From contig JAJYLZ010000010.1 in NCBI GenBank assembly GCA_021787395.1, positions 4,030 through 68,029 on the forward strand: a stretch of 64,000 nucleotides of DNA, read 5' to 3'. The notes below the pieces were generated by a model. The model saw nothing but the letters and a program-made list of their open reading frames with translations. It had not been told where the DNA came from and did not search any database. Origin of the DNA: Chloroflexota bacterium. GTDB taxonomy: Bacteria; Chloroflexota; Limnocylindria; Limnocylindrales; CSP1-4. The first letter of the stretch is position 1. Every line of letters begins with the position of its first letter. Both the position numbers and the translations under genes were made by a program. Below are positions 1 to 64,000 of this stretch, piece by piece.

Positions 1-53
1 GCGGGGCTCCGAGCCGCCCAGTCGCCCTCGGGGCCGCCGGCCCGCGCCGCCCG

Positions 54-866
54 TCAGCCTGCGCCCGGCGCCGGGGCGAACCCGACCGTCGTCTCGAAGT
101 GGAGGTCCTCGCCGCGGGACACGAACAGGCCCCAGCTCAGGGGCCGGTCGTCGAAGCCGAAGAACAGGTGCTCGAGCACGAACGCCGGGTGGCCCAGCTC
201 GGACCCGAGCCGGCGCGCCTCCTCGCCCCGCAGTGCCGATGCGTACAGCCTGAGCCGCCCGCGCTTCGGCCCGACGCCCACCCGACCCTCGAACAGGTCC
301 CGAAGGCCAGCGACCCCGAGCTCGGCGTCCACGTCGGGGTGGCCGGGGTCGGCGATCCGCCACTGGCGGTGGTAGAGCCGCGGCTCCTCGCCCCGCAGCA
401 GCAGCCGCCGGATCATGGTGACCGGGGTCCCGGGCGCGACGCCCAGCATCGCCGCCGGCCGTCCGCTGGCGGACACGACGCGGGTCTCCAGCACCCGGAT
501 ATTGGTGGCGGGATCGGCGAGCAGGGCGTGGAACGAGCCGAGGTCGAAGGCCGCGGCCTGGATGGTCGCCGCCTCGACGAAGGTGCCGCGCCCCGGGACC
601 GTGCTCACGGCGCGCTCGTCGAGCAGGACCTTGATCGCCCGCCGGACGGTCATCGGGCTCAGGCCATAGGTCGCGACGAGCTCGGTCTCGGTCGGGAGCC
701 GGTCGCCCGCCTGGAACTCGCCGCGCACGATCCTCGCGCGCAGGATGCCGGCCAGCTGGGCGTAGGCGGGCTCGAACGAGTCGCGCGCAATGCGGGGCGC
801 CGCGTCCTCCGCAGGGAGTGCCGCGCCGACGGCGGACGCGCCGGGTCGCCCGCGGCTAGCGGACAT
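54..866 (-). CDS. GntR/HutC-family transcriptional regulator (winged HTH plus UTRA-like effector domain)
   Basis: 270-aa ORF. The segment YAQLAGILRARIVRGEFQAGDRLPTETELVATYGLSPMTVRRAIKVL is a classic GntR HTH. The C-terminal ~170 aa are UTRA-like. Confidence 0.85.
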   Translation of the reverse strand: MSASRGRPGASAVGAALPAEDAAPRIARDSFEPAYAQLAGILRARIVRGEFQAGDRLPTETELVATYGLSPMTVRRAIKVLLDERAVSTVPGRGTFVEAATIQAAAFDLGSFHALLADPATNIRVLETRVVSASGRPAAMLGVAPGTPVTMIRRLLLRGEEPRLYHRQWRIADPGHPDVDAELGVAGLRDLFEGRVGVGPKRGRLRLYASALRGEEARRLGSELGHPAFVLEHLFFGFDDRPLSWGLFVSRGEDLHFETTVGFAPAPGAG

Positions 867-920
867 GGCCGACGTTCCCCGATTCCGCGGTCCGAACGAC
901 CCTCATCTCGCGCCCTTCTC

Positions 921-940
921 TACCCTATACCTATAGGGTA
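921..940. promoter_or_regulatory. Candidate operator: perfect 9-bp inverted repeat TACCCTATA-cc-TATAGGGTA
   Basis: An AT-rich perfect palindrome read directly from the sequence. It lies in the 204-nt divergent gap between the GntR gene (start 866) and folD (start 1071), standing out against GC-rich DNA. Confidence 0.45.
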
Positions 941-1070
941 ACATCGTTGGGACGTCCCCTGACCGCTGTGCCGCGAGCACGTCGTTCGCGCTCGGCGGCA
1001 GTCAGGCGCTGCCGAGTTCGAGAGGTTCGACCGTGACGACAGTCCCGACGCAGGCGCGGACGCCCCACGC

Positions 1071-1994
1071 ATGACCGGCCTGATGGACGAGGGCCCGCGG
1101 CTGCTGCGGGGAGGCCCGGTGGCCACCGCCATCCGGGAGCAGGTGGCCGCGGACGTCGCCGGGTTCCGGGCGGAGTTCGGGTACCAGCCGGCTCTGGCGG
1201 TGCTGGTCGTCGGCGCGGACGCCCCCTCGCTCGTGTACCTCCACAAGATCCTCGACGGCTGCCGCCTCGTGGGCATCGGCGACCGGCTCGTCGAACTGCC
1301 GGCGGAGTCCACGGAGGAGGACGTGAGCCGGGCGCTCCGCGGCCTCCAGGCGGACCCGGCGATCGCCGGGATCATCGTCCAGCAGCCCCTCCCCAAGGGC
1401 GTCGGCCTGCGGGCGGTGATCGACGCCCTGGACCCCATGCGCGACATCGACGGCATCCACCCGCTCAACGCCGGGCTGCTCTCGCTCGGCTACGACGGCT
1501 TCCTGCCCGCCACCGCCCATGCGAGCGTGGAGATCCTCAAGCAGTCGGGCATCCCGATCTCGGGCAGGCACTGCGTCGTGGTGGGGCGGTCCAACGTGAT
1601 CGGCAAGCCCGCGGCCCTGCTGATGCTGCGCGAGAACGCCACGGTCACGGTCTGCCACAGCAAGACCGCCGACCTGCCGTCCATCCTCCGGACGGCGGAC
1701 ATCGTGATCGTCGCCATCGGCAGGGCCAACTTCGTCACCGGCGACATGCTCAAGCCCGGCGCCGTCGTCGTGGACGTCGGCATCAACGTCGTCGAGGGCA
1801 AGCTCGTCGGCGACGTCCACTTCGAGAGCGCGGCGCGCGTCGCGTCCGCGATCACCCCGGTCCCCGGCGGTGTCGGACCCCTCACCAACGCCATCCTGCT
1901 CACGCACCTCGTCGAGGCCGCCCGGGCGAAGGCAACGGGCAGCATCCCGCTGGGTGCCCACTCCCTCGCAGTCCCCGCTCCGGAGGCCAACTAG
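1071..1994 (+). CDS. folD: Bifunctional methylenetetrahydrofolate dehydrogenase / methenyl-THF cyclohydrolase
   Basis: 307 aa. FolD-like motifs: LAVLVVGADAPSLVYLHKI, QQPLPKG, DGIHPLNAG, VVVGRSNVIGKPAALLML, PVPGGVGPLT. Confidence 0.93.
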   Translation: MTGLMDEGPRLLRGGPVATAIREQVAADVAGFRAEFGYQPALAVLVVGADAPSLVYLHKILDGCRLVGIGDRLVELPAESTEEDVSRALRGLQADPAIAGIIVQQPLPKGVGLRAVIDALDPMRDIDGIHPLNAGLLSLGYDGFLPATAHASVEILKQSGIPISGRHCVVVGRSNVIGKPAALLMLRENATVTVCHSKTADLPSILRTADIVIVAIGRANFVTGDMLKPGAVVVDVGINVVEGKLVGDVHFESAARVASAITPVPGGVGPLTNAILLTHLVEAARAKATGSIPLGAHSLAVPAPEAN

Positions 1995-3701
<1,707 letters not shown>

Positions 3702-3749
3702 AGAGCAACGCGCTCAGGGCCGGTCCGCCCGGCCCCGCGCTCCGCTGCC

Positions 3750-4703
3750 ATGAGCCCAGTCCTCGACGCCCTCGGTCGGGTCCTGCCGGTCCTGCTGCTG
3801 GTCGCCCTCGGCGCGGTCCTGCGCCAGCGCGCCTGGCTGGGGCCGTCGACGATCGGCGATCTGCGCCGGCTGGTCCTGACGGTGACCCTGCCGTCGGCGC
3901 TGTTCCTGACGTTCCTGCGGGTGGACCTCGAGGCGCGCTTCCTGCCGATCATCGCGATCGTGTTCAGCGCCTGCCTGGTCATGCTTGCCGCAGGTCCGCT
4001 GCTCGCGCGTCCGATGGGCGCACGCTCCCCGTACACGGGCCCGCTGATGACCGGGTTCGAGGCCGGCATGCTCGGCTACGCGATCTACGCGGGGGTCTTC
4101 GGGCAGGACAACCTGTACCGGTTCGGGATCATCGACCTGGGCCAGGTCCTGTTCGTGTTCTTCGTCCTGGCGCCAGTGCTCGTTCGCCGGTCCACCGGCG
4201 TGCGACCCGGGCTGGGCGCGACGGCCCGGTCTTTCTTCAAGACGCCAGTCATCCTCGCCATCCTGGGCGGCCTCGTCGGGCACGTCGTGGGCCTCGGCGG
4301 CCTGTTCGACGCGTCGCCGCTCCTGGCCTCCATCCCCGCCGCACTGGGCCTGCTGGCCGCCTGCACGACGCCGCTCATCGCGCTCGTCATCGGCTACTCG
4401 ACGGCGCTCCGGCCGGGCGCGCTGCGGCGGCCGACGGTGACCATCGCGCTGCGCCTCGCCGTGTGGATCGTGCTCGCCATCGCCTTCGACCGCCTGGTCG
4501 TGGAGGGCGTGCTGGGGCTCGACCGCCTGTTCGGGGCCGCCGTCCTGACGATGGCCGTCCTGCCGCCGCCATTCGTCATCCCGCTGTACATGGGCGGCCG
4601 GGCCACCGACAGCGAGCACGCCTACGTGACAGACGCCCTCTCGGTGGCCACCGTGGCCACGATGGTGCTGTTCCCCGTGGTGGCGACCGCGTTCAGCGGC
4701 TGA
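3750..4703 (+). CDS. AEC (auxin efflux carrier) family permease
   Basis: 317 aa and about 10 predicted TM helices. The two-lobed hydrophobic layout and N-terminus (VLPVLLLVALGAVL...) are typical of the AEC family. Confidence 0.75.
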   Translation: MSPVLDALGRVLPVLLLVALGAVLRQRAWLGPSTIGDLRRLVLTVTLPSALFLTFLRVDLEARFLPIIAIVFSACLVMLAAGPLLARPMGARSPYTGPLMTGFEAGMLGYAIYAGVFGQDNLYRFGIIDLGQVLFVFFVLAPVLVRRSTGVRPGLGATARSFFKTPVILAILGGLVGHVVGLGGLFDASPLLASIPAALGLLAACTTPLIALVIGYSTALRPGALRRPTVTIALRLAVWIVLAIAFDRLVVEGVLGLDRLFGAAVLTMAVLPPPFVIPLYMGGRATDSEHAYVTDALSVATVATMVLFPVVATAFSG

Positions 4704-4755
4704 GAGCGGGCCGAGCGGGCCTCCCGGGAGCCCTCCCAAAGACCACATGGTTCAG

Positions 4756-5179
4756 GGTCGTTCACGAATCGCGGAACTACTGGGGAGTTGGGGACGGCTG
4801 CGGGTGGCGGGGATCTCCGGCAGGCCGCCCTCCCTCCGACGCGCGGCGGGTCGCCCGTGCCGAGGCCGGTGCGGGCCGCTGGTGCGGCTGGGTCGGTCCG
4901 GGCCGCCCGTGCGGGCCGCCGGCGCGGCTGGGTCGGTGCCGAGCCCGGTGCGGCTGGGTCGGTGCCTGGCCCGTGCGGGCGGCCGGTGCGGCTGGGTCGG
5001 TGCCTGGCTCGTGCGGAGGCCGGGTGCTGCTGGGCGGGGCCCAAGATCGTTCCGCGATTCGTGAACGACCCGGAATCGAGGGTCGGGCGGAGACCCCACC
5101 CCGCGGCGCGAGGCCGGCCCATGGACCAGCTGGGGTGCTACGTCCCGGCGAATCGCGATCGTTCGCGAATAGCGGAACC
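4756..5179. repeat. REP-like palindromic repeat array A (3 copies, core GTTC[CG]GCGATTCG[CT]GAAC)
   Basis: Copies at 4756-4777, 5049-5070 (an exact 22-nt reverse complement of the first) and 5157-5179. The array is intergenic, between the 3' ends of the AEC permease gene and iolE. Confidence 0.75.
4867..5040. repeat. Degenerate tandem repeat (unit core GGTGCGGCTGGGTCGGTGCC, 4 copies, period 26-40 nt)
   Basis: Copies at 4881-4900, 4921-4940, 4947-4966 and 4985-5004, with CCGTGCGGGC(C/G)GCC interspersed. The repeat lies between the inverted REP copies. Confidence 0.65.
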
Positions 5180-5294
5180 AACCGCGCGCCGGGCGGAGGC
5201 GCGCGGCGAGGCGCGGCGGCGGGCGCGGCGGTGCGGCGCAGGGCGGCGGAGCGCGCGGCAGCGCAGAGGCGCAGAGGCGGCGGGACGGCGCGAC

Positions 5295-6164
5295 TCAGGC
5301 CCCGAGCAGGCCCTCGAGGTAGACGCGGTTGGCGCGCGCCGTCGCCGTCGGGTCGGGCGCGGTGTCCTGCTCGATGACGTACCAGCCGTCGTACCCGACC
5401 CGCTGCAGCGCCTCGACGACCTCCGGGATCCGGGCCATGCCCCGGCCGAGGGGCGGGAAGATGTAGTGGGCCAGCGCCTGGCCGAAGGACCAGCCCCCGG
5501 CCCTCGCCTGGGCCAGCACGTCCGGGTCCACGTCCTTCGCGTGGACGTGGCGGACCCGGTCGGCGTACCCCGGCAGGAGGTCGATCGCGTTGCCGCCGCC
5601 GAAGGCCAGGTGGCCGATGTCGAGGCACCACCCCACCAGGTCCGGGTCGGTCTCGTCGAGCAGGCGCGCGGTCTCGGCCGGCGTCTCGACGTAGGTCCCC
5701 ACGTGGTTGTGGAACGCGAGCGTCATGCCCAGGGGCCTCAGCCGGCGGGCCAGCTCCTGCAGCCCGCCCGCCAGGTTCCGCCACTGCGCGTCGGTCAGCC
5801 CGCGGGACTCGTCCACGTGGCCCGCCTCGCCGCGGCGCCGGTCGTCGCCGGCCTCCGCGGCGATCAGCACCCTGCCGCCGTTCTTGGTGAGGAAGTCGGC
5901 GATGCCCAGCGCCCGCTCGAGCTCCGCGTCCCAGCGGTCGCGGTCCCGGAAGCCCAGCCCCACGAACGCGCCGACCAGGTCCAGGCCCCGGCTGCCCAGG
6001 GCCTCCCGGAGCTCGTCGGGGTCCGTCGGCATCGACGGGCCCCATTCGGTGGCGTCGTAGCCGGCCTCGACCATGCGGTCGAGCGCCTCGCCGTACGGCA
6101 TCCACGGGAACACGTCCGGGATGTCCGGGCTGTTCCAGTTGACGATCGCGGTGGCGATCCGCAT
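5295..6164 (-). CDS. iolE: Inosose dehydratase-like sugar phosphate isomerase/epimerase (xylose-isomerase-like TIM barrel)
   Basis: 289 aa. AP-endonuclease-2/IolE-type TIM-barrel motifs (AFHNHVGTYVETPAE, CLDIGHL, HVHAKDVD, YVIEQD). It lies immediately downstream of iolD on the same strand. Confidence 0.72.
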   Translation of the reverse strand: MRIATAIVNWNSPDIPDVFPWMPYGEALDRMVEAGYDATEWGPSMPTDPDELREALGSRGLDLVGAFVGLGFRDRDRWDAELERALGIADFLTKNGGRVLIAAEAGDDRRRGEAGHVDESRGLTDAQWRNLAGGLQELARRLRPLGMTLAFHNHVGTYVETPAETARLLDETDPDLVGWCLDIGHLAFGGGNAIDLLPGYADRVRHVHAKDVDPDVLAQARAGGWSFGQALAHYIFPPLGRGMARIPEVVEALQRVGYDGWYVIEQDTAPDPTATARANRVYLEGLLGA

Positions 6165-6209
6165 CCGGATACCTCCCTCGTGCGACGAGCGGTGCCCGTC
6201 GCGACGTGC

Positions 6210-8090
6210 CTAGGCGAGCTCCTCCCGCTGGAGCGCCGCGGCCTGCTCGTACCGCGCGCGGGCCGCGACGACTAGGTCCGACCCGCTGACCTCGGCCGGC
6301 GGGACGTCCCACCAGCTCTCGTAGCCCGGGGCTCGCTTGTCGGGGTTGACGTAGACGTGGATCACGGTCGTGCGGTCCGCCGTGCGGGCGGCCGCGATCG
6401 CGTCGCGGATCTCCTGCTCGGTGTGCGCGGTGACCCCGATCGCGCCCATCGCCTCGGCGTGCTTGGCGAAGTCCACCGGGATGTAGCCGCCGGTCAGGCG
6501 CCCGGTGCCGCCCTCGCGGAAGCGCAGCTCGTTGCCGAACTGGGGCACGCCGCAGCTCCAGGCCAGGTCCTTGATGCACTGGAAGCCGTGGTTGTCGAAC
6601 ACGACCACGGTCATCTTCACGCCCTCGGCGACCGCGGTGACGATCTCGCTGTTCAGCATCAGGTAGGTCCCGTCGCCGATGGCGACGACCACCTCGCGCT
6701 CGGGCTCGGCCATCTTGACGCCGATGCCGGCCGGGATCTCGTAGCCCATGCAGGAGTAGCCGTACTCGAGGTGGTAGGCCTTGCTGTCCTCGGGCCGCCA
6801 CAGCTTGAGCAGGTCGCCGGGCAGCGAGCCCGCCGCGCACACGACCGTGGCGTGGCCGCCGACGGCGTCGTTGACGATGCCGATGACCTCGGGCTGGGCG
6901 AGGTCGCCCGGATCGCCGCCGGGCCGCCGGTGGAAGTCGACCCGGGCGTCCCACTCCTCCTTCAGGTCGCCGATCCGGTCGCGGTAGGCCTGGCTGGTGC
7001 CGGGGTGGTCGGCCAGCGCCGCCGTGAGCGAGAGCAGCGCCTCTCGGGCGTCGGCCACCAGCGCGACGGCGCGCACCTTGTTGGCGTCGAACCCGTTGAG
7101 GTTGATGCCGACGAAGGTCGCGTCCTCGTTCTGGAAGGCCGTCTTGGACGCGGTGACGAAGTCGCCCATGCGGGTGCCGATGGCGATGACGAGGTCCGCC
7201 TCCTTGGCCAGGCGGTTGGCGGCGAGGCCGCCCGCCGCCCCGACCGGGCCCACGTTCAGGGGGTGGTTCCAGGGCAGGACGCCCTTGCCCGCCTGGCTCT
7301 CGCTGACCGGGATGCCGAAGGTGGTGGCGAAGGCGTCGAGCGCCGCCTCGGCGCCGGAGTAGATCGCCCCGCCGCCGGCGACGATGAGCGGCTGCCGCGC
7401 CGTGCGGATGAGCTCGGCCACCTCGGCCAGGACGGCGGGCTCCGGGACGGGCCGGCGCACGTGCCAGACGCGCTTGGCGAAGAACCGCTCCGGCCAGTCG
7501 TAGACCTCGGCCTGGACGTCCTCGGGCAGGGCCACGGTCACCGCGCCCGTCTCGGCCGGGTCGGTGAGCACGCGGAAGGCCTCGGGCAGGGATGACAGCA
7601 GCTGCTCCGGGCGGCTGATCCGGTCGAAGTAGCGGCTGACCGGGCGGAACGCGTCGTTGGCCGACACGTCGTGCTCGACCGGGTGCTCCACCTGCTGCAG
7701 GACCGGGTCGGGCAGGCGGTTCGCGAAGTAGTCCGACGGGAGCAGCAGGACCGGCAGCCGGTTCACCGTCGCCTGCGCGGCGCCGGTGACCATGTTCGTG
7801 GCGCCGGGCCCGATCGAGCTCGTGCAGGCGAACGTCTGCAGCCGGTTCTTGTGCTTCGCGTAGGCGGCGGCGAGGTGCACCTGCGCCTGCTCGTTCTGGG
7901 GGCGGTAGTAGGGCATCTGGCACTCGTCGCCGAGCTCCTCGAGCGCCTGACCGAGGCCGGCGACGTTGCCGTGGCCGAAGATCCCCCAGACGCCGGCGAT
8001 GAAGCGGCTCTCGACGCCGTCACGCTCGACGTACTGCGCCGCCAGGAACTTGACGATCGCCTGTCCGACCGTCAGCCGGATGGTGGACAA
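6210..8090 (-). CDS. iolD: 3D-(3,5/4)-trihydroxycyclohexane-1,2-dione acylhydrolase (ThDP-dependent)
   Basis: 626 aa. N-terminus MSTIRLTVGQAIVKFLAAQYVERDG...GIFGHGNVAGLGQALEE and the ThDP motif GDGTYLMLNSEI are typical of IolD. Confidence 0.92.
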   Translation of the reverse strand: MSTIRLTVGQAIVKFLAAQYVERDGVESRFIAGVWGIFGHGNVAGLGQALEELGDECQMPYYRPQNEQAQVHLAAAYAKHKNRLQTFACTSSIGPGATNMVTGAAQATVNRLPVLLLPSDYFANRLPDPVLQQVEHPVEHDVSANDAFRPVSRYFDRISRPEQLLSSLPEAFRVLTDPAETGAVTVALPEDVQAEVYDWPERFFAKRVWHVRRPVPEPAVLAEVAELIRTARQPLIVAGGGAIYSGAEAALDAFATTFGIPVSESQAGKGVLPWNHPLNVGPVGAAGGLAANRLAKEADLVIAIGTRMGDFVTASKTAFQNEDATFVGINLNGFDANKVRAVALVADAREALLSLTAALADHPGTSQAYRDRIGDLKEEWDARVDFHRRPGGDPGDLAQPEVIGIVNDAVGGHATVVCAAGSLPGDLLKLWRPEDSKAYHLEYGYSCMGYEIPAGIGVKMAEPEREVVVAIGDGTYLMLNSEIVTAVAEGVKMTVVVFDNHGFQCIKDLAWSCGVPQFGNELRFREGGTGRLTGGYIPVDFAKHAEAMGAIGVTAHTEQEIRDAIAAARTADRTTVIHVYVNPDKRAPGYESWWDVPPAEVSGSDLVVAARARYEQAAALQREELA

Positions 8091-8167
8091 CGGAGGCCTC
8101 CTCTCGTGGGAGCTGCAGTGGCCCAGGGCCGCCCTGTCGGCGCCGGACGTGGTGGTGCAATGGCGTG

Positions 8168-8181
8168 GGTAATCGTTTACA
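8168..8181. promoter_or_regulatory. LacI-type operator candidate GGTAATCGTTTACA, overlapping a TACACT -10-like hexamer (8178-8183)
   Basis: An imperfect palindrome with a central CG that fits TGnAAnCGnTTnCA on the reverse strand (TGTAAACGATTACC). It lies in the iolD/iolG divergent gap. Confidence 0.5.
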
Positions 8182-8326
8182 CTCTAGACCGCTCAGGCCT
8201 CGGGACGCAACCCTCGCGTCGTTCGCCCAGGGCGGTCGTCCGGGCCGAGCTCGAGCAGCGAGGATCTCACGCCAAGGCCGGTTGACGCCCGAGGGGCGCA
8301 GCGCCAGCAGTCAGGAGGCAGTGCAC

Positions 8327-9319
8327 ATGCTCCGCATCGCGATGCTGGGGGCCGGGCGCGTGGGCCAGGTCCACGCCCGCTCCGTCGTCGCCCACCCGGA
8401 GGCAGAGCTGGCCCTGGTCGTGGACCCGATCGAGGCCGCCGCCACGTCTCTGGCCGCGACCCACGGCACCCGCTGGAGCCTGGACCCCCAGGACGCGTTC
8501 GAGGACGCGTCCATCGACGCGGTGATCATCGGGACGCCCACCAACACCCACACCGAGATGCTCGCCCGCGCGGTGGACGCGGGCAAGAAGGTCCTGCTCG
8601 AGAAGCCGATCGACCTCGACCTCGCCCGGATCGACGACGTCTGGGCCAGGATCCAGGCCAAGGCGCCGTTCGTGATGCTCGGCTTCAACCGCCGGTTCGA
8701 CCCGTCGTTCCGTGAGGTCAAGGAGCGCGTGCAGCAGGGCGAGATCGGGATGGTCCGCGCCCTGCGCATCACCTCGCGCGACCCGCAGCCCCCGCCTGCT
8801 GCCTACCTCTCCGCCTCCGGCGGCATGTTCAAGGACATGACCATCCACGACTTCGACATGGCCCGCTTCCAGGTGGGCGACATGGTGGAGGTCTCCGCCG
8901 TCGCCTCGGACAACGGCCTGGACGCGTTCCGGGAGGCGAATGACCACGCGCAGGCGATCATCACGATGCGCGCCGTGAGCGGCGCCCTGGTGACGATCGT
9001 CGACAGCCGGTCCTGTGCGTACGGCTACGACCAGCGCCTCGAGGCGTTCGGCGACCTGGGCTCGCTCGAGGTGGGCAACTGGACGGCCACCAGCGTCCGG
9101 TCGGCCAGCGCGACCCGGACCGAGGCTGCGGGCCCCCTCCTCAACTTCTTCCTGGAGCGCTACCTGCCGGCGTTCCAGAACGAGCTCGACGAGTTCGTCC
9201 AGGCGATCAAGGCGGACCGCGCCCCGGCGGTCGGGTTCGCCGACGGGCGCGCCGCGCTGGTCCTCGCCGAGGCCGCCAACGAGAGCGTGGCCACCGGTCG
9301 GGTCGTCAAGGTCGGCTGA
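8327..9319 (+). CDS. iolG: myo-Inositol 2-dehydrogenase (Gfo/Idh/MocA family, IdhA-type)
   Basis: Start moved to ATG 8327, which follows AGGAGG (8313-8318). Motifs: MLGAGRVG Rossmann, EKPIDLD, GFNRRFDP, ITSRDP, GGMFKDMTIHDFDMARF, YGYDQRLE. The match to rhizobial IdhA is close, from memory. Confidence 0.88.
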   Translation: MLRIAMLGAGRVGQVHARSVVAHPEAELALVVDPIEAAATSLAATHGTRWSLDPQDAFEDASIDAVIIGTPTNTHTEMLARAVDAGKKVLLEKPIDLDLARIDDVWARIQAKAPFVMLGFNRRFDPSFREVKERVQQGEIGMVRALRITSRDPQPPPAAYLSASGGMFKDMTIHDFDMARFQVGDMVEVSAVASDNGLDAFREANDHAQAIITMRAVSGALVTIVDSRSCAYGYDQRLEAFGDLGSLEVGNWTATSVRSASATRTEAAGPLLNFFLERYLPAFQNELDEFVQAIKADRAPAVGFADGRAALVLAEAANESVATGRVVKVG

Positions 9320-9373
9320 CGCCCCGGGGCCGGGCACCGGGCGGCGTGAGCGAGGCAGCACCCGCCGGCCGCC

Positions 9374-10306
9374 TCAGCGGCGCGCCAGCTCCTGCAGTAC
9401 GCGCTCGGCGACCCGCTCCGGCGTGAGCCCGTGGCGCTCCAGCAGCCAGGCGTTGGGCGCCGATTCGCCCCAGGTGTCCTCGATGCCGATCCGGGCGACC
9501 CATCGGGGCTCGTGGGAGGTGACCACCTCGGCGACCAGTCCGCCGAGCCCGCCGAGGACCGAGTGCTCCTCGGTCGCGACCACGAGCGGCACCGCGGCCG
9601 TCGCCTCCGCCAGCGCCGCCGTGTCGAGGGGCTTGACGGACGGCAGGTGGACGACGCCGGCGTCGACCCCGCGCGCGGCGAGCAGGCCGGCCGCGGCCAG
9701 CGTCCGCGCCGTCTGCTGGCCGGTGGACACGAGCAGAACGTCGGCCCCGTCGCGGAGGCGGACGACCCGGCCCGGCTCGAACACGTAGTCGGCGCCGAAC
9801 ACGTCCGGGCCCGCCTCGCGCCCCAGCCGCAGGTAGACCGGCCCCGGCGTCGCGGTGGCCCAGCGGACGATCGCCGCGCACTCCGCGGCGTCGGCCGGGG
9901 CGAGCACCGTCATGTCCGGCATGGCGCGCATGATCGCGAGGTCCTGCACGTCGAGGTGCGTCTTGCCGGAGAAGCCCAGCTGGAGCCCCGAGTAGGCGGC
10001 GCCGATCTTCACGTTGGCCCGGGTCTGGGCCACGGACATCCGCACCTGGTCCACGGCCCGGTGGGTGAAGAACACCGTGAACGAGGACAGCCAGGGCACG
10101 AACCCGAGCGATGCCAGGCCCACGGCGGTGCCCACCATCCCCTGCTCCGCGATCCCCATCTCGAGGAAGCGGTCCGGGAACGCGCGGGCGAACTTCTCCG
10201 CCTTGGTGGACGTCGCGAGGTCCGCGTCGAGGACCAGCAGGTCCGGATTCGAGGCGCCCAGCTCGACCAGCGTGTCGGCCCACACGTCCCGCTGCGGCGC
10301 GCTCAC
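9374..10306 (-). CDS. Transketolase, C-terminal (pyrimidine-binding/C-terminal domain) subunit
   Basis: This is the lower half of the 618-aa track ORF. GTG at 10306 overlaps the upstream stop (GTGA). Motifs: FPDRFLEMGIAEQGMVG, GKTHLDVQDLAIMRAMP, PVYLRLGRE. Confidence 0.9.
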   Translation of the reverse strand: MSAPQRDVWADTLVELGASNPDLLVLDADLATSTKAEKFARAFPDRFLEMGIAEQGMVGTAVGLASLGFVPWLSSFTVFFTHRAVDQVRMSVAQTRANVKIGAAYSGLQLGFSGKTHLDVQDLAIMRAMPDMTVLAPADAAECAAIVRWATATPGPVYLRLGREAGPDVFGADYVFEPGRVVRLRDGADVLLVSTGQQTARTLAAAGLLAARGVDAGVVHLPSVKPLDTAALAEATAAVPLVVATEEHSVLGGLGGLVAEVVTSHEPRWVARIGIEDTWGESAPNAWLLERHGLTPERVAERVLQELARR

Positions 10307-11196
10307 TGCGCTGCCTCGCCCAGCTCCGCCCGGGCCGCGGCGACCTCGTCGGCCGTGGCCGCCCGCGCGTGCCAGGCCGACGCGCCCTGCGTGAAGCTGA
10401 AGCCGCGGCCCTTGACCGTGCTCGCCAGGATGGCGGTCGGCGCCCCGCCGCCGGCCGCGGCCCTGGCAGCCTCGCAGGCGTCGATGATCTGGCCGAAGTC
10501 GTGGCCGTCGATCTCGAGGACGCGCCAGCCGAACGCCTCGAGTGCGGCCCGCGCCGCCACGTCGCCGAACGGGTCCCGCCGGTCGCCGCGGTGGGTCTCG
10601 CCCGGGCGGAGGGGCCAGCCGTACTGCTGCATGCCGTTGCGGTCCACGATCATCGTCAGGTTGCCGAGCCCGTACTTCGCGGCCACGGCGACGCTCTCCC
10701 AGACCTGGCCCTCCTGCATCTCGCCGTCGCCGAGCAGCACCCAGGTGTGGAAGTCGAGCCCGCGCAGCCGAGCGCCGAGCGCCATCCCCACGCCCACCGA
10801 GATCCCCTGCCCCAGCGAGCCCGTGGAGGCGTCCAGGCCGGGCAGCCGGGTCATGTCGGGATGGCCCTGGAGGCGCGAGCCGGCCTGGTCGAACGTGCGG
10901 AGCTCGTCCACGGGCAGGTAGCCGGCCAGGGCCATGGCCGTGTACAGCCCGATCGCGGAATGCCCCTTGGACAGGACGAAGCGGTCGCGGTCCGGCCAGT
11001 CCGGCTGGTCGGGCCGGATGCGCATCACGCGCAGGTACAGCGCCACCAGCAGGTCCATCGCTGAGAGGGGCCCGCCGACGTGGCCGGCGCCGGCTGCATT
11101 GGTGCTCTCGAGGACCAACAGGCGGCCGCGTCGAGCGAGCGCCTCGAGGTCGGCGTGGGCGCCGGGGCCTGGCGAGGCGGGAGGCGTGGCGGGCAT
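10303..11196 (-). CDS. Transketolase, N-terminal (ThDP-binding) subunit
   Basis: Motifs: GHVGGPLS, DRFVLSKGHS, GSLGQG, LGDGEMQEGQVWE. I prefer ATG 11196, which follows GAGGAG, over ATG 11226 in the track. Confidence 0.88.
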   Translation of the reverse strand: MPATPPASPGPGAHADLEALARRGRLLVLESTNAAGAGHVGGPLSAMDLLVALYLRVMRIRPDQPDWPDRDRFVLSKGHSAIGLYTAMALAGYLPVDELRTFDQAGSRLQGHPDMTRLPGLDASTGSLGQGISVGVGMALGARLRGLDFHTWVLLGDGEMQEGQVWESVAVAAKYGLGNLTMIVDRNGMQQYGWPLRPGETHRGDRRDPFGDVAARAALEAFGWRVLEIDGHDFGQIIDACEAARAAAGGGAPTAILASTVKGRGFSFTQGASAWHARAATADEVAAARAELGEAAQ

Positions 11197-11268
11197 GCGC
11201 AGCTCCTCGATGGTCGGCCGCCGCATTCACCGGCGACGGCTTCCATGTTCCCAGATTCCAGCGTACAA

Positions 11269-11282
11269 TGCAATCGATTACA
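11269..11282. promoter_or_regulatory. LacI-type operator candidate TGCAATCGATTACA
   Basis: It fits the LacI-family consensus TGnAAnCGnTTnCA. It lies in the transketolase/LacI divergent gap, flanked by TACAAT (11264-11269, plus strand) and TGTAAT on the minus strand. Confidence 0.55.
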
Positions 11283-11356
11283 CCACGACGTCCCCGCAGC
11301 CCGCCGGCGGCAGCGCGCCTCCTGCCTTGACGGGACCGAATGCGTCATCTAGGCTG

Positions 11357-11370
11357 CGAAATCGATTACG
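11357..11370. promoter_or_regulatory. LacI-type operator candidate CGAAATCGATTACG
   Basis: A second AATCGATT-core site, 88 nt from the first and upstream of the LacI gene. Confidence 0.45.
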
Positions 11371-11514
11371 TCCGCACGGCGCATGGGGTCGCCGCCCGGG
11401 GGTGGACGAGGGTCGCGAGGCTCGGGAGGGTTTCGGGATGCGGCGCATGCGAACAGCGGCGGCGGCCGATGGCCCGGTCCGAGGGTCGGGCGCCCCCATC
11501 GGGACGGTCGCCCC

Positions 11515-12558
11515 ATGAGCGATCGCGGCGCTCCGGCCACCATCCGCGACGTCGCGCGGCGGGCGGGGGTGTCCACGGCCACTGTGAGCCGCGTCCTGGC
11601 GGGGATCGGCAACCCGCGAACGGAGACCGCGGACGCGGTGATGGCCGCCGTCGTGGCGCTCGACTACCGCCCGTCGGCGGTGGCCCGGTCGCTGCGGATG
11701 CGCCGGACCAACACCTTCGGGCTGATCGTGACCGACATCCAGAACCCCTTCTTCCCCGAGCTCGTGCAGGCCGCCGACGACGCCGCCCGCGGGGTGGGCT
11801 ACTCGATCCTGCTCGGGTCGGCCGCCTACGACGAGCACCGGGCGGTGCACTACCTCGACCTCATGGCCGACCGGCGCGTGGACGGGATGATCGTCGCCTC
11901 GAGCCGGGTCTCGGACGAGAGCTGGCGCTGGCTCGCCGCCAGCCCGGTTCCGGTCGTGGTGGTCAACGCGGAGCCCGCCAACGTGCCGATCACGGTCATC
12001 ACCAGCGACAACCGCGGCGGGATGCAGCTGGCCGCCGAACACCTCGTCGGGCTCGGCCACCGGCGCATGGCCTACGTCCGCGGCGAGGAGGGCATCACCG
12101 CGGACCAGCCGCGGGTCGAGGGCTTCCGGGCCGCCTGCCGGGCGGCGGGCATCCCCGCCTCGGACATCGTCGAGCTCCACGGCAACGCCCAGTTCGAGGG
12201 CGGCGAGCGGGCCGTGGCCGAGCTGGTGCGCAGCGGCCTGGACGTCACCGCGATCGCGTGCCACAACGACATCACCGCCATCGGCGCCCTGCGCGCGCTC
12301 CGGGCCGAGGGCGTCCGCGTTCCCCACGACGTGAGCGTCATCGGCTGCGACGACATCGCCGCGGCGTCGTGGGTCGTCCCCTCGCTCACCACCGTCGCCC
12401 AGCAGAAGGCCGAGATGGGGCGGATGGCCGTCGAGCGCCTGCTCGCCATGCTCGACGCCGGCGTGGGCGGCATCGCCCCCGCGACCATCCGCGTCCCGAT
12501 GGTCCTCCAGGTGCGCGAATCCACAGGACCGGCCCCGACCGGAGGCGTGCGGCCCTGA
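11515..12558 (+). CDS. LacI-family transcriptional regulator
   Basis: Start moved to ATG 11515. The N-terminus ATIRDVARRAGVSTATVSRVL is the LacI HTH, followed by a periplasmic-binding-protein-like sugar domain. Confidence 0.9.
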   Translation: MSDRGAPATIRDVARRAGVSTATVSRVLAGIGNPRTETADAVMAAVVALDYRPSAVARSLRMRRTNTFGLIVTDIQNPFFPELVQAADDAARGVGYSILLGSAAYDEHRAVHYLDLMADRRVDGMIVASSRVSDESWRWLAASPVPVVVVNAEPANVPITVITSDNRGGMQLAAEHLVGLGHRRMAYVRGEEGITADQPRVEGFRAACRAAGIPASDIVELHGNAQFEGGERAVAELVRSGLDVTAIACHNDITAIGALRALRAEGVRVPHDVSVIGCDDIAAASWVVPSLTTVAQQKAEMGRMAVERLLAMLDAGVGGIAPATIRVPMVLQVRESTGPAPTGGVRP

Positions 12559-12627
12559 CGAACTGCCGCCGCAGGCGGCCACCACAGACCAGCCGGCGAG
12601 GCCCGGCTTCGAGCGGAGACACAGCAC

Positions 12628-13527
12628 ATGGTTCGCGTCGCCAACGCCCCCTGCTCGTGGGGGGTGATCGAGGGCATCGAGGGCGAGACCGCCGGCTACG
12701 CCAAGGTCATCGACGAGATGGCCGAGACCGGCTACATCGGCACCGAGCTCGGCGACTGGGGCTTCATGCCCACCGACCCCGACCGGCTCAGGAGCGAACT
12801 CGACGCACGCGGGCTGGCGCTGATCGGCTCGTGGGTCAGCGTCTGGCTGCACGACAAGTCGAAGCACCGGAGCTCGGCCGACGACGCCGTCCGAACCGCC
12901 AAGCAGCTGGCGCGAGTGGGCGGCAGGGAGGCCGTCGTCGTCCTGGGCAACGACCCCTACGGCGACCCGCTCCGGACCAAGATCGCCGGCCGCGTCCGCC
13001 CGCAGGACGGCCTCTCCGACGAGCAGTTCCAGGTCCTCGCCGAGGGGGCCAACTACGTGGCCCGGCGGGTCTGGGACGAGGCTGGCATCCGGACCGTCGT
13101 CCACCAGCACATCGGCACCTGGATCGAGACCGAGGCCGAGGCGCGCAGGCTGTTCGACATGACCGACCCCTCGGTGCTGGGCCTGTGCCTCGACACCGGC
13201 CACTGGACGTTCGGCGCCGGGGGCGACCCGGTCGCCGCCGTCCGCGAGTTCCGCGACCGGGTCTGGCACGTCCACTTCAAGGACGCCGACCCGGCGATCA
13301 TGGCCGCCTCCCGCGCCGAGGAGCTCAGCGGCCCGGAGTCGGTGGGACGCGGCGTCTTCTGCGAGCTGGGCCGAGGCGAAGTGGACTTCCCGGGCATGCT
13401 CAGGGCCCTCGAGGACGTCGACTACCGCGGCTGGATCGTCGTGGAGCAGGACGTGCTCCCCGGCATGGGCAACCCCCGGGAGAGCGCCCGCCGGAACCGC
13501 GAGTACCTGCGCTCGATCGGCGTCTAG
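12628..13527 (+). CDS. Second IolE-like sugar phosphate isomerase/epimerase (TIM barrel)
   Basis: 299 aa. Motifs: [35 protein letters not shown]. It is a paralogue of the 5295-6164 product. Confidence 0.82.
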
Positions 13528-13646
13528 CCGGGGTTCGTTCGCGGCGCGGCGGCGGCGCAGGCCGGCTGCCCGCCCAGGCCATCTCGAGTCGTCGGCCGCC
13601 GTTCGGCGGCTGGGGGCCGAGCATCGCGGAATCGTCGGGCAGGCTC

Positions 13647-13902
13647 GGTCGTTCGCGAATCGCGGAACCATTCCGGGCGGGGCCGGGGGTCGTTCCGGGC
13701 GGGCTGGGCGCGTTTCCGGATCGTTCCGCGATTCGCGAACGATCTGGAAACGCAGACAACGACCCGGAACGCCTGCCCTGCCGAGGCGCGGCCCCGGCGA
13801 TAGGCCGATGGCCCGCCCATGGGCGCGCTCCGGGGCAACGGGGGGACCCCCCCCGGGGGGGGTGGGACCCCGGGCGCCGGATCGTTCCGCGATTCGCGAA
13901 CC
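13647..13902. repeat. REP-like palindromic repeat array B (3 copies of the same family as array A)
   Basis: Copies at 13647-13669, 13718-13744 (inverted relative to the first, 20 nt identical) and 13879-13902. The array is intergenic, between the convergent 3' ends of the TIM-barrel gene and iolA. Confidence 0.75.
13840..13874. repeat. G/C homopolymer palindrome G6-A-C8-G8-T-G3-A-C4-G3
   Basis: Read directly from the sequence. The C8G8 core is a perfect 16-nt palindrome. Confidence 0.7.
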
Positions 13903-14095
13903 ACCCGGAACCGCCGAGCTGGCAGACCACTAGCCAGGCGCCGGGCTCGGCTCGGGCAGGCGCCGGGCACGGCTCGGGCGCGGCGGGCCATGGCTCGGCG
14001 AGACCGGGCCACGTTCTGTCGGGCGCCAGCTCACAGCTCGGGCGGGCCGGCCCCAGCGACGCGGTCCGGCAGTCGGCAGCGGCCAGATACACGAA

Positions 14096-14118
14096 GGCGC
14101 CGTCGGGATGACGGCGCC
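14096..14118 (-). terminator. Hairpin terminator candidate downstream of iolA
   Basis: GGCGCCGTC-5 nt-GACGGCGCC gives a perfect 9-bp stem. On the minus strand it is followed by TTCGTGTATC. Confidence 0.5.
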
Positions 14119-14190
14119 TCGCGATGCTGCTGGCCGGAGACGCCCGGAGGGTCCGGGCGGCCCCGACCTCAGCGCGGGTTCAGCGGAGGC

Positions 14191-15717
14191 TCAGGAGTTG
14201 CCGGGGAAGACCAGCGAGAGCGGGCCCTCCTTGCCGGGCTCGGGCCAGCGCTCGGTGACCATCTTCTGCTGGGTCCAGAAGCGGACGCCGTCCTCGCCGC
14301 GCATCGGCAGGTCGCCGATCGCGGAGTCCTTGGCGCCCGCGAAGCTCATGAAGCCGGCCGGCACCGGGATCGGCACGTTGATGCCGATCATCGGCACGTC
14401 CACTTCGAGCTTGAACCGCCGGGCAGCGCCGCCGTTGGTCGTGAAGATCGCGGTGCCGTTGGCGTACTTGTGCCCGTTGATGAGGGCCAGGCCCTCCTCG
14501 TAGGTCTGCGCGTGGACGATGCCGAACACCGGGCCGAAGATCTCCTCGTTGAAGATCTTCATCTCGGGCGTGACGTTGTCGAACAGGGACACGCCGAGGA
14601 AGAAGCCGTCGGGGTTCGGGCCCTGGAACTTGCGCCCGTCCACCACCAGCTCCGCGCCCTCGGACTCGCCGACGCCGATCCACTTGACGATCGACTCGCG
14701 GTGCTCCTGGCTGTAGATCGGGCCCATGTCGGCGCCCGGCTCCATGCCGTCGGTGATCTTGAGCTTCGCGATCCGCTCCAGGATCTTGGGGCGCAGCCGC
14801 TCCCCGGTGTCGCCCACCGCGACCATCAGGGTCTGGGCCATGCACCGCTCGCCCGCGGAGCCGAAGCCCGAGGCGACCGCCGCGTCGGCGACCAGGTCCA
14901 GGTCGGCGTCCGGCAGGACGAGCATGGCGTTCTTGGCCGAGGTGTACGCCCCGACCCGCTTGCCGCGCTTGGTGCCCTCCTCGAACACGTACCGGCCGAC
15001 GGCCGTGGACCCGACGAACTGGATCGCCTTGATGTCCTTGTGCTCGACGATCGCCTTCACGGCCTCCTTGCCGCCGTAGACGATGTTGAAGGTGCCGGCG
15101 GGGCCGCCGGCCTGGCTCCACAGCTCGGCCTGGAGCTGGGTGGCGCCCGGCGTGTGGGAGGACGGCTTGAGGATGACCGTGTTGCCGGCCATCAGCGCGA
15201 TCGGGTAGATCCAGGTCGGGACCATGACCGGGAAGTTGAACGGCGTGATCGCCGCCGTGACGCCCAGCGGGACCCGGAGCGTCTCGGTGTCCACCTTGGT
15301 CGACACGTTGGGCGTGTTCATGCCCGACATGTGGACCGGCAGGCCGCAGGCGAAGTCGATGGTCTCGATGCCGCGGAGCACCTCGGCCAGGGCGTCGGGG
15401 AACGTCTTGCCGTGGTCGCGGGTGACCAGGCGGGCGAGCTCCTCGCGGTGCTCGTACATCAGCGCGCGGAAGTTGAAGAAGATGTTGCTGCGCGCGATGA
15501 GCGGCATGTCGCGCCAGGCCGGGAAGGCGGCCTTGGCGGCCTCGACGGCCGCATCAACCTCGGCCTGGCCACCGCGCGGCACGCGGGCGATCACCTTGCC
15601 GTTGGCCGGGTTGTAGACCGGGCCGGTCTGCTCGGGCAGGACCTCGACCGCGGTGCCGTTGATGTAGTGCGAGAGGATCGGCAGGACCGCCGCCTCGTTC
15701 GGGGTGTCGATGGCCAC
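14191..15717 (-). CDS. iolA: CoA-acylating methylmalonate/malonate-semialdehyde dehydrogenase
   Basis: 508 aa. Aldehyde dehydrogenase motifs: ITPFNFP, FVGST, GERCMA, EEIFGPV. The overall MmsA/IolA pattern includes the HYINGT N-terminus. Confidence 0.92.
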   Translation of the reverse strand: MAIDTPNEAAVLPILSHYINGTAVEVLPEQTGPVYNPANGKVIARVPRGGQAEVDAAVEAAKAAFPAWRDMPLIARSNIFFNFRALMYEHREELARLVTRDHGKTFPDALAEVLRGIETIDFACGLPVHMSGMNTPNVSTKVDTETLRVPLGVTAAITPFNFPVMVPTWIYPIALMAGNTVILKPSSHTPGATQLQAELWSQAGGPAGTFNIVYGGKEAVKAIVEHKDIKAIQFVGSTAVGRYVFEEGTKRGKRVGAYTSAKNAMLVLPDADLDLVADAAVASGFGSAGERCMAQTLMVAVGDTGERLRPKILERIAKLKITDGMEPGADMGPIYSQEHRESIVKWIGVGESEGAELVVDGRKFQGPNPDGFFLGVSLFDNVTPEMKIFNEEIFGPVFGIVHAQTYEEGLALINGHKYANGTAIFTTNGGAARRFKLEVDVPMIGINVPIPVPAGFMSFAGAKDSAIGDLPMRGEDGVRFWTQQKMVTERWPEPGKEGPLSLVFPGNS

Positions 15718-15762
15718 CAGTTGCCTCCAGTTGCGACGATTCGTTGGGGACGCGCCGCCGGC

Positions 15763-16857
15763 TCAGCCGGGCTTGGCGTCTGGGTTGGGAAGAACGATAT
15801 CCCTGACGACGCCCACGAGATCGTGGTACGACGCGATGAACCCGCGCAAGGTCCGCGCGGTCGCGCCATAGGTCACGAATTCAGCCGGGGTCAGGCCGTC
15901 TGGCTCGTACGCCCGCCGGAAGTCCGGGACCCGCTCGAGCAGGTCGTCGACCAGCGCCTGGTCGACCGGGACGTCGATGCGCGGGACCGGATCGATGCCG
16001 GAGCTGTTGAACCGGACCTGCCAGGCGTAGGGCATCGTGAGCACGACGTCCGCGCCGACGAGCTCGGTCCAGTGCAGGCGGTGGCGGTAGGCGGCCGCCA
16101 GCAGCCGCGTGCGGTAGCCGCGCTCGCGGTAGATGCCGTAGGCGCGCTTGAAGGCGGCGATGCCGGCCCAGCTCGACGCGGCCGGGTCGAGCGCGATCGA
16201 GTCCCGCTCGACGAGGATCTTCATCCAGTCGTCGAGCCGCCCCACCATGAGCGAGCAGACCGGCGACATCCGGCTCGAGTCGCCGCCGGCCGCCTCGAAC
16301 CGCCGGATCCCGCGCTCGACGGCCTCGGCGGCCGCGATGCACTGCGCCACGGTGAACACGACCGTCACGTTGGCGACCACGCCCCGGGCCGTGGCCTCCT
16401 CGACCGCCACCAGGCCCTCCGCGGTGCACGGGAACTTGACCTGGATGTTGGGGGCCAGGGTGCTGAAGTGGACCGCCTGCTCCACCATCCGGTCCGGAGT
16501 GCGGTAGTTGGCGGGGTTGGTCTGCAGCGACAGCCGGCCCTTCCTGCGGTCGTGCGCCTCGAACACCGGCTGCAGGATCGCGGCGCCGCGGACGCCCATC
16601 TCCTCGATCAGCTGCCAGGTGATCTCGACCTCGGACCAGTTGGGGTTCTGGGCGGCGATCTCGCGCACACGCGGGACCCAGTGGTCCTTCTCCTTCTTCA
16701 TCACCTCGCCGACGATCGTCGGGTTCGAGGTGGCGCCGGTCCCCCCGCGGGCGACCGCGTACTCCAGCTCGGCGACCGCGCAGGAGTCGTTCCAGAAGTC
16801 GGTCGGGGTGGTCTCGACCATCTTCGCGAGGGGGCTGGCGGCGGCAGTCAGGGTCAT
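15763..16857 (-). CDS. Transaldolase-family protein
   Basis: 364 aa. Motifs: FWNDS, GATSNPTIV, RLSLQTNP, IQVKFPCT (Schiff-base Lys context), NVTVVFT. The ATG overlaps the iolB stop by 4 nt. Confidence 0.88.
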   Translation of the reverse strand: MTLTAAASPLAKMVETTPTDFWNDSCAVAELEYAVARGGTGATSNPTIVGEVMKKEKDHWVPRVREIAAQNPNWSEVEITWQLIEEMGVRGAAILQPVFEAHDRRKGRLSLQTNPANYRTPDRMVEQAVHFSTLAPNIQVKFPCTAEGLVAVEEATARGVVANVTVVFTVAQCIAAAEAVERGIRRFEAAGGDSSRMSPVCSLMVGRLDDWMKILVERDSIALDPAASSWAGIAAFKRAYGIYRERGYRTRLLAAAYRHRLHWTELVGADVVLTMPYAWQVRFNSSGIDPVPRIDVPVDQALVDDLLERVPDFRRAYEPDGLTPAEFVTYGATARTLRGFIASYHDLVGVVRDIVLPNPDAKPG

Positions 16858-17753
16858 GCGGACGTGTCCTCCTGGGCCCGTGGCGCTGCCGGAGACCAGT
16901 TCATCAGCCAGGCGTGGTCCGGGTCGATCGTGAAGTGCCAGGCCCGGTTGGGGCCGGCCATGATGTTGAGGTAGTAGGCGTCGTACCCGGCCGGCGCACC
17001 GAACGGGTGGTAGCCCTCGGGGACGATCACGATGTCGCAGTCGCCCACCGCCATCGATGCGTCGAGCGAGCGGTCCGCGGTGTACACGCGCTGGAAGCCG
17101 AAGGCGCCCGGCCGGGCGAACCGGTAGAAGTAGAGCTCCTCGAGGTAGGCCTCGACCGGTGGGTTCTCGGTGTCGTGCTTGTGGGGCGGGTAGCTGCTCC
17201 AGTTGCCGCCCGGCGTGTACACCTCGAACGCGATCAGGCGGCCCGCCGCCATCTGTGGGTCGAGCAGGTGGTGGATCCGGCGGGCGGTCTGCCCCTCGCC
17301 CCGCGCCTCGACGAGGATCTCCTCGGGGGCGATGTACCGGGTGCTCCTGACGGGGCCGCCGGGCGCGGCCGCGACCACCACGAGGGCGTCGGACGCGGCG
17401 ACCACGCGGATCGCGTCGCCGGGCGCGGCGAGCACGACCGGCGCGGCCGGGCCGTCGAACACGCTGGCGCGCGAGCCGACCCGCTCCAGCTCGAGGCCGC
17501 CGGCGGTCACCGAGGCGTACCCCTCGAGCACCAGCACCAGGCGCTCCTGGCCGTCGGCGTCGCGGGAGATGGCCTGGCCCGGGGCCAGGCGGTGGACGGT
17601 CGCGGTCACCCAGTCCCAGCCGGCATTGTCGGGGTCGACGTGGCCGATCACGCCGTCGGGGTCCGGGCGGGCCGCGCGGCGGAGGAGGTGCCGCGCGGCC
17701 CCCGGGGGATTGCTGGCGGGGTTCGGGTTGCCGGCCGCTGGAACAGGGGTCAT
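16854..17753 (-). CDS. iolB: 5-deoxy-glucuronate isomerase
   Basis: Motifs GGNWSSYPPHKHD, YLEELYFYRF, GYHPFGAPAGYDAYYLNIMAGP are diagnostic of IolB. I prefer ATG 17753, which follows GAAGGAAG, over the track TTG at 17777. Confidence 0.9.
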   Translation of the reverse strand: MTPVPAAGNPNPASNPPGAARHLLRRAARPDPDGVIGHVDPDNAGWDWVTATVHRLAPGQAISRDADGQERLVLVLEGYASVTAGGLELERVGSRASVFDGPAAPVVLAAPGDAIRVVAASDALVVVAAAPGGPVRSTRYIAPEEILVEARGEGQTARRIHHLLDPQMAAGRLIAFEVYTPGGNWSSYPPHKHDTENPPVEAYLEELYFYRFARPGAFGFQRVYTADRSLDASMAVGDCDIVIVPEGYHPFGAPAGYDAYYLNIMAGPNRAWHFTIDPDHAWLMNWSPAAPRAQEDTSA

Positions 17754-17772
17754 CCGGACTTCCTTCACGCTC

Positions 17773-17786
17773 GGCAATCGATTACA
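17773..17786. promoter_or_regulatory. LacI-type operator candidate GGCAATCGATTACA
   Basis: The 12-mer GCAATCGATTAC is identical to the site at 11270-11281. It lies in the iolB/DapA-like divergent gap. Confidence 0.55.
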
Positions 17787-17886
17787 TGAGAATGATGACG
17801 CCCCTCTCGGGGGGCGTCAAGGGGCGACCCGACTTCCGGCCGTCGTGTAGCCTCGCGGGTGCAGGATGCTTCGGCACGGAGGCGGC

Positions 17887-18828
17887 ATGGGCGACATCAC
17901 GGCGCTGCGCGGGGTCTGGAACATCGTCCCGACCCCCTTCCTTCCCGACGGCACGCTCGACACCGCCTCGATCCCCCGCCTGGTCGACTTCGTGCGGGCG
18001 ACCGGCGTGGACGGCCTCACGATCCTGGGCGTGCTGGGCGAGGCGGGACGCCTGGGCGACGCCGAGCGGTCCGCGGTGCTCCACGCCGCGATCGAGGCGG
18101 CGGACGGGTCGCTGCCGGTCTGCGCCGGCGTCTCGCACGCTGCCACCGATCGCGCGGTCGCCTTCGCCCGCGAGGCCCAGGCCGCCGGCGCGCACAGCGT
18201 GATGCTGGCGCCGCCGCCCCTGGCCCGACCCACGGACGCCGCGCTCCGCCGCCACTACCTCGCCGTCGCCGGTGCCGTGGACCTGCCGATCGTCGTCCAG
18301 GACCACCCCGCCTCGTCGGGCGTCGTGATGTCGGTCGAGTTCCTGCTGTCCCTGGCGGTCGAGGCGCCCGCCTGCCGGGTCGTGAAGCTCGAGGAGGAGC
18401 CCACCCCGCCCAAGGCGGGCCGCCTCGTGGCCGGCTCGAGCGAGCTCCTGGTGCTGGGCGGGCTGGGCGGCGAGATGCTGATCGAGGAGCTGGGCCGCGG
18501 CACCCACGGGACGATGACGGGCTTCGGCTTCCCCGAGGTGCTGGTGGCCGTGGTGCGACGGTGGTTCGCCGGCGACCGGGCGGGCGCGGCCCGGCTGTTC
18601 GACCGCTACGCGACGCTCATCCGGTTCGAGAACCAGGCCCTGCTCAACCTGCCCATCCGGAAGCACCTCTACCAGCGCCGCGGCGCCATCGCGCACGCGA
18701 CGGTCCGCGCCCCCGGCGTGCCGGCCGACCCGGCCACGCTGGACGACCTCGAGGCCATCCTGCGGCGGGTCGGCCTGGACCGGCACCTCGCGGCGGGGTC
18801 GGTCCTGCCAGAGCTGCTCGCCGGCTGA
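17887..18828 (+). CDS. Dihydrodipicolinate synthase/N-acetylneuraminate lyase family protein (class I aldolase/dehydratase fold)
   Basis: Motifs: TPF..DG.LD, GVDGLTILGVLGEAGRL, and a candidate Schiff-base Lys in RVVKLEE. I prefer ATG 17887, which follows GGAGG, over 17866. Confidence 0.82.
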   Translation: MGDITALRGVWNIVPTPFLPDGTLDTASIPRLVDFVRATGVDGLTILGVLGEAGRLGDAERSAVLHAAIEAADGSLPVCAGVSHAATDRAVAFAREAQAAGAHSVMLAPPPLARPTDAALRRHYLAVAGAVDLPIVVQDHPASSGVVMSVEFLLSLAVEAPACRVVKLEEEPTPPKAGRLVAGSSELLVLGGLGGEMLIEELGRGTHGTMTGFGFPEVLVAVVRRWFAGDRAGAARLFDRYATLIRFENQALLNLPIRKHLYQRRGAIAHATVRAPGVPADPATLDDLEAILRRVGLDRHLAAGSVLPELLAG

Positions 18829-18840
18829 GCGGCCGGATCC

Positions 18841-19608
18841 TCAGGGCAGCGAGCGGACCATCCCCCCGTCCACGGGCACGATCGCCCCGGTCACGAACGA
18901 CGAAGCGGGCGAGAGCAGGAACGCCCCGACGCGGCCGATCTCGGCGATCTCGCCGTACCGGCCGAGCGGGATCGTCGCCTGCGAGCGGCGCGCGATCTCG
19001 TCCGGCGTGACGCCGGCGGCCTTCGCGCGCACCCCGTCGAGGTAGGCGACGCGGTCGGTGGCGATCCGCCCCGGCGCCAGGCCGTTGATGCGCACCGGCG
19101 CGATCTCCGCCGTCAGCGTCTTGATCAGCCCGGCCAGGCCCGGCCGCAGCACGTTGGAGGCGATCAGGCCCGGGATGGGCTCGCGGACCGAGGACGAGAC
19201 CACGATCAGGATCGACGGGTCGACGCCCGCGCGGAGGTGGGGCAGTCCCGCCCGGATGAGCCGCAGCACGGAGTGCAGGGTGCCGTTGATCGCGGTCTCC
19301 CAGGCGGCCTCGTCGAGCGACTCGAAGGTGCCGCTCGGCGGCCCGCCGGTGCACGCGACCAGCAGGTCGAGCCCGCCCATCCCGGCCACTGCCGCCGCCA
19401 CCGCGCCGGACGGCCCGTCGGGCGTGGAGAGGTCGGCCACCACGGGCACGCCGCCGAGGCGCCGGGCCTCGGCCCGGACCCGCTCCGCGGTCCTCCCGAT
19501 CAGCGCGACCCGCGCCCCCTCCCCCGCGAGCGCTGCCGCGATGCCGTTGCCGATGCCCGATGCGCCCGCGCCCACGAGGGCCCGTCGCCCGGCAAGTCCG
19601 AGATCCAT
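18841..19608 (-). CDS. SDR-family oxidoreductase
   Basis: 255 aa. GAGASGIGNGIA cofactor motif, a classical short-chain dehydrogenase layout, and a C-terminal GAIVPVDGG. Confidence 0.88.
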   Translation of the reverse strand: MDLGLAGRRALVGAGASGIGNGIAAALAGEGARVALIGRTAERVRAEARRLGGVPVVADLSTPDGPSGAVAAAVAGMGGLDLLVACTGGPPSGTFESLDEAAWETAINGTLHSVLRLIRAGLPHLRAGVDPSILIVVSSSVREPIPGLIASNVLRPGLAGLIKTLTAEIAPVRINGLAPGRIATDRVAYLDGVRAKAAGVTPDEIARRSQATIPLGRYGEIAEIGRVGAFLLSPASSFVTGAIVPVDGGMVRSLP

Positions 19609-19724
19609 CCGATTCTCCGCTGGCGTGGACCGCCAGCGTACCGCCGAGGTGCGATCGCCGACGCCGACGGCTTCGGTTCGGGTACGCTCGCGCTACCCGG
19701 AAGGTCGCCGGCTCGAGGAGGTCG

Positions 19725-20954
19725 ATGGGCAGCGAGGTCGTCGTCGGGCTGTTCGTCGCCCTGGTCGCGATCGCGGTCGGCGTCGCCCTGGTCACGCAGC
19801 GCCTGTCGATCCCGTTCTCGGTCGCGCTGGTGATCGCCGGCTTCGTGCTGTCGCTGACCCAGCCGATCCACAACACCCGGGTCACCACCGACCTGATCCT
19901 CGCGGTGTTCATCCCGGGCCTCGTGTTCGAGGCCGCGTACCACATCGACCTGGCCGACCTCCGACGCTCCTTCGTCTCGGTCGCGGTCCTGGCGGTCCCG
20001 GGCGTCGTCATCACGGCCGCCATCGTGGCCCAGGTCGTGACGCTCATGACCGGCCTCGACCACAGCCTGGCGTTCGTCCTGGGTGCCATCGTGTGCGCCA
20101 CCGACCCGGTCGCCACGGTCGCGGTGTTCAAGCAGCTCCGCGCGCCCAGGGCACTGGGCACCGTGGTCGAGGCCGAGAGCCTGCTCAACGACGGCACCGG
20201 CGTGGTGCTGTTCACGATCGCGCTCACGGCGGTCAGCGCGCCCGTGTCGCCGGTGGACGGGGTCGTGCGGTTCCTCGGGGCGCTGGTGATCAGCGCCGTG
20301 CTGGGCGCCGTCGCCGGCCTGGTGGCGGTCCGCGTGATGCACATGGCCCGCGACCACACCGTGCAGGTGATGGTCTCGCTCGTCGCCGCGTACGGGACCT
20401 ACCTCGCGGCCGACGCCGTGCACGAGTCGGGCATCATCGCGAGCGTCCTCGCCGGGATCGTGATCGGCAACGCGGGCGGGCGGTTCACGCTCCCGGTCGC
20501 CACCACCGAGGCGCTCGACACGGTCTGGGAGACGCTCGCGTTCCTGCTCACCGCGGTGCTGTTCCTCCTGATCGGGTTCGTGATCACGCCGGCGCAGCTC
20601 TCGGTCGCGGTGCCCGTGGTCGCGGCCGGGTTCGTCGGGATCACCGTGGCCCGGGCGGCTGTCGTGTACGGGCTGATCGGGGCGGGCAGCCGGCTGCTGG
20701 CGCGGGGCGGTCGGTCGGCGGTGTCGTCCGGCTACCTGCACGTCATGTTCTGGGCGGGCCTGCGCGGCGCCATCGCGATCGCGCTGGTCCTCTCGCTGCC
20801 GTCGGACCTGCCTGGACACGACCTCATCGCCGGAGGCGTCTACGGGATCGTGCTCGTGACCCTGCTGCTCCAGGGCACGACGGCCGGCTGGATGGTCCGG
20901 CATGCGGGGGTCCTCGAGCCGGCGGTCCTCACGCCCGATCCCCTCCGGGAGTAG
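19725..20954 (+). CDS. CPA1-family Na+/H+ (cation/proton) antiporter, NhaP-like
   Basis: Start moved to ATG 19725, which follows GAGGAG. About 11 TM helices; motifs ATDPVA and ESLLNDG. Confidence 0.85.
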   Translation: MGSEVVVGLFVALVAIAVGVALVTQRLSIPFSVALVIAGFVLSLTQPIHNTRVTTDLILAVFIPGLVFEAAYHIDLADLRRSFVSVAVLAVPGVVITAAIVAQVVTLMTGLDHSLAFVLGAIVCATDPVATVAVFKQLRAPRALGTVVEAESLLNDGTGVVLFTIALTAVSAPVSPVDGVVRFLGALVISAVLGAVAGLVAVRVMHMARDHTVQVMVSLVAAYGTYLAADAVHESGIIASVLAGIVIGNAGGRFTLPVATTEALDTVWETLAFLLTAVLFLLIGFVITPAQLSVAVPVVAAGFVGITVARAAVVYGLIGAGSRLLARGGRSAVSSGYLHVMFWAGLRGAIAIALVLSLPSDLPGHDLIAGGVYGIVLVTLLLQGTTAGWMVRHAGVLEPAVLTPDPLRE

Positions 20955-21004
20955 CGCGCCGGGGCGTGGCGCGGGGCTCGCCGACCGCGGCGATCGGCGA
21001 GGCC

Positions 21005-22342
21005 TCAGCCTGTCGCGCGCCGGGCGAGGTGGAGGACGGCGGCCCCGCCCAGGCCGGCGATGAGCGAGGCGACCAGGATCGCGAGCTTCGCCGACGCGAG
21101 CAGCGCGCCCTCGGGGAACGCCAGCTCGGCCACGAACAGCGACATGGTGAACCCGATCCTGCCCAGCCAGCCGGCCCCGTAGAGGTGGCGCCATGACGTC
21201 TCGCCGGGGAGCGATCCCAGCCTCGTCCGGGTGACGGCCCAGGTCGCGGCCAGGATGCCGGCCTGCTTGCCGACCACCAGGCCGATGACGATCCCCAGGA
21301 CCACCGGCTGCACCAGGGCCTGGCCGAGGTCCGCCGGGAGCCGGACGCCCGCGTTGGCCAGCGCGAACAGCGGGACGATGACGTAGGCGACCCAGCCCTG
21401 GAGCAGGTGCTCCAGGCGCAGCATCGGCGCCTGGGCCGCGCCCGTGGTGTCCTCCAGGTCCCACAGGACGTCGTGGCGCTCCTCGGGCCCGGCGCCCTCG
21501 CGGAGGCGGGCGGCCAGCTCGCGGAGGTGGGCGGTGGCGGCGGCGACATAGGCCGGCCCGTCGTGGCGGGTGTCGGCCGGGATCATCAGGGCCAGGAGCA
21601 CGCCGGCGATCGTGGCGTGGACCCCGGTCTGCAGGACGGCCAGCCAGAGCAGGACCCCCAGCGCGAGGTACGCCCCCAGATGGCGGACGCCGGCACGGTT
21701 GAGGACGAGCAGGACGACCAGCAGGGCACCCGTCCAGGCCAGCCCGGTCGTGTCGATGCTGGACGAGTAGAACAGCGCGATGACCACGACGGCCAGCAGG
21801 TCGTCGACGATGGCCAGCGCGGTCAGGAACACGCGCAGTCCCGTCGGCGCCCAGCTGCCGACCAGCGCCAGGATGCCCAGGGCGAAGGCGATGTCGGTGG
21901 CCATCGGCACTCCCCAGCCGCGGACGGCCGGGCTGTCCGCCCCCACCACGAGCACGAACAGGATCGCCGGCAGCAGGGCACCGCCGACGGCCGCCGCCGC
22001 CGGGAGCGCGGCCCGTGCCACGGAGTCGAGCTCGCCGACGAGGACCTCGCGCTTGATCTCGAGCCCGATGACCAGGAAGAACACCGCCATCAGGGCGTCG
22101 TTGACCCAGAAGTGCAGGTCGCCGCCCAGGCCCAGGTCGCCGAGCGCGACACTGAGGGGCGTGTGCCACAGACGCTCGTAGCCGTCGGCCCAGGGCGAGT
22201 TGGCCCAGACGACGGCCGCGATCGCCATGGCGATCAGCAGGATCCCCCCGGAGGCCGAGCTGTCGGTGAACGAGCGCAGCGGCGCGAGCAGCCGATCGAT
22301 CGGCAGATCGCCGGTCGTCCGCGGCGAGGTGGCGTCGGTCAT
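21005..22342 (-). CDS. nhaA: Na+/H+ antiporter NhaA
   Basis: Motifs WVNDALMAVFFLVIGLEIKRE and ATDIAFALG are diagnostic of NhaA. Start taken as the second in-frame ATG (22342). Confidence 0.9.
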   Translation of the reverse strand: MTDATSPRTTGDLPIDRLLAPLRSFTDSSASGGILLIAMAIAAVVWANSPWADGYERLWHTPLSVALGDLGLGGDLHFWVNDALMAVFFLVIGLEIKREVLVGELDSVARAALPAAAAVGGALLPAILFVLVVGADSPAVRGWGVPMATDIAFALGILALVGSWAPTGLRVFLTALAIVDDLLAVVVIALFYSSSIDTTGLAWTGALLVVLLVLNRAGVRHLGAYLALGVLLWLAVLQTGVHATIAGVLLALMIPADTRHDGPAYVAAATAHLRELAARLREGAGPEERHDVLWDLEDTTGAAQAPMLRLEHLLQGWVAYVIVPLFALANAGVRLPADLGQALVQPVVLGIVIGLVVGKQAGILAATWAVTRTRLGSLPGETSWRHLYGAGWLGRIGFTMSLFVAELAFPEGALLASAKLAILVASLIAGLGGAAVLHLARRATG

Positions 22343-22531
22343 GCGGGCATCATGCCGGGCCGAGCAGCCGGCGTGCAGGGTGCAACCGAAACGCAACCGG
22401 CCTGACGCCCCCTCGGCGCCGCCGCCTCAACGCGCCCGGCGCACGATGCGTGCCGATCCACCGGCATCACCATCACGGTCGGCGGCACGGCCCCGGCCCC
22501 GTCGCCCGGTCAGCGGGAAGGACAGCCCAAG

Positions 22532-22756
22532 ATGACGTACCCGGTCTTCGAGTCCAGCGGTGGCCCCGGTCAGAGCACCGGCGGCCCGGTGACCTGCGCC
22601 AGCTGCGGCTGCCGGCTCGAGCGCGGCAGCGCGAACGGCGTCAGCGCCTGGTACCACTTCGCCCCGATGGGCGGCCGCGACGCCCGCGGCTGCAAGGTGG
22701 ACTGCGCGAACGAGGCGCACGACGCCCAGGGACGCGCGCTGGTGGCCACGGCCTAG
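22532..22756 (+). CDS. Small Cys/His-rich protein of unknown function (74 aa)
   Basis: GGAAGGA lies 9 nt upstream of the ATG. The C-x2-C-x-C ... C-x3-C-x4-H pattern (CASCGC, CKVDCANEAH) suggests a zinc ribbon. A strong hairpin follows the gene. Confidence 0.55.
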   Translation: MTYPVFESSGGPGQSTGGPVTCASCGCRLERGSANGVSAWYHFAPMGGRDARGCKVDCANEAHDAQGRALVATA

Positions 22757-22779
22757 CGCCTGCCCCCTTCGGCAACGAC

Positions 22780-22812
22780 ACGGCCCCGGTCACGCCCCGG
22801 GGCCGTTTCGAT
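22780..22812 (+). terminator. Intrinsic terminator candidate
   Basis: ACGGCCCCGG-7 nt loop-CCGGGGCCGT gives a perfect 10-bp stem, followed by TTCGATTCTC. Confidence 0.6.
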
Positions 22813-23282
22813 TCTCGGGAGTCGCGGGCGGTGGCGCGGCGGAGGTGCGCGGGCGCGGGCAGCGCGGCTCGCCTCGACGACGCCGAGTTGTTCGCAGATG
22901 GCCGCCCAGCGAGCACTATTGCCGCTGCCGGACGCGGCCGCCGTGGGGGTCGTGCGTGACGAGCGCCTGAGTTCCGCCAGATGACCGTCGAGCGGCCCTT
23001 ATCCGAGAAGGTGTCGGATACGGGCCGTGAGGAGAGCGCCTGCGAGAAACCCGTGGGGCCGGCACGCTCACCCCCCGGACTCCCGACAGGCTATGGCCGC
23101 GCAAGGGCCGTGCAGCGGTATTCTGACAATAACTGCCACGGCGTTGCCTGCGATCGGCCCGACGGCGCGGGCGACGCTGGGGTCCACATCGGGCGAAGGT
23201 GCGCTCGCGGAGGTGGGCGTGAACCACCAGGTCGGTGGGACGGAACCACGCCGCTGGCGTCCGCGTCCACGGAGGAGCAGAG

Positions 23283-23720
23283 GTGATACGAGCAGCCTCG
23301 GTGGGCATGGTGGCGATCCTCGCGGCGGGCTGCGGAGCGTCCTCGAGCAGCCCGTGGCCCGTCCGCACGCCGTATCCGTTGCCGTCGGACGCGAGCGCTG
23401 CCGCGCTCGTCACCGCAGCGCCGGCCTCGCCATACCCATCGGGCGTGGGCTGGGCGTGTCCCGCCGCTCTGGTCAGCCCGGTCCGGATCACGTGGGATCG
23501 AGCTGCGGGAAGCGCGGTCTTCATCGGTGTCGACACGGGGCAGCGCATCGGGCTGGTCTGGCCTCGGGGGTTCTCGGCCCGGGTTGTGGGCGACCGGCTT
23601 GAGGTCGTCGCTCCCGACGGCTCGATCGTGGGTCGCGACGGCGATGTGCTGTCTGGCCTCGGAGGAACGCCCGACGGCATCTGCGCCGTGCAAGGGACGC
23701 TCTACCCGCCGGCCGGCTAG
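23283..23720 (+). CDS. Putative lipoprotein, unknown function
   Basis: GTG 23283 follows GGAGGAG. The N-terminus [18 protein letters not shown] carries a lipobox (LAAGC). Confidence 0.55.
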
Positions 23721-23913
23721 AGTCTCGCGAGCGCAGATCGGATGACATGCACGCTCGCTCGGTGACCGCAACGCTCCCCGCTCCGATCAGACCCAGCTGA
23801 CGAGCGCCCGCATCGCTGCCGCTTCAACCGGTGCGCCATGCCACGGGTGGGTGACCTCTGGGCTGCCTTGACGTCCATGCCACGGCGGCGGAGTCCTGAG
23901 CCCCTGCTGGGTC

Positions 23914-24507
23914 ATGCGAGCCGATGTCCGGCATGATTCGGCGATGGCCATCCAGGCGTTTCCGGAGGTGACGATCCCCGGGGATCGGATCCGCCTTCGT
24001 CCCTTGACCGCCGCCGACGTCGCCCCCGTCGTGGAGGCGTGTGCCGACGAGGTGACCCAGACCTGGCTGCCGCTCCCGCGGCCGTACACCGAGGCCGACG
24101 GACGCTGGTTCTGCCTCGAGTTCGCCCCTCGCCAGCGGGATTCCGGGCAGGGCATCGTCTTCGGGATCGAGTTCGACAGCCGTCTGGCCGGGGTGATCGA
24201 CCTGAAGCGAACCGACTGGCGCGCGCGCACGACGGAGATCGGCTACTGGGCGGCGCCATGGGCGCGCGGCCGGGGGCTGATGCGCGAGGCGGTGCGCTTG
24301 CTGACGCGCTGGGTGATCGCGGAGCACGGCTTCGCCCGTGTCGAGATCCGCGTCGCGACGGCGAACGTCGCGTCGCAGCGAGTCGCGGTAGCGGCGGGCT
24401 ACACGAGAGAGGGCGTCCTTCGGAGCGCCGGCTTCGTCCACGCTGGACGCGTCGACCTCCTCGTCTACTCGTTCATCGAGCGCGATCGCGAGCGACTGGC
24501 GGGCTGA
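23914..24507 (+). CDS. GNAT-family N-acetyltransferase (RimJ/RimL-like)
   Basis: 197 aa. Motifs: IRLRPLTAADV, EIGYWAAPWARGRGLMREAV, ANVASQRVAVAAGYTREG. The start could instead be ATG 23944. Confidence 0.85.
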   Translation: MRADVRHDSAMAIQAFPEVTIPGDRIRLRPLTAADVAPVVEACADEVTQTWLPLPRPYTEADGRWFCLEFAPRQRDSGQGIVFGIEFDSRLAGVIDLKRTDWRARTTEIGYWAAPWARGRGLMREAVRLLTRWVIAEHGFARVEIRVATANVASQRVAVAAGYTREGVLRSAGFVHAGRVDLLVYSFIERDRERLAG

Positions 24508-24626
24508 GGGGCGGGCGGATCGGCGACCGCCCTCGCCGCGCCTCCAGGCGAGCTCCCAATCTCAGGTGTCATTGCAGCATGCACGCGGAGGCTGGGCGTC
24601 ACGGGGCCAGGAGGCGGGCCCCAGCG

Positions 24627-25376
24627 CTACGTCGGGCGGCCCCATGCGACGAGACCGACGATGTCGAACCGGACCCGATCGAGCCCGTGGCGCGCGAACA
24701 CGTCTCGGACGTCGGCCTCGAACCGCGGCGCGCGATCGCCCAGCCGGACCCGGGCGAGCGTGCTCGTGCTGTGCAGCATGGCGATGTAGTCGTCGATGGC
24801 CTGGTCCACCGGCATGGGATCGGTGCGCAGCCGGCCCTCGACCACGAAGCGGCCGGCTGCGGAGAGGCTGTCCACGAGGGCCGGGGTCTCCAGGTGGTCG
24901 GTGACCTCGGAGTACTCGCGCACCACTGCCAGGAGGTCCGCCCAGTAGTCGCCGTGAACGGCCTCAGTGTCCGCGATGGCCATGACCGCCCCCGGCGCGA
25001 GTGCCGCTCGGAGTCTCGGCAGCGCCGCATCGACGTCGACCCAGTGGAGGCTCGCGCCGGCCGTGATGAGGCCGTAGGGCGGGGACAGGGGCGCGTCCTC
25101 AACGCGCCCGCGGACCCAGCGCAGGCGCCCGTCGGCGCCGCCGGGCAGACGGCGTCCCTCCTCGATCATCGCGGCGGAGGGGTCCACCGCGTCAACCCTG
25201 CTGGCGAACTCGAGCATGCGCCGGGCAAGCGCGCCGGTGCCCGCCCCGACGTCGAGGACGGAGCCCGGGGAGACGAGGAGGCCGGCGAGGGCGGTGAGCA
25301 CCTCGTCGGGGTACGGGGCGCGGTGGCGGTAGAGCCGCGCCACCTCCGCGTCCGAGAACACAGCGCCGAGGTTCAT
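24627..25376 (-). CDS. Class I SAM-dependent methyltransferase
   Basis: 249 aa. SAM motif I is VLDVGAGTGALAR, followed by VDAVDPSAAMI. Confidence 0.85.
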   Translation of the reverse strand: MNLGAVFSDAEVARLYRHRAPYPDEVLTALAGLLVSPGSVLDVGAGTGALARRMLEFASRVDAVDPSAAMIEEGRRLPGGADGRLRWVRGRVEDAPLSPPYGLITAGASLHWVDVDAALPRLRAALAPGAVMAIADTEAVHGDYWADLLAVVREYSEVTDHLETPALVDSLSAAGRFVVEGRLRTDPMPVDQAIDDYIAMLHSTSTLARVRLGDRAPRFEADVRDVFARHGLDRVRFDIVGLVAWGRPT

Positions 25377-25491
25377 CTCCGACCCGCCTGTCTGGTCGCC
25401 ATCGGGAGACAGTAGCGCCCCAGCTCCGATCGGGCCCCTGCCGGGCGCCCCGCGCCCGCCGGCAGCAGCGAGTCGCTCGGCGGCGCGGACC

Positions 25492-26211
25492 TCAGGCCCG
25501 CTCGTCGGCCTCGATGCGGTAGCCCACCGAGCGCACGGCCACGATCCGCGGACCGCCGGCGGCCTCGAGCTTGGAGCGCAGGCGGGCGAGGTGCGGCTTG
25601 AGCCACAGCAGATCGGGGTCCGGCTCGGCCGGCCACCCCGCCCGCGCCAGCCGGTGGTGCGGGACGAGGTCGCCGCCCGCGCGGACGAGCGCCTCGAGCA
25701 GGCGGAACTCCGTCGGGGTGAGGCCGAGCGTGATCGCGCCCACGCGGGCCTCGTGACGGGCCGGCTCGAGCGTGAGCGAACCCGCCGTCAGCAGGCCTGA
25801 CGGGCTGTCTCCGGAGCCGCGGCCCGCGCCGGCGAGGTCGACGCGCCGCATCACCGCCGCGATCCGGGCCAGCAGTTCCTGCTTGCCGAACGGCTTGACC
25901 AGGTAATCGTCGGCGCCGATCCCGAGCGCCTTCACCTTGGCGGACTCGGCGCTCTCGCCCGACACGACCAGGACCGGCACGTTGCCCGACGCGCGCAGCT
26001 GGCCGATGACGGTGAAGCCGTCCGGGCCGGGCATCGCCAGGTCGAGCAGCACCAGGTCGGGCCGCTCCTCCCGGAAGCGCTTGACGGCGGTCAGGCCGTC
26101 GTAGGCGGTGATGACCTGGTGCCCCTCCGTGCCCACCAGGGCGGTGATGGCCCCCACCATCGCCGGGTCGTCGTCCACGACCAGGATCCGCAGGGGTCGC
26201 GTTCCGATCAC
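25492..26211 (-). CDS. OmpR/PhoB-family response regulator
   Basis: GTG 26211 follows AGGAAGGAAGGA, directly after the kinase stop. Receiver motifs: ILVVDDD, LVLLDLAMPG, DDYLVKPF. The C-terminal winged helix includes VGYRI. Confidence 0.9.
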   Translation of the reverse strand: MIGTRPLRILVVDDDPAMVGAITALVGTEGHQVITAYDGLTAVKRFREERPDLVLLDLAMPGPDGFTVIGQLRASGNVPVLVVSGESAESAKVKALGIGADDYLVKPFGKQELLARIAAVMRRVDLAGAGRGSGDSPSGLLTAGSLTLEPARHEARVGAITLGLTPTEFRLLEALVRAGGDLVPHHRLARAGWPAEPDPDLLWLKPHLARLRSKLEAAGGPRIVAVRSVGYRIEADERA

Positions 26212-26227
26212 GTCAGTCCTTCCTTCC

Positions 26228-27592
26228 TCAGGCGGCGGCTGCGGCGGGCAGGGCGAGGACGAACCTCGCGCCGCCCGTGGCTGCGGGCTCGCACCACAGC
26301 CGTCCGCCCATCGATTCCGCGAGGCGGCGCGCCGCGTAGAGCCCGATGCCGGACCCGCGCGCGGTGCTCGTCTCGCGACGGGCGTAGGGCTCGAAGATCT
26401 TCTCCCGCCACTCCGGCGGGATGCCGGGCCCACCGTCGGACACGCCGATGCGGGCCACCCCCTCCACGAGGGTCCAGTCGAGCTCGATCCGGGTCTCGGG
26501 GGGAGCGTACTTGACCGCGTTCTCCAGCAGGTGCTCGAGCACCTGGCGGAGTCGCGCGGGGTCGGCGATGACCGACAGCGGGCGCGTGGTCCCCAGCGCC
26601 GTCGGGTGGCGGTGCAGGAGCGGCGCGGCGTCCGCCAGCAGCTCCGAGACCAGCGTGTGGAGGTCGATCGTCTGGAGGTCGGCCGGCTGGTCCGGCACCA
26701 CGCGGACCGACTCGAGGATGGCGTCCACGAGCCGGTTCAGGCGCTCGATCTGCTCGAGCGTGCCGGCGTGCCAGCCCGCGCGGGTGGCCCGGCGCCTCGG
26801 GTCGCGCGAGGTCCGGCCGTCGAGCGACGGCTCCTCGGCCAGCAGGTCCGTGTAGGCGCGGACCACCGCAAGCGGGGTGCGCAGCTCGTGGGTCACCAGC
26901 GCGATCAGCTCCGAGCGGGCGTGGTCCAGCGCCTGGAGCTGCGCGACCTGCGCCTCGGCCTCGCGCTGCAGGCGCCCCTTCTCGACGATCCCGGCCAGCA
27001 GGTCGGCGATCGCGGACAGCTGCGCGACGTCCTCGGCGTCGAACTCCCGGCGGGACTCGGTCTGGACGTTGAGCACGCCCACAACCTGGTCGCGCCAGGT
27101 GAGCGGCACCGACAGCATCGAGGTGACGAACCGGCGCTGGTCCAGGCCCCGCACCCACAGGAACCGCTCGTCGGTGCGGATGTCGGGCACGGTGATCGGC
27201 TGGCGGGCGGCGGCGACCCGGCCGGTGATCCCCTCCCCCAGCGGGACCCTCGCCCGGCCGATGTGGTGGCGGTCCAGGCCGTTGGTGGCCGAGAGGGTCA
27301 GCATCTCGCCGTCGCGGTCCAGCAGGTACAGGCTCGACACGGAGGCGTGGAGGGCGTCGCGCGTGCCGTCCACCACCGTCTCGAGCAGCTCGTCCCAGGT
27401 CCGGGCCGTGGTGGCGAGGCGCAGGATCTGGTGCAGGAAGCGCAGCTCCGCCATGGGATCGCGGGGTGCAGCCGGCGGGGCGGGGACCGGCCCGTGCAGG
27501 GCGCCCGCGGGCGCGGCTGACGGCGCCGGCGCGGAGGTGGAGCCGCCGGGCCCTGGGATCGTGTGCGCGTCGTCGCCGGTCGTGCTCGCCAT
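26228..27592 (-). CDS. GAF-domain sensor histidine kinase (cytoplasmic)
   Basis: GAF region (LYLLDRDGEMLTL...GEGITGRVA...SMLSVPL), the H-box THELRTPL, and HATPase N/G boxes (ENAVKY, DGGPGIP, GSGIGL). No TM segment is evident. Confidence 0.88.
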   Translation of the reverse strand: MASTTGDDAHTIPGPGGSTSAPAPSAAPAGALHGPVPAPPAAPRDPMAELRFLHQILRLATTARTWDELLETVVDGTRDALHASVSSLYLLDRDGEMLTLSATNGLDRHHIGRARVPLGEGITGRVAAARQPITVPDIRTDERFLWVRGLDQRRFVTSMLSVPLTWRDQVVGVLNVQTESRREFDAEDVAQLSAIADLLAGIVEKGRLQREAEAQVAQLQALDHARSELIALVTHELRTPLAVVRAYTDLLAEEPSLDGRTSRDPRRRATRAGWHAGTLEQIERLNRLVDAILESVRVVPDQPADLQTIDLHTLVSELLADAAPLLHRHPTALGTTRPLSVIADPARLRQVLEHLLENAVKYAPPETRIELDWTLVEGVARIGVSDGGPGIPPEWREKIFEPYARRETSTARGSGIGLYAARRLAESMGGRLWCEPAATGGARFVLALPAAAAA

Positions 27593-27721
27593 CTCGGTCC
27601 AAGCCTAGGCGCCGCCGCTACCGTCGTCGGTTGCGGTCCGGTAGCGCGACGGTGCCCTTGCAGTCGAACCGTAACCCTGCCGGTGCTGGTGTGCCAGCGT
27701 CGTGGCCATATCCTGTGCGAT

Positions 27722-30625
27722 GTGCCTCCCCGAGCCGCCCGCGGGTCGCGGGCCGTCGACTCGCGCGCCCCGGAGGCCCGGTTCGCCGCCGTCGCCGCGG
27801 AGCCGCCGGGCCCGGGGATCGGCCGTGCCCGGGACCCCCTGGCCCGCGAGGTCCGGCTGCTGGGGGCGCTCCTCGGCCAGGTCATCGCCGAGCAGGCCGG
27901 CCCGGAGCTGTTCGCGACGGTCGAGCGCATCCGCCGCCGGACGATCGCCCTCCGGCGCGGGGGGCCGCTCACGCCCGACGTGCACGCGGAGGAGCGGGCG
28001 CGGCTGACGGCCGACCTCCGCGCGCTGGACGCGGCGCAGGCGGCGGCCGTCGCCAAGGCGTTCACCCTGTACTTCCAGCTGGTCAACCTCGCCGAGGAGC
28101 GCCAGCGCATCCACGTCCTCCGGGCCCGGGCCCGGCGCGCCCGCGGCCGGGGCATCGACGAGTCGCTCCGCGAGGCGGTGGACCTGCTGCGCGCGAGCCG
28201 CACGGAGGCGGAGGTCGGCGCCATGCTCGGCCGGACGGTGGTCCACTCCGTGCTCACGGCGCACCCGACCGAGGCGCGCCGCCGCACCCTGCTCCAGGCG
28301 CAGCGACGGGTCCGGCGGCTCCTCGACGCGCTCGACGACCCGCTGATCACCCCCGACGAGGACGCCGAGGTGCGCCGGCGCCTGCGCGAGGAGATCACGG
28401 TGCTGTGGCACACCGCGGACGTCCGGACGGTGCGACCGTCACCGCTCGACGAGGTGCGGTCCGCGCTGGCGATCTTCGACGACGTGCTGTTCACCAGCGT
28501 CGCCCGCTTCCAGCGCGCCGCCGACCGCGCCCTCGACCCCGCCCCCGGCACCCGTCCACCGCGCTCCGAGGCCGTGGCGGGGGACGCCGGACGCACGGGG
28601 ACGCGGCCGGTCGAGGTCCCGGCGATCCTGCGCTTCGGCTCCTGGATCGGGGCGGACCGCGACGGGCATCCCGGGGTGACCGCCGACGTCACGCTCGGGG
28701 CCGCCCGCCTTGCGGTCGAGCACCTGCTCCGGGGCTACGAGGCGGTGGCGACCCGGCTGATGGCGACCCTCGCCGCGCGCGTCCCGCCGGAGCGGCTGGA
28801 CCGCGCCCTGGAGAACCAGCTGGCGCGCGACGCCGAGGAGCTGCCCGAGACGGTCCGCCAGCTGCGGGGCCGCTTCCCCGACGAGCCGTACCGGCAGCGG
28901 ATGGGCGTGATCGCGGAGCGGCTGCGCAGGACGCGAGCGGCGCTGACCGGGGAGACGGCCCCGCGGGCCGGCGGCTACCCCGACGCCGCGGCCCTCGAGG
29001 GCGAGCTGGCGGTCCTCGCCGACGCGCTGGTGGCAGACGGCCTGGGCCGCGTCGCCTGGGGCGAGGTCGCCGACCTGCGCTGGCAGCTCGCCACGTTCGG
29101 GTTCCACCTCGCCTCGCTCGAGGTGCGCCAGCACGCGGACGTGCACCGGGCGGCCGCGGCCGCCCTCGACCGCGGCGCCGCGCCGACCGAGGAGGTCGCC
29201 GCGGGGGTGGCAGTGCAGGAGGTGCTGGCGACGTTCCGCGCGATGGCCCGCCTGCAGGCGCGGCTGGGCGTCGAGGCCTGCCGCCGCTACGTCATCTCGT
29301 TCACCACGAGCCCCGACGACGTGCGGCTCGTCCTGGACCTGGCCCGGCGGGCCGCGGAGCCGGAGCCGTTCGGCGCGCCGGCGCCGGTGCTGGCGGACTT
29401 GCCCGCCCTGGTCCCGACCCTCGACGTCGTGCCCCTCCTCGAGTCGGCCCAGGCCCTGGAGGGCGCGGGTCCGCTGCTCGACGCCCTCCTCGCGGACCCC
29501 GACTACCGCGAGCACCTGCGCGGGCGCGGCGACGCCCAGGAGGTCATGCTGGGCTACTCCGACTCGTCCAAGGAGAGCGGCTTCCTGGCGGCCAACTGGC
29601 TGCTCTACCGGGCGCAGGAGGCGCTGGTCGCGGTCGCGCGCCGCCACGGCGTCACGCTCACCCTGTTCCACGGTCGCGGCGGCGCGATCGGGCGCGGCGG
29701 CGGACCCGCGAACCGGGCGATCCTGGCCCAGGCCCCGGGTTCGGTGGACGGCCGGCTCAAGTTCACCGAGCAGGGCGAGGTCATCGCGGCGCACTACGCG
29801 GACCCGGCCATCGCCCAGCGCCACCTCGAGCAGGTGACGTCCGCCGCCCTGCTCGCCTCCACCGCGGAGCACCAGCGCGAGGTGGTGGCGGCCGCCGAGC
29901 GCGGCGCGGCCACGCTGGCGGAGCTGGCGGCGATCTCGCGCTCGGCCTACCGGGCCCTGGTGGAGCTGCCGGGCTTCCCCGCCTTCTTCCGCGCGGCCAC
30001 GCCGATCGACCTCATCGCCGGCCTGGGCCTCGGGTCGCGGCCCTCGTCACGGCCGCGCGACGCCGGGTCCGGGCGGGCACCGGGCGAGGAGCTCGCGTCG
30101 CTCCGCGCCATCCCCTGGGTGTTCGCGTGGTCGCAGGCGCGGGCCAACCTGCCCGGCTGGTACGGCCTCGGGACGGCCCTCGAGGCGGTGGCCGCCCGCG
30201 GCGGACGCGAGATCGTGGACCACCTCGCCGACGTCTACCGCAGCTGGCCGTTCTTCCGGTCGGTGCTCGACAACGCGGAGCTGTCGCTGGCCAAGGCCGA
30301 CATGGGCACCTTCCGCCGGTTCGCCGAACTGGCCAGCGGGCCCGATGCCACCGCGATCCGGGCCATGATCGAGGCGGAGCACGCCCGCTCGGTGCGCCTG
30401 CTGGCCCTGGTGACGGGGCGCGGGCGCCTGCTCTCCGACCACCCCGCGCTGTCCCGGGCGATCGACCTCCGGAACCCCTACGTGGACGCCCTCTCGGCAC
30501 TCCAGGTGGAGCTGCTCGGGCGGCTGCGGGGCGGCGGGCTCGAGCCCGCGGAGGCGCTCGCCGTGCGCTCGGTGATCGGCGCGACGATCAACGGGGTGGC
30601 GGCGGGGCTGCAGAACACCGGCTGA
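27722..30625 (+). CDS. ppc: Phosphoenolpyruvate carboxylase
   Basis: Motifs: TAHPTE, GYSDSSKESG, FHGRGGAIGRGGGP, and the C-terminal INGVAAGLQNTG. The start is uncertain. I propose GTG 27722 because the track start at 27563 overlaps the divergent kinase gene. Confidence 0.92.
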   Translation: MPPRAARGSRAVDSRAPEARFAAVAAEPPGPGIGRARDPLAREVRLLGALLGQVIAEQAGPELFATVERIRRRTIALRRGGPLTPDVHAEERARLTADLRALDAAQAAAVAKAFTLYFQLVNLAEERQRIHVLRARARRARGRGIDESLREAVDLLRASRTEAEVGAMLGRTVVHSVLTAHPTEARRRTLLQAQRRVRRLLDALDDPLITPDEDAEVRRRLREEITVLWHTADVRTVRPSPLDEVRSALAIFDDVLFTSVARFQRAADRALDPAPGTRPPRSEAVAGDAGRTGTRPVEVPAILRFGSWIGADRDGHPGVTADVTLGAARLAVEHLLRGYEAVATRLMATLAARVPPERLDRALENQLARDAEELPETVRQLRGRFPDEPYRQRMGVIAERLRRTRAALTGETAPRAGGYPDAAALEGELAVLADALVADGLGRVAWGEVADLRWQLATFGFHLASLEVRQHADVHRAAAAALDRGAAPTEEVAAGVAVQEVLATFRAMARLQARLGVEACRRYVISFTTSPDDVRLVLDLARRAAEPEPFGAPAPVLADLPALVPTLDVVPLLESAQALEGAGPLLDALLADPDYREHLRGRGDAQEVMLGYSDSSKESGFLAANWLLYRAQEALVAVARRHGVTLTLFHGRGGAIGRGGGPANRAILAQAPGSVDGRLKFTEQGEVIAAHYADPAIAQRHLEQVTSAALLASTAEHQREVVAAAERGAATLAELAAISRSAYRALVELPGFPAFFRAATPIDLIAGLGLGSRPSSRPRDAGSGRAPGEELASLRAIPWVFAWSQARANLPGWYGLGTALEAVAARGGREIVDHLADVYRSWPFFRSVLDNAELSLAKADMGTFRRFAELASGPDATAIRAMIEAEHARSVRLLALVTGRGRLLSDHPALSRAIDLRNPYVDALSALQVELLGRLRGGGLEPAEALAVRSVIGATINGVAAGLQNTG

Positions 30626-30767
30626 CGGCGCCCCGGCCCGCTGCGGGGCGCGGGCACGATGCGGAGGCCCGCAGCGACGGGAGGTCGCGCGGACGCGAGG
30701 CGCGGGCGGCCGCGGCGCGGCACCATGTCCACGCGCCGCGGCGGCGCCCAGCACACGTGGAGGCGGC

Positions 30768-31877
30768 ATGCGCGAGATCACCGGGGCGGTCATCGAGAGC
30801 TCGGGCATGCCCGTCACGATCGAGGCGCTCCAGCTTGACGACCCCGGGCCGGGCGAGGTGCTCATCCGGATGGCCAGCGCCGGCGTCTGCCACTCGGACC
30901 TCCACGTGCGTGACGGCGACTGGGTGCGCCAGGGGCCGGTGGTGATGGGGCACGAGGGGGCGGGCGTGGTCGAGGCCGTGGGCGTCGGCGTCGACGGGGA
31001 CCTCGTCGGCCGTGCCGTGGCGCTCAACTGGCTGGCCCCGTGCCTGCGCTGCCGCGAGTGCCAGCGCGGGCGCCAGTGGCTGTGCCAGGACTCGCCCGCC
31101 TACCGCCACGCGGGCCTCGACGGCACCCCGCGCGTCTCGCGCCCGGACGGCTCGCCCGTCCTCTCGTACCTCTCGATCGGCACGATGTCGACCGCGCAGG
31201 TCGTGCCGGCCACGGCAGCGGTGCCGATGCCCGACGGCGTGCCGCCCGAGGTGGCGGCGCTGATCGGCTGCGGCGTGTCCACGGGCGTCGGCGCCGTGGT
31301 CAAGACGGCGGAGGTCCGGCCCGGCGACACCGTGGCCGTGATCGGCCTCGGCGGCGTCGGCCTCTCGTGCGTGATGGGCGCGGTGCTGGCGGGCGCGCGC
31401 CGGATCGTGGGCGTGGACGTGAGCCGGGCGAAGCTCGACCTCGCCGCGTCCCTGGGCGCCACGCACTCGGTCCACGCCGACCCGGACCGGCCCGACGCGA
31501 CGGTGGAGGCCATCCGTGCGGCGACGGGCGGCGGTCCCGACTTCGCGTTCGAGGCGATCGGCAGCCCGGCGACCATCTCGCAGGCCGTGGCCTCGCTCCC
31601 GCCGGGCGGCACCGCGGTCCTGGTCGGGCTCACCAAGTTCGGCCAGCGCGCGTCGTTCGAGGCCTTCCCGTTCGTGGACGGCGGGCGGCGGATCATCGGC
31701 TCGAACTACGGGTCGGCCGTCGCGGCGATCGACTTCCCGAGGTACGCGGAGGCGTACCTGGCCGGCCGGCTCCCGATCGACCGGCTGATCGACCGCCGCC
31801 TCCGCCTGGACGAGCTCGAGGATGCGTTCGACCGGCTCCGCGCGGGGGCCGCCGCCCGCCAGGTGATCGTGTTCTGA
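30768..31877 (+). CDS. Zinc-dependent alcohol dehydrogenase family (class III / formaldehyde-dehydrogenase-like)
   Basis: 369 aa. Motifs: GVCHSDLH, GHEGAGVVEAVG, structural-zinc C..C..C motif CLRCRECQRGRQWLC, and a GLGGVGLS Rossmann motif. Confidence 0.9.
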   Translation: MREITGAVIESSGMPVTIEALQLDDPGPGEVLIRMASAGVCHSDLHVRDGDWVRQGPVVMGHEGAGVVEAVGVGVDGDLVGRAVALNWLAPCLRCRECQRGRQWLCQDSPAYRHAGLDGTPRVSRPDGSPVLSYLSIGTMSTAQVVPATAAVPMPDGVPPEVAALIGCGVSTGVGAVVKTAEVRPGDTVAVIGLGGVGLSCVMGAVLAGARRIVGVDVSRAKLDLAASLGATHSVHADPDRPDATVEAIRAATGGGPDFAFEAIGSPATISQAVASLPPGGTAVLVGLTKFGQRASFEAFPFVDGGRRIIGSNYGSAVAAIDFPRYAEAYLAGRLPIDRLIDRRLRLDELEDAFDRLRAGAAARQVIVF

Positions 31878-31894
31878 CCGCCGTCCCCGGGACC

Positions 31895-31930
31895 GGGCGC
31901 CCGAGACGCAACGGGCGCCCGAGACGCAAC
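31895..31930. repeat. Exact 18-nt tandem duplication GGGCGCCCGAGACGCAAC x2
   Basis: Read directly from the sequence. It lies immediately upstream of the hairpin at 31931-31960. Confidence 0.8.
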
Positions 31931-31960
31931 GGGCGTCCGGCGGTCGACCGCCGGACGCCC
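31931..31960. terminator. Bidirectional hairpin terminator candidate between convergent adh and ppdK
   Basis: GGGCGTCCGGCGG-TCGA-CCGCCGGACGCCC gives a perfect 13-bp stem. Confidence 0.55.
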
Positions 31961-31997
31961 GCCCTGGTGCGATGCCGGGCAAAGGCCCGGCGCGGGT

Positions 31998-34778
<2,781 letters not shown>

Positions 34779-34981
34779 GCTGTGTGGGCTCCTTGTGCAT
34801 GGAAGCGGGCCCAGGAGGCACACGGCCCGCGGAAGGACACCTTTCGGGATCGTGGGGAATTGTACGACTGACGGCGGAACGGCCCGTCGAGCGCACGGAC
34901 CGCGCCGCCGGGCCGGCGGTCCCGCGCAAACGGGCCGTTCGGCGGCCGGCGGCAGTCCACGGAGCAGGGGGAGGCGGGCGG

Positions 34982-34987
34982 TACACT
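34982..34987 (+). promoter_or_regulatory. -10-like hexamer TACACT (context GGTACACT) upstream of the FNR gene
   Basis: The same GGTACACT octamer recurs at 49527-49534, and TACACT recurs at 8178-8183. Position only; no TSS data. Confidence 0.3.
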
Positions 34988-35041
34988 CAGGGGCGGGCAT
35001 CAGGACCCCTCTCACCGAACCCCGACAGCCGGAGCACGATC

Positions 35042-35851
35042 GTGACGAGCCCCATCGAGGACAAGCGCGTCATCGACATCTTCGCGGATACGTACAACGC
35101 CACCCTGGTGTACCGCGAAGACCTCAACGCGGACCTCGCCTACTTCCGGGTGAAGCTCGACGGCCCGGCGGCCCCGTTCCAGCCGGGCCAGTACATGACC
35201 ACCGGCGTGGTCGCGGACGAGCGGCTGCTCCAGCGGCCCTATTCGGTCGCGTCGGCGCCCGCCACCGCCGACACGCTCGGCTACGAGTTCTTCGTCCGCC
35301 ACGTGCCGGTCGTGCGCTTCACCACCGCCCTGTGGCGGCTCCAGGTGGGCCACCGGATGCGGATGATCGGGCCCAAGGGCAAGTTCACCCTCGAGCCCGA
35401 GGACCCCCGGACGCACCTCTACGTGTCCACCGGCACCGGGATCGCCCCGTTCATGTCGATGATCCGGCAGTCCATGGCCGAGGGGAAGCCGCGCAAGACC
35501 GTGCTGATCAACGGCTGCTCGTACGCGGACGAGCTCGGCTACCGCCGCGAGCTCGAGGCGTGGGAGCAGGACCCGGCCTACCGCCTGACCTACGTGCCGT
35601 CCGTCTCGCGACCCAGCGATCCCCGCAACGCCGGTTGGACCGGCCGCACCGGCCGCGCGGAGGCGATCATCAAGGACGTCTGCGACGACCTCGCGCTCGC
35701 GCCCGAGAAGACCGTGGTCTACATCTGCGGCAACCCGGAGATGATCCTCAACGTGGAGCGGGAGCTGATGGACCAGGGGTTCCCGGAGTTCCACGTCAAG
35801 AAGGAGCTCTACTGGCCGAAGGGCAAGGCGCCGGCGGCGACGCCGGGCTGA
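35042..35851 (+). CDS. Ferredoxin--NADP+ reductase (Fpr-type flavodoxin/ferredoxin reductase)
   Basis: Starts at GTG 35042. Motifs: RPYSVAS (FAD RxYS), GTGIAPFMSM (NADP), YICGNPEM. Confidence 0.85.
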   Translation: MTSPIEDKRVIDIFADTYNATLVYREDLNADLAYFRVKLDGPAAPFQPGQYMTTGVVADERLLQRPYSVASAPATADTLGYEFFVRHVPVVRFTTALWRLQVGHRMRMIGPKGKFTLEPEDPRTHLYVSTGTGIAPFMSMIRQSMAEGKPRKTVLINGCSYADELGYRRELEAWEQDPAYRLTYVPSVSRPSDPRNAGWTGRTGRAEAIIKDVCDDLALAPEKTVVYICGNPEMILNVERELMDQGFPEFHVKKELYWPKGKAPAATPG

Positions 35852-36075
35852 CCGGCCCTGGGCGGGGAGCGGCGGCCGCGCCCAGCGCCCAGTGCCCCGC
35901 GGCGGGTCGACCGGACGGCGCCCCGAGCCGGAACGGACTACCCTGTTGTGACTATTGGACCGCACCGCGGGGCCGACGGCACGTAACGCGCGCGTGAAGC
36001 CATCAGCGATCCTGCACGCATCGCCCGTGAAGGGCTGATCCGCGCGTCCCGCCCCACAACAGCATTGAGGTTGTC

Positions 36076-36915
36076 TTGCATCCCATCGTCGAGCGAGAGC
36101 AGCTCTCCCCGAACGTCGTCCGCCTCGTCGTCGAGGCGCCTCGGATCGCGAAGGTTCGGCGTCCCGGCCAGTTCGTCATCGTCCGGAAGGGCCCGGGCGC
36201 GGAGCGGATCCCGCTCACCATCGCGGACAACGACGCCGGGGCCGGAACGATCACGCTGATGATCCAGGCCATCGGCGCCAGCACCACGGAGCTCACCAAC
36301 ATGCAGGTGGGCGAGGCGATCTCCGACATCGCCGGCCCGCTCGGCAGCGAGACCCACCTGCTCAAGTCGGGCCACGCCGTGTGCGTCGGCGGCGGCGTCG
36401 GCACGGCCGTCCTGCTGCCCATCGTGCGGGCCCTCTCGCAGGCCGGCGTCCACGTGACCAGCGTCATCGGCGGCCGCTCCAGGGAGTGGGTGATCCTGGA
36501 GCGGGAGCTGCGCGAGCTGGGCGACGTCGTCACCTGCACCGACGACGGCTCCTACGGCCGCCACGGCTTCGTCACGGAGGCCCTCAAGGACCTCCTCGAG
36601 GCGGGCGGCGTCGACGCGGTCTACGCGATCGGCCCGGTGCCGATGATGAAGGCCGTGTCCGCGATGACGCTCCCGTACAACGTGCCCACCACCGTGTCCC
36701 TCAACGCGATCATGGTGGACGGCACGGGCATGTGCGGCGGCTGCCGCGTGACGATCGACGGCGAGACGAAGTACGCCTGCGTCGACGGTCCCGAGTTCGA
36801 CGGCCACAAGGTCAACTACCAGGAGCTGTCCGACCGTCTGACGACGTATCGAACCTTCGAACAGCAGGCGCTCGACAAGCTCGGCGCCTGCGCCACGACC
36901 GAGGTAAAGGCATGA
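36076..36915 (+). CDS. Sulfide dehydrogenase/NfnA-like FAD- and [2Fe-2S]-binding oxidoreductase subunit
   Basis: 279 aa with a TTG start after GAGG. It shows a PyrK-like fold with a C-terminal Cys cluster (GTGMCGGCRV...YACVDGP). Its stop overlaps the next gene start (ATGA). Confidence 0.82.
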   Translation: MHPIVEREQLSPNVVRLVVEAPRIAKVRRPGQFVIVRKGPGAERIPLTIADNDAGAGTITLMIQAIGASTTELTNMQVGEAISDIAGPLGSETHLLKSGHAVCVGGGVGTAVLLPIVRALSQAGVHVTSVIGGRSREWVILERELRELGDVVTCTDDGSYGRHGFVTEALKDLLEAGGVDAVYAIGPVPMMKAVSAMTLPYNVPTTVSLNAIMVDGTGMCGGCRVTIDGETKYACVDGPEFDGHKVNYQELSDRLTTYRTFEQQALDKLGACATTEVKA

Positions 36916-38429
36916 CCGACCCCGCGTCCCCGGTGCCGGCCGGCGAGGGGGCTGCCCCCGCGCCCAAGCCGATGAGCAACAAGGAGCGCATGACCATCGA
37001 GCGGGTGGCCATGCCCGAGCAGCCCGGCGACGCCCGGGCGCACAACTTCGGCGAGGTGAACCAGGGCCTCACCTACCAGCTCGCGATGCTGGAGGCCGAG
37101 CGCTGCATCCAGTGCCCCAAGCCGTTCTGCGTGGACGGCTGCCCGGTGCGGGTCAACATTCCCCGCTTCATCAAGTTCCTGCGCGACGGCGACCTCCCCT
37201 CGGCGGCCGAGAGCCTCCTCTCGGACAACGCCCTGCCGTGCGTGACCGGCCGGGTCTGCCCGCAGGAGACGCAGTGCGAGCAGGTCTGCATCCGGAACAA
37301 GAAGGGCGACTCGGTCGCCATCGGCTACCTGGAGCGCTACGTCGCCGACTGGGCGCAGGCGCACCTCGACGAGCTGCCCAAGGCCGACCCCGCCCAGACG
37401 GGCCGGAAGGTGGGCATCGTGGGCTCCGGCCCGGCCGGCCTCACCGCGGCCGGCGAGCTCGCCAAGCTGGGCCACGACGTCACGGTGTTCGAGGCGTTCC
37501 ACGCGCCGGGCGGCGTGCTGATCTACGGCATCCCCGAGTTCCGCCTGCCCAAGGACATCGTCCAGGCCGAGGTGGACCGCCTCAAGGGCGAGGGCGTCAA
37601 GCTCGAGCTGGACTCGATCATCGGGCGCACCTACACCATCCCCGAGCTCCGCGAGGAGTTCGACGCGCTGTTCCTCGCCGTCGGCGCCGGCCTGCCGGTG
37701 TTCATGAACGTGCCGGGCGAGAACTACAAGGGCGTGTACTCGGCGAACGAGTACCTCACCCGCGTCAACCTCATGGGCGCCTGGAGCCCCGACTCCAAGA
37801 CCCCGATCCTCCACGGGCAGCGGGTCGCGGTCGTGGGCGGCGGCAACGTGGCCATGGACGCGGTCAGAACGGCGCGCCGCCTGGGCGCCGAGGAGGCGAC
37901 CATCGTCTACCGCCGGTCGGCCAACGAGCTGCCGGCCCGGGCGGAGGAGGTCCACCACGCCAAGGACGAGGGCGTGCGGTTCGAGTTCCAGGTGGCCCCG
38001 ATCGAGGTCCTGGCGGACGAGAACCGCTGGGTGCGCGGCCTGAAGTGCGTCCGGATGGAGCTCGGCGAGCCCGACGCGTCCGGCCGCCGGCGCCCCAAGC
38101 CCATCCCCGACTCCGAGTTCACCATCGACTGCGACCTCGTGGTCGTGGCGATCGGCACCAAGGCCAACCCGCTGCTGACCGGCTCGGCGCCCGAGCTCAA
38201 GGTCAACGAGTGGGGCTACCTGGTCACCGACGAGTACGGCATGACCAGCATGCCCGGCGTGTTCGCGGGCGGCGACATCGTGCGCGGCGCGGCCACCGTG
38301 ATCCTGGCCATGGGCGACGGCAAGCGGTCCGCGGCGGCGATCGACTCGTGGCTGCGGGGCGAGTGGCCCCCTGCGCCCGAGGCCAACCTCCAGAAGCCCG
38401 AGAAGAAGGCGGCGGTCGCGGCCGGCTGA
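36912..38429 (+). CDS. NfnB / glutamate synthase small-chain (GltD)-like NADPH-dependent oxidoreductase subunit
   Basis: Starts at ATG 36912. Two Fe-S Cys motifs (CIQCPKPFCVDGCP, CVTGRVCPQETQCEQVC) and two Rossmann motifs (GSGPAGL, VVGGGNVAMD). Confidence 0.88.
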   Translation: MTDPASPVPAGEGAAPAPKPMSNKERMTIERVAMPEQPGDARAHNFGEVNQGLTYQLAMLEAERCIQCPKPFCVDGCPVRVNIPRFIKFLRDGDLPSAAESLLSDNALPCVTGRVCPQETQCEQVCIRNKKGDSVAIGYLERYVADWAQAHLDELPKADPAQTGRKVGIVGSGPAGLTAAGELAKLGHDVTVFEAFHAPGGVLIYGIPEFRLPKDIVQAEVDRLKGEGVKLELDSIIGRTYTIPELREEFDALFLAVGAGLPVFMNVPGENYKGVYSANEYLTRVNLMGAWSPDSKTPILHGQRVAVVGGGNVAMDAVRTARRLGAEEATIVYRRSANELPARAEEVHHAKDEGVRFEFQVAPIEVLADENRWVRGLKCVRMELGEPDASGRRRPKPIPDSEFTIDCDLVVVAIGTKANPLLTGSAPELKVNEWGYLVTDEYGMTSMPGVFAGGDIVRGAATVILAMGDGKRSAAAIDSWLRGEWPPAPEANLQKPEKKAAVAAG

Positions 38430-38457
38430 CCGGTCCCCCGCCCCCACCACCCGCATC

Positions 38458-38492
38458 GGCGGGCGACGGACGCGTCGCCCGCCGTTCGATTC
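38458..38492 (+). terminator. Intrinsic terminator candidate after the nfnAB-like pair
   Basis: GGCGGGCGAC-GGACGC-GTCGCCCGCC gives a perfect 10-bp stem, followed by GTTCGATTC. The tail resembles that of the 22780 terminator. Confidence 0.55.
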
Positions 38493-38708
38493 ACGGGTGG
38501 GCGGCGGGTCACGGGCCGCGCCGCCCTCGAGCGCAGGCCGGATGTGGACGGGCGCGGCCGTCAGCGCTCCCTGCACGACGACCGCGCCCCTGCCGCCGAT
38601 GCTCCGGTCCCCTGGGCGTGGACGCCATGGCCCGGGAGTCCCGGCCGGTGCCCGTGCACACCGGACCGGCGTACCCGGTCCGGCGCCTCCCCGCCCTCCA
38701 GCCGGGGG

Positions 38709-40163
38709 CTAGGGTCGGACCGCGGCCATCCGGTCCAGGATGAGCCGCTTGACGCCCTCGAGGGGAACGCGCTCCTGGGTCATCGTGTCGCGGTCCCGGA
38801 CGGTGACGGCGCCGTCGTCGAGCGAGTCCACGTCCACGGTCACGCACCAGGGCGTGCCGATCTCGTCCTGCCGCCGGTACAGCTTGCCGATCGCCGCCGT
38901 GTCGTCGTAGACGGCCATCAGGTCGCGCTTGAGGTCGCCCAGGAGCCTGTGGCACAGGTCCACGATCTCGGGGCGCTTCTTGAGCAGCGGCAGCACGGCC
39001 ACCTTGTACGGCGCGAGGTCGGGGTGCAGCCCCAGGACCACGCGCTTCTCGCCGCGGACCTCCTCCTCGCGGTAGGCGTCGATCAGGAACGTGAACGCGG
39101 CCCGGTCGGCGCCCGCGGCGGTCTCGACGATCCACGGGATGAAGTGCTCGCCGGAAGCCTGGTCGAAGTACTCGAGGTTCTCGCCCGAGGCCCGCGCGTG
39201 GTTGCCCAGGTCGAAGTCGCCCCGGTTGTGGATGCCCTCGAGCTCCTTCCAGCCGAACGGGAAGCGGTACTCGACGTCGATCGCCTTCTTGGCGTAGTGG
39301 GCCAGCTCGTCCTTGGCGTGCTCGCGGAAGCGGAGCCGCTCGGGCGTGACGCCGTAGGCCTCGTACCAGGCGCGGCGCTTGGGCAGCCACATCTCGAACG
39401 CCTCGGCGGCGCCCTCCTCGGGCCGCACGAAGTACTGCATCTCCATCTGCTCGAACTCGCGCATCCGGAACACGAAGTTGCCGGGGCTGATCTCGTTGCG
39501 GAACGACTTGCCGATCTGCGCTATGCCGAACGGGATCTTCTTGCGCGAGCTCTGCTGGACGTTCTTGAAGTTGACGTAGCTGCCCTGCGCCGTCTCGGGC
39601 CGGAAGTAGACGACGTTGGCGTCGTCCTCGACCGGGCCCATGTGGCTGGTGAACATCAGGTTGAACCGGCGGGGCGCGGAGAGAACCTTGCCGTCCACCG
39701 GGCAGGCGAGGCCCAGGCGCTGCGTGACCGTCTCGTCGCGGAGGTCGGTCTGGGTCAGCTCCTCGGTGCCCGGCAGCTCGTCGAGCCGGTAGCGGCGGTG
39801 GCACTCCGGGCACTCGACCAGCGGGTCCGAGAAGCTGCCGACGTGGCCCGACGTCACCCACACCTGGGGGTGCATCAGGATCCCCGCGTCGAGGCCCACG
39901 ATGTCGTCGCGGTCCTGGACCATCGCCCGCCACCAGGCCCGCTTGACGTTGTTCTTGAGCTCCACGCCCAGGGGCCCGTAGTCCCACACGGCGTTGATGC
40001 CGCCGTAGATCTCGGACGACGGGAAGATGAAGCCGCGGCGCTTGGACAGCGAGACGATGGTCTCGAGGTTGGCGACGGCAGGTGCGACGGCGTTGGGGTC
40101 GACGTGGTCGGGGGTCACGGGGAGGTCGGGCTCCGGTGGGTCGCGCGGCCGTGGCAGGGACAC
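38709..40163 (-). CDS. glyQS: Glycine--tRNA ligase (class II, homodimeric type)
   Basis: Motifs: [52 protein letters not shown]. The start may be GTG 40118 rather than ATG 40163. Confidence 0.93.
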
Positions 40164-40309
40164 GCGAGCGGGATGCGGACGTCGGGGTGCGCGGGGCGCC
40201 GGCCGATCCTAGCAGACGGACCGCGTGGCGCCGCGACCATCCGGCGCCGCGACCATCACGTAGCGCGCCTGCATCTGCAGCCGAACGCGCCACAACGCCT
40301 CGCCCACAC

Positions 40310-40329
40310 GATTCATCGGGGATTCATCG
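40310..40329 (+). promoter_or_regulatory. Direct repeat GATTCATCG-gg-GATTCATCG (11-nt period), 25 nt upstream of the response-regulator gene
   Basis: An exact 9-nt direct repeat with one helical turn of spacing. This geometry is used by OmpR/PhoB-family regulators. Confidence 0.4.
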
Positions 40330-40353
40330 CAGCAGACTAGACTCGACCTCGCC

Positions 40354-41058
40354 ATGAAAGCCCTCCTGGTCGAGGACGACGTCCGGCTGGCCGGGCTGAT
40401 CAGCCGGGGCCTACGACGCGACGGCCACGCCGTGGACATCGCGAGCACCATCGAGGATGCGCGCTGGCACGCGACCGAGGCGGTGTACGACGTCCTCGTG
40501 CTCGATGTGATGCTGCCGGACGGCGATGGGTTCGGCCTGTGCCGTGAGCTCCGCTCCGCTGGGAACTGGACGCCCGTCCTGCTCCTCACGGCACGTGACG
40601 CGATCGAGGACCGGGTCCGGGGCCTCGATGTCGGCGCGGACGATTACCTCGTCAAGCCGTTCGCAATGGCCGAGCTGTTCGCGCGCCTGCGCGCGCTCGC
40701 CCGGCGCGGCGCGAGCGCCCGCCCCAGCGTTCTGGTCTCGGGCGACCTCCGGCTCGACCCGGCCACGAGGCAGGCGACGGTCCGCGGTCGGGACATCGCC
40801 CTGGTCGGGCGCGAGTTTGCGCTCCTCGAGTACTTCCTCCGCCACGAGCACGAGGTGCTGACCCGCGGGAGGATCATCGACGAGGTCTGGGACTGGGCCT
40901 TCGAGGGCAATCCGCGCATCGTCGACGTGTATGTGCGGGCCCTCCGCATCCGGCTCGTCGGCGGCCGCCAGACGCCTAGGATCGAGACCGTCCGCGGCGT
41001 CGGCTACGTGCTCCGCGGCCCGCCTGCCGCCGTCGCCGCAGACGGCCCGCACCCGTGA
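40354..41058 (+). CDS. OmpR/PhoB-family response regulator
   Basis: 234 aa. Receiver motifs: LLVEDD, VLVLDVMLPDGDG, DDYLVKPF. Winged-helix motifs: LTRGRIIDEVW, VRGVGYVL. Confidence 0.92.
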   Translation: MKALLVEDDVRLAGLISRGLRRDGHAVDIASTIEDARWHATEAVYDVLVLDVMLPDGDGFGLCRELRSAGNWTPVLLLTARDAIEDRVRGLDVGADDYLVKPFAMAELFARLRALARRGASARPSVLVSGDLRLDPATRQATVRGRDIALVGREFALLEYFLRHEHEVLTRGRIIDEVWDWAFEGNPRIVDVYVRALRIRLVGGRQTPRIETVRGVGYVLRGPPAAVAADGPHP

Positions 41059-42398
41059 CCGTCCGCCTGCGGCTCGCGCTCAACTACGTCGCCGCGATCG
41101 CGCTGACGGTCGTCCTCGTCGCGGCCCTCACCTGGTGGCAGTTCGACGCGGCGCTGCGGGCGTCGCTCAACCAGACGCTCGAGGCGAGCGCGGCAGCCGT
41201 CGCGACCAGCCTGGAGAACAACGGGCAGTCAGGGCTGCAGGAGTCCAACACCGGCGGTCCACCGGGCGTCTTCGTCGTGATCTTCGACGCCGGGGGCGCC
41301 CTGGTCGACTCGAGCGCCGGGGCGCCTCCGAGCCTTGTGCTGCCCTCCCCCGCGGCCGGGGCGCACGCCGTCACGAGCCGCGGTGTGGACTTCGCGGTCT
41401 ACGCGGTCAAGAGTCCCGGCGGTGGCATGGTCGTCGCAGGCAGCAGCCTCGCCTCGATCGACGCCACCGAGGAGCGCCTGGCCCAGTCGCTGCTCGCGGT
41501 CGGGGCCCTGGCAGCGTTCGCCTCGCTGGCCGGCGGCTGGTGGCTCGCGAGGCGGGCGCTGCGCCCGGTCGCCCAGATCACCGCCGAGGCCGAGCGGATC
41601 GGCGCCGCCGACATCGAACGGCGGCTCCCCGTGCCCCGCCAGCATGACGAGCTGTGGGCGCTGGCGACGACCCTGAACGAGATGCTCGAGCGGGTCGGGC
41701 GCGCCATCGGACGACAGCGGTCGTTCGTGGCCGCCGCGTCGCATGACCTGCGCACCCCGATCGCCGCGCTCCGGGCCGAGCTGGAGTTGGCCCAGGACCC
41801 GCGGACGACGGAGGCGGAGCTGCGCGAGGCGGTACGGGCAGCCCACGCCGACACGATCCGCCTCGGGGAGCTGGCATCCGCCCTGCTCGACCTCGCGGCG
41901 GCGGACGCCGACGGCCGGGAACTTGTGCGCACGCCGGTGAGCCCGGAGGACCTCTTGGAGTCGGTTGTCCGGCGCGTCGAGCCGTTGGCGCGAGAGCGCG
42001 GGGTCCGCATCGACGCGAGCGCCCCTGACGTCATCGTGCGTGTGGACCGGGTCCGGCTCGAGCAGGCGCTGTCGAACCTCGTGGCGAACGCGATTGCGTA
42101 CGGCCCCCCGGGCGGGACGGTCGAGGTCATCGCGAGTCTGGACGCGGGCGAGCCGGAGACGCCGCGCGGCACGCCGGCGCGGCTGACGATCGAGGTCCTC
42201 GACCGCGGGCCGGGCCTCCCGCCCGAGCTGGCGACGGGTCGGTTCGAGCCGTTCCGCCGGGGCCCGAACGCGGTCGGCCCGGGAGCCGGACTCGGCCTGG
42301 CGACGGCTGCGGCCGCCGTCCGCGCCCACCGCGGAACGATCGAATCCGAGCCCAGGGCGGGCGGCGGGACTCGGTTCCGGATCCACCTGCCTGCGTGA
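41055..42398 (+). CDS. Membrane sensor histidine kinase (2 TM, HAMP, HisKA, HATPase_c)
   Basis: GTG 41055 overlaps the regulator stop (GTGA). H-box ASHDLRTPIA; N/G boxes NLVANAIAYG, DRGPGLP, GAGLGL. Confidence 0.9.
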   Translation: MTVRLRLALNYVAAIALTVVLVAALTWWQFDAALRASLNQTLEASAAAVATSLENNGQSGLQESNTGGPPGVFVVIFDAGGALVDSSAGAPPSLVLPSPAAGAHAVTSRGVDFAVYAVKSPGGGMVVAGSSLASIDATEERLAQSLLAVGALAAFASLAGGWWLARRALRPVAQITAEAERIGAADIERRLPVPRQHDELWALATTLNEMLERVGRAIGRQRSFVAAASHDLRTPIAALRAELELAQDPRTTEAELREAVRAAHADTIRLGELASALLDLAAADADGRELVRTPVSPEDLLESVVRRVEPLARERGVRIDASAPDVIVRVDRVRLEQALSNLVANAIAYGPPGGTVEVIASLDAGEPETPRGTPARLTIEVLDRGPGLPPELATGRFEPFRRGPNAVGPGAGLGLATAAAAVRAHRGTIESEPRAGGGTRFRIHLPA

Positions 42399-42554
42399 TC
42401 GCCATCCGGGCGACGGGGTGACCGGCGGGACGCGAGCTCCGTGAACGCCAGATGAATCCGAATGGTGCGCTCCTTTACCGGCGGCTCACGAACCTGCTCC
42501 TAGGCTGGCGACAGGCTTCGACACACAGCCGAGGCAGCAGACAGGAGCAACACC

Positions 42555-42791
42555 ATGAAGCTTGATCGTCGTCGCCGCATCGCGGCTCTGGGTCTGGCCG
42601 GTTCGCTCGCCCTGATGGGCGTCGGGACGGGCGTCGTCGCGGCCGCCGGCCCGACCGGGACGACTGGCGAGAGCGGGGTGGAGGCAGCGGCCACCGAGAC
42701 CGAGTCCACCGGCGTCGAGGCCGACGGCCCGGGCGGGCACGCCGACACCCCGGGAATTGACGTGAACCACGAGTTCAACGGCGAGGAGTAG
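42555..42791 (+). CDS. Small secreted acidic peptide (78 aa), unknown function
   Basis: AGGAGC lies 7 nt upstream of the ATG. The N-terminus KLDRRRRIAALGLAGSLALMGVG resembles a signal peptide with an Arg cluster. The mature part is Gly/Thr/Glu-rich and ends GGHADTPGIDVNHEFNGEE. Confidence 0.5.
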   Translation: MKLDRRRRIAALGLAGSLALMGVGTGVVAAAGPTGTTGESGVEAAATETESTGVEADGPGGHADTPGIDVNHEFNGEE

Positions 42792-42850
42792 GCCCTCGCT
42801 GGACCGGACGCCGCTCCGACGCGGGCGGCGTCCGGTTTCGAGGCGATCCG

Positions 42851-43477
42851 ATGCGCATCCCCCGACTCGCTCTCCACCCCACTCGTCGCCACGCCTCCGC
42901 CACCCGCTGGGCGGCGGCCGCCTGGGTTGCGGCGCTCGCGATCCTCCTGGCCTCGTGCGCCGCAACGCGTCCGCCAGCCAGCCCCGGGAACTCGTCAGCC
43001 GGCGCCGGCGTGAGCCCCGTCGTGCCGACGCCCATCACGATCGCGCCAACGCCGACGCCCGTCGCACCGTCCGCGTCGTCCGACACCGCCTCGGTCGCGG
43101 CGACGCCAGCCGCGACGCCGCAGGCCGCCCTGCCAACCCCCGGCGTCGCGTTCACGCTGTTGAGGATGGCCTCAAGAGCAGACCCAGCCTCGACGGCCCC
43201 GGACGCGACCACGTTCGTCTCCAGCTATGGGTCCAGGGCGCCGACCATGTTCGTCGTCTTCGCCCTCCGGCCAGGCCTTGCGGGAACCGTCACGTGCACC
43301 ATCGACGCCAATGGGGTGCGCACCGCCGGTCCGATCTCCCTCGCATACGGGCCGACCAACAGCTGGGGCGACTTCAGGATCACCTCGCGCGGGACCTTCG
43401 CCACGGGCAGCTACCGGGCGACGGTCGTCTTCGTCCCGACGGGCGAGTCGGCGACGGTGGACTTCACCGTGCACTAG
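42851..43477 (+). CDS. Putative lipoprotein with Pro/Thr/Ala linker, unknown function
   Basis: Lipobox LLASC, then a low-complexity PT-rich linker and a C-terminal ~100-aa beta-rich domain. Confidence 0.55.
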   Translation: MRIPRLALHPTRRHASATRWAAAAWVAALAILLASCAATRPPASPGNSSAGAGVSPVVPTPITIAPTPTPVAPSASSDTASVAATPAATPQAALPTPGVAFTLLRMASRADPASTAPDATTFVSSYGSRAPTMFVVFALRPGLAGTVTCTIDANGVRTAGPISLAYGPTNSWGDFRITSRGTFATGSYRATVVFVPTGESATVDFTVH

Positions 43478-43594
43478 GGTGATCCTGCCGCGCCTCGCCG
43501 GGGCGGCAGGCCCGAGTTCTTGCCCTGGCGCGCCCGCCACGTCCCGAACGCGCCATACTCGGGGTGCCCACGCGAGCGCACGGAGACCCACGCG

Positions 43595-45103
43595 ATGAAC
43601 AAGTTCGTCGGTGCCCTCGACCAGGGCACCACGAGCACCCGGTTCATGATCTTCGACCACGCCGGCGGCGTGGTCGCGATCCACCAGAAGGAGCACGAGC
43701 AGCTCTTCCCGCGGCCCGGCTGGGTGGAGCACGACCCGGCCGAGATCTGGGCGCGGAGCCGGGAGGTCATCGAGGGCGCGCTCGCCGGCGCCGGCCTGAC
43801 CGCTGCCGACCTCGCCGCGGTCGGCGTGACCAACCAGCGGGAGACCGCGATCGTCTGGGACCGGCGCACGGGCCGGGCGGTCGCCAACGCCGTGGTATGG
43901 CAGGACACCCGCACCGACGCGCTGATCCGGGGCTGGGCGGCCGAGAGCCCGCTGGGGCCGAATCGGTTCCGCGCCTCGTGCGGCCTCCCGCTCGCCACGT
44001 ACTTCTCGGGACCCAAGATCCGCTGGATCCTCGACAACGTCCCCGGCGCCCGCGAGCGGGCCGAGGCCGGCGACCTCCTGTTCGGGACGCCCGACACCTG
44101 GGTGATCTGGAACCTGACCGGCGGCCCGGACGGCGGCCGCCACGTCACCGACGTCACCAACGCCAGCCGCACGATGCTGATGGACCTGCGGACGCTCGCC
44201 TGGGACCCGGCGACGCTCGACGCGATGGGCATCCCGGCCGCGTTGATGCCCGAGATCCGCTCCTCGTCGGAGGTGTACGGGACGGCCGCCGGCGCGCTGG
44301 CGGGCGTGCCGATCGCGGGCGACCTGGGCGACCAGCAGGCCGCCCTGTTCGGCCAGACGTGCTTCGCCGCGGGCGAGGCCAAGAACACCTACGGCACCGG
44401 CTGCTTCATGCTGCTCAACACCGGCGAGCGCATCGTCCCCTCCGAGCGCGGGCTGCTGACCACGATGGCCTACCGCATCGGCGACGGGGCGCCCGTATAC
44501 GCCCTCGAGGGGTCGATCGCGATCGCCGGGGCGCTGATCCAGTGGCTGCGCGACAACCTGGGCATGATCACCTCGGCCGCCGAGGTGGAGGCCCTCGCCA
44601 AGACCGTGGACGACAACGGCGGCGTCTACTTCGTGCCCGCGTTCTCGGGGCTGTTCGCCCCGTACTGGCGGTCGGACGCCCGGGGCGTCATCGCCGGGCT
44701 CACGCGCTTCGCCAACAAGGGGCACCTGGCGCGGGCCGCGCTCGAGGCCGTCGCCTGGCAGACGCGCGAGGTCCTCGACGCCATGAACGCCGACTCGGGC
44801 GTGCCGCTGGCCACCCTCAAGGTGGACGGCGGCATGGTGGGCAACGAGCTGCTGATGCAGTTCCAGGCCGACGTGGTGGGCGTGCCGGTGATCCGCCCGA
44901 GGGTGGCCGAGACCACGGCGCTGGGCGCCGCCTACGCCGCCGGGCTGGCCGTCGGCTACTGGCACGACAAGGAGGACCTGCGGGCCAACTGGCAGGAGGG
45001 CCGGCGCTGGGAGCCCGCCATGGACCCGGCCCGCCGGGACCGCGAGTACGCCGCCTGGAAGAAGGCGGTCACCCGGACGTTCGACTGGGTGGAGGACGCG
45101 TGA
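43595..45103 (+). CDS. glpK: Glycerol kinase
   Basis: Starts at ATG 43595. Motifs: [59 protein letters not shown]. Confidence 0.95.
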
Positions 45104-46205
45104 CCGACGCGCCGGGATCCGCAGCCTCCCCGTCCCCGGCCACTGCCCGGGGACGGGAGGCCGTCCCGCGACGCGTCGCGGTGGTCGTGGGACCGGCGCC
45201 GTCGGCGCCTTCCTGGGCGCCACGCTCGAGGCGGCCGGCTGGGACGTGACGCTGCTCGGTCGTGGCGGCGTCGGCCGCGAGGCCAAGGCGCCGCTGGTCG
45301 TCCACGGCCCGAAGGGTCGCCGCCGCGTGGTCAGCGTGCGGCTCGCCGGAGCGCCCGACGCCGCGCCCGATGCGCCCGACCTGGTGATCCTGGCCGTGAA
45401 GATGTACGACCTCGGCCCGGCGCTGGAGACGGCGTCACGCTGGCCCGACGCGACCCTCGCCACCGTGCAGAACGGCATCGGCGCCGAGGACCGGGCGGCA
45501 GCAGTCCGGACGTCGCCGCTGATCGCGCTCTCGCTGACCACCGCGCTCGAGCCGACCGCCGACGGCGTGGCGCGCCGGCGCGCGGGCGGGCTCGGGATCG
45601 CGCCCGTCCGGGGCGACACGGCGGCCCTCCGCCACGAGCTCGCCGACGCCTTCGCCGACGGCGGCCTGCCCACGGCGGCATGCCCCGACGCCGCCGCGAT
45701 GAAGTGGTCGAAGCTGCTGGCGAACCTCGTCGCCAACGCGTCGAGCGCGCTGCTCGACCTCGACGCCGGCGCCGTCTGGTCGGACCCGGCCGGGTTCGAC
45801 CTCGAGCGCCGCCAGCTGCTCGAGGCCCTCGCGGTGATGCGGGCCCAGGGCCTGCACGTGGTCTCGCTGCCCGGCGGCCAGGTCGGGGCGCTGCTGCTCG
45901 GGCTGCGGCTCCCTGCCACGCTGGCCAGGCCGGTCATGGCCGTCGCGATCGGCCGGGCGCGGGGCGGCAAGCCGCCCTCGCTGCGGCTCCGGCTCCGCGG
46001 CGGCGGGACCGGGCCCACGGAGGCGCCCTGGCTCAACGGCGCCGTGGCCGCGGCCGGGGCCCGGCTGGCCGTGCCCACACCGGTCAACGCCGCACTGGCA
46101 GCGCTCGTGGAGGAGGTCGCGCGGGACCCCGCCGCGGGCGACCGGTGGCGCGGCGACCCGGCTGCCCTGCACGCGTCCGCGGTCAACTGGAACCCGGCCC
46201 CGTGA
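45100..46205 (+). pseudogene. Ketopantoate reductase (PanE/ApbA) family gene with an apparent 1-nt frameshift in the Rossmann motif
   Basis: GTG 45100 overlaps the glpK stop and encodes ...RRVAVVVG in one frame. GTGAVGAFLGATLEAAGWDVTLLGRGG... continues in the -1 frame from the GGG run at 45189-45191. Downstream motifs (ILAVK, QNGIG, KWSKLLANL, TPVNAAL) are PanE-like. Confidence 0.6.
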
Positions 46206-46236
46206 CGCCCGCGCCGCGATCGTATACTCGGCCCTC

Positions 46237-46875
46237 GTGGACGCCCCCTCCATCCTCCGTGACCTCGCCGTCGTCGCCGTCAGCTATCTGATCGGCAGCG
46301 TTCCGTGGGGGGTGATCATCGCCAGGGTCGCCGGCGGTCCCGACCCGCGCACGATCGGCAGCGGGCGGACCGGCGGGTCCAACATGATGCGCGCGCTCGG
46401 CCCGCGCTGGGCGCTGCTGTCGGGCCTCCTCGACGCCGCGAAGGGCTCGGTCTCGGTGCTGCTGGCGTTCGCCGTCGGCGGCGGCGCCGGGCTGGCGGTG
46501 TTCGCCGGGCTGGCCGCGGTCATCGGCCACAGCCGCTCGATCTTCCTCGGCTTCCACGGCGGGCGGGGGATCGCGCCGTCCTGGGGCGCGCTGCTGGTGC
46601 TCCAGTGGTGGATCGCGATCGCGATCGTGCCCCTGTTCGCGGTCGTGATCCTGGTCACCAAGTACTCGTCGCTGGGCTCGCTCGTGGGCACGGCCGCCGG
46701 GGGGATCGTGCTCGCGGTGGCCACGGCCGTGCTGCCGCTCGACCCCTGGCTCTACGCCTATGCGCTGGGCGGGCCGATCCTGATCTACGCGTTCCACCAC
46801 GACAACATCGCGCGCCTGCTGGCCGGCACCGAGCGCAAGATCGGGACGCCCAGGGGCGCGCCGCCGAGCGCCTGA
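46237..46875 (+). CDS. plsY: Glycerol-3-phosphate acyltransferase PlsY
   Basis: 212 aa. Motifs: YLIGSVPWG, GSGRTGGSN, DAAKG, IGHSRSIFLGFHGGRG. Confidence 0.92.
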   Translation: MDAPSILRDLAVVAVSYLIGSVPWGVIIARVAGGPDPRTIGSGRTGGSNMMRALGPRWALLSGLLDAAKGSVSVLLAFAVGGGAGLAVFAGLAAVIGHSRSIFLGFHGGRGIAPSWGALLVLQWWIAIAIVPLFAVVILVTKYSSLGSLVGTAAGGIVLAVATAVLPLDPWLYAYALGGPILIYAFHHDNIARLLAGTERKIGTPRGAPPSA

Positions 46876-46933
46876 GCTTCGCGTACGCCCGCGCCCCGAC
46901 CGCTCGCGCCGGGGCGGGTGGAGTCGCCTCGGG

Positions 46934-48115
46934 TCAGCCCTCCGGCAGCAGCTCGGCCAGCAAGCGCAGCGCGTTCTCGCCCATGACCAGGCGGATCGAC
47001 GCCTCGTCGAGGCCCACCCGCAGCAGCTGGTCGGTCAGGACCGCGACGTGCGCGGCGTCGAACGGGACCTCCACGGCCCCGTCCCAGTCCGAGCCCAGGG
47101 CCACGTGCTCGGCGCCGATGCGCTCGACCGCGTACGCGATGCTCCGGGCGATCCACTCCGGCGCCTTGCCGCCCGACGCGACGTCCCAGAAGCCGATCCC
47201 CACCAGGCCGCCGGTCGCCGCGATCCCGGCCAGCTGCCGGTCGGTCAGGTTGCGCGGGCCGTGGGCGACGCCCCTCACCCCCGTGTGCGAGGCGACCACG
47301 GGCCGCGTCGCGACCTCGAGGGCGTCGTCGATCGTGGCCGCGGACGCGTGGGCGAGGTCGAGGACCATGCCGCGCGCCTCCATGCGCCGGACCATCTCGC
47401 GGCCCAGCTCGGTCAGGCCCCCCTGCTCCATGCCGTGGGCGGAGCCGCCGAACGCGGTGTCGAAGAAGTGGGACGGCGAGATCATCCGGATCCCGGCCTC
47501 GAACACGACGTCCACGTTGGCCGGGTCGTCGTCGAGCGCGTGGGCGCCCTCGATCGACAGCATCCCGGCGGTCAGCGAGGGGTCCCCGGCGCGGTCGGCC
47601 AGGTAGGCGGCCAGGTCGCCGCGGGTGCGGATCAGGCGGAACGCGCCGCCGGAGCGGGCCGCGAACCGCTCGGCCTGGGCGGCGAAGTTGAGCACACGCG
47701 CCGTCAGGCTGCGCCAGGTGGCCGGCGGCCAGCGCCTGGCGAGGGCGAGCGCGAGGACCTCGTCCGTGTCGCCGGTGTTGTGGTCGTAGTTCATGTGCCG
47801 CGGCGTCTTGGTCGGCATCGAGAACACCTGGAGCGCCACGTTGCCCGCCTGCATCCGCGGGATGTCCACGTGGCCCACCGGCGAGCGCCGGACCAGGTCG
47901 CGGCCGAACAGCAGCGAGTCCGCGTGGAGGTCCGCGACCCGCAGCGTGGCGTGGAGCTCGAGCGCCCGCTCCGACGGGGCCGGCCAAGGTCCGGGCGTGA
48001 CCGGGTTCATGCGGGCCTCGACCAGCGCGGCGAGCCGGTCGAGAGCCGGGCGCGTCGCGGCCGCCCCGACGGCGGCGGCGCCGGCGGCCAGGGCGAGCGT
48101 GCGGCGCGCGCCCAC
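46934..48115 (-). CDS. Membrane dipeptidase (peptidase family M19)
   Basis: Motifs: VADLHADSL, LSIEGAHAL, MISPSHFFDTAFGGS, VLDLAHAS, VASHTG, GSDWDG. Start trimmed to GTG 48115 so that it does not overlap the upstream gene. Confidence 0.85.
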   Translation of the reverse strand: MGARRTLALAAGAAAVGAAATRPALDRLAALVEARMNPVTPGPWPAPSERALELHATLRVADLHADSLLFGRDLVRRSPVGHVDIPRMQAGNVALQVFSMPTKTPRHMNYDHNTGDTDEVLALALARRWPPATWRSLTARVLNFAAQAERFAARSGGAFRLIRTRGDLAAYLADRAGDPSLTAGMLSIEGAHALDDDPANVDVVFEAGIRMISPSHFFDTAFGGSAHGMEQGGLTELGREMVRRMEARGMVLDLAHASAATIDDALEVATRPVVASHTGVRGVAHGPRNLTDRQLAGIAATGGLVGIGFWDVASGGKAPEWIARSIAYAVERIGAEHVALGSDWDGAVEVPFDAAHVAVLTDQLLRVGLDEASIRLVMGENALRLLAELLPEG

Positions 48116-48120
48116 GCCGA

Positions 48121-48540
48121 TCAGTAGGGCGACCGGCCGCGGGTGGGCCGGATCACGATCGGCACGTCGTACCGCTCGGCGTACTGCTCCGGGGTCCCGA
48201 ACGAGGAGATGATCCGGTCCATGTACTTGGCCAGGTACGCCGTGTGGTCGAGGATCGGGCCCACGCTCGGGTCCACGGCCGCCTCGCCCTCGATGAACAC
48301 GACGTCGCTGCCCGCGTCGTCGTTGAAGTGGAAGGAGACCCTCGGGTTCGCCGCGATGTTCCGGTTGCGCTGGGCGCGGTTGTCGCCGTAGACCAGGATC
48401 GTGCCGTCCTGCCACAGGAACCACACCGGCACGCTCTGCGGCTGGCCCTCCGGGGTGACGGTGGTGAGCCACGCGATCCGCTCGGTGGCGAGGCGCTCGA
48501 GGGCGCGCTGGTCGCGTTGGCTGCCGGAGTCGAAGATCAT
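48121..48540 (-). CDS. Pyridoxamine 5'-phosphate oxidase family protein (likely F420-dependent PPOX class)
   Basis: 139 aa. The split-barrel pattern (IAWLTTVTPEGQPQSVPVWFLWQDGTILVY...NIAANPRVSF) is typical of actinobacterial PPOX-class proteins. Confidence 0.78.
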   Translation of the reverse strand: MIFDSGSQRDQRALERLATERIAWLTTVTPEGQPQSVPVWFLWQDGTILVYGDNRAQRNRNIAANPRVSFHFNDDAGSDVVFIEGEAAVDPSVGPILDHTAYLAKYMDRIISSFGTPEQYAERYDVPIVIRPTRGRSPY

Positions 48541-48553
48541 CGGGGTCCCTCTG

Positions 48554-49372
48554 CTAGGCGGGCGGCTGGATGACGGGCGGGGGCGCGGGGGCGGCGGGCG
48601 CAGCGCCGGCAGGGTGGGCCCGCACCTCGTCGAGGAAGGCGAGCGAGCGCGCGTCGCGCTCGAGGGCGACGCGCATGAACTCGCGCATGGCGGCCTCGAC
48701 CTCGCGCTCGGTCTCGTCGCGCAGGCGGAGCCCGGCGAGCGCCTCGATGTCGAGCCGCTGGTAGGCCTTGAGGACCTTGAGCGCGTCGAGCGAGAGGCCC
48801 GTGTTGGCCGCCGACGGGCCGGGGCACCGGCCGCACAGCACGCCGCCCAGCGGCGGGACCCAGCGGAACTGCTCGGTGGCCTCGAGCATCCGGTCGCACT
48901 CCACGCAGCGGTCGACCTCCGGCCGCTGGCCCAGCTCGTCCGCGAGGTGCATCTCGTACCAGCGGGCGACGCGCCCCGGGGCCATGCCCGCGTCGAGCAG
49001 CTCGTAGGCGCGGTGGAGCAGCGCGTACAGCGGCTCGGCGGGGTGGCGCTCCTCGAGGCTCCGGTCGGCCAGCTCGGCCAGGTACCAGGCGGTCGCCGCG
49101 CTCTCGAGGCTGTCGCGCAGGTTGAGCCACGCCTGACCGACCCGGACCTCGGTGACCACGTCGAAGGTGCGGCCGCGGGCGAGCGCGATGTTCAGCTCGG
49201 CGAACGGCTCCAGGCTGCCGCCGAGGCGCGATGACGGGCGGCGGATGCCCTTCGCGATCGCCTTCAGCTTGCCCTGCTCGGGGGTGATCAGCGTGAGCAC
49301 CCGGTCGGCCTCGCCCAGGTCGAACCGGGAGAGGACGATGGCGTCGGTCACGTAGCGTCGCGGGGCGGGCAC
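48554..49372 (-). CDS. recO: DNA repair protein RecO
   Basis: N-terminal OB fold (DAIVLSRFDLGEADRVLTLITPEQGKLKAIAKG) and a zinc motif (CVECD...CGRC). Only the last ~272 codons of the 664-aa track ORF are used; the start is GTG 49372 or 49351. Confidence 0.9.
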   Translation of the reverse strand: MPAPRRYVTDAIVLSRFDLGEADRVLTLITPEQGKLKAIAKGIRRPSSRLGGSLEPFAELNIALARGRTFDVVTEVRVGQAWLNLRDSLESAATAWYLAELADRSLEERHPAEPLYALLHRAYELLDAGMAPGRVARWYEMHLADELGQRPEVDRCVECDRMLEATEQFRWVPPLGGVLCGRCPGPSAANTGLSLDALKVLKAYQRLDIEALAGLRLRDETEREVEAAMREFMRVALERDARSLAFLDEVRAHPAGAAPAAPAPPPVIQPPA

Positions 49373-49528
49373 GCCCCGACGGTAGCACTCGCGGCTCCGT
49401 GGGGCCTGCTCAGCCGACGGCCGCCGCCTCGCGCGCCAGGCGCACCGCCTCGGCGGCACCGCCCGGCGATCGCCCAGGGCGGGCGCCAACAGGCTACTTT
49501 TCGCGGACACGTTTAGCGCGAGTGACGG

Positions 49529-49534
49529 TACACT
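49529..49534 (+). promoter_or_regulatory. -10-like TACACT 9 nt upstream of the ATG (near-leaderless transcript candidate)
   Basis: GGTACACT-gcacggacc-ATG, with no Shine-Dalgarno sequence in between. Confidence 0.35.
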
Positions 49535-49543
49535 GCACGGACC

Positions 49544-50566
49544 ATGACCGTGACGAACGACATCGACCTCGCCCAGATGCTCGCCGACACCGAGGCGGAG
49601 ATCCTCCGCGTCGTCGGCGGCCGGGACGGGGCGACGGCGGGCGTCTACGAGATGATCCGCTACCACCTGGGGCTCGACGGCTCGGAGGGCCCGCGCGGCA
49701 AGCGGATGCGCCCGCTGCTCGGCCTGCTCGCGTACACGTCCATCGCGGGCGACCACGCGGCCGCCCTGCCGGGCGCCGCCGCGGTGGAGCTGGGCCACAA
49801 CTTCAGCCTGGTCCACGACGACATCGAGGACGGCGACGTCGAGCGCCGCCACCGGCCCACCCTGTGGGCGCTGCACGGCGTGCCGCAGGCGATCAACACC
49901 GGCGACCTGATCTTCAGCCTGTCGCGGGTGGCCCTCCACCGGCTGTCGGACCTCGGCTTCTCGGACAGCAAGGTCCTGCGCCTGATGCGCCTCTACGACG
50001 AGACCTGCGTGCAGCTGTGCGAGGGGCAGTACATCGACATCGCCACCTCGGACCGCGACGCGCCGATGACGGTCGAGCTGTACTTCGACATGATCGGCCG
50101 CAAGACCGCGGCCCTCATCGCCGCGTCGATCGAGGCGGGCGCGCTGCTGGCCACCGACGACGACGAGGTGATCGCGCGCTACCGGCGCTTCGGCTGGAGC
50201 CTGGGGCTCGCCTTCCAGCTCAATGACGACCTGCTCGGGATCTGGGGCGAGGAGCACAAGACCGGCAAGGTGCCCACCGACGTGGTCCGCAACAAGAAGA
50301 CACTGCCGGTCCTGTACGCGTTCGAGCACGCCGCGCCGGCCGACCGCGAGCGCCTCGCCCAGCTGCGCAGCCTGCCCGAGCTGAGCGGCGCCGAGGTTGC
50401 CGAGGTCGTCGCGATCCTCGAGCGCGCGGGCGCCGACGCCTTCACCCGGTCCGAGGCGCGCCGCCACCGCGACGCCGCCCTGGCCGAGCTCGACGGGCTC
50501 ACGGTGGTCGAGCCGGCCGCGCGCGAGAAGCTGGCCGGGATCATCCACTCGGTGATCAGCGCGTAG
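49544..50566 (+). CDS. Polyprenyl diphosphate synthase (trans-IPPS family, GGPP/longer chain)
   Basis: 340 aa. First and second Asp-rich motifs are HDDIEDGD and NDDLLG; also GKRMRP and GQYIDI. Confidence 0.9.
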   Translation: MTVTNDIDLAQMLADTEAEILRVVGGRDGATAGVYEMIRYHLGLDGSEGPRGKRMRPLLGLLAYTSIAGDHAAALPGAAAVELGHNFSLVHDDIEDGDVERRHRPTLWALHGVPQAINTGDLIFSLSRVALHRLSDLGFSDSKVLRLMRLYDETCVQLCEGQYIDIATSDRDAPMTVELYFDMIGRKTAALIAASIEAGALLATDDDEVIARYRRFGWSLGLAFQLNDDLLGIWGEEHKTGKVPTDVVRNKKTLPVLYAFEHAAPADRERLAQLRSLPELSGAEVAEVVAILERAGADAFTRSEARRHRDAALAELDGLTVVEPAAREKLAGIIHSVISA

Positions 50567-50792
50567 CGTCTCGGCGCCCGCCGGGCGCTCGGGTCGAGCT
50601 GGGCTGCGGACAGCGCATCCCGGCCCCGCTTCCGGGAGGTCCGAACCTCCCGCGCGTCAGCGGCCCTCGAGCCGGCTTCGGCGCGCCAAGGCCCGGGCGT
50701 TCGAATGCCCGAACACTGGCCGGCCGGGCGGCCCGCCGATCCCCTCCCCGAGCAGGGGTGGCGCTGCCGAAGCGGTTGGCGGGAGCGGGACG

Positions 50793-52130
50793 CTACTCCT
50801 CGCCGCCCGCGGCCGACTCGTCCTCGACGGGATGCACGCGATCCACGAGCACCTTCGCCACCCGGCGGCCGTCGGTGGACTCCACGATGAGGTGCAGGCC
50901 GTCGATGCTGATCTCGTCGCCCGGCTGCGGGATGCCGCCGATCCGGTGGTACACGAGACCGCCGACGGTGTCGTACTCGTCCTCGTCCTCGAGCTCGATC
51001 CGCAGGTCCCAGATCTCGAGCAGGTCGTCGATCGAGGCGCGGCCGTCAACGCGCGCCCGGTCCTCGCCGAGCGACTCGACCAGCGGCTCCTCCTCGTCGT
51101 ACTCGTCCTGGATCTCCCCCACGATCTCCTCGAGCAGGTCTTCGATGGTCACCAGGCCGGCCGTGCCGCCGTACTCGTCGAGCGCGATCGCGATGTGCAC
51201 CTTGCGGCGCTGGAACTCGTGGAGCAGGTCGTCGATGGACATGGACTCGGGGACGAAGACCGGCGTCCGGAGCAGCGAGCGCAGCGGCGGCCTCGGGGTG
51301 GCGTCGGACTTGAGGAACGGCAGCAGGTCCTTCGCGTACAGGATCCCGACGACCTCGTCGATCGAGGTCTCGTAGACGGGCACGCGCGAGTGGCCGCCCT
51401 CGATGATCAGGTCGATCGCCGCGTCGAACGAGGTGTCGGCGTGCAGGCCGACGATGTCCACGCGGGGCACCATGACCTCGTGCAGCCGCCGGTCGCCGAG
51501 CTCGATGACCGCGTTGATCATCTGCTCCTCCTCGGCCTCGAGCACCCCCTGCTCGCCGCCGCGCTCCACGATGACCCGCAGCTCCTCGGCCGTGATCTGC
51601 GCCTCGTTGGTGATGCTGGCGCCCAGCGGCCGGACGACAGCCCGGGTCAGCCCGGTGAGGAGGCCGACCAGCGGGGCGAGGATGCGCCCCAGGACATCGA
51701 GCGGGACGGCGAACAGGAGCGCCAGCCGCTCGGTGTACGCGAGCGCGAGGGACTTCGGGACGAGCTCGGCGAACACGATCGTGACCAGCGAGAGCACGAC
51801 CGTGACGATGACCAGGCTCAGGCCGTCCGCGGTGCCGGGGTCCATGCCGGCGGAGGCGAGCACGCTGCCGAGCTGCTGGCTGAGGCTGATCGCCGCGAAG
51901 GCCGACGCGAGGAAGCCGATGAACGTCACGCCCAGCTGGCAGACCGCCAGGAAGCGGCCCGGGTCGTCGAGCAGCCGGCGGACCCGCCGGGCCCCCGGCC
52001 GGTCCTCGTCGACCAGCTGGTCCACGCGGCTCCGCCGGATCGAGACCAGCGCGATCTCGCTCGCGACGAAGAACGCCTCGAGGAACGTGAGGACGATGAG
52101 GAGCAGGATCTCGGGTAAGGGGGTGTTCAC
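50793..52130 (-). CDS. CNNM/hemolysin-family membrane protein (DUF21-CBS pair-CorC_HlyC)
   Basis: 445 aa. The N-terminal DUF21 TM region is FFVASEIALVS; a CBS pair follows, then the C-terminal IGGIPQPGDEI...VDRV. The start overlaps the glmU stop by 4 nt. Confidence 0.88.
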   Translation of the reverse strand: MNTPLPEILLLIVLTFLEAFFVASEIALVSIRRSRVDQLVDEDRPGARRVRRLLDDPGRFLAVCQLGVTFIGFLASAFAAISLSQQLGSVLASAGMDPGTADGLSLVIVTVVLSLVTIVFAELVPKSLALAYTERLALLFAVPLDVLGRILAPLVGLLTGLTRAVVRPLGASITNEAQITAEELRVIVERGGEQGVLEAEEEQMINAVIELGDRRLHEVMVPRVDIVGLHADTSFDAAIDLIIEGGHSRVPVYETSIDEVVGILYAKDLLPFLKSDATPRPPLRSLLRTPVFVPESMSIDDLLHEFQRRKVHIAIALDEYGGTAGLVTIEDLLEEIVGEIQDEYDEEEPLVESLGEDRARVDGRASIDDLLEIWDLRIELEDEDEYDTVGGLVYHRIGGIPQPGDEISIDGLHLIVESTDGRRVAKVLVDRVHPVEDESAAGGEE

Positions 52131-53551
52131 CCGGCGGCGCCCCCGTCGCCGGCGGGCCCGCCGGCGGGCTCGTCGGGCTTGCGGATCTCGCGGATGCGCG
52201 CCGGCACGCCGACCGCCAGCTTGCCGGCGGGCACATCGCGGGTGACCACGGCGCCGGCGCCGGTCTTCGACCCGTCGCCCAGGGCCACCGGGGCGCGGAG
52301 CATCGTGTCCACGCCCAGGAACACCCCCTCGCCGATCGTGGTGCGGTGCTTGCGGACGCCGTCGTAGTTGGCGGTGATCGTGCCCGCGCCCACGTTCGTG
52401 TCGGCGCCCACGTCCGCGTCGCCGAGGTAGCTGTTGTGGTGCTGCCGGACGTGCTCGCCGAGGCGGCTGTTCTTGATCTCAGCGAAGTTGCCGATCTCCG
52501 AGCGGCGCCCCACGTGCGCCCCGGGCCGGAGGTGGGACATCGGGCCCACGGTCACGTGGTCCTCGATGGTGGACCGCTCGACGATGCTCGCCCAGACGAC
52601 GCACCCCTCGCCGACCACCGAGTCGTAGATCTGCGAGCCGGCGCCGATGCGGGTGCCCCGGCCGATCACGGTCCTGCCGCGCAGGATCACGTTGGGCTCG
52701 AGCGTGACGTCCTCGGCCAGCTCGACCCCGTGCTCGATGTACGCGGTGGACGGGTCCTGCATCGTGACGCCGGCGCGCATCCAGCGGTCGTTGATCTCCA
52801 CCCGCATGTCCCACTCGGCGCGGGCCAGCTCCGCCCGGTCGTCGACGCCGAACAGGCGGCCGTCGTCCTCGACCTCGAGCGCCGCCACCAGCCGGCCGTC
52901 CGCCCGGGCGAGCTCGACGAGCCCGGCCAGGCGCAGCTCCCCGGTGGCCGGCGACGGCCGCAGGTCTCGGATCCGGCGGCGCAGCCAGGCCGCCTCGAAG
53001 GCGTACAGGCCGGCGTCCACCTCGTTGCTGCCCAGCTGCTCGTCGGTCGCCTCCTCGGCCTCGACGATGCGCTCGACCGTGCCCGCCTCGCCGCGGGCCA
53101 CCCGGCCGAGCCGCGCCGGGTCGATCGCGTCGACCGCCGCGAACGCGAGCGCCGCCTGGTCGAGCCGCCGGGCCTCGAGCAGCGACGAGAGCACCTCGGA
53201 GCGCACCAGCGGCACGTCGCCGCTCACCACGAGCACCTCGTCCGCGTCTGCGGGGACGGCGTCGATCGCCGATCGCACGGCGTCGCCCGTGCCGAGCGGG
53301 ACCTCCTGGAGGACGGCGTCGGCCAGGCCCGCGACCGCGTCGCGCACGGCCTCGGTGGCGGGCGAGCAGACGACGAGCGGCCGGGCGCCGGTGGCACCGG
53401 CGACCGCGTCGATGACCCACTCCACCATCGAGCGGCCGCACAGGCGGTGCAGGACCTTGGGCGTGGACGATCTCATCCGCGTGCCGGGGCCGGCCGCCAG
53501 CACGATGGCGGCCGTGCGGCGCACGGCGGCGCCGGGGTCCGGGTCGGTCAC
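52127..53551 (-). CDS. glmU: Bifunctional UDP-N-acetylglucosamine pyrophosphorylase / GlcN-1-P N-acetyltransferase
   Basis: Motifs: LAAGPGTRMRSSTPKVLH, NEVDAGLY, and left-handed beta-helix hexapeptide repeats (IGNFAEIKNS...GAGTITANYDG). The start is uncertain: GTG 53551 or 53524, against the track ATG at 53677. Confidence 0.9.
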   Translation of the reverse strand: MTDPDPGAAVRRTAAIVLAAGPGTRMRSSTPKVLHRLCGRSMVEWVIDAVAGATGARPLVVCSPATEAVRDAVAGLADAVLQEVPLGTGDAVRSAIDAVPADADEVLVVSGDVPLVRSEVLSSLLEARRLDQAALAFAAVDAIDPARLGRVARGEAGTVERIVEAEEATDEQLGSNEVDAGLYAFEAAWLRRRIRDLRPSPATGELRLAGLVELARADGRLVAALEVEDDGRLFGVDDRAELARAEWDMRVEINDRWMRAGVTMQDPSTAYIEHGVELAEDVTLEPNVILRGRTVIGRGTRIGAGSQIYDSVVGEGCVVWASIVERSTIEDHVTVGPMSHLRPGAHVGRRSEIGNFAEIKNSRLGEHVRQHHNSYLGDADVGADTNVGAGTITANYDGVRKHRTTIGEGVFLGVDTMLRAPVALGDGSKTGAGAVVTRDVPAGKLAVGVPARIREIRKPDEPAGGPAGDGGAAG

Positions 53552-53729
53552 GGGTTCGGGCGCCGCTTCGATCGCGGTCCGGCGCCCGCCGGCCTGGCGG
53601 CGTCGTCGCCCAGGGGAGGGTTGGTGTCTGTCATGTCGGGCGGGGCGATTCTGTGGGCCGGGAGGCAGGGGTGTCAAACCGGCCCGCGGCAGGCGGCCCC
53701 GACGCTCGACGCCGGCCCGGGCGCTCGGC

Positions 53730-54110
53730 CTACCCGCGGCGGGCGATCGCCTCGATCTCGACCCGGCCGCCCTTGGGCAGCGCCGCGACCTGGACCGTGG
53801 AGCGGGCCGGCGGCGGATCGGGCATGAACCGCCCGTACACCGCGTTGACGACGGCGAAGTCGTTGATGTCCGCGAGGAAGATGGTCGTCTTGAGGACGTC
53901 CTCGAAGGTGGCGCCGGCGGCGTCGAGGACGGCGCGCAGGTTGAGCATCACCCGCTCGGCCTGGGCCTCCACGCCCTCGAGCAGGTTGCCCGTGGCCGGG
54001 TCGAGCCCCAGCTGGCCGCTGCAGAACAGGAGCCCGTCGGCGGCGATCGCCTGGCTGTACGGGCCGATGGCGGCGGGGGCGTCGCCGGTCTGGATGGCCT
54101 CACGGGTCAT
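53730..54110 (-). CDS. ridA: RidA/YjgF-family reactive intermediate deaminase
   Basis: 126 aa. Motifs: APAAIGPYSQAI, FCSGQLGLDP, ARSTVQVAALPKGGRVEIEAIA. The start overlaps the ispE stop (ATGA). Confidence 0.9.
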   Translation of the reverse strand: MTREAIQTGDAPAAIGPYSQAIAADGLLFCSGQLGLDPATGNLLEGVEAQAERVMLNLRAVLDAAGATFEDVLKTTIFLADINDFAVVNAVYGRFMPDPPPARSTVQVAALPKGGRVEIEAIARRG

Positions 54111-55135
54111 GGCTGCTTCTCCGATGCTGGAGGGGGCGGAGTGATCGCGGTGGCCTCGATGAACGGCGGTCGCGGCCCGGGCGCGGCGAGCGCGCCCGAC
54201 GCCACCGCGGCGCGGAGCCGGTCGGCCGCCTCATCGGCCTCGGCAAGCGAAGGATAGAGCGCCCAGTGCGTAGGGCCCGAGCCGGACAGGCCGACCGGGC
54301 GGCCGAGCAGCCGGAGCAGCGCCCGCTTGAACGGCACCAGCGCGGGCTCCACGGCCGCGGCCGCGAGCGCCAGATCGTTGGCGGCGGCGAGCACCGAGGC
54401 GCGGGTCAGCAGCATGTCCGAGTTCAGCGCGCCGCGCCGCAGCTCGTCGGCGAGGTGCGTCGAGGCCAGGCGGGCTGCCCCGCCGGCCACGCGGGCGCCG
54501 GCGTCCCAGGCGCGGAACACGGCCGGCGTGCTCAGGGCGACGGCGGGCGTCACGAGCAGCAGGCCAGGCCGGTCGGGCCAGTCGGGCGCGTCGCGGAGCC
54601 AGGCGAGGGGCGTGAGCCGCTCCCCTCGCCCCTCGACCAGCGCCGGGCCGCCCGCCAGGAAGAACGGCACGTCGGAGCCCAGCGACGCCGCGACGGCGAG
54701 GCGCGTCTCGACGCCGAGGTCGACGCCCCACGCCTCGAGGGCCGCGTCGAGCGCCGCGGCCGCGTCCGACGAGCCGCCCCCCAGCCCCGCGGCCACCGGA
54801 ATCCGCTTCTCCAGGCGTGCCGCCAGCGGCGGCGGCGCATCGGGGCCGAACCCGGCCTCCCGCGCGGCGCGACGGGCCGCGGCGACGGCGCGCAGGACGA
54901 GGTTGTCCGCGACGGGGCCCGCGTCGAACCCCGCCACGTGCAGCGTGTCGTGCCCGCCGGGCGGCAGGGGCGACACCGACAGCCGGTCCACGACCCCGGT
55001 GGGCGCGATCACGCTGTGCAGCTCGTGGAAGCCGTCCGGGCGGACCCCCAGCACGGCCAGGGTGAGGTTCACCTTGGCTGGCGCGAGGCGCACGACCGGC
55101 ATCAGGCGGCGCGACGGGTCGGCCGAGCTGGTCAT
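54107..55135 (-). CDS. ispE: 4-diphosphocytidyl-2-C-methyl-D-erythritol kinase
   Basis: ATG 55135 overlaps the upstream permease stop (ATGA). Motifs: APAKVNLTLAVLG.RPDGFHEL, the GHMP motif IPVAAGLGGGSSDAAAAL, and LSGSGPT. It has a ~40-aa C-terminal extension. Confidence 0.9.
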   Translation of the reverse strand: MTSSADPSRRLMPVVRLAPAKVNLTLAVLGVRPDGFHELHSVIAPTGVVDRLSVSPLPPGGHDTLHVAGFDAGPVADNLVLRAVAAARRAAREAGFGPDAPPPLAARLEKRIPVAAGLGGGSSDAAAALDAALEAWGVDLGVETRLAVAASLGSDVPFFLAGGPALVEGRGERLTPLAWLRDAPDWPDRPGLLLVTPAVALSTPAVFRAWDAGARVAGGAARLASTHLADELRRGALNSDMLLTRASVLAAANDLALAAAAVEPALVPFKRALLRLLGRPVGLSGSGPTHWALYPSLAEADEAADRLRAAVASGALAAPGPRPPFIEATAITPPPPASEKQP

Positions 55136-56913
55136 CGGCCTGCCCGCCCGGTGGCCGGCGCCGGCTGGGGCCACGCGACGTCGTTTGCCGGCTCGTCGAG
55201 GACGGCCACCCTCCGGCGGATCCGCCGGAGGGGGAGGTAGGCGCCCGCTATCCCGGACGCCGAGCCGACGACGAGGCCCACGAGGTACGCGTAGCCCGAC
55301 GGGAGGTGGAGCCAGGAGGCCGCGATGACCGGCCCGACGAACAGGCTGAAGGCGACCACGACGTAGATCGTGGCCCAGATCTGCCCGGCGCAGCCCATCG
55401 CGCCCCCGGTCATCCGGCGCGGATCGTCCCAGGTGAAGTTCGCGCTGAGCACACCGAACGCCAGCAGGATGCCGGTCATGCCGGCCAGGCACATCCCGGA
55501 CGCGGCCACGCCGTACAGGAACTGGCCGACTCCCATCTGGCGCACCACGGCGATGACCAAGTTGAGCAGCAGGCTCAGCGTGAGCACCGGCACGTAGGCG
55601 ATCGCGAACTTGGCGGCGAGGAGCTGGTCGGGGCTGACGGGCGCCGTCTTGACGAGCCAGTACGACCGGCCCTCCCGGGAGAACCCGGTGACGGCGAGTC
55701 TCGCCAGCAGCATCCAGCCGACGAACAGCGACATGCCGACGCTGCTGAAGCCGACGACTTCACGGAGCGGCCCGCCGATCTCGCTCGCGGCGCCCGGGCT
55801 TCCGGGCTCGCCGGGTCCGCCGCCCCGGAGCAGCAGCACGGTGTACACGATGCCGAAGATCAGGGGGGTCACCAGCTGCGAGAGGTTGCGCAGGTCGCGG
55901 CGGAGCGTCAGCGCGTCGCGCCAGACGAGACCCCAGAGCGGCAGCGACACGCGGCGCGCCAGCCTGGGCACGGCTGACCCGGTGTCGCGTGCGCGCCTCG
56001 CGGCCGGAGCCCTGCGGAACCGGCGCGCGACGACCTGCATGCCCGCCCAGCCGGAGTAGTACCAGCGCTCGGCGGTCACGACCGCGCCCCAGAAGACGGC
56101 GAATGCCAGCCCGATGGCGAGCCCCGCCAGCGGCAGGCCCGTGAGCCAATGGCCCTGGCCCAGCTCGACCAGGCCCTCCCCCACCCAGTTGACCGGCAGC
56201 CAGGGCGCGCTCGCCAGCACCAGGAACCCGCTCACGGTCGAGCCTGACGGCCCGCCCCCGTGGCCGCCCAGCGCGTTGCTCAGGCTGCCCGCCTGCGACA
56301 GGGACACCGCGAGGATCGCGCCGACGAAGGCCAGGATCTCGGCGGCGCGTCGTGGAGGGACAACCCGCACGACGAGCATCACGAGCAGGGCGGCCAGTCC
56401 GGCCGCCGCCAGGGACAGCCCGACCATGGCCGCGATCACCAGGGGGTAGTAGAGCGGGACGTAGCCGCTGGCGAGGCCGAGGCCCACCAGGACCGGCACG
56501 CCGAACAGCGAGAACAGGCCGAGCACCGGGGCGACCGCCTGCACGACCTTGGCGGTGAACACCGCCCGGATGGGCACGGGCGCGGCGAGGAGGAAGTCCA
56601 TGTCGCCCACGAGGTAGAGCGCCTGGAGCAGGCTGCCGAAGCTCATCAGCAGGACCACGAGGAACAGGCCCGTGAGGACCAGGACGGGGACGGCGGCGAT
56701 GATCCGGGCCGGGTCGACGGACAGGTAGCGGCCCAGCTCCGGCGACTGCAGGAACGACAGCAGGAGCCAGCTCATGGCGAGCAGGAAGACGGCGAATGCT
56801 GCCGCCAGCACCCCGAGGATCAGGGCGCCGATCCGCGTCCGGCCCCTGGACCGGCGCAGGCCGTTGACCGTGATGCGCAGGCGAAGGCGCAGCAGCTTCC
56901 AGGCCACGGGCAT
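55132..56913 (-). CDS. Large polytopic membrane protein, putative ABC-exporter permease partner
   Basis: ATG 56913 starts a 593-aa protein with about 12 or more TM helices. It lies directly downstream of an ABC ATPase. No specific family motif was recognised. Confidence 0.65.
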   Translation of the reverse strand: MPVAWKLLRLRLRITVNGLRRSRGRTRIGALILGVLAAAFAVFLLAMSWLLLSFLQSPELGRYLSVDPARIIAAVPVLVLTGLFLVVLLMSFGSLLQALYLVGDMDFLLAAPVPIRAVFTAKVVQAVAPVLGLFSLFGVPVLVGLGLASGYVPLYYPLVIAAMVGLSLAAAGLAALLVMLVVRVVPPRRAAEILAFVGAILAVSLSQAGSLSNALGGHGGGPSGSTVSGFLVLASAPWLPVNWVGEGLVELGQGHWLTGLPLAGLAIGLAFAVFWGAVVTAERWYYSGWAGMQVVARRFRRAPAARRARDTGSAVPRLARRVSLPLWGLVWRDALTLRRDLRNLSQLVTPLIFGIVYTVLLLRGGGPGEPGSPGAASEIGGPLREVVGFSSVGMSLFVGWMLLARLAVTGFSREGRSYWLVKTAPVSPDQLLAAKFAIAYVPVLTLSLLLNLVIAVVRQMGVGQFLYGVAASGMCLAGMTGILLAFGVLSANFTWDDPRRMTGGAMGCAGQIWATIYVVVAFSLFVGPVIAASWLHLPSGYAYLVGLVVGSASGIAGAYLPLRRIRRRVAVLDEPANDVAWPQPAPATGRAGR

Positions 56914-56960
56914 TGTGCGGGAGTCGGGCTGGCGATCCGGGGCCGCGCCGGACGGGCCGC

Positions 56961-57731
56961 TCACTGGAGGACGTGCGCGAGCTCGGCCACGTCGGCGCCC
57001 CCGGTGAGGCTCAGGAAGATGTCCTCGAGGCTCGCCTCGCCGGACGAGTCCCGGGCCCGGAGCTCGTCCATGGTGCCCACCGCGATCAGCTCGCCGTGGT
57101 CGATGATCCCCACCCGGTCGCACATGCGCTCCGCGATCTCGAGGATGTGCGTCGACAGCATCACGGCCGCGCCCCGATCGGCCATCTGGCGCAGGATGTC
57201 CTTGATCAGGCGGGCCGACCTCGGGTCGAGGCCCACCGTGGGCTCGTCGAGCACGAGCACCCGCGGATCGTGCATCAGGGCTGCGGCGAGCGAGGTCTTC
57301 TGCTGCATGCCGTGGCTGTACGAATCGATCGTGTCGTCGGCGGCCTCGGCGAGGTCGAACATCCGGAGCAGCTCGTCGATCCGCCGCGCGGCCTGGCCGC
57401 GGTCCATGCCGTACAGGTCGCCCACGAAGCGGAGCAGCTCGCGCCCGCTCAGCTTCGCGTACAGGTTCGGGGTGTCGGGCACGTAGCCGCTCGCAGCCTT
57501 GGCCTCCAGCGGCTGCGCCTGGACGTCGTGGCCGGCCATGCGCGCGATCCCGGACGTCGGCTGCAGGAGCCCCACGAGCATCTTGATGGTGGTGGTCTTG
57601 CCCGCGCCGTTGGGCCCGAGGAAGCCGAACACCTCGCCGCTCTGCACGTCGAAGCTGACGTTGTTGACGGCGAGCTTGTCGCCGAAGCGCTTGACGAGGC
57701 CGCGGGTCTCGATGAGGGCGTCTGGCACCAT
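56961..57731 (-). CDS. ABC transporter ATP-binding protein (ABC-2/DrrA-like)
   Basis: 256 aa. Walker A GPNGAGKTT, signature YSHGMQQK, Walker B VLVLDEPT, and the H-loop STH. Confidence 0.92.
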   Translation of the reverse strand: MVPDALIETRGLVKRFGDKLAVNNVSFDVQSGEVFGFLGPNGAGKTTTIKMLVGLLQPTSGIARMAGHDVQAQPLEAKAASGYVPDTPNLYAKLSGRELLRFVGDLYGMDRGQAARRIDELLRMFDLAEAADDTIDSYSHGMQQKTSLAAALMHDPRVLVLDEPTVGLDPRSARLIKDILRQMADRGAAVMLSTHILEIAERMCDRVGIIDHGELIAVGTMDELRARDSSGEASLEDIFLSLTGGADVAELAHVLQ

Positions 57732-57819
57732 GGCTCCTGTGGGACGGGGCGCCCGCTCATCGTACGCGGCACTGGCCGCGTTCGTGGTTTGGGCGGGGGG
57801 TGGTCGCCCGGGCGCCCGC

Positions 57820-58683
57820 TCAGCGGCCGCCCGGGATGGGCCCGAGCGCCTCGGACAGCGCGATCCACTCCCCCACCGCCACCGTCTGCGGGCGACGGTC
57901 CGGGGCGATCCCCGCGGCGGCGAGGGCCGCGTCGATCCGGCCCGCCTCCAGCGGGAGCTGGCGCCGGAGCACGTTGTGGAGCATCTTGCGCCGCTCGCGG
58001 AAGCCCGCCTGGACCAGCCGCCACAGCTGGTCCTCCGCCTCCGCCCCGAGCCGGTCGTCGTGCCCGTACGGCTCCAGCACGAGCACCGCCGACTCGACCT
58101 TGGGCGCGGGCTCGAACGCCTCGCGCGGGACCCGGAACGCGACGCGGGCGCGGGCGTGGTACTGCACGAACACCGAGAGGTAGCTCATCTCGCCCGGAGC
58201 GGCGGCGATCCGCTCGGCCACCTCGCGCTGGACCATGAGCACCAGGCGCTCGGCCCGCGGCGGAGCGCCCAGGAGGCGGTGCAGGATCGGGCTGGTGATG
58301 TGGTACGGGAGGTTGGCCACCACGTCGTAGGGCGGCTCGACGAGTCGCACCAGGTCCTGGTCGAGCGCGTCGCCCTCCACCAGACGCAGCTGGCCCGCCT
58401 CGAGCTCGGCCGCGTACTCGCCCCGCAGGAACGCGGCCAGCCCGCTGTCGAGCTCCACCGCCGTGACCGCCGCTCCGCCCGCCAGCAGCCCGCCGGTGAG
58501 GAAGCCGAGGCCCGGGCCGATCTCCAGCACGCCGCGCCCCGGGCGGGGGTCCGCCTCGGCCAGGATCCGCTCGAGCACGTCCACGTCGGCGAGGAAGTTC
58601 TGCGACAGCGCGTGGCGCGCGTGCAGGCCGGCGTCCGAGAGGACGCGCCGCACGTGCCGCGGGTCGAGGCGCAGCCCGGTCAT
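57820..58683 (-). CDS. rsmA: 16S rRNA (adenine1518/1519-N6)-dimethyltransferase
   Basis: 287 aa. Motifs: LSQNFL, VLEIGPGLGFLT, ANLPYHITSPI. Confidence 0.92.
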   Translation of the reverse strand: MTGLRLDPRHVRRVLSDAGLHARHALSQNFLADVDVLERILAEADPRPGRGVLEIGPGLGFLTGGLLAGGAAVTAVELDSGLAAFLRGEYAAELEAGQLRLVEGDALDQDLVRLVEPPYDVVANLPYHITSPILHRLLGAPPRAERLVLMVQREVAERIAAAPGEMSYLSVFVQYHARARVAFRVPREAFEPAPKVESAVLVLEPYGHDDRLGAEAEDQLWRLVQAGFRERRKMLHNVLRRQLPLEAGRIDAALAAAGIAPDRRPQTVAVGEWIALSEALGPIPGGR

Positions 58684-58690
58684 CGCACGG

Positions 58691-59767
58691 CTACCGGGAC
58701 GTCGGCCGGGCCAGCGGCAGCGAGGGCCGGGCGTCGAGGTCGAGGCCGGCTCGCACGCCCGCGGCCAGGCGCCGCGCTCCCGCCGCCCCGATCATCGCGC
58801 CGTTGTCGGTGCACAGGCCGGGCCGCGGGATCACCATCGCGATCCCGCGCGCCGCCGCCTCGCCGCTGATGCGGGCGCGGAGCGCGCTGTTGGCGGCCAC
58901 CCCCCCGCCGAGCACGATGCCCCGCGCCCCGATCTCCTCGGCGGCGCGGATCGTCTTGGCGGCCAACACGTCCACCACGCTGTCCTGGAAGCCCCAGGCC
59001 AGCTCGGCGACCGTCGCCTCGGCCAGGGCCCCCTCCCGCTCGTCGGCCGGCAGGCCCTCGTCCTCCCGGGCCTGGGCCACGATGCGGCGGGCCGCGGTCT
59101 TGAGCCCGGAGAAGCTCACGTCGTAGGACTCGCCCAGCCACGCGCGCGGGAACACGCGGTCGTGCGCGGTGGCCCTGGCCGCCTCGCGCGAGATCGCCGG
59201 GCCGCCCGGGTAGCCCAGGCCCAGCAGGCGGCCCACCTTGTCGAACGCCTCCCCCGCCGCGTCGTCCACCGTCCCGCCGAGATACCGGTAGTCGAGGTGG
59301 TCGCGCATCTCCACAAGGAAGGTGTGGCCCCCGGAGACGACGAGCGCGACCAGCGGGAACGGCGGCGCCTCCCGCTCGTCCTCGCCCGGATCCAGGAGCC
59401 AGCCCGCGTACACGTGGCCCTCGAGGTGGTTCACCGGGACCAGCGGCTTGCGGTGCGCGAAGGCGAGGGTCTTGGCGAAGTTGATCCCCACCAGCAGCGA
59501 GCCCGCGAGGCCGGGCCCGTAGGTGACCGCCACGCCGTCCACGTCGCGCATGGAGACGCCGGCGGTCGCGAGCGCCTCGTCGAGCACGGGCACGATCCAG
59601 CGCAGGTGGGCGCGCGCGGCGACCTCGGGGACGATGCCGCCGGTGGGCGCGTGGAGCGCCACCTGCGAGGCGACCACGTTGGCGTGGATCCGCCGGCCGT
59701 CCTCCACCAGCGCGATGCCCGTCTCGTCGCAGGAGGACTCGACCGCGAGCAGCAGCGGGCCGCTCAC
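58691..59767 (-). CDS. tsaD: tRNA N6-adenosine threonylcarbamoyltransferase
   Basis: 358 aa. Motifs: LAVESSCDETG, GPGLAGSLLVG, VNHLEGH, LVVSGGHT, GGGVAAN, CTDNGAMI. Confidence 0.95.
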   Translation of the reverse strand: MSGPLLLAVESSCDETGIALVEDGRRIHANVVASQVALHAPTGGIVPEVAARAHLRWIVPVLDEALATAGVSMRDVDGVAVTYGPGLAGSLLVGINFAKTLAFAHRKPLVPVNHLEGHVYAGWLLDPGEDEREAPPFPLVALVVSGGHTFLVEMRDHLDYRYLGGTVDDAAGEAFDKVGRLLGLGYPGGPAISREAARATAHDRVFPRAWLGESYDVSFSGLKTAARRIVAQAREDEGLPADEREGALAEATVAELAWGFQDSVVDVLAAKTIRAAEEIGARGIVLGGGVAANSALRARISGEAAARGIAMVIPRPGLCTDNGAMIGAAGARRLAAGVRAGLDLDARPSLPLARPTSR

Positions 59768-60336
59768 CGGGGCGGCTCCCCGGACGCCGTCGGATCGGGG
59801 ATCGCGGACGGCGCGGGCGCGGCGTCCAGCTCGGCCCGGAGCCGGGCGATCCGCTCGCGCATCGCGGGCAGGTCCAGCGGCTCGGTCGTCATGATCAGCG
59901 CATCCTCGTTGTCGTCGCTGTAGTAGCGCGGCCGGATGCCCACCGGCCGGAAGCCGTACTTCTCGTACAGGCGCCGCGCGGGCAGGTTGGACAGCCGGAC
60001 CTCAAGCGTGGCCTCGCGGGCCATCCGGTCGCGGGCGAGGTCCAGCAGCGCGAGCAGCAGCCGCTCCCCGATCCGCCGGCGCCGGTACCCGGGGCGGACC
60101 GCGAAGGTGGTGATGTGCGCCTCGTCCACCATCAGCCAGATGCCCCCGTAGGCGACGACGGCGTCGCCCATCAGCGCGACCAGGTACACGGCCAGGCGGT
60201 TGGTCTCGAGCTCCTGGCGGTAGGCGTTGGCGGGCCACGGCGTGGTGAACGAGGCGCGCTCGATGTCCTGGACCGCGGCCAGGTCCGGCACCCGCATGGG
60301 CCGGATCAGCAGCGCGGGAGCCTGGGCAGTGCTCAC
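59764..60336 (-). CDS. rimI: Ribosomal-protein-alanine N-acetyltransferase
   Basis: 190 aa. GNAT motifs are VRPGYRRRRIGERLL and NLPARRLYEKYGF. It sits in the conserved position between tsaB and tsaD, with 4-nt overlaps on both sides. Confidence 0.88.
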   Translation of the reverse strand: MSTAQAPALLIRPMRVPDLAAVQDIERASFTTPWPANAYRQELETNRLAVYLVALMGDAVVAYGGIWLMVDEAHITTFAVRPGYRRRRIGERLLLALLDLARDRMAREATLEVRLSNLPARRLYEKYGFRPVGIRPRYYSDDNEDALIMTTEPLDLPAMRERIARLRAELDAAPAPSAIPDPTASGEPPR

Positions 60337-61034
60337 GGCTTGGCCCTCTCGGGGGTCGCCCCGCTGACCTCGACGCCCTCGTCGGGCTGCGGCATGCGCA
60401 CGCCGCGGGGCAGCGTCACGTACTCCGGGACGAGCCTCGCGAGGTCGTCGGCATCGCCCGCCGCCAGCCGCCGCGCCGCGGTCGCCAGCATCGCCGCCGC
60501 CAGCCCGTCCACCGCCAGGCCGCCCAGGGCCGCCGCGTCCTCGGGCGAGCGGCCCGCGAGGTCCACCGCCACCAGGCGCTCGCCCGGCGCAAGGTCGGGG
60601 TCCGTCCCGCCGGGCAGGATGCGGGCCGCCTCGCCGCGCCGGACGAGCACGCGGTCGTTGGGTCCGGCAGGCTGGACCAGGACGAGCGCCCCCGTGCCGG
60701 CTGCCGAGGCGGCGGCGTCGAGCAGCGCAGCTCCGGTGGCCACGCCCACGATCGGGACCGACAGGGCGTGGGCCAGGCCCTTCGCCGTGGCGATCCCGAC
60801 CCGGAGGCCTGTGAACGCGCCGGGCCCGGTGCCGACCGCCACTGCGCCCAGATCCGCGAGGGCCACGCCCTCGTCCGCAAGGAGGCGCTCGATGCGCTCG
60901 AGCAGCTCCTCGCCGTGGCGGTAGCCGGCCGTCCAGCCTCGCTCCGCCCGGAGCGAGCCGTCGGCCCCGCCCAGGGCGATCACCGCGCGCGTGGTCGCCG
61001 TGTCGATGAGCAGGATCGGCCCGCCCGTGGTCAC
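60333..61034 (-). CDS. tsaB: tRNA threonylcarbamoyladenosine biosynthesis protein TsaB
   Basis: 233 aa. Motifs: ILLIDTAT, VAVGTGPGAFTGLRVGIATAKGLA. Confidence 0.88.
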   Translation of the reverse strand: MTTGGPILLIDTATTRAVIALGGADGSLRAERGWTAGYRHGEELLERIERLLADEGVALADLGAVAVGTGPGAFTGLRVGIATAKGLAHALSVPIVGVATGAALLDAAASAAGTGALVLVQPAGPNDRVLVRRGEAARILPGGTDPDLAPGERLVAVDLAGRSPEDAAALGGLAVDGLAAAMLATAARRLAAGDADDLARLVPEYVTLPRGVRMPQPDEGVEVSGATPERAKP

Positions 61035-61507
61035 GACGCCGCCTCCAGGTAGCGCGCGTACTCGGCGGACCCGGCCCGCAGCGTGATGCGGCGGGCGTCG
61101 TCGCCGGTGCCGTCGATCAGGACGTCCAGCCGGCCGGCGGGCAGGGCGTCGCCCAGGCGCTCAGCCCACTCCACGAGCGCGACGCCCTCGAGCTGGCGCT
61201 CGTCGATCAGGCCCCCGGCCAGCGCGTCGGCGGCGTCGGCCAGCCGGTACAGGTCGAGGTGGAACATCGGCAGGCGGCCGGCGTACTCGCTCATCAGCAC
61301 GAAGGTGGGCGAGCTCACGACGTCGTCGATGCCGAGGCCCACGGCGAACCCCTTCGCGAACTGGGTCTTGCCCGCGCCGAGCTCCCCCACCAGGCACAGC
61401 AGGTCGCCCGGGCGGGCGGCAGTGGCCAGTCGGGCGGCGAGTTCACGGGTGGCCGCGGGGTCGCGCGTCACCAGGACGCGCTCGCGGAGGGCGAGGTCGG
61501 GCATCAA
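61031..61507 (-). CDS. tsaE: tRNA threonylcarbamoyladenosine biosynthesis ATPase TsaE
   Basis: 158 aa. Motifs: the GELGAGKT P-loop, SPTFVLMSEY, HLDLYRL. Confidence 0.9.
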   Translation of the reverse strand: MMPDLALRERVLVTRDPAATRELAARLATAARPGDLLCLVGELGAGKTQFAKGFAVGLGIDDVVSSPTFVLMSEYAGRLPMFHLDLYRLADAADALAGGLIDERQLEGVALVEWAERLGDALPAGRLDVLIDGTGDDARRITLRAGSAEYARYLEAAS

Positions 61508-61574
61508 GGCCGAGGGTAGCCGAAGCGGACCGAGGGTGCGGCGGGAGCGCCCCCGCCGCAGGGCGGCGGGACGG

Positions 61575-62603
61575 TCAGCCGATCCCCTCGAGGTCGCCCA
61601 GCGGCAGCTCGACCGGCGCCTCGCCGTCGAGCTCTACCAGGGCCGCCTCGAGGTGCACGCCGCCCGCGAACCGCCGCAGCCCGACCAGCTCCAGGACGCG
61701 GCCCTCGGCGCCGAGGTTCGGACCCGAGCGGACGCGGATCCAGTCGGGCGCCACGGTGGGCAGGTCGATCCCAGCGCCGTCGAACACCAGGGCGGGCGGG
61801 TCGACGAGCAGGGCCACCTCGCGGCCGGCCAGCCGCTCCAGCAGCGCCGCGAAGGGCGTCGCGATCGGCCGCCTGAGGGTCCCGTCGAGGGCGAGCACGC
61901 CGAACGGCTCGGGCATGTGCAGCGCCGCCCGCTGCCGGCGCTCCGACGCCTGGAAGTCGCGCAGGTCCTTGCCCGCGACCGACGCCGCCACGATCCCGCG
62001 AACGCCCATCGCACGGGCGCGCGTCAGCGCCTCGGCGTCGATCCGCGAGCCGACGACGAGGATGCTGCCGGTCCGGCCGACGTCGATCCCGCCCGGCCGC
62101 AGGTCGCCGAACGGGTCCGTTGCCAGCTCCAGCCGTCCGCGCGCCGAGGCGCCGGCGGCGAACGCGCCACGGATCGCCAGCCCCTCGACGCGGAGGCGGA
62201 TGAGCGCGCCCGGCCGCACCTCGACCACGATCCCGGGCACCGGCGCGGTGGTCTGCGCCCGGTGCTCGCCCGTGACCAGCCGCCAGCGCGAGCTCTTGCC
62301 GGGCAACGGGGCGAGCAGCTCGCCGTCGGCCGGGCGGTCGGGGCGGTGCCGTCGCCCGGGAGCCGGCGCCCAGCGACTGCCGGCGAGCGGTCGATCGCCC
62401 TCGCGGGCTCGGATGTCCACCTCGTCGAGGCGACGGTCCCGCAGGTGCTCGAGCAGGACGTCGCCAGGCGCCACCACGGCCCCGGGCTCGACCAGCGGCC
62501 GGTCGCCCGGCGGCAGCGCGATGCGCGTCTCGAGCTCCGCCTCGACCAGACGCCGCCGGGGCACCTCGTCCAGCCGGCCGGCCGCGCCGACGGCGGGGGT
62601 CAC
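61575..62603 (-). CDS. Hypothetical protein (342 aa), possible barrel-sandwich/lipoyl-like N-terminal element
   Basis: GTG 62603 overlaps the upstream stop (GTGA). Codon usage is coherent. No family was recognised beyond PGAVVAPGDVLLE and PVPGIVVEVRPG hybrid-barrel-like strands. Confidence 0.55.
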   Translation of the reverse strand: MTPAVGAAGRLDEVPRRRLVEAELETRIALPPGDRPLVEPGAVVAPGDVLLEHLRDRRLDEVDIRAREGDRPLAGSRWAPAPGRRHRPDRPADGELLAPLPGKSSRWRLVTGEHRAQTTAPVPGIVVEVRPGALIRLRVEGLAIRGAFAAGASARGRLELATDPFGDLRPGGIDVGRTGSILVVGSRIDAEALTRARAMGVRGIVAASVAGKDLRDFQASERRQRAALHMPEPFGVLALDGTLRRPIATPFAALLERLAGREVALLVDPPALVFDGAGIDLPTVAPDWIRVRSGPNLGAEGRVLELVGLRRFAGGVHLEAALVELDGEAPVELPLGDLEGIG

Positions 62604-64000
62604 TGGTCCAGCCCCGGCCACACGGCCGCCTGCCAGCTCGCCAGCAGCTCGCGCCGCGGCTCGAGCCGCTCGGGCAGGCGGAGCGGGACGTCCCGCAGGT
62701 CCACCATCAGCCCGCCCAGGCCCCCGGTCACCTCCAGGGCCAGGTGGCGCGCCCGGACACCCAGGTCCACGGCGTCGCGGAACCGCAGCTCCACCGTCGC
62801 CCGCTCCCCCGGCGGCACGTCGACGAGGTCGACGCCCCCCGGCACGAGCTCGGCGTCGATCGGCCCGCCCGCGCCGTGGACCGTGAGCACGCCGGCGGCC
62901 CTGGCAGCCCGCAGCCCGGCCGCCATCACGACCGAGCCGAGCGGGACCAGCAGGTCGTCGCGCAGGTCGGCCAGCAGCCGGATGCGCTGCTCCTCGTCCT
63001 CGATCGTGCCGATCGGCGCCAGCACCCGCGCGTGGTCCAGCCCGAGCGCCCGGGAGCCGGGGCGCCGCGCCACGTCGGCCACGGCGAGGGCGGCGGCGGT
63101 GGCGGGTCCGGCCAGCCACGCCCCGCCCGACGCCACCACGAGGTCCGCTCCGGGCAGCTCGGCGAACGCCGGCGTCATCTCCAGCAGCCTGCCCGCCGCC
63201 GCCCGCACGGCGGCCATGCGCAGGACGGCGCCGTCACCGGCGGCGTCGCCCCAGGGCGTGATCGCGAGCTCCCGCAGCCGGTCTCTGGTGCGGAGCCGGT
63301 CGAGCGCGATCGGCAGCCAGCCGATCACGTCGTCGAGGTCCCGGTCGGTGAACGGGCGGGGCAGCAGGGCGGCTCGCGCCACGGCAGCCGAGCGCACCGA
63401 GGCACCGGCGCCCGGCTGCCAGGAGGCGTGGACTCGCGTGCCGCCGTTCTGCCCGACCTCGAGCAGCTCGACCCGCCGGCGCAGGACCTGCGCCAGGGAG
63501 CCGACGGCCACCGTCAGGGCGCGGCGCCCGTCGGCCTCTCCCCCTCGCAGCGAGTCGAGCAGGGCACGCAGCGGCTCGCCCCGGTCCACCGACGGCGACG
63601 GAGCCAGGATCGTGGGCCCGGGGCGCTCACGGCGGAACAGGGCCTCGGCGCGACCCCCCGGTGCCGCGAGCCCGCCGGCGAGCACCGTGACGAGATCGGG
63701 CCGGCGCTCCGTGGTGGCGGCGACGAGCGTGCTCAGCTCGCCGACCAGGCTGCGCTCGTCGGCGCCGGGAGGATCCGCCGCGCCGGCGAGGATCGCCTCC
63801 ACGCGCCGGTCCGCCAGGGCGGTCGCCACCCCGAGGATCTCGGCGCCGTCGATGGTCAGCGTCCGGACGCGCCAGCCCGCCGTCTCGGCCACCGCCGCCA
63901 GCGGCTGGACCACGCGGTCCGTCGCCGCGACCACAGCCAGCTCTGGAGGGGGCGCGGTCTCGCAGGCGAGCCTCGGGAGGTCTGCCGCTGCACCGGGTCG
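62600..64000 (-). CDS. Hypothetical protein, 5'-partial at the window edge; weak resemblance to GlmL/MutL-type ASKHA-fold proteins
   Basis: The frame stays open from 63934 to position 64000, so the true start probably lies outside the window. The segment LVVASGGAW...GLDHARVLAPIGTIED recalls the GlmL family, from memory only. Confidence 0.55.
   Translation of the reverse strand, partial: RPGAAADLPRLACETAPPPELAVVAATDRVVQPLAAVAETAGWRVRTLTIDGAEILGVATALADRRVEAILAGAADPPGADERSLVGELSTLVAATTERRPDLVTVLAGGLAAPGGRAEALFRRERPGPTILAPSPSVDRGEPLRALLDSLRGGEADGRRALTVAVGSLAQVLRRRVELLEVGQNGGTRVHASWQPGAGASVRSAAVARAALLPRPFTDRDLDDVIGWLPIALDRLRTRDRLRELAITPWGDAAGDGAVLRMAAVRAAAGRLLEMTPAFAELPGADLVVASGGAWLAGPATAAALAVADVARRPGSRALGLDHARVLAPIGTIEDEEQRIRLLADLRDDLLVPLGSVVMAAGLRAARAAGVLTVHGAGGPIDAELVPGGVDLVDVPPGERATVELRFRDAVDLGVRARHLALEVTGGLGGLMVDLRDVPLRLPERLEPRRELLASWQAAVWPGLDQ

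Follow-up and report, generated by a model that had tools for sequence, protein, structure and literature searches.

What does a two-subunit transketolase do inside a cluster of genes for inositol breakdown? The degradation of myo-inositol is a textbook pathway that guides the annotation of genomes from soil, rhizosphere, and gut, where a lack of iolC and iolJ usually leads to the verdict that the pathway cannot be completed. The stretch of DNA analyzed here (the window, 64,000 nucleotides from a Chloroflexota bacterium) raises the question in a direct form, as it holds a split transketolase (TK) among iol genes. We propose that this TK is a specialized enzyme of a LacI-controlled inositol regulon, which would transfer the C2 ketol unit of 2-deoxy-5-keto-d-gluconate (DKG) to glyceraldehyde-3-P (GAP), giving xylulose-5-P (Xu5P) and d-malate semialdehyde. 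To this reading we assign a probability of roughly 0.55.

The TK is encoded by two overlapping genes on the minus strand. The N-terminal (ThDP/PP-domain) subunit (10303..11196, 297 amino acids) matches Pfam Transketolase_N (E 3.7e-53, as scored on the long open reading frame at 10303-11226) and the NCBIfam transketolase model NF004559 (272 bits, model positions 16-282). The C-terminal subunit (9374..10306, 310 amino acids) comprises the Pyr and C domains and matches Pfam Transket_pyr (E 9.4e-37) and Transketolase_C (E 3.3e-23). An earlier sequence-only reading of this DNA had described such a two-subunit enzyme with a GTGA overlap, and rightly so, as positions 10303-10306 hold both the stop of the N subunit and the GTG start of the C subunit. 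Its start for the N subunit, 11196, is also the better choice, being an ATG with GGAG six bases upstream; a database protein identical to this subunit (P0003) is 297 amino acids long and agrees with it. The closest solved structures are the components of the split TK of Carboxydothermus hydrogenoformans, namely 6yak for the N subunit (E about 5e-68) and 6yaj for the C subunit (E 3.6e-84), with which the window TK shares its two-chain architecture and cofactor motifs. When aligned to 6yak and human TK, the N subunit displays the motifs AGAGH, SKGH, QGHPD, GDGEMQEG, DRNG, and WHA. The PP-domain GDG...N metal/diphosphate motif and the equivalents of the catalytic histidines of the Escherichia coli enzyme (H26, H66, H100, and H261) are present, as is the cofactor-activating Glu of the Pyr domain (GIAEQ motif), followed by the C-terminal domain. 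Judged by its sequence, the window TK is a complete split TK with the full set of cofactor and catalytic motifs. A scan of the TK region for sigma-70 promoters and terminators found nothing. The sequence-only reading had also pointed to the importance of a housekeeping tkt elsewhere in the genome, and a full-length one is indeed found on contig C28 (498 bits to Transketolase_N, 716-amino-acid frame). Hence, the split TK does not qualify as the sole or main TK; it is the second, non-housekeeping transketolase of this soil-type Chloroflexota genome.

The surrounding genes belong to the inositol pathway. Four of the encoded proteins score above their curated NCBIfam cut-offs: IolG, the inositol 2-dehydrogenase (about 8282..9319, plus strand; TIGR04380, 366 bits versus a cut-off of 355); IolD, the ring-opening ThDP hydrolase (6210..8090, minus strand; TIGR04377, 907 versus 715 bits); IolB, the 5-deoxy-glucuronate isomerase that makes DKG (16854..17753, minus strand; TIGR04378, 291 versus 205 bits); and IolA, the CoA-acylating (methyl)malonate-semialdehyde dehydrogenase (14191..15717, minus strand; TIGR01722, 598 versus 448.5 bits). 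The start of iolG is uncertain (8282-8330), the TIGR04380 match beginning at residue 55 of the long open reading frame, and iolB starts with an ATG at 17753 that has AGGA upstream. Two further proteins match AP_endonuc_2 and stay below the 290-bit cut-off of the iolE model. The first, the inosose dehydratase-like IolE1 (5295..6164, minus strand; TIGR04379, 208 bits), is encoded directly after iolD, here and in relatives. The second, the IolE-like TIM-barrel protein IolE2 (12628..13527, plus strand; AP_endonuc_2 E 1.9e-28; iolE model, 186 bits), is 41% identical to IolE1, and its gene is co-transcribed with that of the LacI regulator. The sequence-only reading had the TK flanked by iolG and iolE2; this is correct for iolG, its convergent downstream neighbor, and incorrect for iolE2, which lies beyond the LacI gene and does not directly adjoin the TK. 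Counting against our reading, the window has no ABC importer and no second dehydrogenase of the GFO type, both of which are part of this cluster in G114 (the closest relative fetched) and on a closed 4.15-Mb contig (P0030). DHDPS-family and SDR genes beside iolB were considered as core parts for product handling and dropped, as the window shares them only with G114. REP-like palindromic repeat arrays lie on both sides of an 8.5-kb block, and C2 of the genome carries a second iol-like cluster.

The LacI-family regulator (11515..12558, plus strand; Pfam LacI HTH and Peripla_BP_1/3) is probably the repressor of the regulon, a role that we infer. Its likely start is 11515 because the HTH begins at residue 52-53 of a 391-amino-acid open reading frame; the ortholog on the closed contig counts 347 amino acids. 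Only four operator-like 14-mers occur in the 64 kb, where chance would give 0.06, and all four are located at three divergent iol promoter regions. One lies between iolD and iolG (8168..8181) and another just upstream of iolB, in the region shared with the DHDPS-family gene (17773..17786). The other two sit in the 318-bp TK-LacI intergenic region, namely the palindrome TGCAATCGATTACA (11269..11282), 73 bp upstream of the TK start, and CGAAATCGATTACG (11357..11370) on the LacI side. The earlier description of the TK as divergent from the LacI gene, with a shared operator-bearing promoter region, thus holds. Equivalent sites are found in the TK-LacI intergenic region of G114, and similar ones also upstream of the iolD-iolE1-TK operons in other relatives. 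With predicted palindromic operators at the controlled promoters, the TK would be a member of the LacI regulon. Since phosphorylated DKG, the usual inducer, could not be made here, the effector of the LacI-type protein would have to differ.

The canonical iol pathway of Bacillus subtilis and Corynebacterium shares with the window IolG, IolD, IolB, IolA, an IolE-like gene after iolD, and a repressor with predicted operators at each promoter. The window differs in having a transaldolase/FSA-like (TAL-like) gene and the split TK, whereas no IolC or IolJ was found. The best score to the iolC model is 166 bits in its own genome (92% complete), versus a cut-off of 300, and at most 168 bits in seven relatives, the eighth having no match. 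In the genome, DUF2090 was not found, class II aldolases are represented by just one weak 48-bit match on another contig, and tblastn with the PfkB or DeoC aldolase of a canonical cluster returned no homolog. The pathway account of the sequence-only reading is supported, though it had overlooked both these missing kinase and aldolase genes and the TAL-like gene between iolB and iolA.

This TAL-like gene (15763..16857, minus strand) encodes a diverged transaldolase/FSA-family protein (Pfam TAL_FSA, E 1.4e-38), for which the best NCBIfam transaldolase model gives 116 bits versus a cut-off of 367. With TalB and FSA it has in common the fold family, the Schiff-base Lys (TalB K132, in QVKFP), the Asn/Thr motif, and the phosphate-site Arg. 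Throughout the clade, Gln stands where TalB has Glu96, and Met where it has Phe178, whereas the housekeeping TAL has Glu. By the residue roles generally known for TalB and FSA, the catalytic Glu of transaldolases has given way to Gln, which FSA has as well, and Met occupies the position of the catalytic Tyr of FSA, so that the protein fits neither template. In the phylum sample, five other genomes or contigs together hold six clusters where about 2 kb at most separate a TAL-like gene from iolD. In three genomes (G100, G231, and G333) it adjoins iolD, and there is no TK match in the genome; the TK occurs without it at two loci (G317 and L046, described below), and the window genome has both modules. 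The TAL-like enzyme probably supplies malonate semialdehyde to IolA and probably forms a parallel C3 branch.

How these parts could work together is as follows. IolG, IolE, IolD, and IolB, the standard upper pathway, would convert myo-inositol or a close isomer to DKG. This free ketose shares its d-threo configuration with fructose and bears a carboxylate at the place that the phosphate takes in Xu5P. Two transferases would then act on unphosphorylated DKG in place of IolC and IolJ. The split TK would pass the C1-C2 ketol of DKG to GAP, yielding Xu5P and (3R)-3-hydroxy-4-oxobutanoate. Fischer-projection reasoning from d-gluconate suggests the d-malate configuration for this C4 product (d-malate semialdehyde), which an aldehyde dehydrogenase would oxidize to d-malate. 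The TAL-like enzyme, on the other hand, would cut DKG at C3-C4 and release malonate semialdehyde for IolA, with the C3 unit being either transferred to GAP (giving fructose-6-P) or freed as dihydroxyacetone; the TAL-like enzyme might thus be an aldolase, given that the genome has a Dak1 gene. The split TK and the TAL-like enzyme probably replace the textbook kinase and aldolase, while donor substrate, products, and bifurcation are what we infer from the above. The complete scheme, a kinase-free bifurcated lower pathway that combines a DKG-specific TK (C2 to Xu5P, C4 to d-malate) with a new TAL subfamily (C3 pool plus malonate semialdehyde), each module standing alone elsewhere, is put forward tentatively, at a little under even odds. 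The steps further down count against this scheme, in that the cluster in the window contains neither an aldehyde dehydrogenase for the C4 product nor a tartrate/d-malate-type dehydrogenase. The window's own genome has no tartrate/d-malate-type Iso_dh (its three Iso_dh genes score as LeuB or ICDH types), no phosphoketolase was found in it, and the aldehyde dehydrogenase linked to the clade has its best match there, with 46% identity, on another contig.

The substrate channel of the TK was compared with that of the human enzyme. R318, S345, and R474 of human TK, which make up the phosphate site, are kept in the C subunit as R6, S33, and R163, and this retained site fits GAP and Xu5P as putative ligands. 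The phosphate-contacting H416 has become Y105, E423-D424 have become F112-S113, and a Lys is gained at P426 (K115), with H117 kept. Among the channel residues of canonical EC 2.2.1.1 enzymes (R318, S345, H416, R474, and D424), those corresponding to H416 and D424 are consequently missing. Canonical split TKs read THxG..GEDGxSH (THAG...GEDGASH in C. hydrogenoformans), whereas AYSG...GFSGKTH stands in the window protein. All 10 aligned genus orthologs have Tyr105, and nine of them have Lys115. The Tyr/Lys signature recurs in about 30 of 150 cluster representatives (50% identity clusters) among the matches listed, where close relatives fill both homolog lists and leave no cross-phylum view. The window TK no longer has the Asp with which the donor's 4-OH is read, a loss that could equally point to a substrate without that hydroxyl. 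Members of the Tyr/Lys clade are also found in non-iol contexts (beside hydantoinase/CoA-transferase genes, or with cupin and TAL-like genes without iolD), so the motif alone is not iol-specific and does not specify DKG. Seven distant clade representatives were looked up, of which P0140 has a non-iol context and four (P0125, P0132, P0155, and P0203) lie on contigs too short to use.

The adjacency of TK and iol genes, on which the sequence-only reading leaned, is kept in relatives: in all eight same-genus genomes fetched, the TK ortholog (68-81% identical) adjoins iolD-iolE1. Seven of the eight have a co-directional iolD-iolE1-TKN-TKC string, and in the remaining one (L034) the TK is found beside iolE1, with a LacI-type gene between there and iolD. 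G114 and the closed contig have the same layout as the window. In another family of the phylum, a 99% complete genome (G317) carries TKN-TKC-IolG-IolB-IolD-GFO-IolE on one strand; its 20-kb locus has no match to IolA, the TAL-like protein, PfkB, or DeoC aldolase, and the whole genome no iolC above the cut-off. An unrelated contig (L046) shows the order IolD-IolE-tartrate/d-malate-type dehydrogenase-fused TK-IolB, where the TK gene and iolB overlap by 4 bp. Dehydrogenases of the TIGR02089 type stand beside clade members at L043, L046, L062, and L065, above the cut-off where scored. L046 and L065 also have an aldehyde dehydrogenase, and that of L046 scores below the MMSDH cut-off.

Split TKs have been recruited to specialized catabolism before. 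AptAB is reportedly the apulose-4-phosphate transketolase of a d-apiose pathway, described by Carter et al. in 2018. By description only, it resembles the window TK as a split TK recruited to a specialized sugar catabolic cluster and giving Xu5P; it differs in that its donor is phosphorylated, a kinase acting before it. SqwGH and the bifurcated sulfo-TK/sulfo-TAL pathway of Faecalicatena act on a sulfonate analog (PMC11659671). SqwGH is similar (again by description, not by sequence) as a two-subunit TK in a catabolic cluster with an unphosphorylated anionic d-threo ketose as donor, GAP as acceptor, and Xu5P as product (PMC11659671), and the sulfo-TK/sulfo-TAL pathway has a parallel transaldolase on the same ketose with no kinase needed, as would be the case in the route proposed here. 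In contrast to SqwGH, the anionic group would be a carboxylate and the chain one atom shorter. Unlike in the sulfo-TK pathway, no second TK round would follow isomerization, because the C4 product would have no further hydroxyl. Sulfoquinovose genes (isomerase, sulfoquinovosidase, and sulfonate export) are absent among the annotated neighbors, which are iol genes only. In a 2026 paper on Dysosmobacter, the proposed enzyme is an FBA-type aldolase for phosphorylated DKG rather than a transketolase, and our literature search found no paper on a TK or transaldolase route with iol genes or DKG. The reaction of DKG with GAP, as the sequence-only reading had formulated it, receives indirect support from the failure to find iolC and iolJ, from a substrate pocket that is altered while its phosphate site is kept, from the tartrate/d-malate-type and non-MMSDH aldehyde dehydrogenases that the clade adjoins, and from the sulfo-TK precedent for a split TK in specialized catabolism, which proved to be real (PMC11659671).

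Within the same regulon, the TK might instead act on a different free ketose, derived from another cyclitol or derivative through paralogs (IolE2, extra GFO/IolG-like dehydrogenases, and second KduI/IolB-like isomerases). At L041, an ortholog (about 70% identical) is grouped with a LacI gene, an IolG-like gene, and a second gene of the KduI family, and the full set of kinase and aldolase genes (PfkB kinase and DeoC/DUF2090 aldolase) lies next to them; the TK is therefore not simply a replacement of kinase and aldolase and might serve another substrate. Relatives with an extra IolG paralog directly after TK-C and the second iol-like cluster on C2 are in line with this, and the lost donor-4-OH Asp would fit a differently substituted donor. 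We nevertheless consider this explanation unlikely, as the operons of G317 and L046 comprise the standard upper-pathway set and the TK only, with iolB adjacent or overlapping, and gene content names no candidate for the alternative ketose.

The presence of all cofactor, catalytic, and phosphate-binding residues would also suit an ordinary sugar-phosphate TK that is co-induced only to rebalance the pentose-phosphate pool as the TAL-like step yields fructose-6-P, and the TAL-like route alone seems enough in genomes without the split TK. That this is all the TK does is improbable, given that the genome already has a full-length tkt, that three conserved positions set the channel of the whole clade apart from canonical TKs, and that operons without any TAL-like gene also combine the TK with iol genes.

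We give little credence to a TK defined mainly by its acceptor, an aldehyde without a 2-hydroxyl (e.g., malonate semialdehyde), so that a C5 deoxy-keto acid would be formed or cleaved. Where canonical TKs have the Asp that binds the acceptor 2-OH, the orthologs indeed have Ser, Thr, Ala, or Gly. Moreover, in a genome without an IolD match at the threshold used, a paralogous cluster has its TK in one operon with a TAL-like gene and a dehydrogenase of the MMSDH type that is 79% identical to IolA. However, the cluster shows nothing that would produce or consume such a C5 acid, and the association with tartrate/d-malate-type dehydrogenases favors a C4 hydroxy-acid product. Finally, the repeats around the 8.5-kb block and a gene order unlike that of most relatives might make the TK-iol adjacency a meaningless by-product of local rearrangement, but this is scarcely credible, as the linkage survives both gene orders and other families and the TK promoter has its own operator-like sites.

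We return to the reading of the split TK as a transketolase for DKG. If it is true, a DKG-specific transketolase would be a new activity; together with the TAL-like enzyme there would be two new enzyme specificities, and the Tyr and Gly-Lys-Thr-His of the Pyr domain would offer a simple signature. The textbook IolC/IolJ steps would then have been replaced independently at least twice in nature. If TK and TAL-like enzyme indeed act on free DKG, many Chloroflexota would be inositol users that spend no ATP on the substrate, by a route leading straight into the pentose-phosphate pool and malate.

Two adjoining minus-strand reading frames in the window encode the halves of one transketolase (TK). 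Pfam assigns Transketolase_N to the frame at 10303-11226 (N-terminal subunit, TKN) and Transket_pyr plus Transketolase_C to that at 9374-10306 (C-terminal subunit, TKC), and one full-length NCBIfam transketolase model matches both, with 272 bits for TKN (positions 16-282) and 244 bits for TKC (positions 319-624). With domains on both frames and a GTGA in which the TKN stop overlaps the GTG start of TKC, the two-subunit enzyme described in the sequence-only reading holds. Its TKN start at 11196 is also preferred here, given the GGAG upstream and a window-identical database protein of 297 aa.

This split TK (9374-11196) lies among inositol (iol) genes, mapped with Pfam and NCBIfam models at curated cut-offs (score vs. 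cut-off in brackets), in a window of ~73% G+C. Also on the minus strand are the IolE-like IolE1 (5295-6164; 208 vs. 290, below), IolD (6210-8090; 907 vs. 715), and a single co-directional string of IolB (16854-17753; 291 vs. 205), a diverged transaldolase/FSA-family protein (TAL-like; 15763-16857; 116 vs. 367, below), and IolA of the MMSDH type (14191-15717; 598 vs. 448.5). The plus strand carries IolG (about 8282-9319; 366 vs. 355), a LacI-family regulator (about 11515-12558), and a second IolE-like protein, IolE2 (12628-13527; 186 vs. 290, below). Close homologs are labeled Candidatus Limnocylindrales, a Chloroflexota lineage.

Several other genes adjoin this block. A GntR/UTRA regulator (54-866) is followed by FolD and formate-tetrahydrofolate ligase genes (1071-3701) and by a 317-aa frame (3750-4703) of coding-type codon bias, without a Pfam or NCBIfam match but 80% identical in the relative G114, ~4 kb past iolE1. 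On the other side (17866-19608), a DHDPS-family gene, divergent from iolB with a common operator region, precedes an SDR gene. The former is 86% identical in G114, the closest relative fetched, and was found in no other, including a closed 4.15-Mb contig (P0030) bearing the same cluster; the latter has no match within the 20-kb G114 locus.

The sequence-only reading saw a dedicated enzyme, and a full-length tkt (498 bits, 716-aa frame) is indeed present elsewhere in the genome (3.45 Mb in 96 contigs, 92% complete; window on contig C79), namely on contig C28, with a standard transaldolase on contig C14. The split TK is not the housekeeping enzyme. In addition, the canonical lower inositol pathway (IolC kinase and IolJ aldolase) is missing in this genome: the iolC model reaches at best 166 bits (cut-off 300), DUF2090 was not found, the sole class II aldolase match has 48 bits and lies on another contig, and tblastn with the PfkB kinase and DeoC-type aldolase of a canonical cluster gave no match. 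Among eight relatives (73-99% complete), the iolC score is at most 168 bits in seven, with no match in the eighth; in the control search, three of 14 named genomes passed the cut-off.

The adjacency of TK and iol genes seen earlier is conserved in relatives. A split TK match (E <= 1e-40) occurs in 16 of the 24 other genomes of the genus, several paralogs being common. When 19-20 kb were fetched around 68-81% identical orthologs in eight genus genomes, TK stood beside iolD-iolE1 in all eight; iolD-iolE1-TKN-TKC is co-directional in seven (an IolG paralog then follows in four), and in the eighth (L034) TK comes after iolE1 and a LacI-type gene separates iolD. The window's own arrangement recurs in G114 and the closed contig. 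Of 301 genomes sampled evenly across the phylum, 41 encode a TKC homolog and 61 encode IolD; these genes lie within ~2 kb of one another in the window's genome, G114, G292, and G317. The last, from another family (2 contigs, 99% complete), encodes TKN-TKC-IolG-IolB-IolD-GFO-IolE on one strand; its 20-kb locus has no match to IolA, TAL-like, PfkB, or DeoC aldolase, and its whole genome no iolC above the cut-off. An unrelated contig (L046) carries a fused 628-aa TK in the order IolD-IolE-dehydrogenase-TK-IolB, where the TK gene has a 4-bp overlap with iolB.

Two arrays of REP-like palindromic repeats (core GTTCCGCGATTCGCGAACGA; 4749-5193, with a GC-rich tandem repeat of ~38-40-nt units at 4864-5022, and 13646-13926) bracket the iolE1...iolE2 block. 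At exactly these two places, G114 encodes the binding protein, permease, and ATPase of an ABC sugar importer and a GFO-type dehydrogenase of 372 aa, extra genes that the closed contig shares and that are missing at both places in the window; tblastn with the importer binding protein found no match anywhere in the window's genome.

A palindrome upstream of TK occurs four times in the full 64 kb, against 0.06 expected: at 8168 (iolD/iolG), 11269 and 11357 (TK/LacI), and 17773 (just upstream of iolB, preceded by a promoter-like TTGACG...ATCATT pair). The same motif lies upstream of relatives' TK-containing operons and in the TK/LacI intergenic region of G114, thus marking TK as an iol-regulon member in both gene orders. 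The LacI protein presumably binds these operator-like sites. Similar TTGACGCCC..GAGGGGCG strings lie at 17786-17825, upstream of iolB and ahead of ATCATT and the operator, and at 8282-8300, where the promoter or start of iolG is likely to be; they may represent a promoter element common to the two genes.

In the proposed reaction, TK would move the C2 ketol unit of 2-deoxy-5-keto-D-gluconate (DKG) onto glyceraldehyde-3-P, giving xylulose-5-P and D-malate semialdehyde. DKG equals xylulose-5-P with -COO- in place of the -O-PO3 group. TKC was aligned to human TK and the Carboxydothermus split TK; the human count lands on R318, S345, H416, D424, Q428, and R474, the established residue types at these functional positions, and this agreement checks the register. 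TKN residues are canonical, and TKC retains the phosphate-site Arg6, Ser33, and Arg163, as well as His117 and the cofactor Glu. On the other hand, Tyr105 replaces a phosphate-contacting His, Phe112-Ser113 a Glu-Asp pair, and Lys115 occupies a Pro or Ala position. Tyr105 is kept in 10 of 10 aligned genus orthologs and Lys115 in nine, the closest ortholog (L018) having Met. Whereas canonical split TKs read THxG...GEDGxSH, ~30 of the 150 representatives of 50%-identity clusters among the matches listed share the Tyr/Lys clade's signature, Tyr...Gly-Lys-Thr/Ser-His. Across the phylum sample, small-genome lineages carry the canonical motif, and the Tyr form is seen in all homologs of 47-57% identity. 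The proposed reaction would call for a shortened anion site beside a kept phosphate site (for glyceraldehyde-3-P and xylulose-5-P), and these residues may be read in that way.

Removal of C5-C6 would leave (3R)-3-hydroxy-4-oxobutanoate, as worked out from the Fischer projection of D-gluconate, and its oxidation would yield (R)-malate, i.e., D-malate, which fits the earlier suggestion of a product one oxidation from malate. Tartrate/D-malate-type dehydrogenases adjoin members of the TK clade at four loci: those of L043 and L046 score 533 and 528 bits with TIGR02089 (cut-off 470), and those of L062 and L065 share 56-59% identity with the L046 enzyme. An aldehyde dehydrogenase is also encoded at L046, where it scores below the MMSDH cut-off, and at L065. 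A dehydrogenase of the tartrate/D-malate type is absent from the window's genome, where the three Iso_dh genes are of LeuB or ICDH types, and from the genus relatives as well.

IolA needs malonate semialdehyde, and to our knowledge C3-C4 cleavage of DKG is its sole source. From this need and its gene position, we argue that the TAL-like enzyme would cut DKG at C3-C4, acting either as a transaldolase (fructose-6-P product) or as an aldolase (dihydroxyacetone product; a Dak1 gene lies elsewhere in the genome). It retains the Schiff-base Lys, and its whole clade has Met at the catalytic Tyr position of FSA and Gln at the catalytic Glu position of transaldolases; FSA likewise has Gln, whereas the genome's housekeeping transaldolase keeps Glu. 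In a second iol-like cluster of the window's genome, on contig C2, and in G005, G100 (twice), G231, and G333, a TAL-like gene sits no more than ~2 kb from iolD, and G100, G231, and G333 have no specialized TK match. That the two modules occur both apart and in combination lends support to bifurcation of the kind known from the sulfo-TK/sulfo-TAL pathway (PMC11659671). The paralogous C2 cluster (4000-12200) encodes IolB' (62%), IolG' (35%), IolD' (51%), TAL-like' (52%), IolE2' (65%), and a GFO gene, with neither transketolase nor IolA, and probably serves another cyclitol.

Alternatively, the donor of the window's TK could be another ketose. At L041, genes for PfkB, IolB, and a DeoC/DUF2090 aldolase accompany the TK ortholog, and after it come an IolG-like gene and a second one of the KduI family. 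TAL-like-cupin-TKN-TKC operons carry paralogous TKs of about 50-58% identity, and one member of the clade is surrounded by genes for hydantoinase and CoA-transferase. Therefore, the clade handles more than one substrate. The TAL-like-cupin-TKN-TKC operons are a second use of the same TK/TAL pair; the one in G123 includes an MMSDH 79% identical to IolA, with no IolD match in that genome at the threshold used. In six loci of relatives (L037, L039, L040, L071-L073), the cupin has 122 aa and GntR/FCD regulators are in control; UPF0261, PEP-hydrolase-like, and PEP-utiliser genes adjoin such operons.

None of the papers in the literature searched connects inositol catabolism with a transketolase or a transaldolase. 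Recruitment of TK into inositol catabolism, as first read from the sequence, is supported by the comparative evidence, to which the TAL-like branch is now added; taken together, the putative route in which a split TK and a TAL-like enzyme would share inositol breakdown is well supported on that basis.

Follow-up and report, generated by a model that had tools for sequence, protein, structure and literature searches.

A TAL/FSA-family gene (tal) lies between iolB and iolA in a single minus-strand operon of the window, a 64-kb stretch of a 97-kb metagenome contig from a soil member of the Chloroflexota. Judging from the sequence, with a probability of about 0.6, its product is a transaldolase-family enzyme that cleaves 5-dehydro-2-deoxy-D-gluconate (DKG) in a variant myo-inositol pathway. 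Cleavage of unphosphorylated DKG by this enzyme would allow it to replace both IolC and IolJ. We failed to find a description of a kinase-free transaldolase route for inositol in the searchable literature. As carbon sources derived from plants and soil, myo-inositol and its phosphates are of major importance.

Structure and gene content of the inositol cluster

Genes were defined by GC3-based gene calling and by the calls on the source contig; both agree on the three minus-strand genes (Table 1). The preliminary description of this DNA had reported the operon with a 4-nt overlap of iolB and tal and a 45-nt gap between tal and iolA, and the same genes and spacings were obtained from both sets of calls and by inspection of the sequence. 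The iolB stop codon and the tal start share ATGA (...TCC GCA TGA), with GGAGGA located 9 nt upstream of the tal ATG. The ribosome-binding site of iolB is GAAGGAAG, before the ATG at 17753, while iolA starts with GTG and has a GGAGG site of its own. The whole operon has one promoter and operator ahead of it; the promoter is sigma-70-like (−35 at 17820-17815, −10 at 17797-17792).

Table 1. Features of the inositol cluster, with positions in the 64-kb window.
Feature	Position	Strand	Evidence and remarks
IolE-like TIM barrel of the xylose-isomerase type (copy 1), probably an inosose dehydratase	5295..6164	-	TIGR04379, 208 bits (cutoff 290); Pfam AP_endonuc_2
iolD, trihydroxycyclohexane-1,2-dione hydrolase	6210..8090	-	TIGR04377, 907 bits (cutoff 715)
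iolG, inositol 2-dehydrogenase	8165..9319	+	TIGR04380, 366 bits (cutoff 355); likely true start 8327, 330 aa as called on source contig
LacI-type operator motif, iolD/iolG divergent intergenic region	8168..8181
Split transketolase: tktN 10303-11226, tktC 9374-10306 (4-nt overlap)	9374..11226	-	Pfam Transketolase_N, Transket_pyr, Transketolase_C
Two LacI-type operator motifs, tktN/lacI divergent intergenic region	11269-11282; 11357-11370		First site is a perfect match
LacI-family regulator	11383..12558	+	Pfam LacI and Peripla_BP; likely true start 11515, 347 aa as called on source contig
IolE-like TIM barrel, copy 2, candidate dehydratase or inosose isomerase	12628..13527	+	TIGR04379, 186 bits (cutoff 290)
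iolA/mmsA, CoA-acylating (methyl)malonate-semialdehyde dehydrogenase	14191..15717	-	TIGR01722 (MMSDH), 598 bits (cutoff 448); would consume the proposed aldehyde product
tal, divergent member of the TAL/FSA family, long type (364 aa); proposed to be a DKG-cleaving transaldolase	15763..16857	-	Pfam PF00923
iolB, 5-deoxy-glucuronate isomerase, makes DKG; first in operon	16854..17753	-	TIGR04378, 291 bits (cutoff 205); Pfam KduI
LacI-type operator motif TGTAATCGATTGCC	17773..17786		20 nt upstream of iolB ATG, just downstream of the sigma-70-like promoter
Class I aldolase/dehydratase homologue of the DHDPS family, transcribed away from iolB on the other side of the operator region	17866..18828	+	Pfam DHDPS; under dapA cutoff

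All four of IolG, IolD, IolB, and IolA scored above the NCBIfam cutoffs. The earlier gene inventory was correct for the three operon genes and had overlooked the split transketolase, the divergent DHDPS-family gene, and the absence of the catalytic glutamate from Tal. The nearest named structure to the DHDPS-family protein was L-2-keto-3-deoxyarabonate dehydratase (117 bits). Among the 80 related loci this gene was confined to 8 close relatives, and its participation in the inositol pathway is uncertain.

One common operator motif precedes iolB-tal-iolA, iolD, iolG, and the split transketolase (8 strand matches in the scan versus 0.6 expected). In relatives, the motif was found upstream of iolB in 12 loci and of iolD in 6, as well as upstream of iolG in locus L014 and of tktN in locus L004; in 1.4 Mb, 23 operator sites were detected, nearly all upstream of iol genes. 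The LacI-family protein is presumed to be the repressor of this regulon, which would include iolB-tal-iolA, iolD-iolE, iolG, and the split transketolase.

The split transketolase is thus encoded inside the cluster behind the operator common to iolB, and TktC matched the split transketolase of Carboxydothermus (6YAJ) with 286 bits. The pathway scheme put forward previously offers a transketolase no place, and the co-regulated enzyme would not be required for cleavage of DKG by Tal. Most iolB-tal loci, and every one from outside Limnocylindria, had no transketolase gene within 10 kb, so it is apparently not a core step; its role is probably to rebalance sugar-phosphate pools.

Family, fold, and active site of the Tal protein

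The Tal protein is a member of the TAL/FSA superfamily (Pfam TAL_FSA, 133 bits, gathering score 27). It remained below the cutoff in all ten NCBIfam Tal/FSA models, of which the best was PRK03343 (115 bits, cutoff 367). The AlphaFold model (pLDDT 95.9) showed a TIM barrel superposable on the transaldolase structures 7BBX, 3R5E, and 3CLM, with Foldseek TM values of 0.80–0.83 at about 20% identity.

The key residues identified by alignment were D24, N45, Q112, K141, N163, T165, M204, R207, and R258. K141 is the Schiff-base lysine, aligned with K132 of TalB and K85 of FSA; D24, N45, and T165 align with the Asp/Asn/Thr catalytic set, and D24, K141, and T165 were near-invariant among 32 diverse members of the Tal family. 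R207 and R258, both conserved, align with the anion (phosphate)-binding Arg181 and Arg228 of TalB. The position of TalB Glu96 is occupied by Q112, which aligns with FSA Gln59; at least 90% of the family share this Gln. M204, found as Met in most family members, stands at the position of TalB Phe178 and FSA Tyr131.

Because Gln112 replaces Glu96 and Met204 replaces Phe178 of TalB, the enzyme does not count as a classical transaldolase, and assignment to EC 2.2.1.2 of the TalB type was rejected on these replacements and on the missed curated cutoffs. The name transaldolase, used in the preliminary description, agrees with the family match, the fold, and the Schiff-base lysine but not with the replaced catalytic Glu and Phe; with Gln in place of the catalytic Glu and Met at the Phe/Tyr position, transaldolase-type chemistry is an assumption. 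The combination of Gln and Met, as opposed to Glu and Phe or Gln and Tyr, appears to be an unexplored catalytic variant of the TAL/FSA scaffold, which is much used in biocatalysis. Fusion proteins in which the Tal family is joined to an IolE-like barrel, to IolB, or to an IolG-like domain are known in sequence data.

Kinase and aldolase genes of the canonical pathway

Tblastn searches of the whole 64-kb window with IolC (three reference sequences), IolJ, DUF2090, DhaK, and DhaL gave no match at E < 1e-3, and neither a PfkB kinase nor a class II aldolase was detected by Pfam scan of the genes from 54 to 55174. The reported lack of a PfkB-type kinase and a class II aldolase was thereby upheld and extended to the 64-kb window. 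In 80 related loci, examined up to 10 kb from the Tal gene, IolJ and DUF2090 were not found (0/80 each), and a PfkB kinase was present in two. Genes of DhaK/DhaL and FGGY kinases were absent from all 80 loci, and the sole FGGY kinase of the window is encoded about 26 kb from the cluster. A recurrent substitute kinase was not evident either: the 124 other ORFs of 14 iolB-tal loci included no kinase family with three or more members. Three canonical reference iol clusters all carried iolC alongside iolB, one of them together with a class II aldolase.

Conservation of the gene linkage

In 26 of 80 related genomes, which belong to several classes and cover five or more clades of Tal, iolB adjoins the Tal gene (Limnocylindria, Anaerolineae, Gaiellales (Gaiellaceae), and other Thermoleophilia). 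The 4-nt ATGA overlap recurs in nine loci, including that of an Anaerolinea with 57% GC, so the iolB-tal arrangement is not due to chance. The iolA gene was located 33–80 nt downstream of tal in 28 of the 80 loci, even where iol genes were otherwise lacking; this adjacency suggests that the product is malonate semialdehyde. Neighborhood co-occurrence of the Tal subfamily with iolB and iolA, which the preliminary description had proposed as a check, was thus positive for both genes.

Five related loci or genomes additionally had a short Tal of the canonical type, with Glu and Phe, and hence the Tal gene is an extra paralogue in some relatives. A Clavibacter plasmid contains a complete cluster with iolC and a DeoC-type aldolase (‘deoxyribose-phosphate aldolase’) plus a Tal-family gene, and iolC also occurs together with a Tal-family gene in an Anaerolineaceae MAG (L080), which means that Tal does not replace iolC in every case. 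One 49%-identical member has rpiB and rpe as neighbors, a setting like that of pentose-phosphate genes, and another subgroup belongs to a kinase-free operon with an ABC transporter, dehydrogenases, a TIM-barrel isomerase, and Tal.

Proposed pathway and alternative explanations

In the proposed route, IolG, IolE, IolD, and IolB would produce DKG in the usual way, and DKG would bypass phosphorylation. Its C5 keto group would form a Schiff base with Lys141, its carboxylate would occupy the sugar-phosphate site of transaldolases (Arg207, Arg258), and scission of the C3–C4 bond would release malonate semialdehyde, to be converted by IolA to acetyl-CoA and CO2. We infer that the enzyme-bound dihydroxyacetone unit is transferred rather than released; the aldehyde acceptor would most likely be glyceraldehyde-3-P, yielding fructose-6-P. 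The D-threo ketose configuration is required by transaldolases, and IolJ cleaves the same C–C bond in phosphorylated DKG. The stereochemical reasoning given previously held on derivation: when the chain of DKG is read from its C6 end, the compound is a 2-ketose of D-threo C3/C4 configuration, and its cleavage yields malonate semialdehyde.

The linkage to iolB and iolA, taken as evidence for DKG as the substrate, fits equally well an FSA-like lyase splitting DKG into malonate semialdehyde and free dihydroxyacetone, with phosphorylation of the latter by a kinase encoded elsewhere. Gln112 also corresponds to FSA Gln59, where transaldolases have Glu (for the FSA residues and the role of the catalytic Tyr131, see PMC13259622). 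However, Tyr131, the proton shuttle of FSA, is replaced by Met204 here and by Met in most of the family, the protein has a 364-aa long-type Tal fold rather than the 220-aa FSA type, and the DhaK/DhaL and FGGY kinase genes were absent from the related loci, the only one in the window being the distant FGGY kinase; we therefore consider a lyase unlikely. Slightly less likely again is the reading that Tal and the split transketolase serve the ordinary pentose-phosphate pathway and are co-induced with the inositol genes by coincidence, while iolC and iolJ (or an aldolase of the DUF2090/DeoC type) at other sites in the genome deal with DKG. The similarity of TktC to a characterised split transketolase, the family member beside rpiB and rpe, and the co-existence of Tal with iolC on the Clavibacter plasmid and in L080 favor such an explanation, as does the fact that the 97-kb contig covers only part of the genome. 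It is opposed by the Glu-to-Gln change and the failure of every curated Tal model, the separate canonical Tal of relatives, the iolB-tal translational coupling kept across classes, and the adjacency of tal and iolA. The contrast between the counts for IolJ, DUF2090, and PfkB in related loci and the constant presence of iolC in the reference clusters also speaks against it.

Cleavage of DKG by the split transketolase itself, in the manner of sulfo-TK, would transfer C5–C6 to glyceraldehyde-3-P, giving xylulose-5-P and a C4 acid aldehyde; Tal would only assist or act in parallel, as transaldolase does in the bifurcated TK/TAL sulfoquinovose route. The common operator agrees with this, DKG satisfies the stereochemistry of transketolase as well (by derivation), and there is a bifurcated TK/TAL precedent for 6-deoxy-6-sulfofructose (PMC11659671). 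Nevertheless, we regard it as very improbable: the gene is missing near tal in most iolB-tal loci and in all non-Limnocylindria ones, an enzyme for the C4 product was not evident, and the adjacent dehydrogenase is of the malonate-semialdehyde type, which suits cleavage by Tal and not by transketolase.

If Tal does cleave DKG as a transaldolase, the textbook inositol pathway acquires a new lower branch with one enzyme for the kinase and aldolase steps, and a second natural case, after sulfo-TAL, would be known in which a transaldolase brings an anionic, unphosphorylated ketose into catabolism. Automated annotation would also be corrected, as such genomes, having neither iolC nor iolJ, would otherwise be scored as unable to degrade inositol. 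More tentatively, the Gln/Met-type long transaldolases of Chloroflexota and Actinomycetota might be a clade that has gone unrecognised, with catabolic, ‘kinase-free’ members. Such enzymes would take unphosphorylated ketoses and keto-acids (DKG and, in other operon types, others) straight to fructose-6-P via an acid/base arrangement unlike that of transaldolase or FSA. The window would then contain every step of a non-phosphorylative lower branch of inositol breakdown, one that is common among the abundant bacteria of soils. Limnocylindria are uncultured and occur widely in soil.

Comparison with known systems

Orthologues of IolG, IolD, IolB, and IolA are shared with the canonical Bacillus-type pathway (IolG, IolE, IolD, IolB, IolC, IolJ, IolA), two IolE-like barrels that score below the IolE cutoff are present, and the proposed route would have the same end, from malonate semialdehyde to acetyl-CoA. 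In contrast to that pathway, IolC and IolJ are absent from the window, and a TAL/FSA-family gene fills the slot between iolB and iolA. The IolC-DUF2090 and DeoC-type variants of Proteobacteria and Actinomycetes (e.g., the 645-aa IolC of Salmonella, and iolC with a ‘deoxyribose-phosphate aldolase’ in Clavibacter) provide a precedent for an unrelated aldolase taking the IolJ step. These variants keep the kinase and the phosphorylated intermediate, whereas the window cluster is without both kinase and aldolase. The bifurcated sulfofructose pathway of Faecalicatena (PMC11659671) likewise has transketolase and transaldolase genes in one catabolic cluster for an anionic unphosphorylated ketose, but its substrate is different, and transketolase is missing from most iolB-tal loci.

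E. coli FsaA belongs to the same superfamily and resembles the window Tal in having Gln at the transaldolase-Glu position and in keeping the Asp, Asn, Lys, and Thr; it differs in its catalytic Tyr131 and its length (about 220 aa), and the hhalign alignment of Tal with FSA spans 154 columns only. The long-type transaldolases of Corynebacterium glutamicum (3R5E) and Neisseria gonorrhoeae (3CLM), the best structural matches, are similar in length and architecture; they show about 20% identity to the window Tal (phmmer, 73 bits to 3R5E) and possess the catalytic Glu.

The sulfo-TAL enzyme SftT, a 6-deoxy-6-sulfofructose transaldolase, acts on an unphosphorylated anionic ketose: it transfers a C3 unit to glyceraldehyde-3-P, giving fructose-6-P, and leaves an acid aldehyde to a dedicated dehydrogenase. 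SftT is short (about 220 aa), has the canonical Glu, and uses a sulfonate substrate, unlike the long, Gln-containing window Tal with its proposed carboxylate substrate; the match to BmSF-TAL (8BC3) of about 36 bits over about 70 residues indicates no close relationship. The likeness lies in the concept, proposed here for inositol, of a transaldolase that would act on an unphosphorylated anionic ketose and pass the acid aldehyde to a dedicated dehydrogenase.

Organization of the iolB–tal–iolA operon and its regulon

The G+C content of the window was about 73%, and raw ORF lists were noisy; genes were predicted by third-position GC content, in agreement with the gene calls of the 97-kb metagenome contig from which the window comes. 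The co-directional genes iolB, tal and iolA were confirmed in coordinates, families and spacing as they had been outlined in the preliminary description. The TGA stop codon of iolB shares nucleotides with the ATG start codon of tal (ATGA), GGAGGA being located 9 nt upstream of the tal start; iolA follows after a gap of 45 nt and has its own GGAGG. The sole sigma-70-like promoter within positions 13500–18000 was located upstream of iolB.

Neither PfkB kinase nor class II aldolase was matched in Pfam scans of the window genes from 54 to 55174, and tblastn over the whole 64 kb found none of IolC (three references), IolJ, the DUF2090 half of Salmonella IolC (an alternative aldolase domain), DhaK or DhaL. 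The absence of both canonical enzymes from the neighborhood of the cluster, noticed previously, was thus upheld by both searches.

Features of the inositol cluster and its flanks in window coordinates
Feature	Position	Strand	Match or remark
iolB	16854–17753	−	TIGR04378, 291 bits (cutoff 205)
tal, TAL_FSA-family protein	15763–16857	−	Pfam, 133 bits
iolA, CoA-acylating (methyl)malonate-semialdehyde dehydrogenase	14191–15717	−	TIGR01722, 598 bits (cutoff 448)
iolD			in cluster; 907 bits
iolG			in cluster; 366 bits
Split transketolase tktN/tktC	9374–11226		in cluster; absent from the preliminary description
Putative operators resembling TGTAATCGATTACA	8168–8181, 11269–11282, 11357–11370, 17773–17786		LacI-type palindrome
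Long noncoding stretches	4703–5295, 13527–14191		bound the iolE1...iolE2 block
20-nt motif GTTCCGCGATTCGCGAACGA	4758–5178, 13649–13903	both	six copies, ≤1 mismatch; 0.01 expected
Tandem GC-rich repeats (GCCCGTGCGGGCCGCCGGTGCGGCTGGGTCGGTGCC...)	4865–5022		about 40 nt; noncoding stretch upstream of iolE1
DHDPS-family gene and convergent SDR gene	17866–19608		beside iolB; nearest named structure of DHDPS is L-2-keto-3-deoxyarabonate dehydratase
Upstream flank, central metabolism	54–3701		GntR/UTRA regulator, FolD, formate-tetrahydrofolate ligase
Downstream flank, central metabolism	27563–35015		PEP carboxylase, PPDK/PEP-synthase-type enzyme

The cluster also encodes two IolE-like TIM barrels, each below the curated cutoff, and a LacI-family regulator. 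TktC scored 286 bits against a characterized split transketolase, and the enzyme encoded by this co-regulated pair may be of the ordinary kind. The four sites of the putative LacI-type palindrome were confined to promoter regions of the cluster: one in the divergent iolD/iolG region, two (one of them perfect) between tktN and lacI, and one 20 nt upstream of iolB, directly past the −10 element. The motif had 8 strand matches in the window against 0.6 expected. In 1.4 Mb of related loci 23 sites were found, nearly all upstream of iol genes: upstream of iolB in 12 loci and of iolD in 6, as well as of tktN, iolG and lacI. This common putative operator, in the window and in related loci, indicates that iolB–tal–iolA, iolD–iolE, iolG and the transketolase genes form one regulon. 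The DHDPS-family gene is divergent from iolB and shares its operator region; the DHDPS and SDR pair was found with 76–86% identity in about seven or eight of the closest relatives only.

Copies of GTTCCGCGATTCGCGAACGA were restricted to the two long noncoding stretches; they could be bound by a regulator, be REP-like elements or be left over from past mobility. The Rfam scan of the window gave no match at gathering thresholds; thus, the repeated intergenic motifs do not belong to a known RNA family.

Properties of the Tal protein

All curated NCBIfam transaldolase and fructose-6-phosphate aldolase (FSA) models were far under cutoff for Tal (best score 115 bits vs. 367), and the nearest solved structure by sequence, Tal of C. 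glutamicum, matched with 73 bits only. The AlphaFold model, built with 32 diverse homologues, had a pLDDT of 95.9 and superimposed on long-type transaldolases with TM scores of 0.80–0.83 at about 20% identity. Active-site residues were mapped by alignments to TalB and FsaA together with family conservation.

Active-site residues of Tal and their counterparts
Tal	TalB	FSA
D24	D17	D6
N45	N35	N28
Q112	E96	Q59
K141	K132	K85
T165	T156	T109
M204	F178	Y131
R207	R181	
R258	R228	

According to the alignment, Tal retains the residues for Schiff-base formation and the arginines that bind the anionic group. The position of the transaldolase Glu is occupied in the Tal family by a near-invariant, FSA-like Gln, and Met stands in Tal at the position of the Tyr that serves as the proton shuttle of FSA (PMC13259622). 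With Gln for Glu and Met for Tyr, Tal belongs to the superfamily but falls outside both the classical transaldolases and the FSAs. Its original designation as a transaldolase therefore holds at the level of the TAL/FSA superfamily, with the Schiff-base set retained, and fails for the classical enzyme, given the Gln replacement and the failure of the curated models. Y317 and K237 are both near-invariant, and either might be an alternative acid/base.

Distribution and gene neighborhoods of the Tal family

The Tal family is large: more than 7700 matches were obtained in a word-indexed search, and 323 clusters at E ≤ 1e-30 in the library of 50%-identity representatives. The close relatives of Tal were named mostly Candidatus Limnocylindrales. 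Species-representative genomes were scanned with an alignment of 8 closer sequences; of the 583 or more matches, the top 80 were taken with 10-kb flanks and searched by tblastn with window and reference proteins. These 80 loci belonged mainly to Limnocylindria, and also to Anaerolineae, Gaiellaceae, other Thermoleophilia and Solirubrobacterales.

The proposed association of tal with iolB and iolA extends to other genomes: among the best 80 of at least 583 loci, IolB was found in 26, IolA in 28, IolD in 25, TktN in 21 and TktC in 22. In the same flanks PfkB kinase was detected in two loci, and IolJ, DUF2090, DhaK/L and FGGY kinases in none. The 4-nt overlap of the iolB stop and tal start was present in nine loci, one of them in an Anaerolinea genome with 57% GC, and the tal–iolA gap was 33–80 nt in 28 loci. 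In the neighbor-joining tree iolB-linked Tals were spread over at least five separate clades, which indicates that the linkage is old and widespread. Among 124 further ORFs of 14 diverse iolB–tal loci, the recurrent Pfam families were transporters, GDPD, GFO/IDH/MocA, HAD hydrolases and aldehyde dehydrogenases, and none of the kinase families reached three members. GDPD genes accounted for 3 of these 124 ORFs; their recurrence hints at glycerophosphoinositol as a possible natural source of inositol.

In predicted chimeric proteins of the representative library (P0129, P0145, P0253) the Tal family is joined to an IolE-like TIM barrel (655 aa in total), a KduI/IolB domain and a GFO/IDH/MocA (IolG-like) domain. 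Whether these are genuine fusions or merged gene calls, they show Tal adjoining iol-type genes in other lineages.

A second, canonical tal, raised in the preliminary description, was found in five related loci (L042, L043, L047, L048, L056), encoding a short protein (about 215 aa) that has the usual Glu and Phe. It lies no more than a few kb from the Tal with Gln in place of the catalytic Glu (Gln-type); in L047 and L048 it is directly downstream, on the opposite strand. In these five loci, the Gln-type Tal is thus an extra paralogue and not the housekeeping enzyme. One Thermoleophilia MAG (L064) had two Gln-type copies in one 14-kb locus.

The family also occurs in other operons. The derived clade sister to that of the window (L017–L053; e.g., L026, 9905–15103, and L023) has tal, mmsA/iolA, (luciferase-like oxidoreductase), cupin, tktN and tktC together with a GntR/FadR regulator, adjoined by divergent PEP-utilizing (mobile-domain) proteins and a three-subunit molybdenum hydroxylase. 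No iol genes were found near this operon; Tal, IolA and transketolase therefore move as a module. In five loci (L055, L058, L059, L060, L065) Tal is the last gene of a kinase-free operon, following an ABC transporter (ATPase, binding protein, two permeases), a luciferase-like oxidoreductase, a Zn-alcohol dehydrogenase and a xylose-isomerase-like TIM barrel, with a class III aminotransferase downstream. On Shinella plasmids (e.g., p1 of Shinella sp. H4-D48, 7789–13875) a 33%-identical Tal is encoded within an acetoin-dehydrogenase-like E1 alpha–E1 beta–Tal–E2–LpdA operon; class II aldolase, HAD and phosphoglycolate phosphatases, triose-phosphate isomerase and a TIM-barrel protein are encoded around it. 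A 49%-identical Gln-type Tal on a JGI metagenome contig (952–4684) follows rpiB, an amidohydrolase and ribulose-phosphate 3-epimerase (rpe); this pentose-phosphate-like context suggests that part of the family may act on phosphorylated sugars.

Proposed role of Tal in inositol degradation

In the canonical route, IolJ cleaves the C3–C4 bond of 5-dehydro-2-deoxy-D-gluconate (DKG), the IolB product, in its 6-phosphate form; Tal would act on the same bond. Read from C6, DKG is CH2OH-CO-CHOH-CHOH-CH2-COO−, with the C4/C3 hydroxyls matching C3/C4 of D-fructose because of the D-gluconate configuration. Lys141 could form a Schiff base at C5, the conserved arginines holding the carboxylate at the position of the transaldolase phosphate, and retro-aldol cleavage would then yield malonate semialdehyde, exactly the substrate of the dehydrogenase encoded immediately downstream of tal. 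The bound C3 unit would pass to an aldehyde acceptor; glyceraldehyde 3-phosphate in this role would give fructose 6-phosphate, as first suggested in the preliminary description.

We assign cleavage of DKG by Tal with transfer of the C3 unit a probability of roughly 0.6. Release of the C3 unit after the same cleavage seems unlikely: a DHA kinase was searched for in the window and the 80 loci without matches, and this lack of an accompanying gene, together with the missing Tyr131, makes us favor transfer. That Tal cleaves DKG, whether the unit is transferred or released, is a solidly probable reading. Transketolase as the cleaving enzyme is disfavored, being missing from most iolB–tal loci. The DHDPS family cleaves 2-keto-3-deoxy acids; DKG is not such an acid, and the DHDPS-family gene was present in 8 of the 80 relatives only, so it was rejected as the missing aldolase.

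Cleavage by Tal need not replace the kinase everywhere. Plasmid pCI3 of Clavibacter michiganensis subsp. insidiosus (1154–13089) has a complete iol cluster that includes iolC, a DeoC-type aldolase gene, iolB and iolD, and in which iolA matches in two frames and is probably a frameshifted pseudogene. A 46%-identical Gln-type Tal is encoded at the border of this cluster, in divergent orientation to a GntR regulator. An Anaerolineaceae locus (L080) also combines iolC and Tal. With iolC present in both, Tal does not stand in for the kinase route in every case. The cultured Clavibacter strain with pCI3 is a possible genetic test system.

Comparison with known systems

In a full-text literature search covering few subscription-journal papers, we found no publication that places a transaldolase in inositol catabolism. 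The proposed Tal-based inositol route is well supported by comparative genomics. It would differ from the known iol variants, in which a DUF2090 or DeoC-type aldolase takes the place of IolJ and the kinase is kept. Conceptually closest is the sulfo-TAL pathway of sulfoquinovose breakdown, whose enzyme is a short transaldolase with the canonical Glu, only distantly similar to the Tal of the window.
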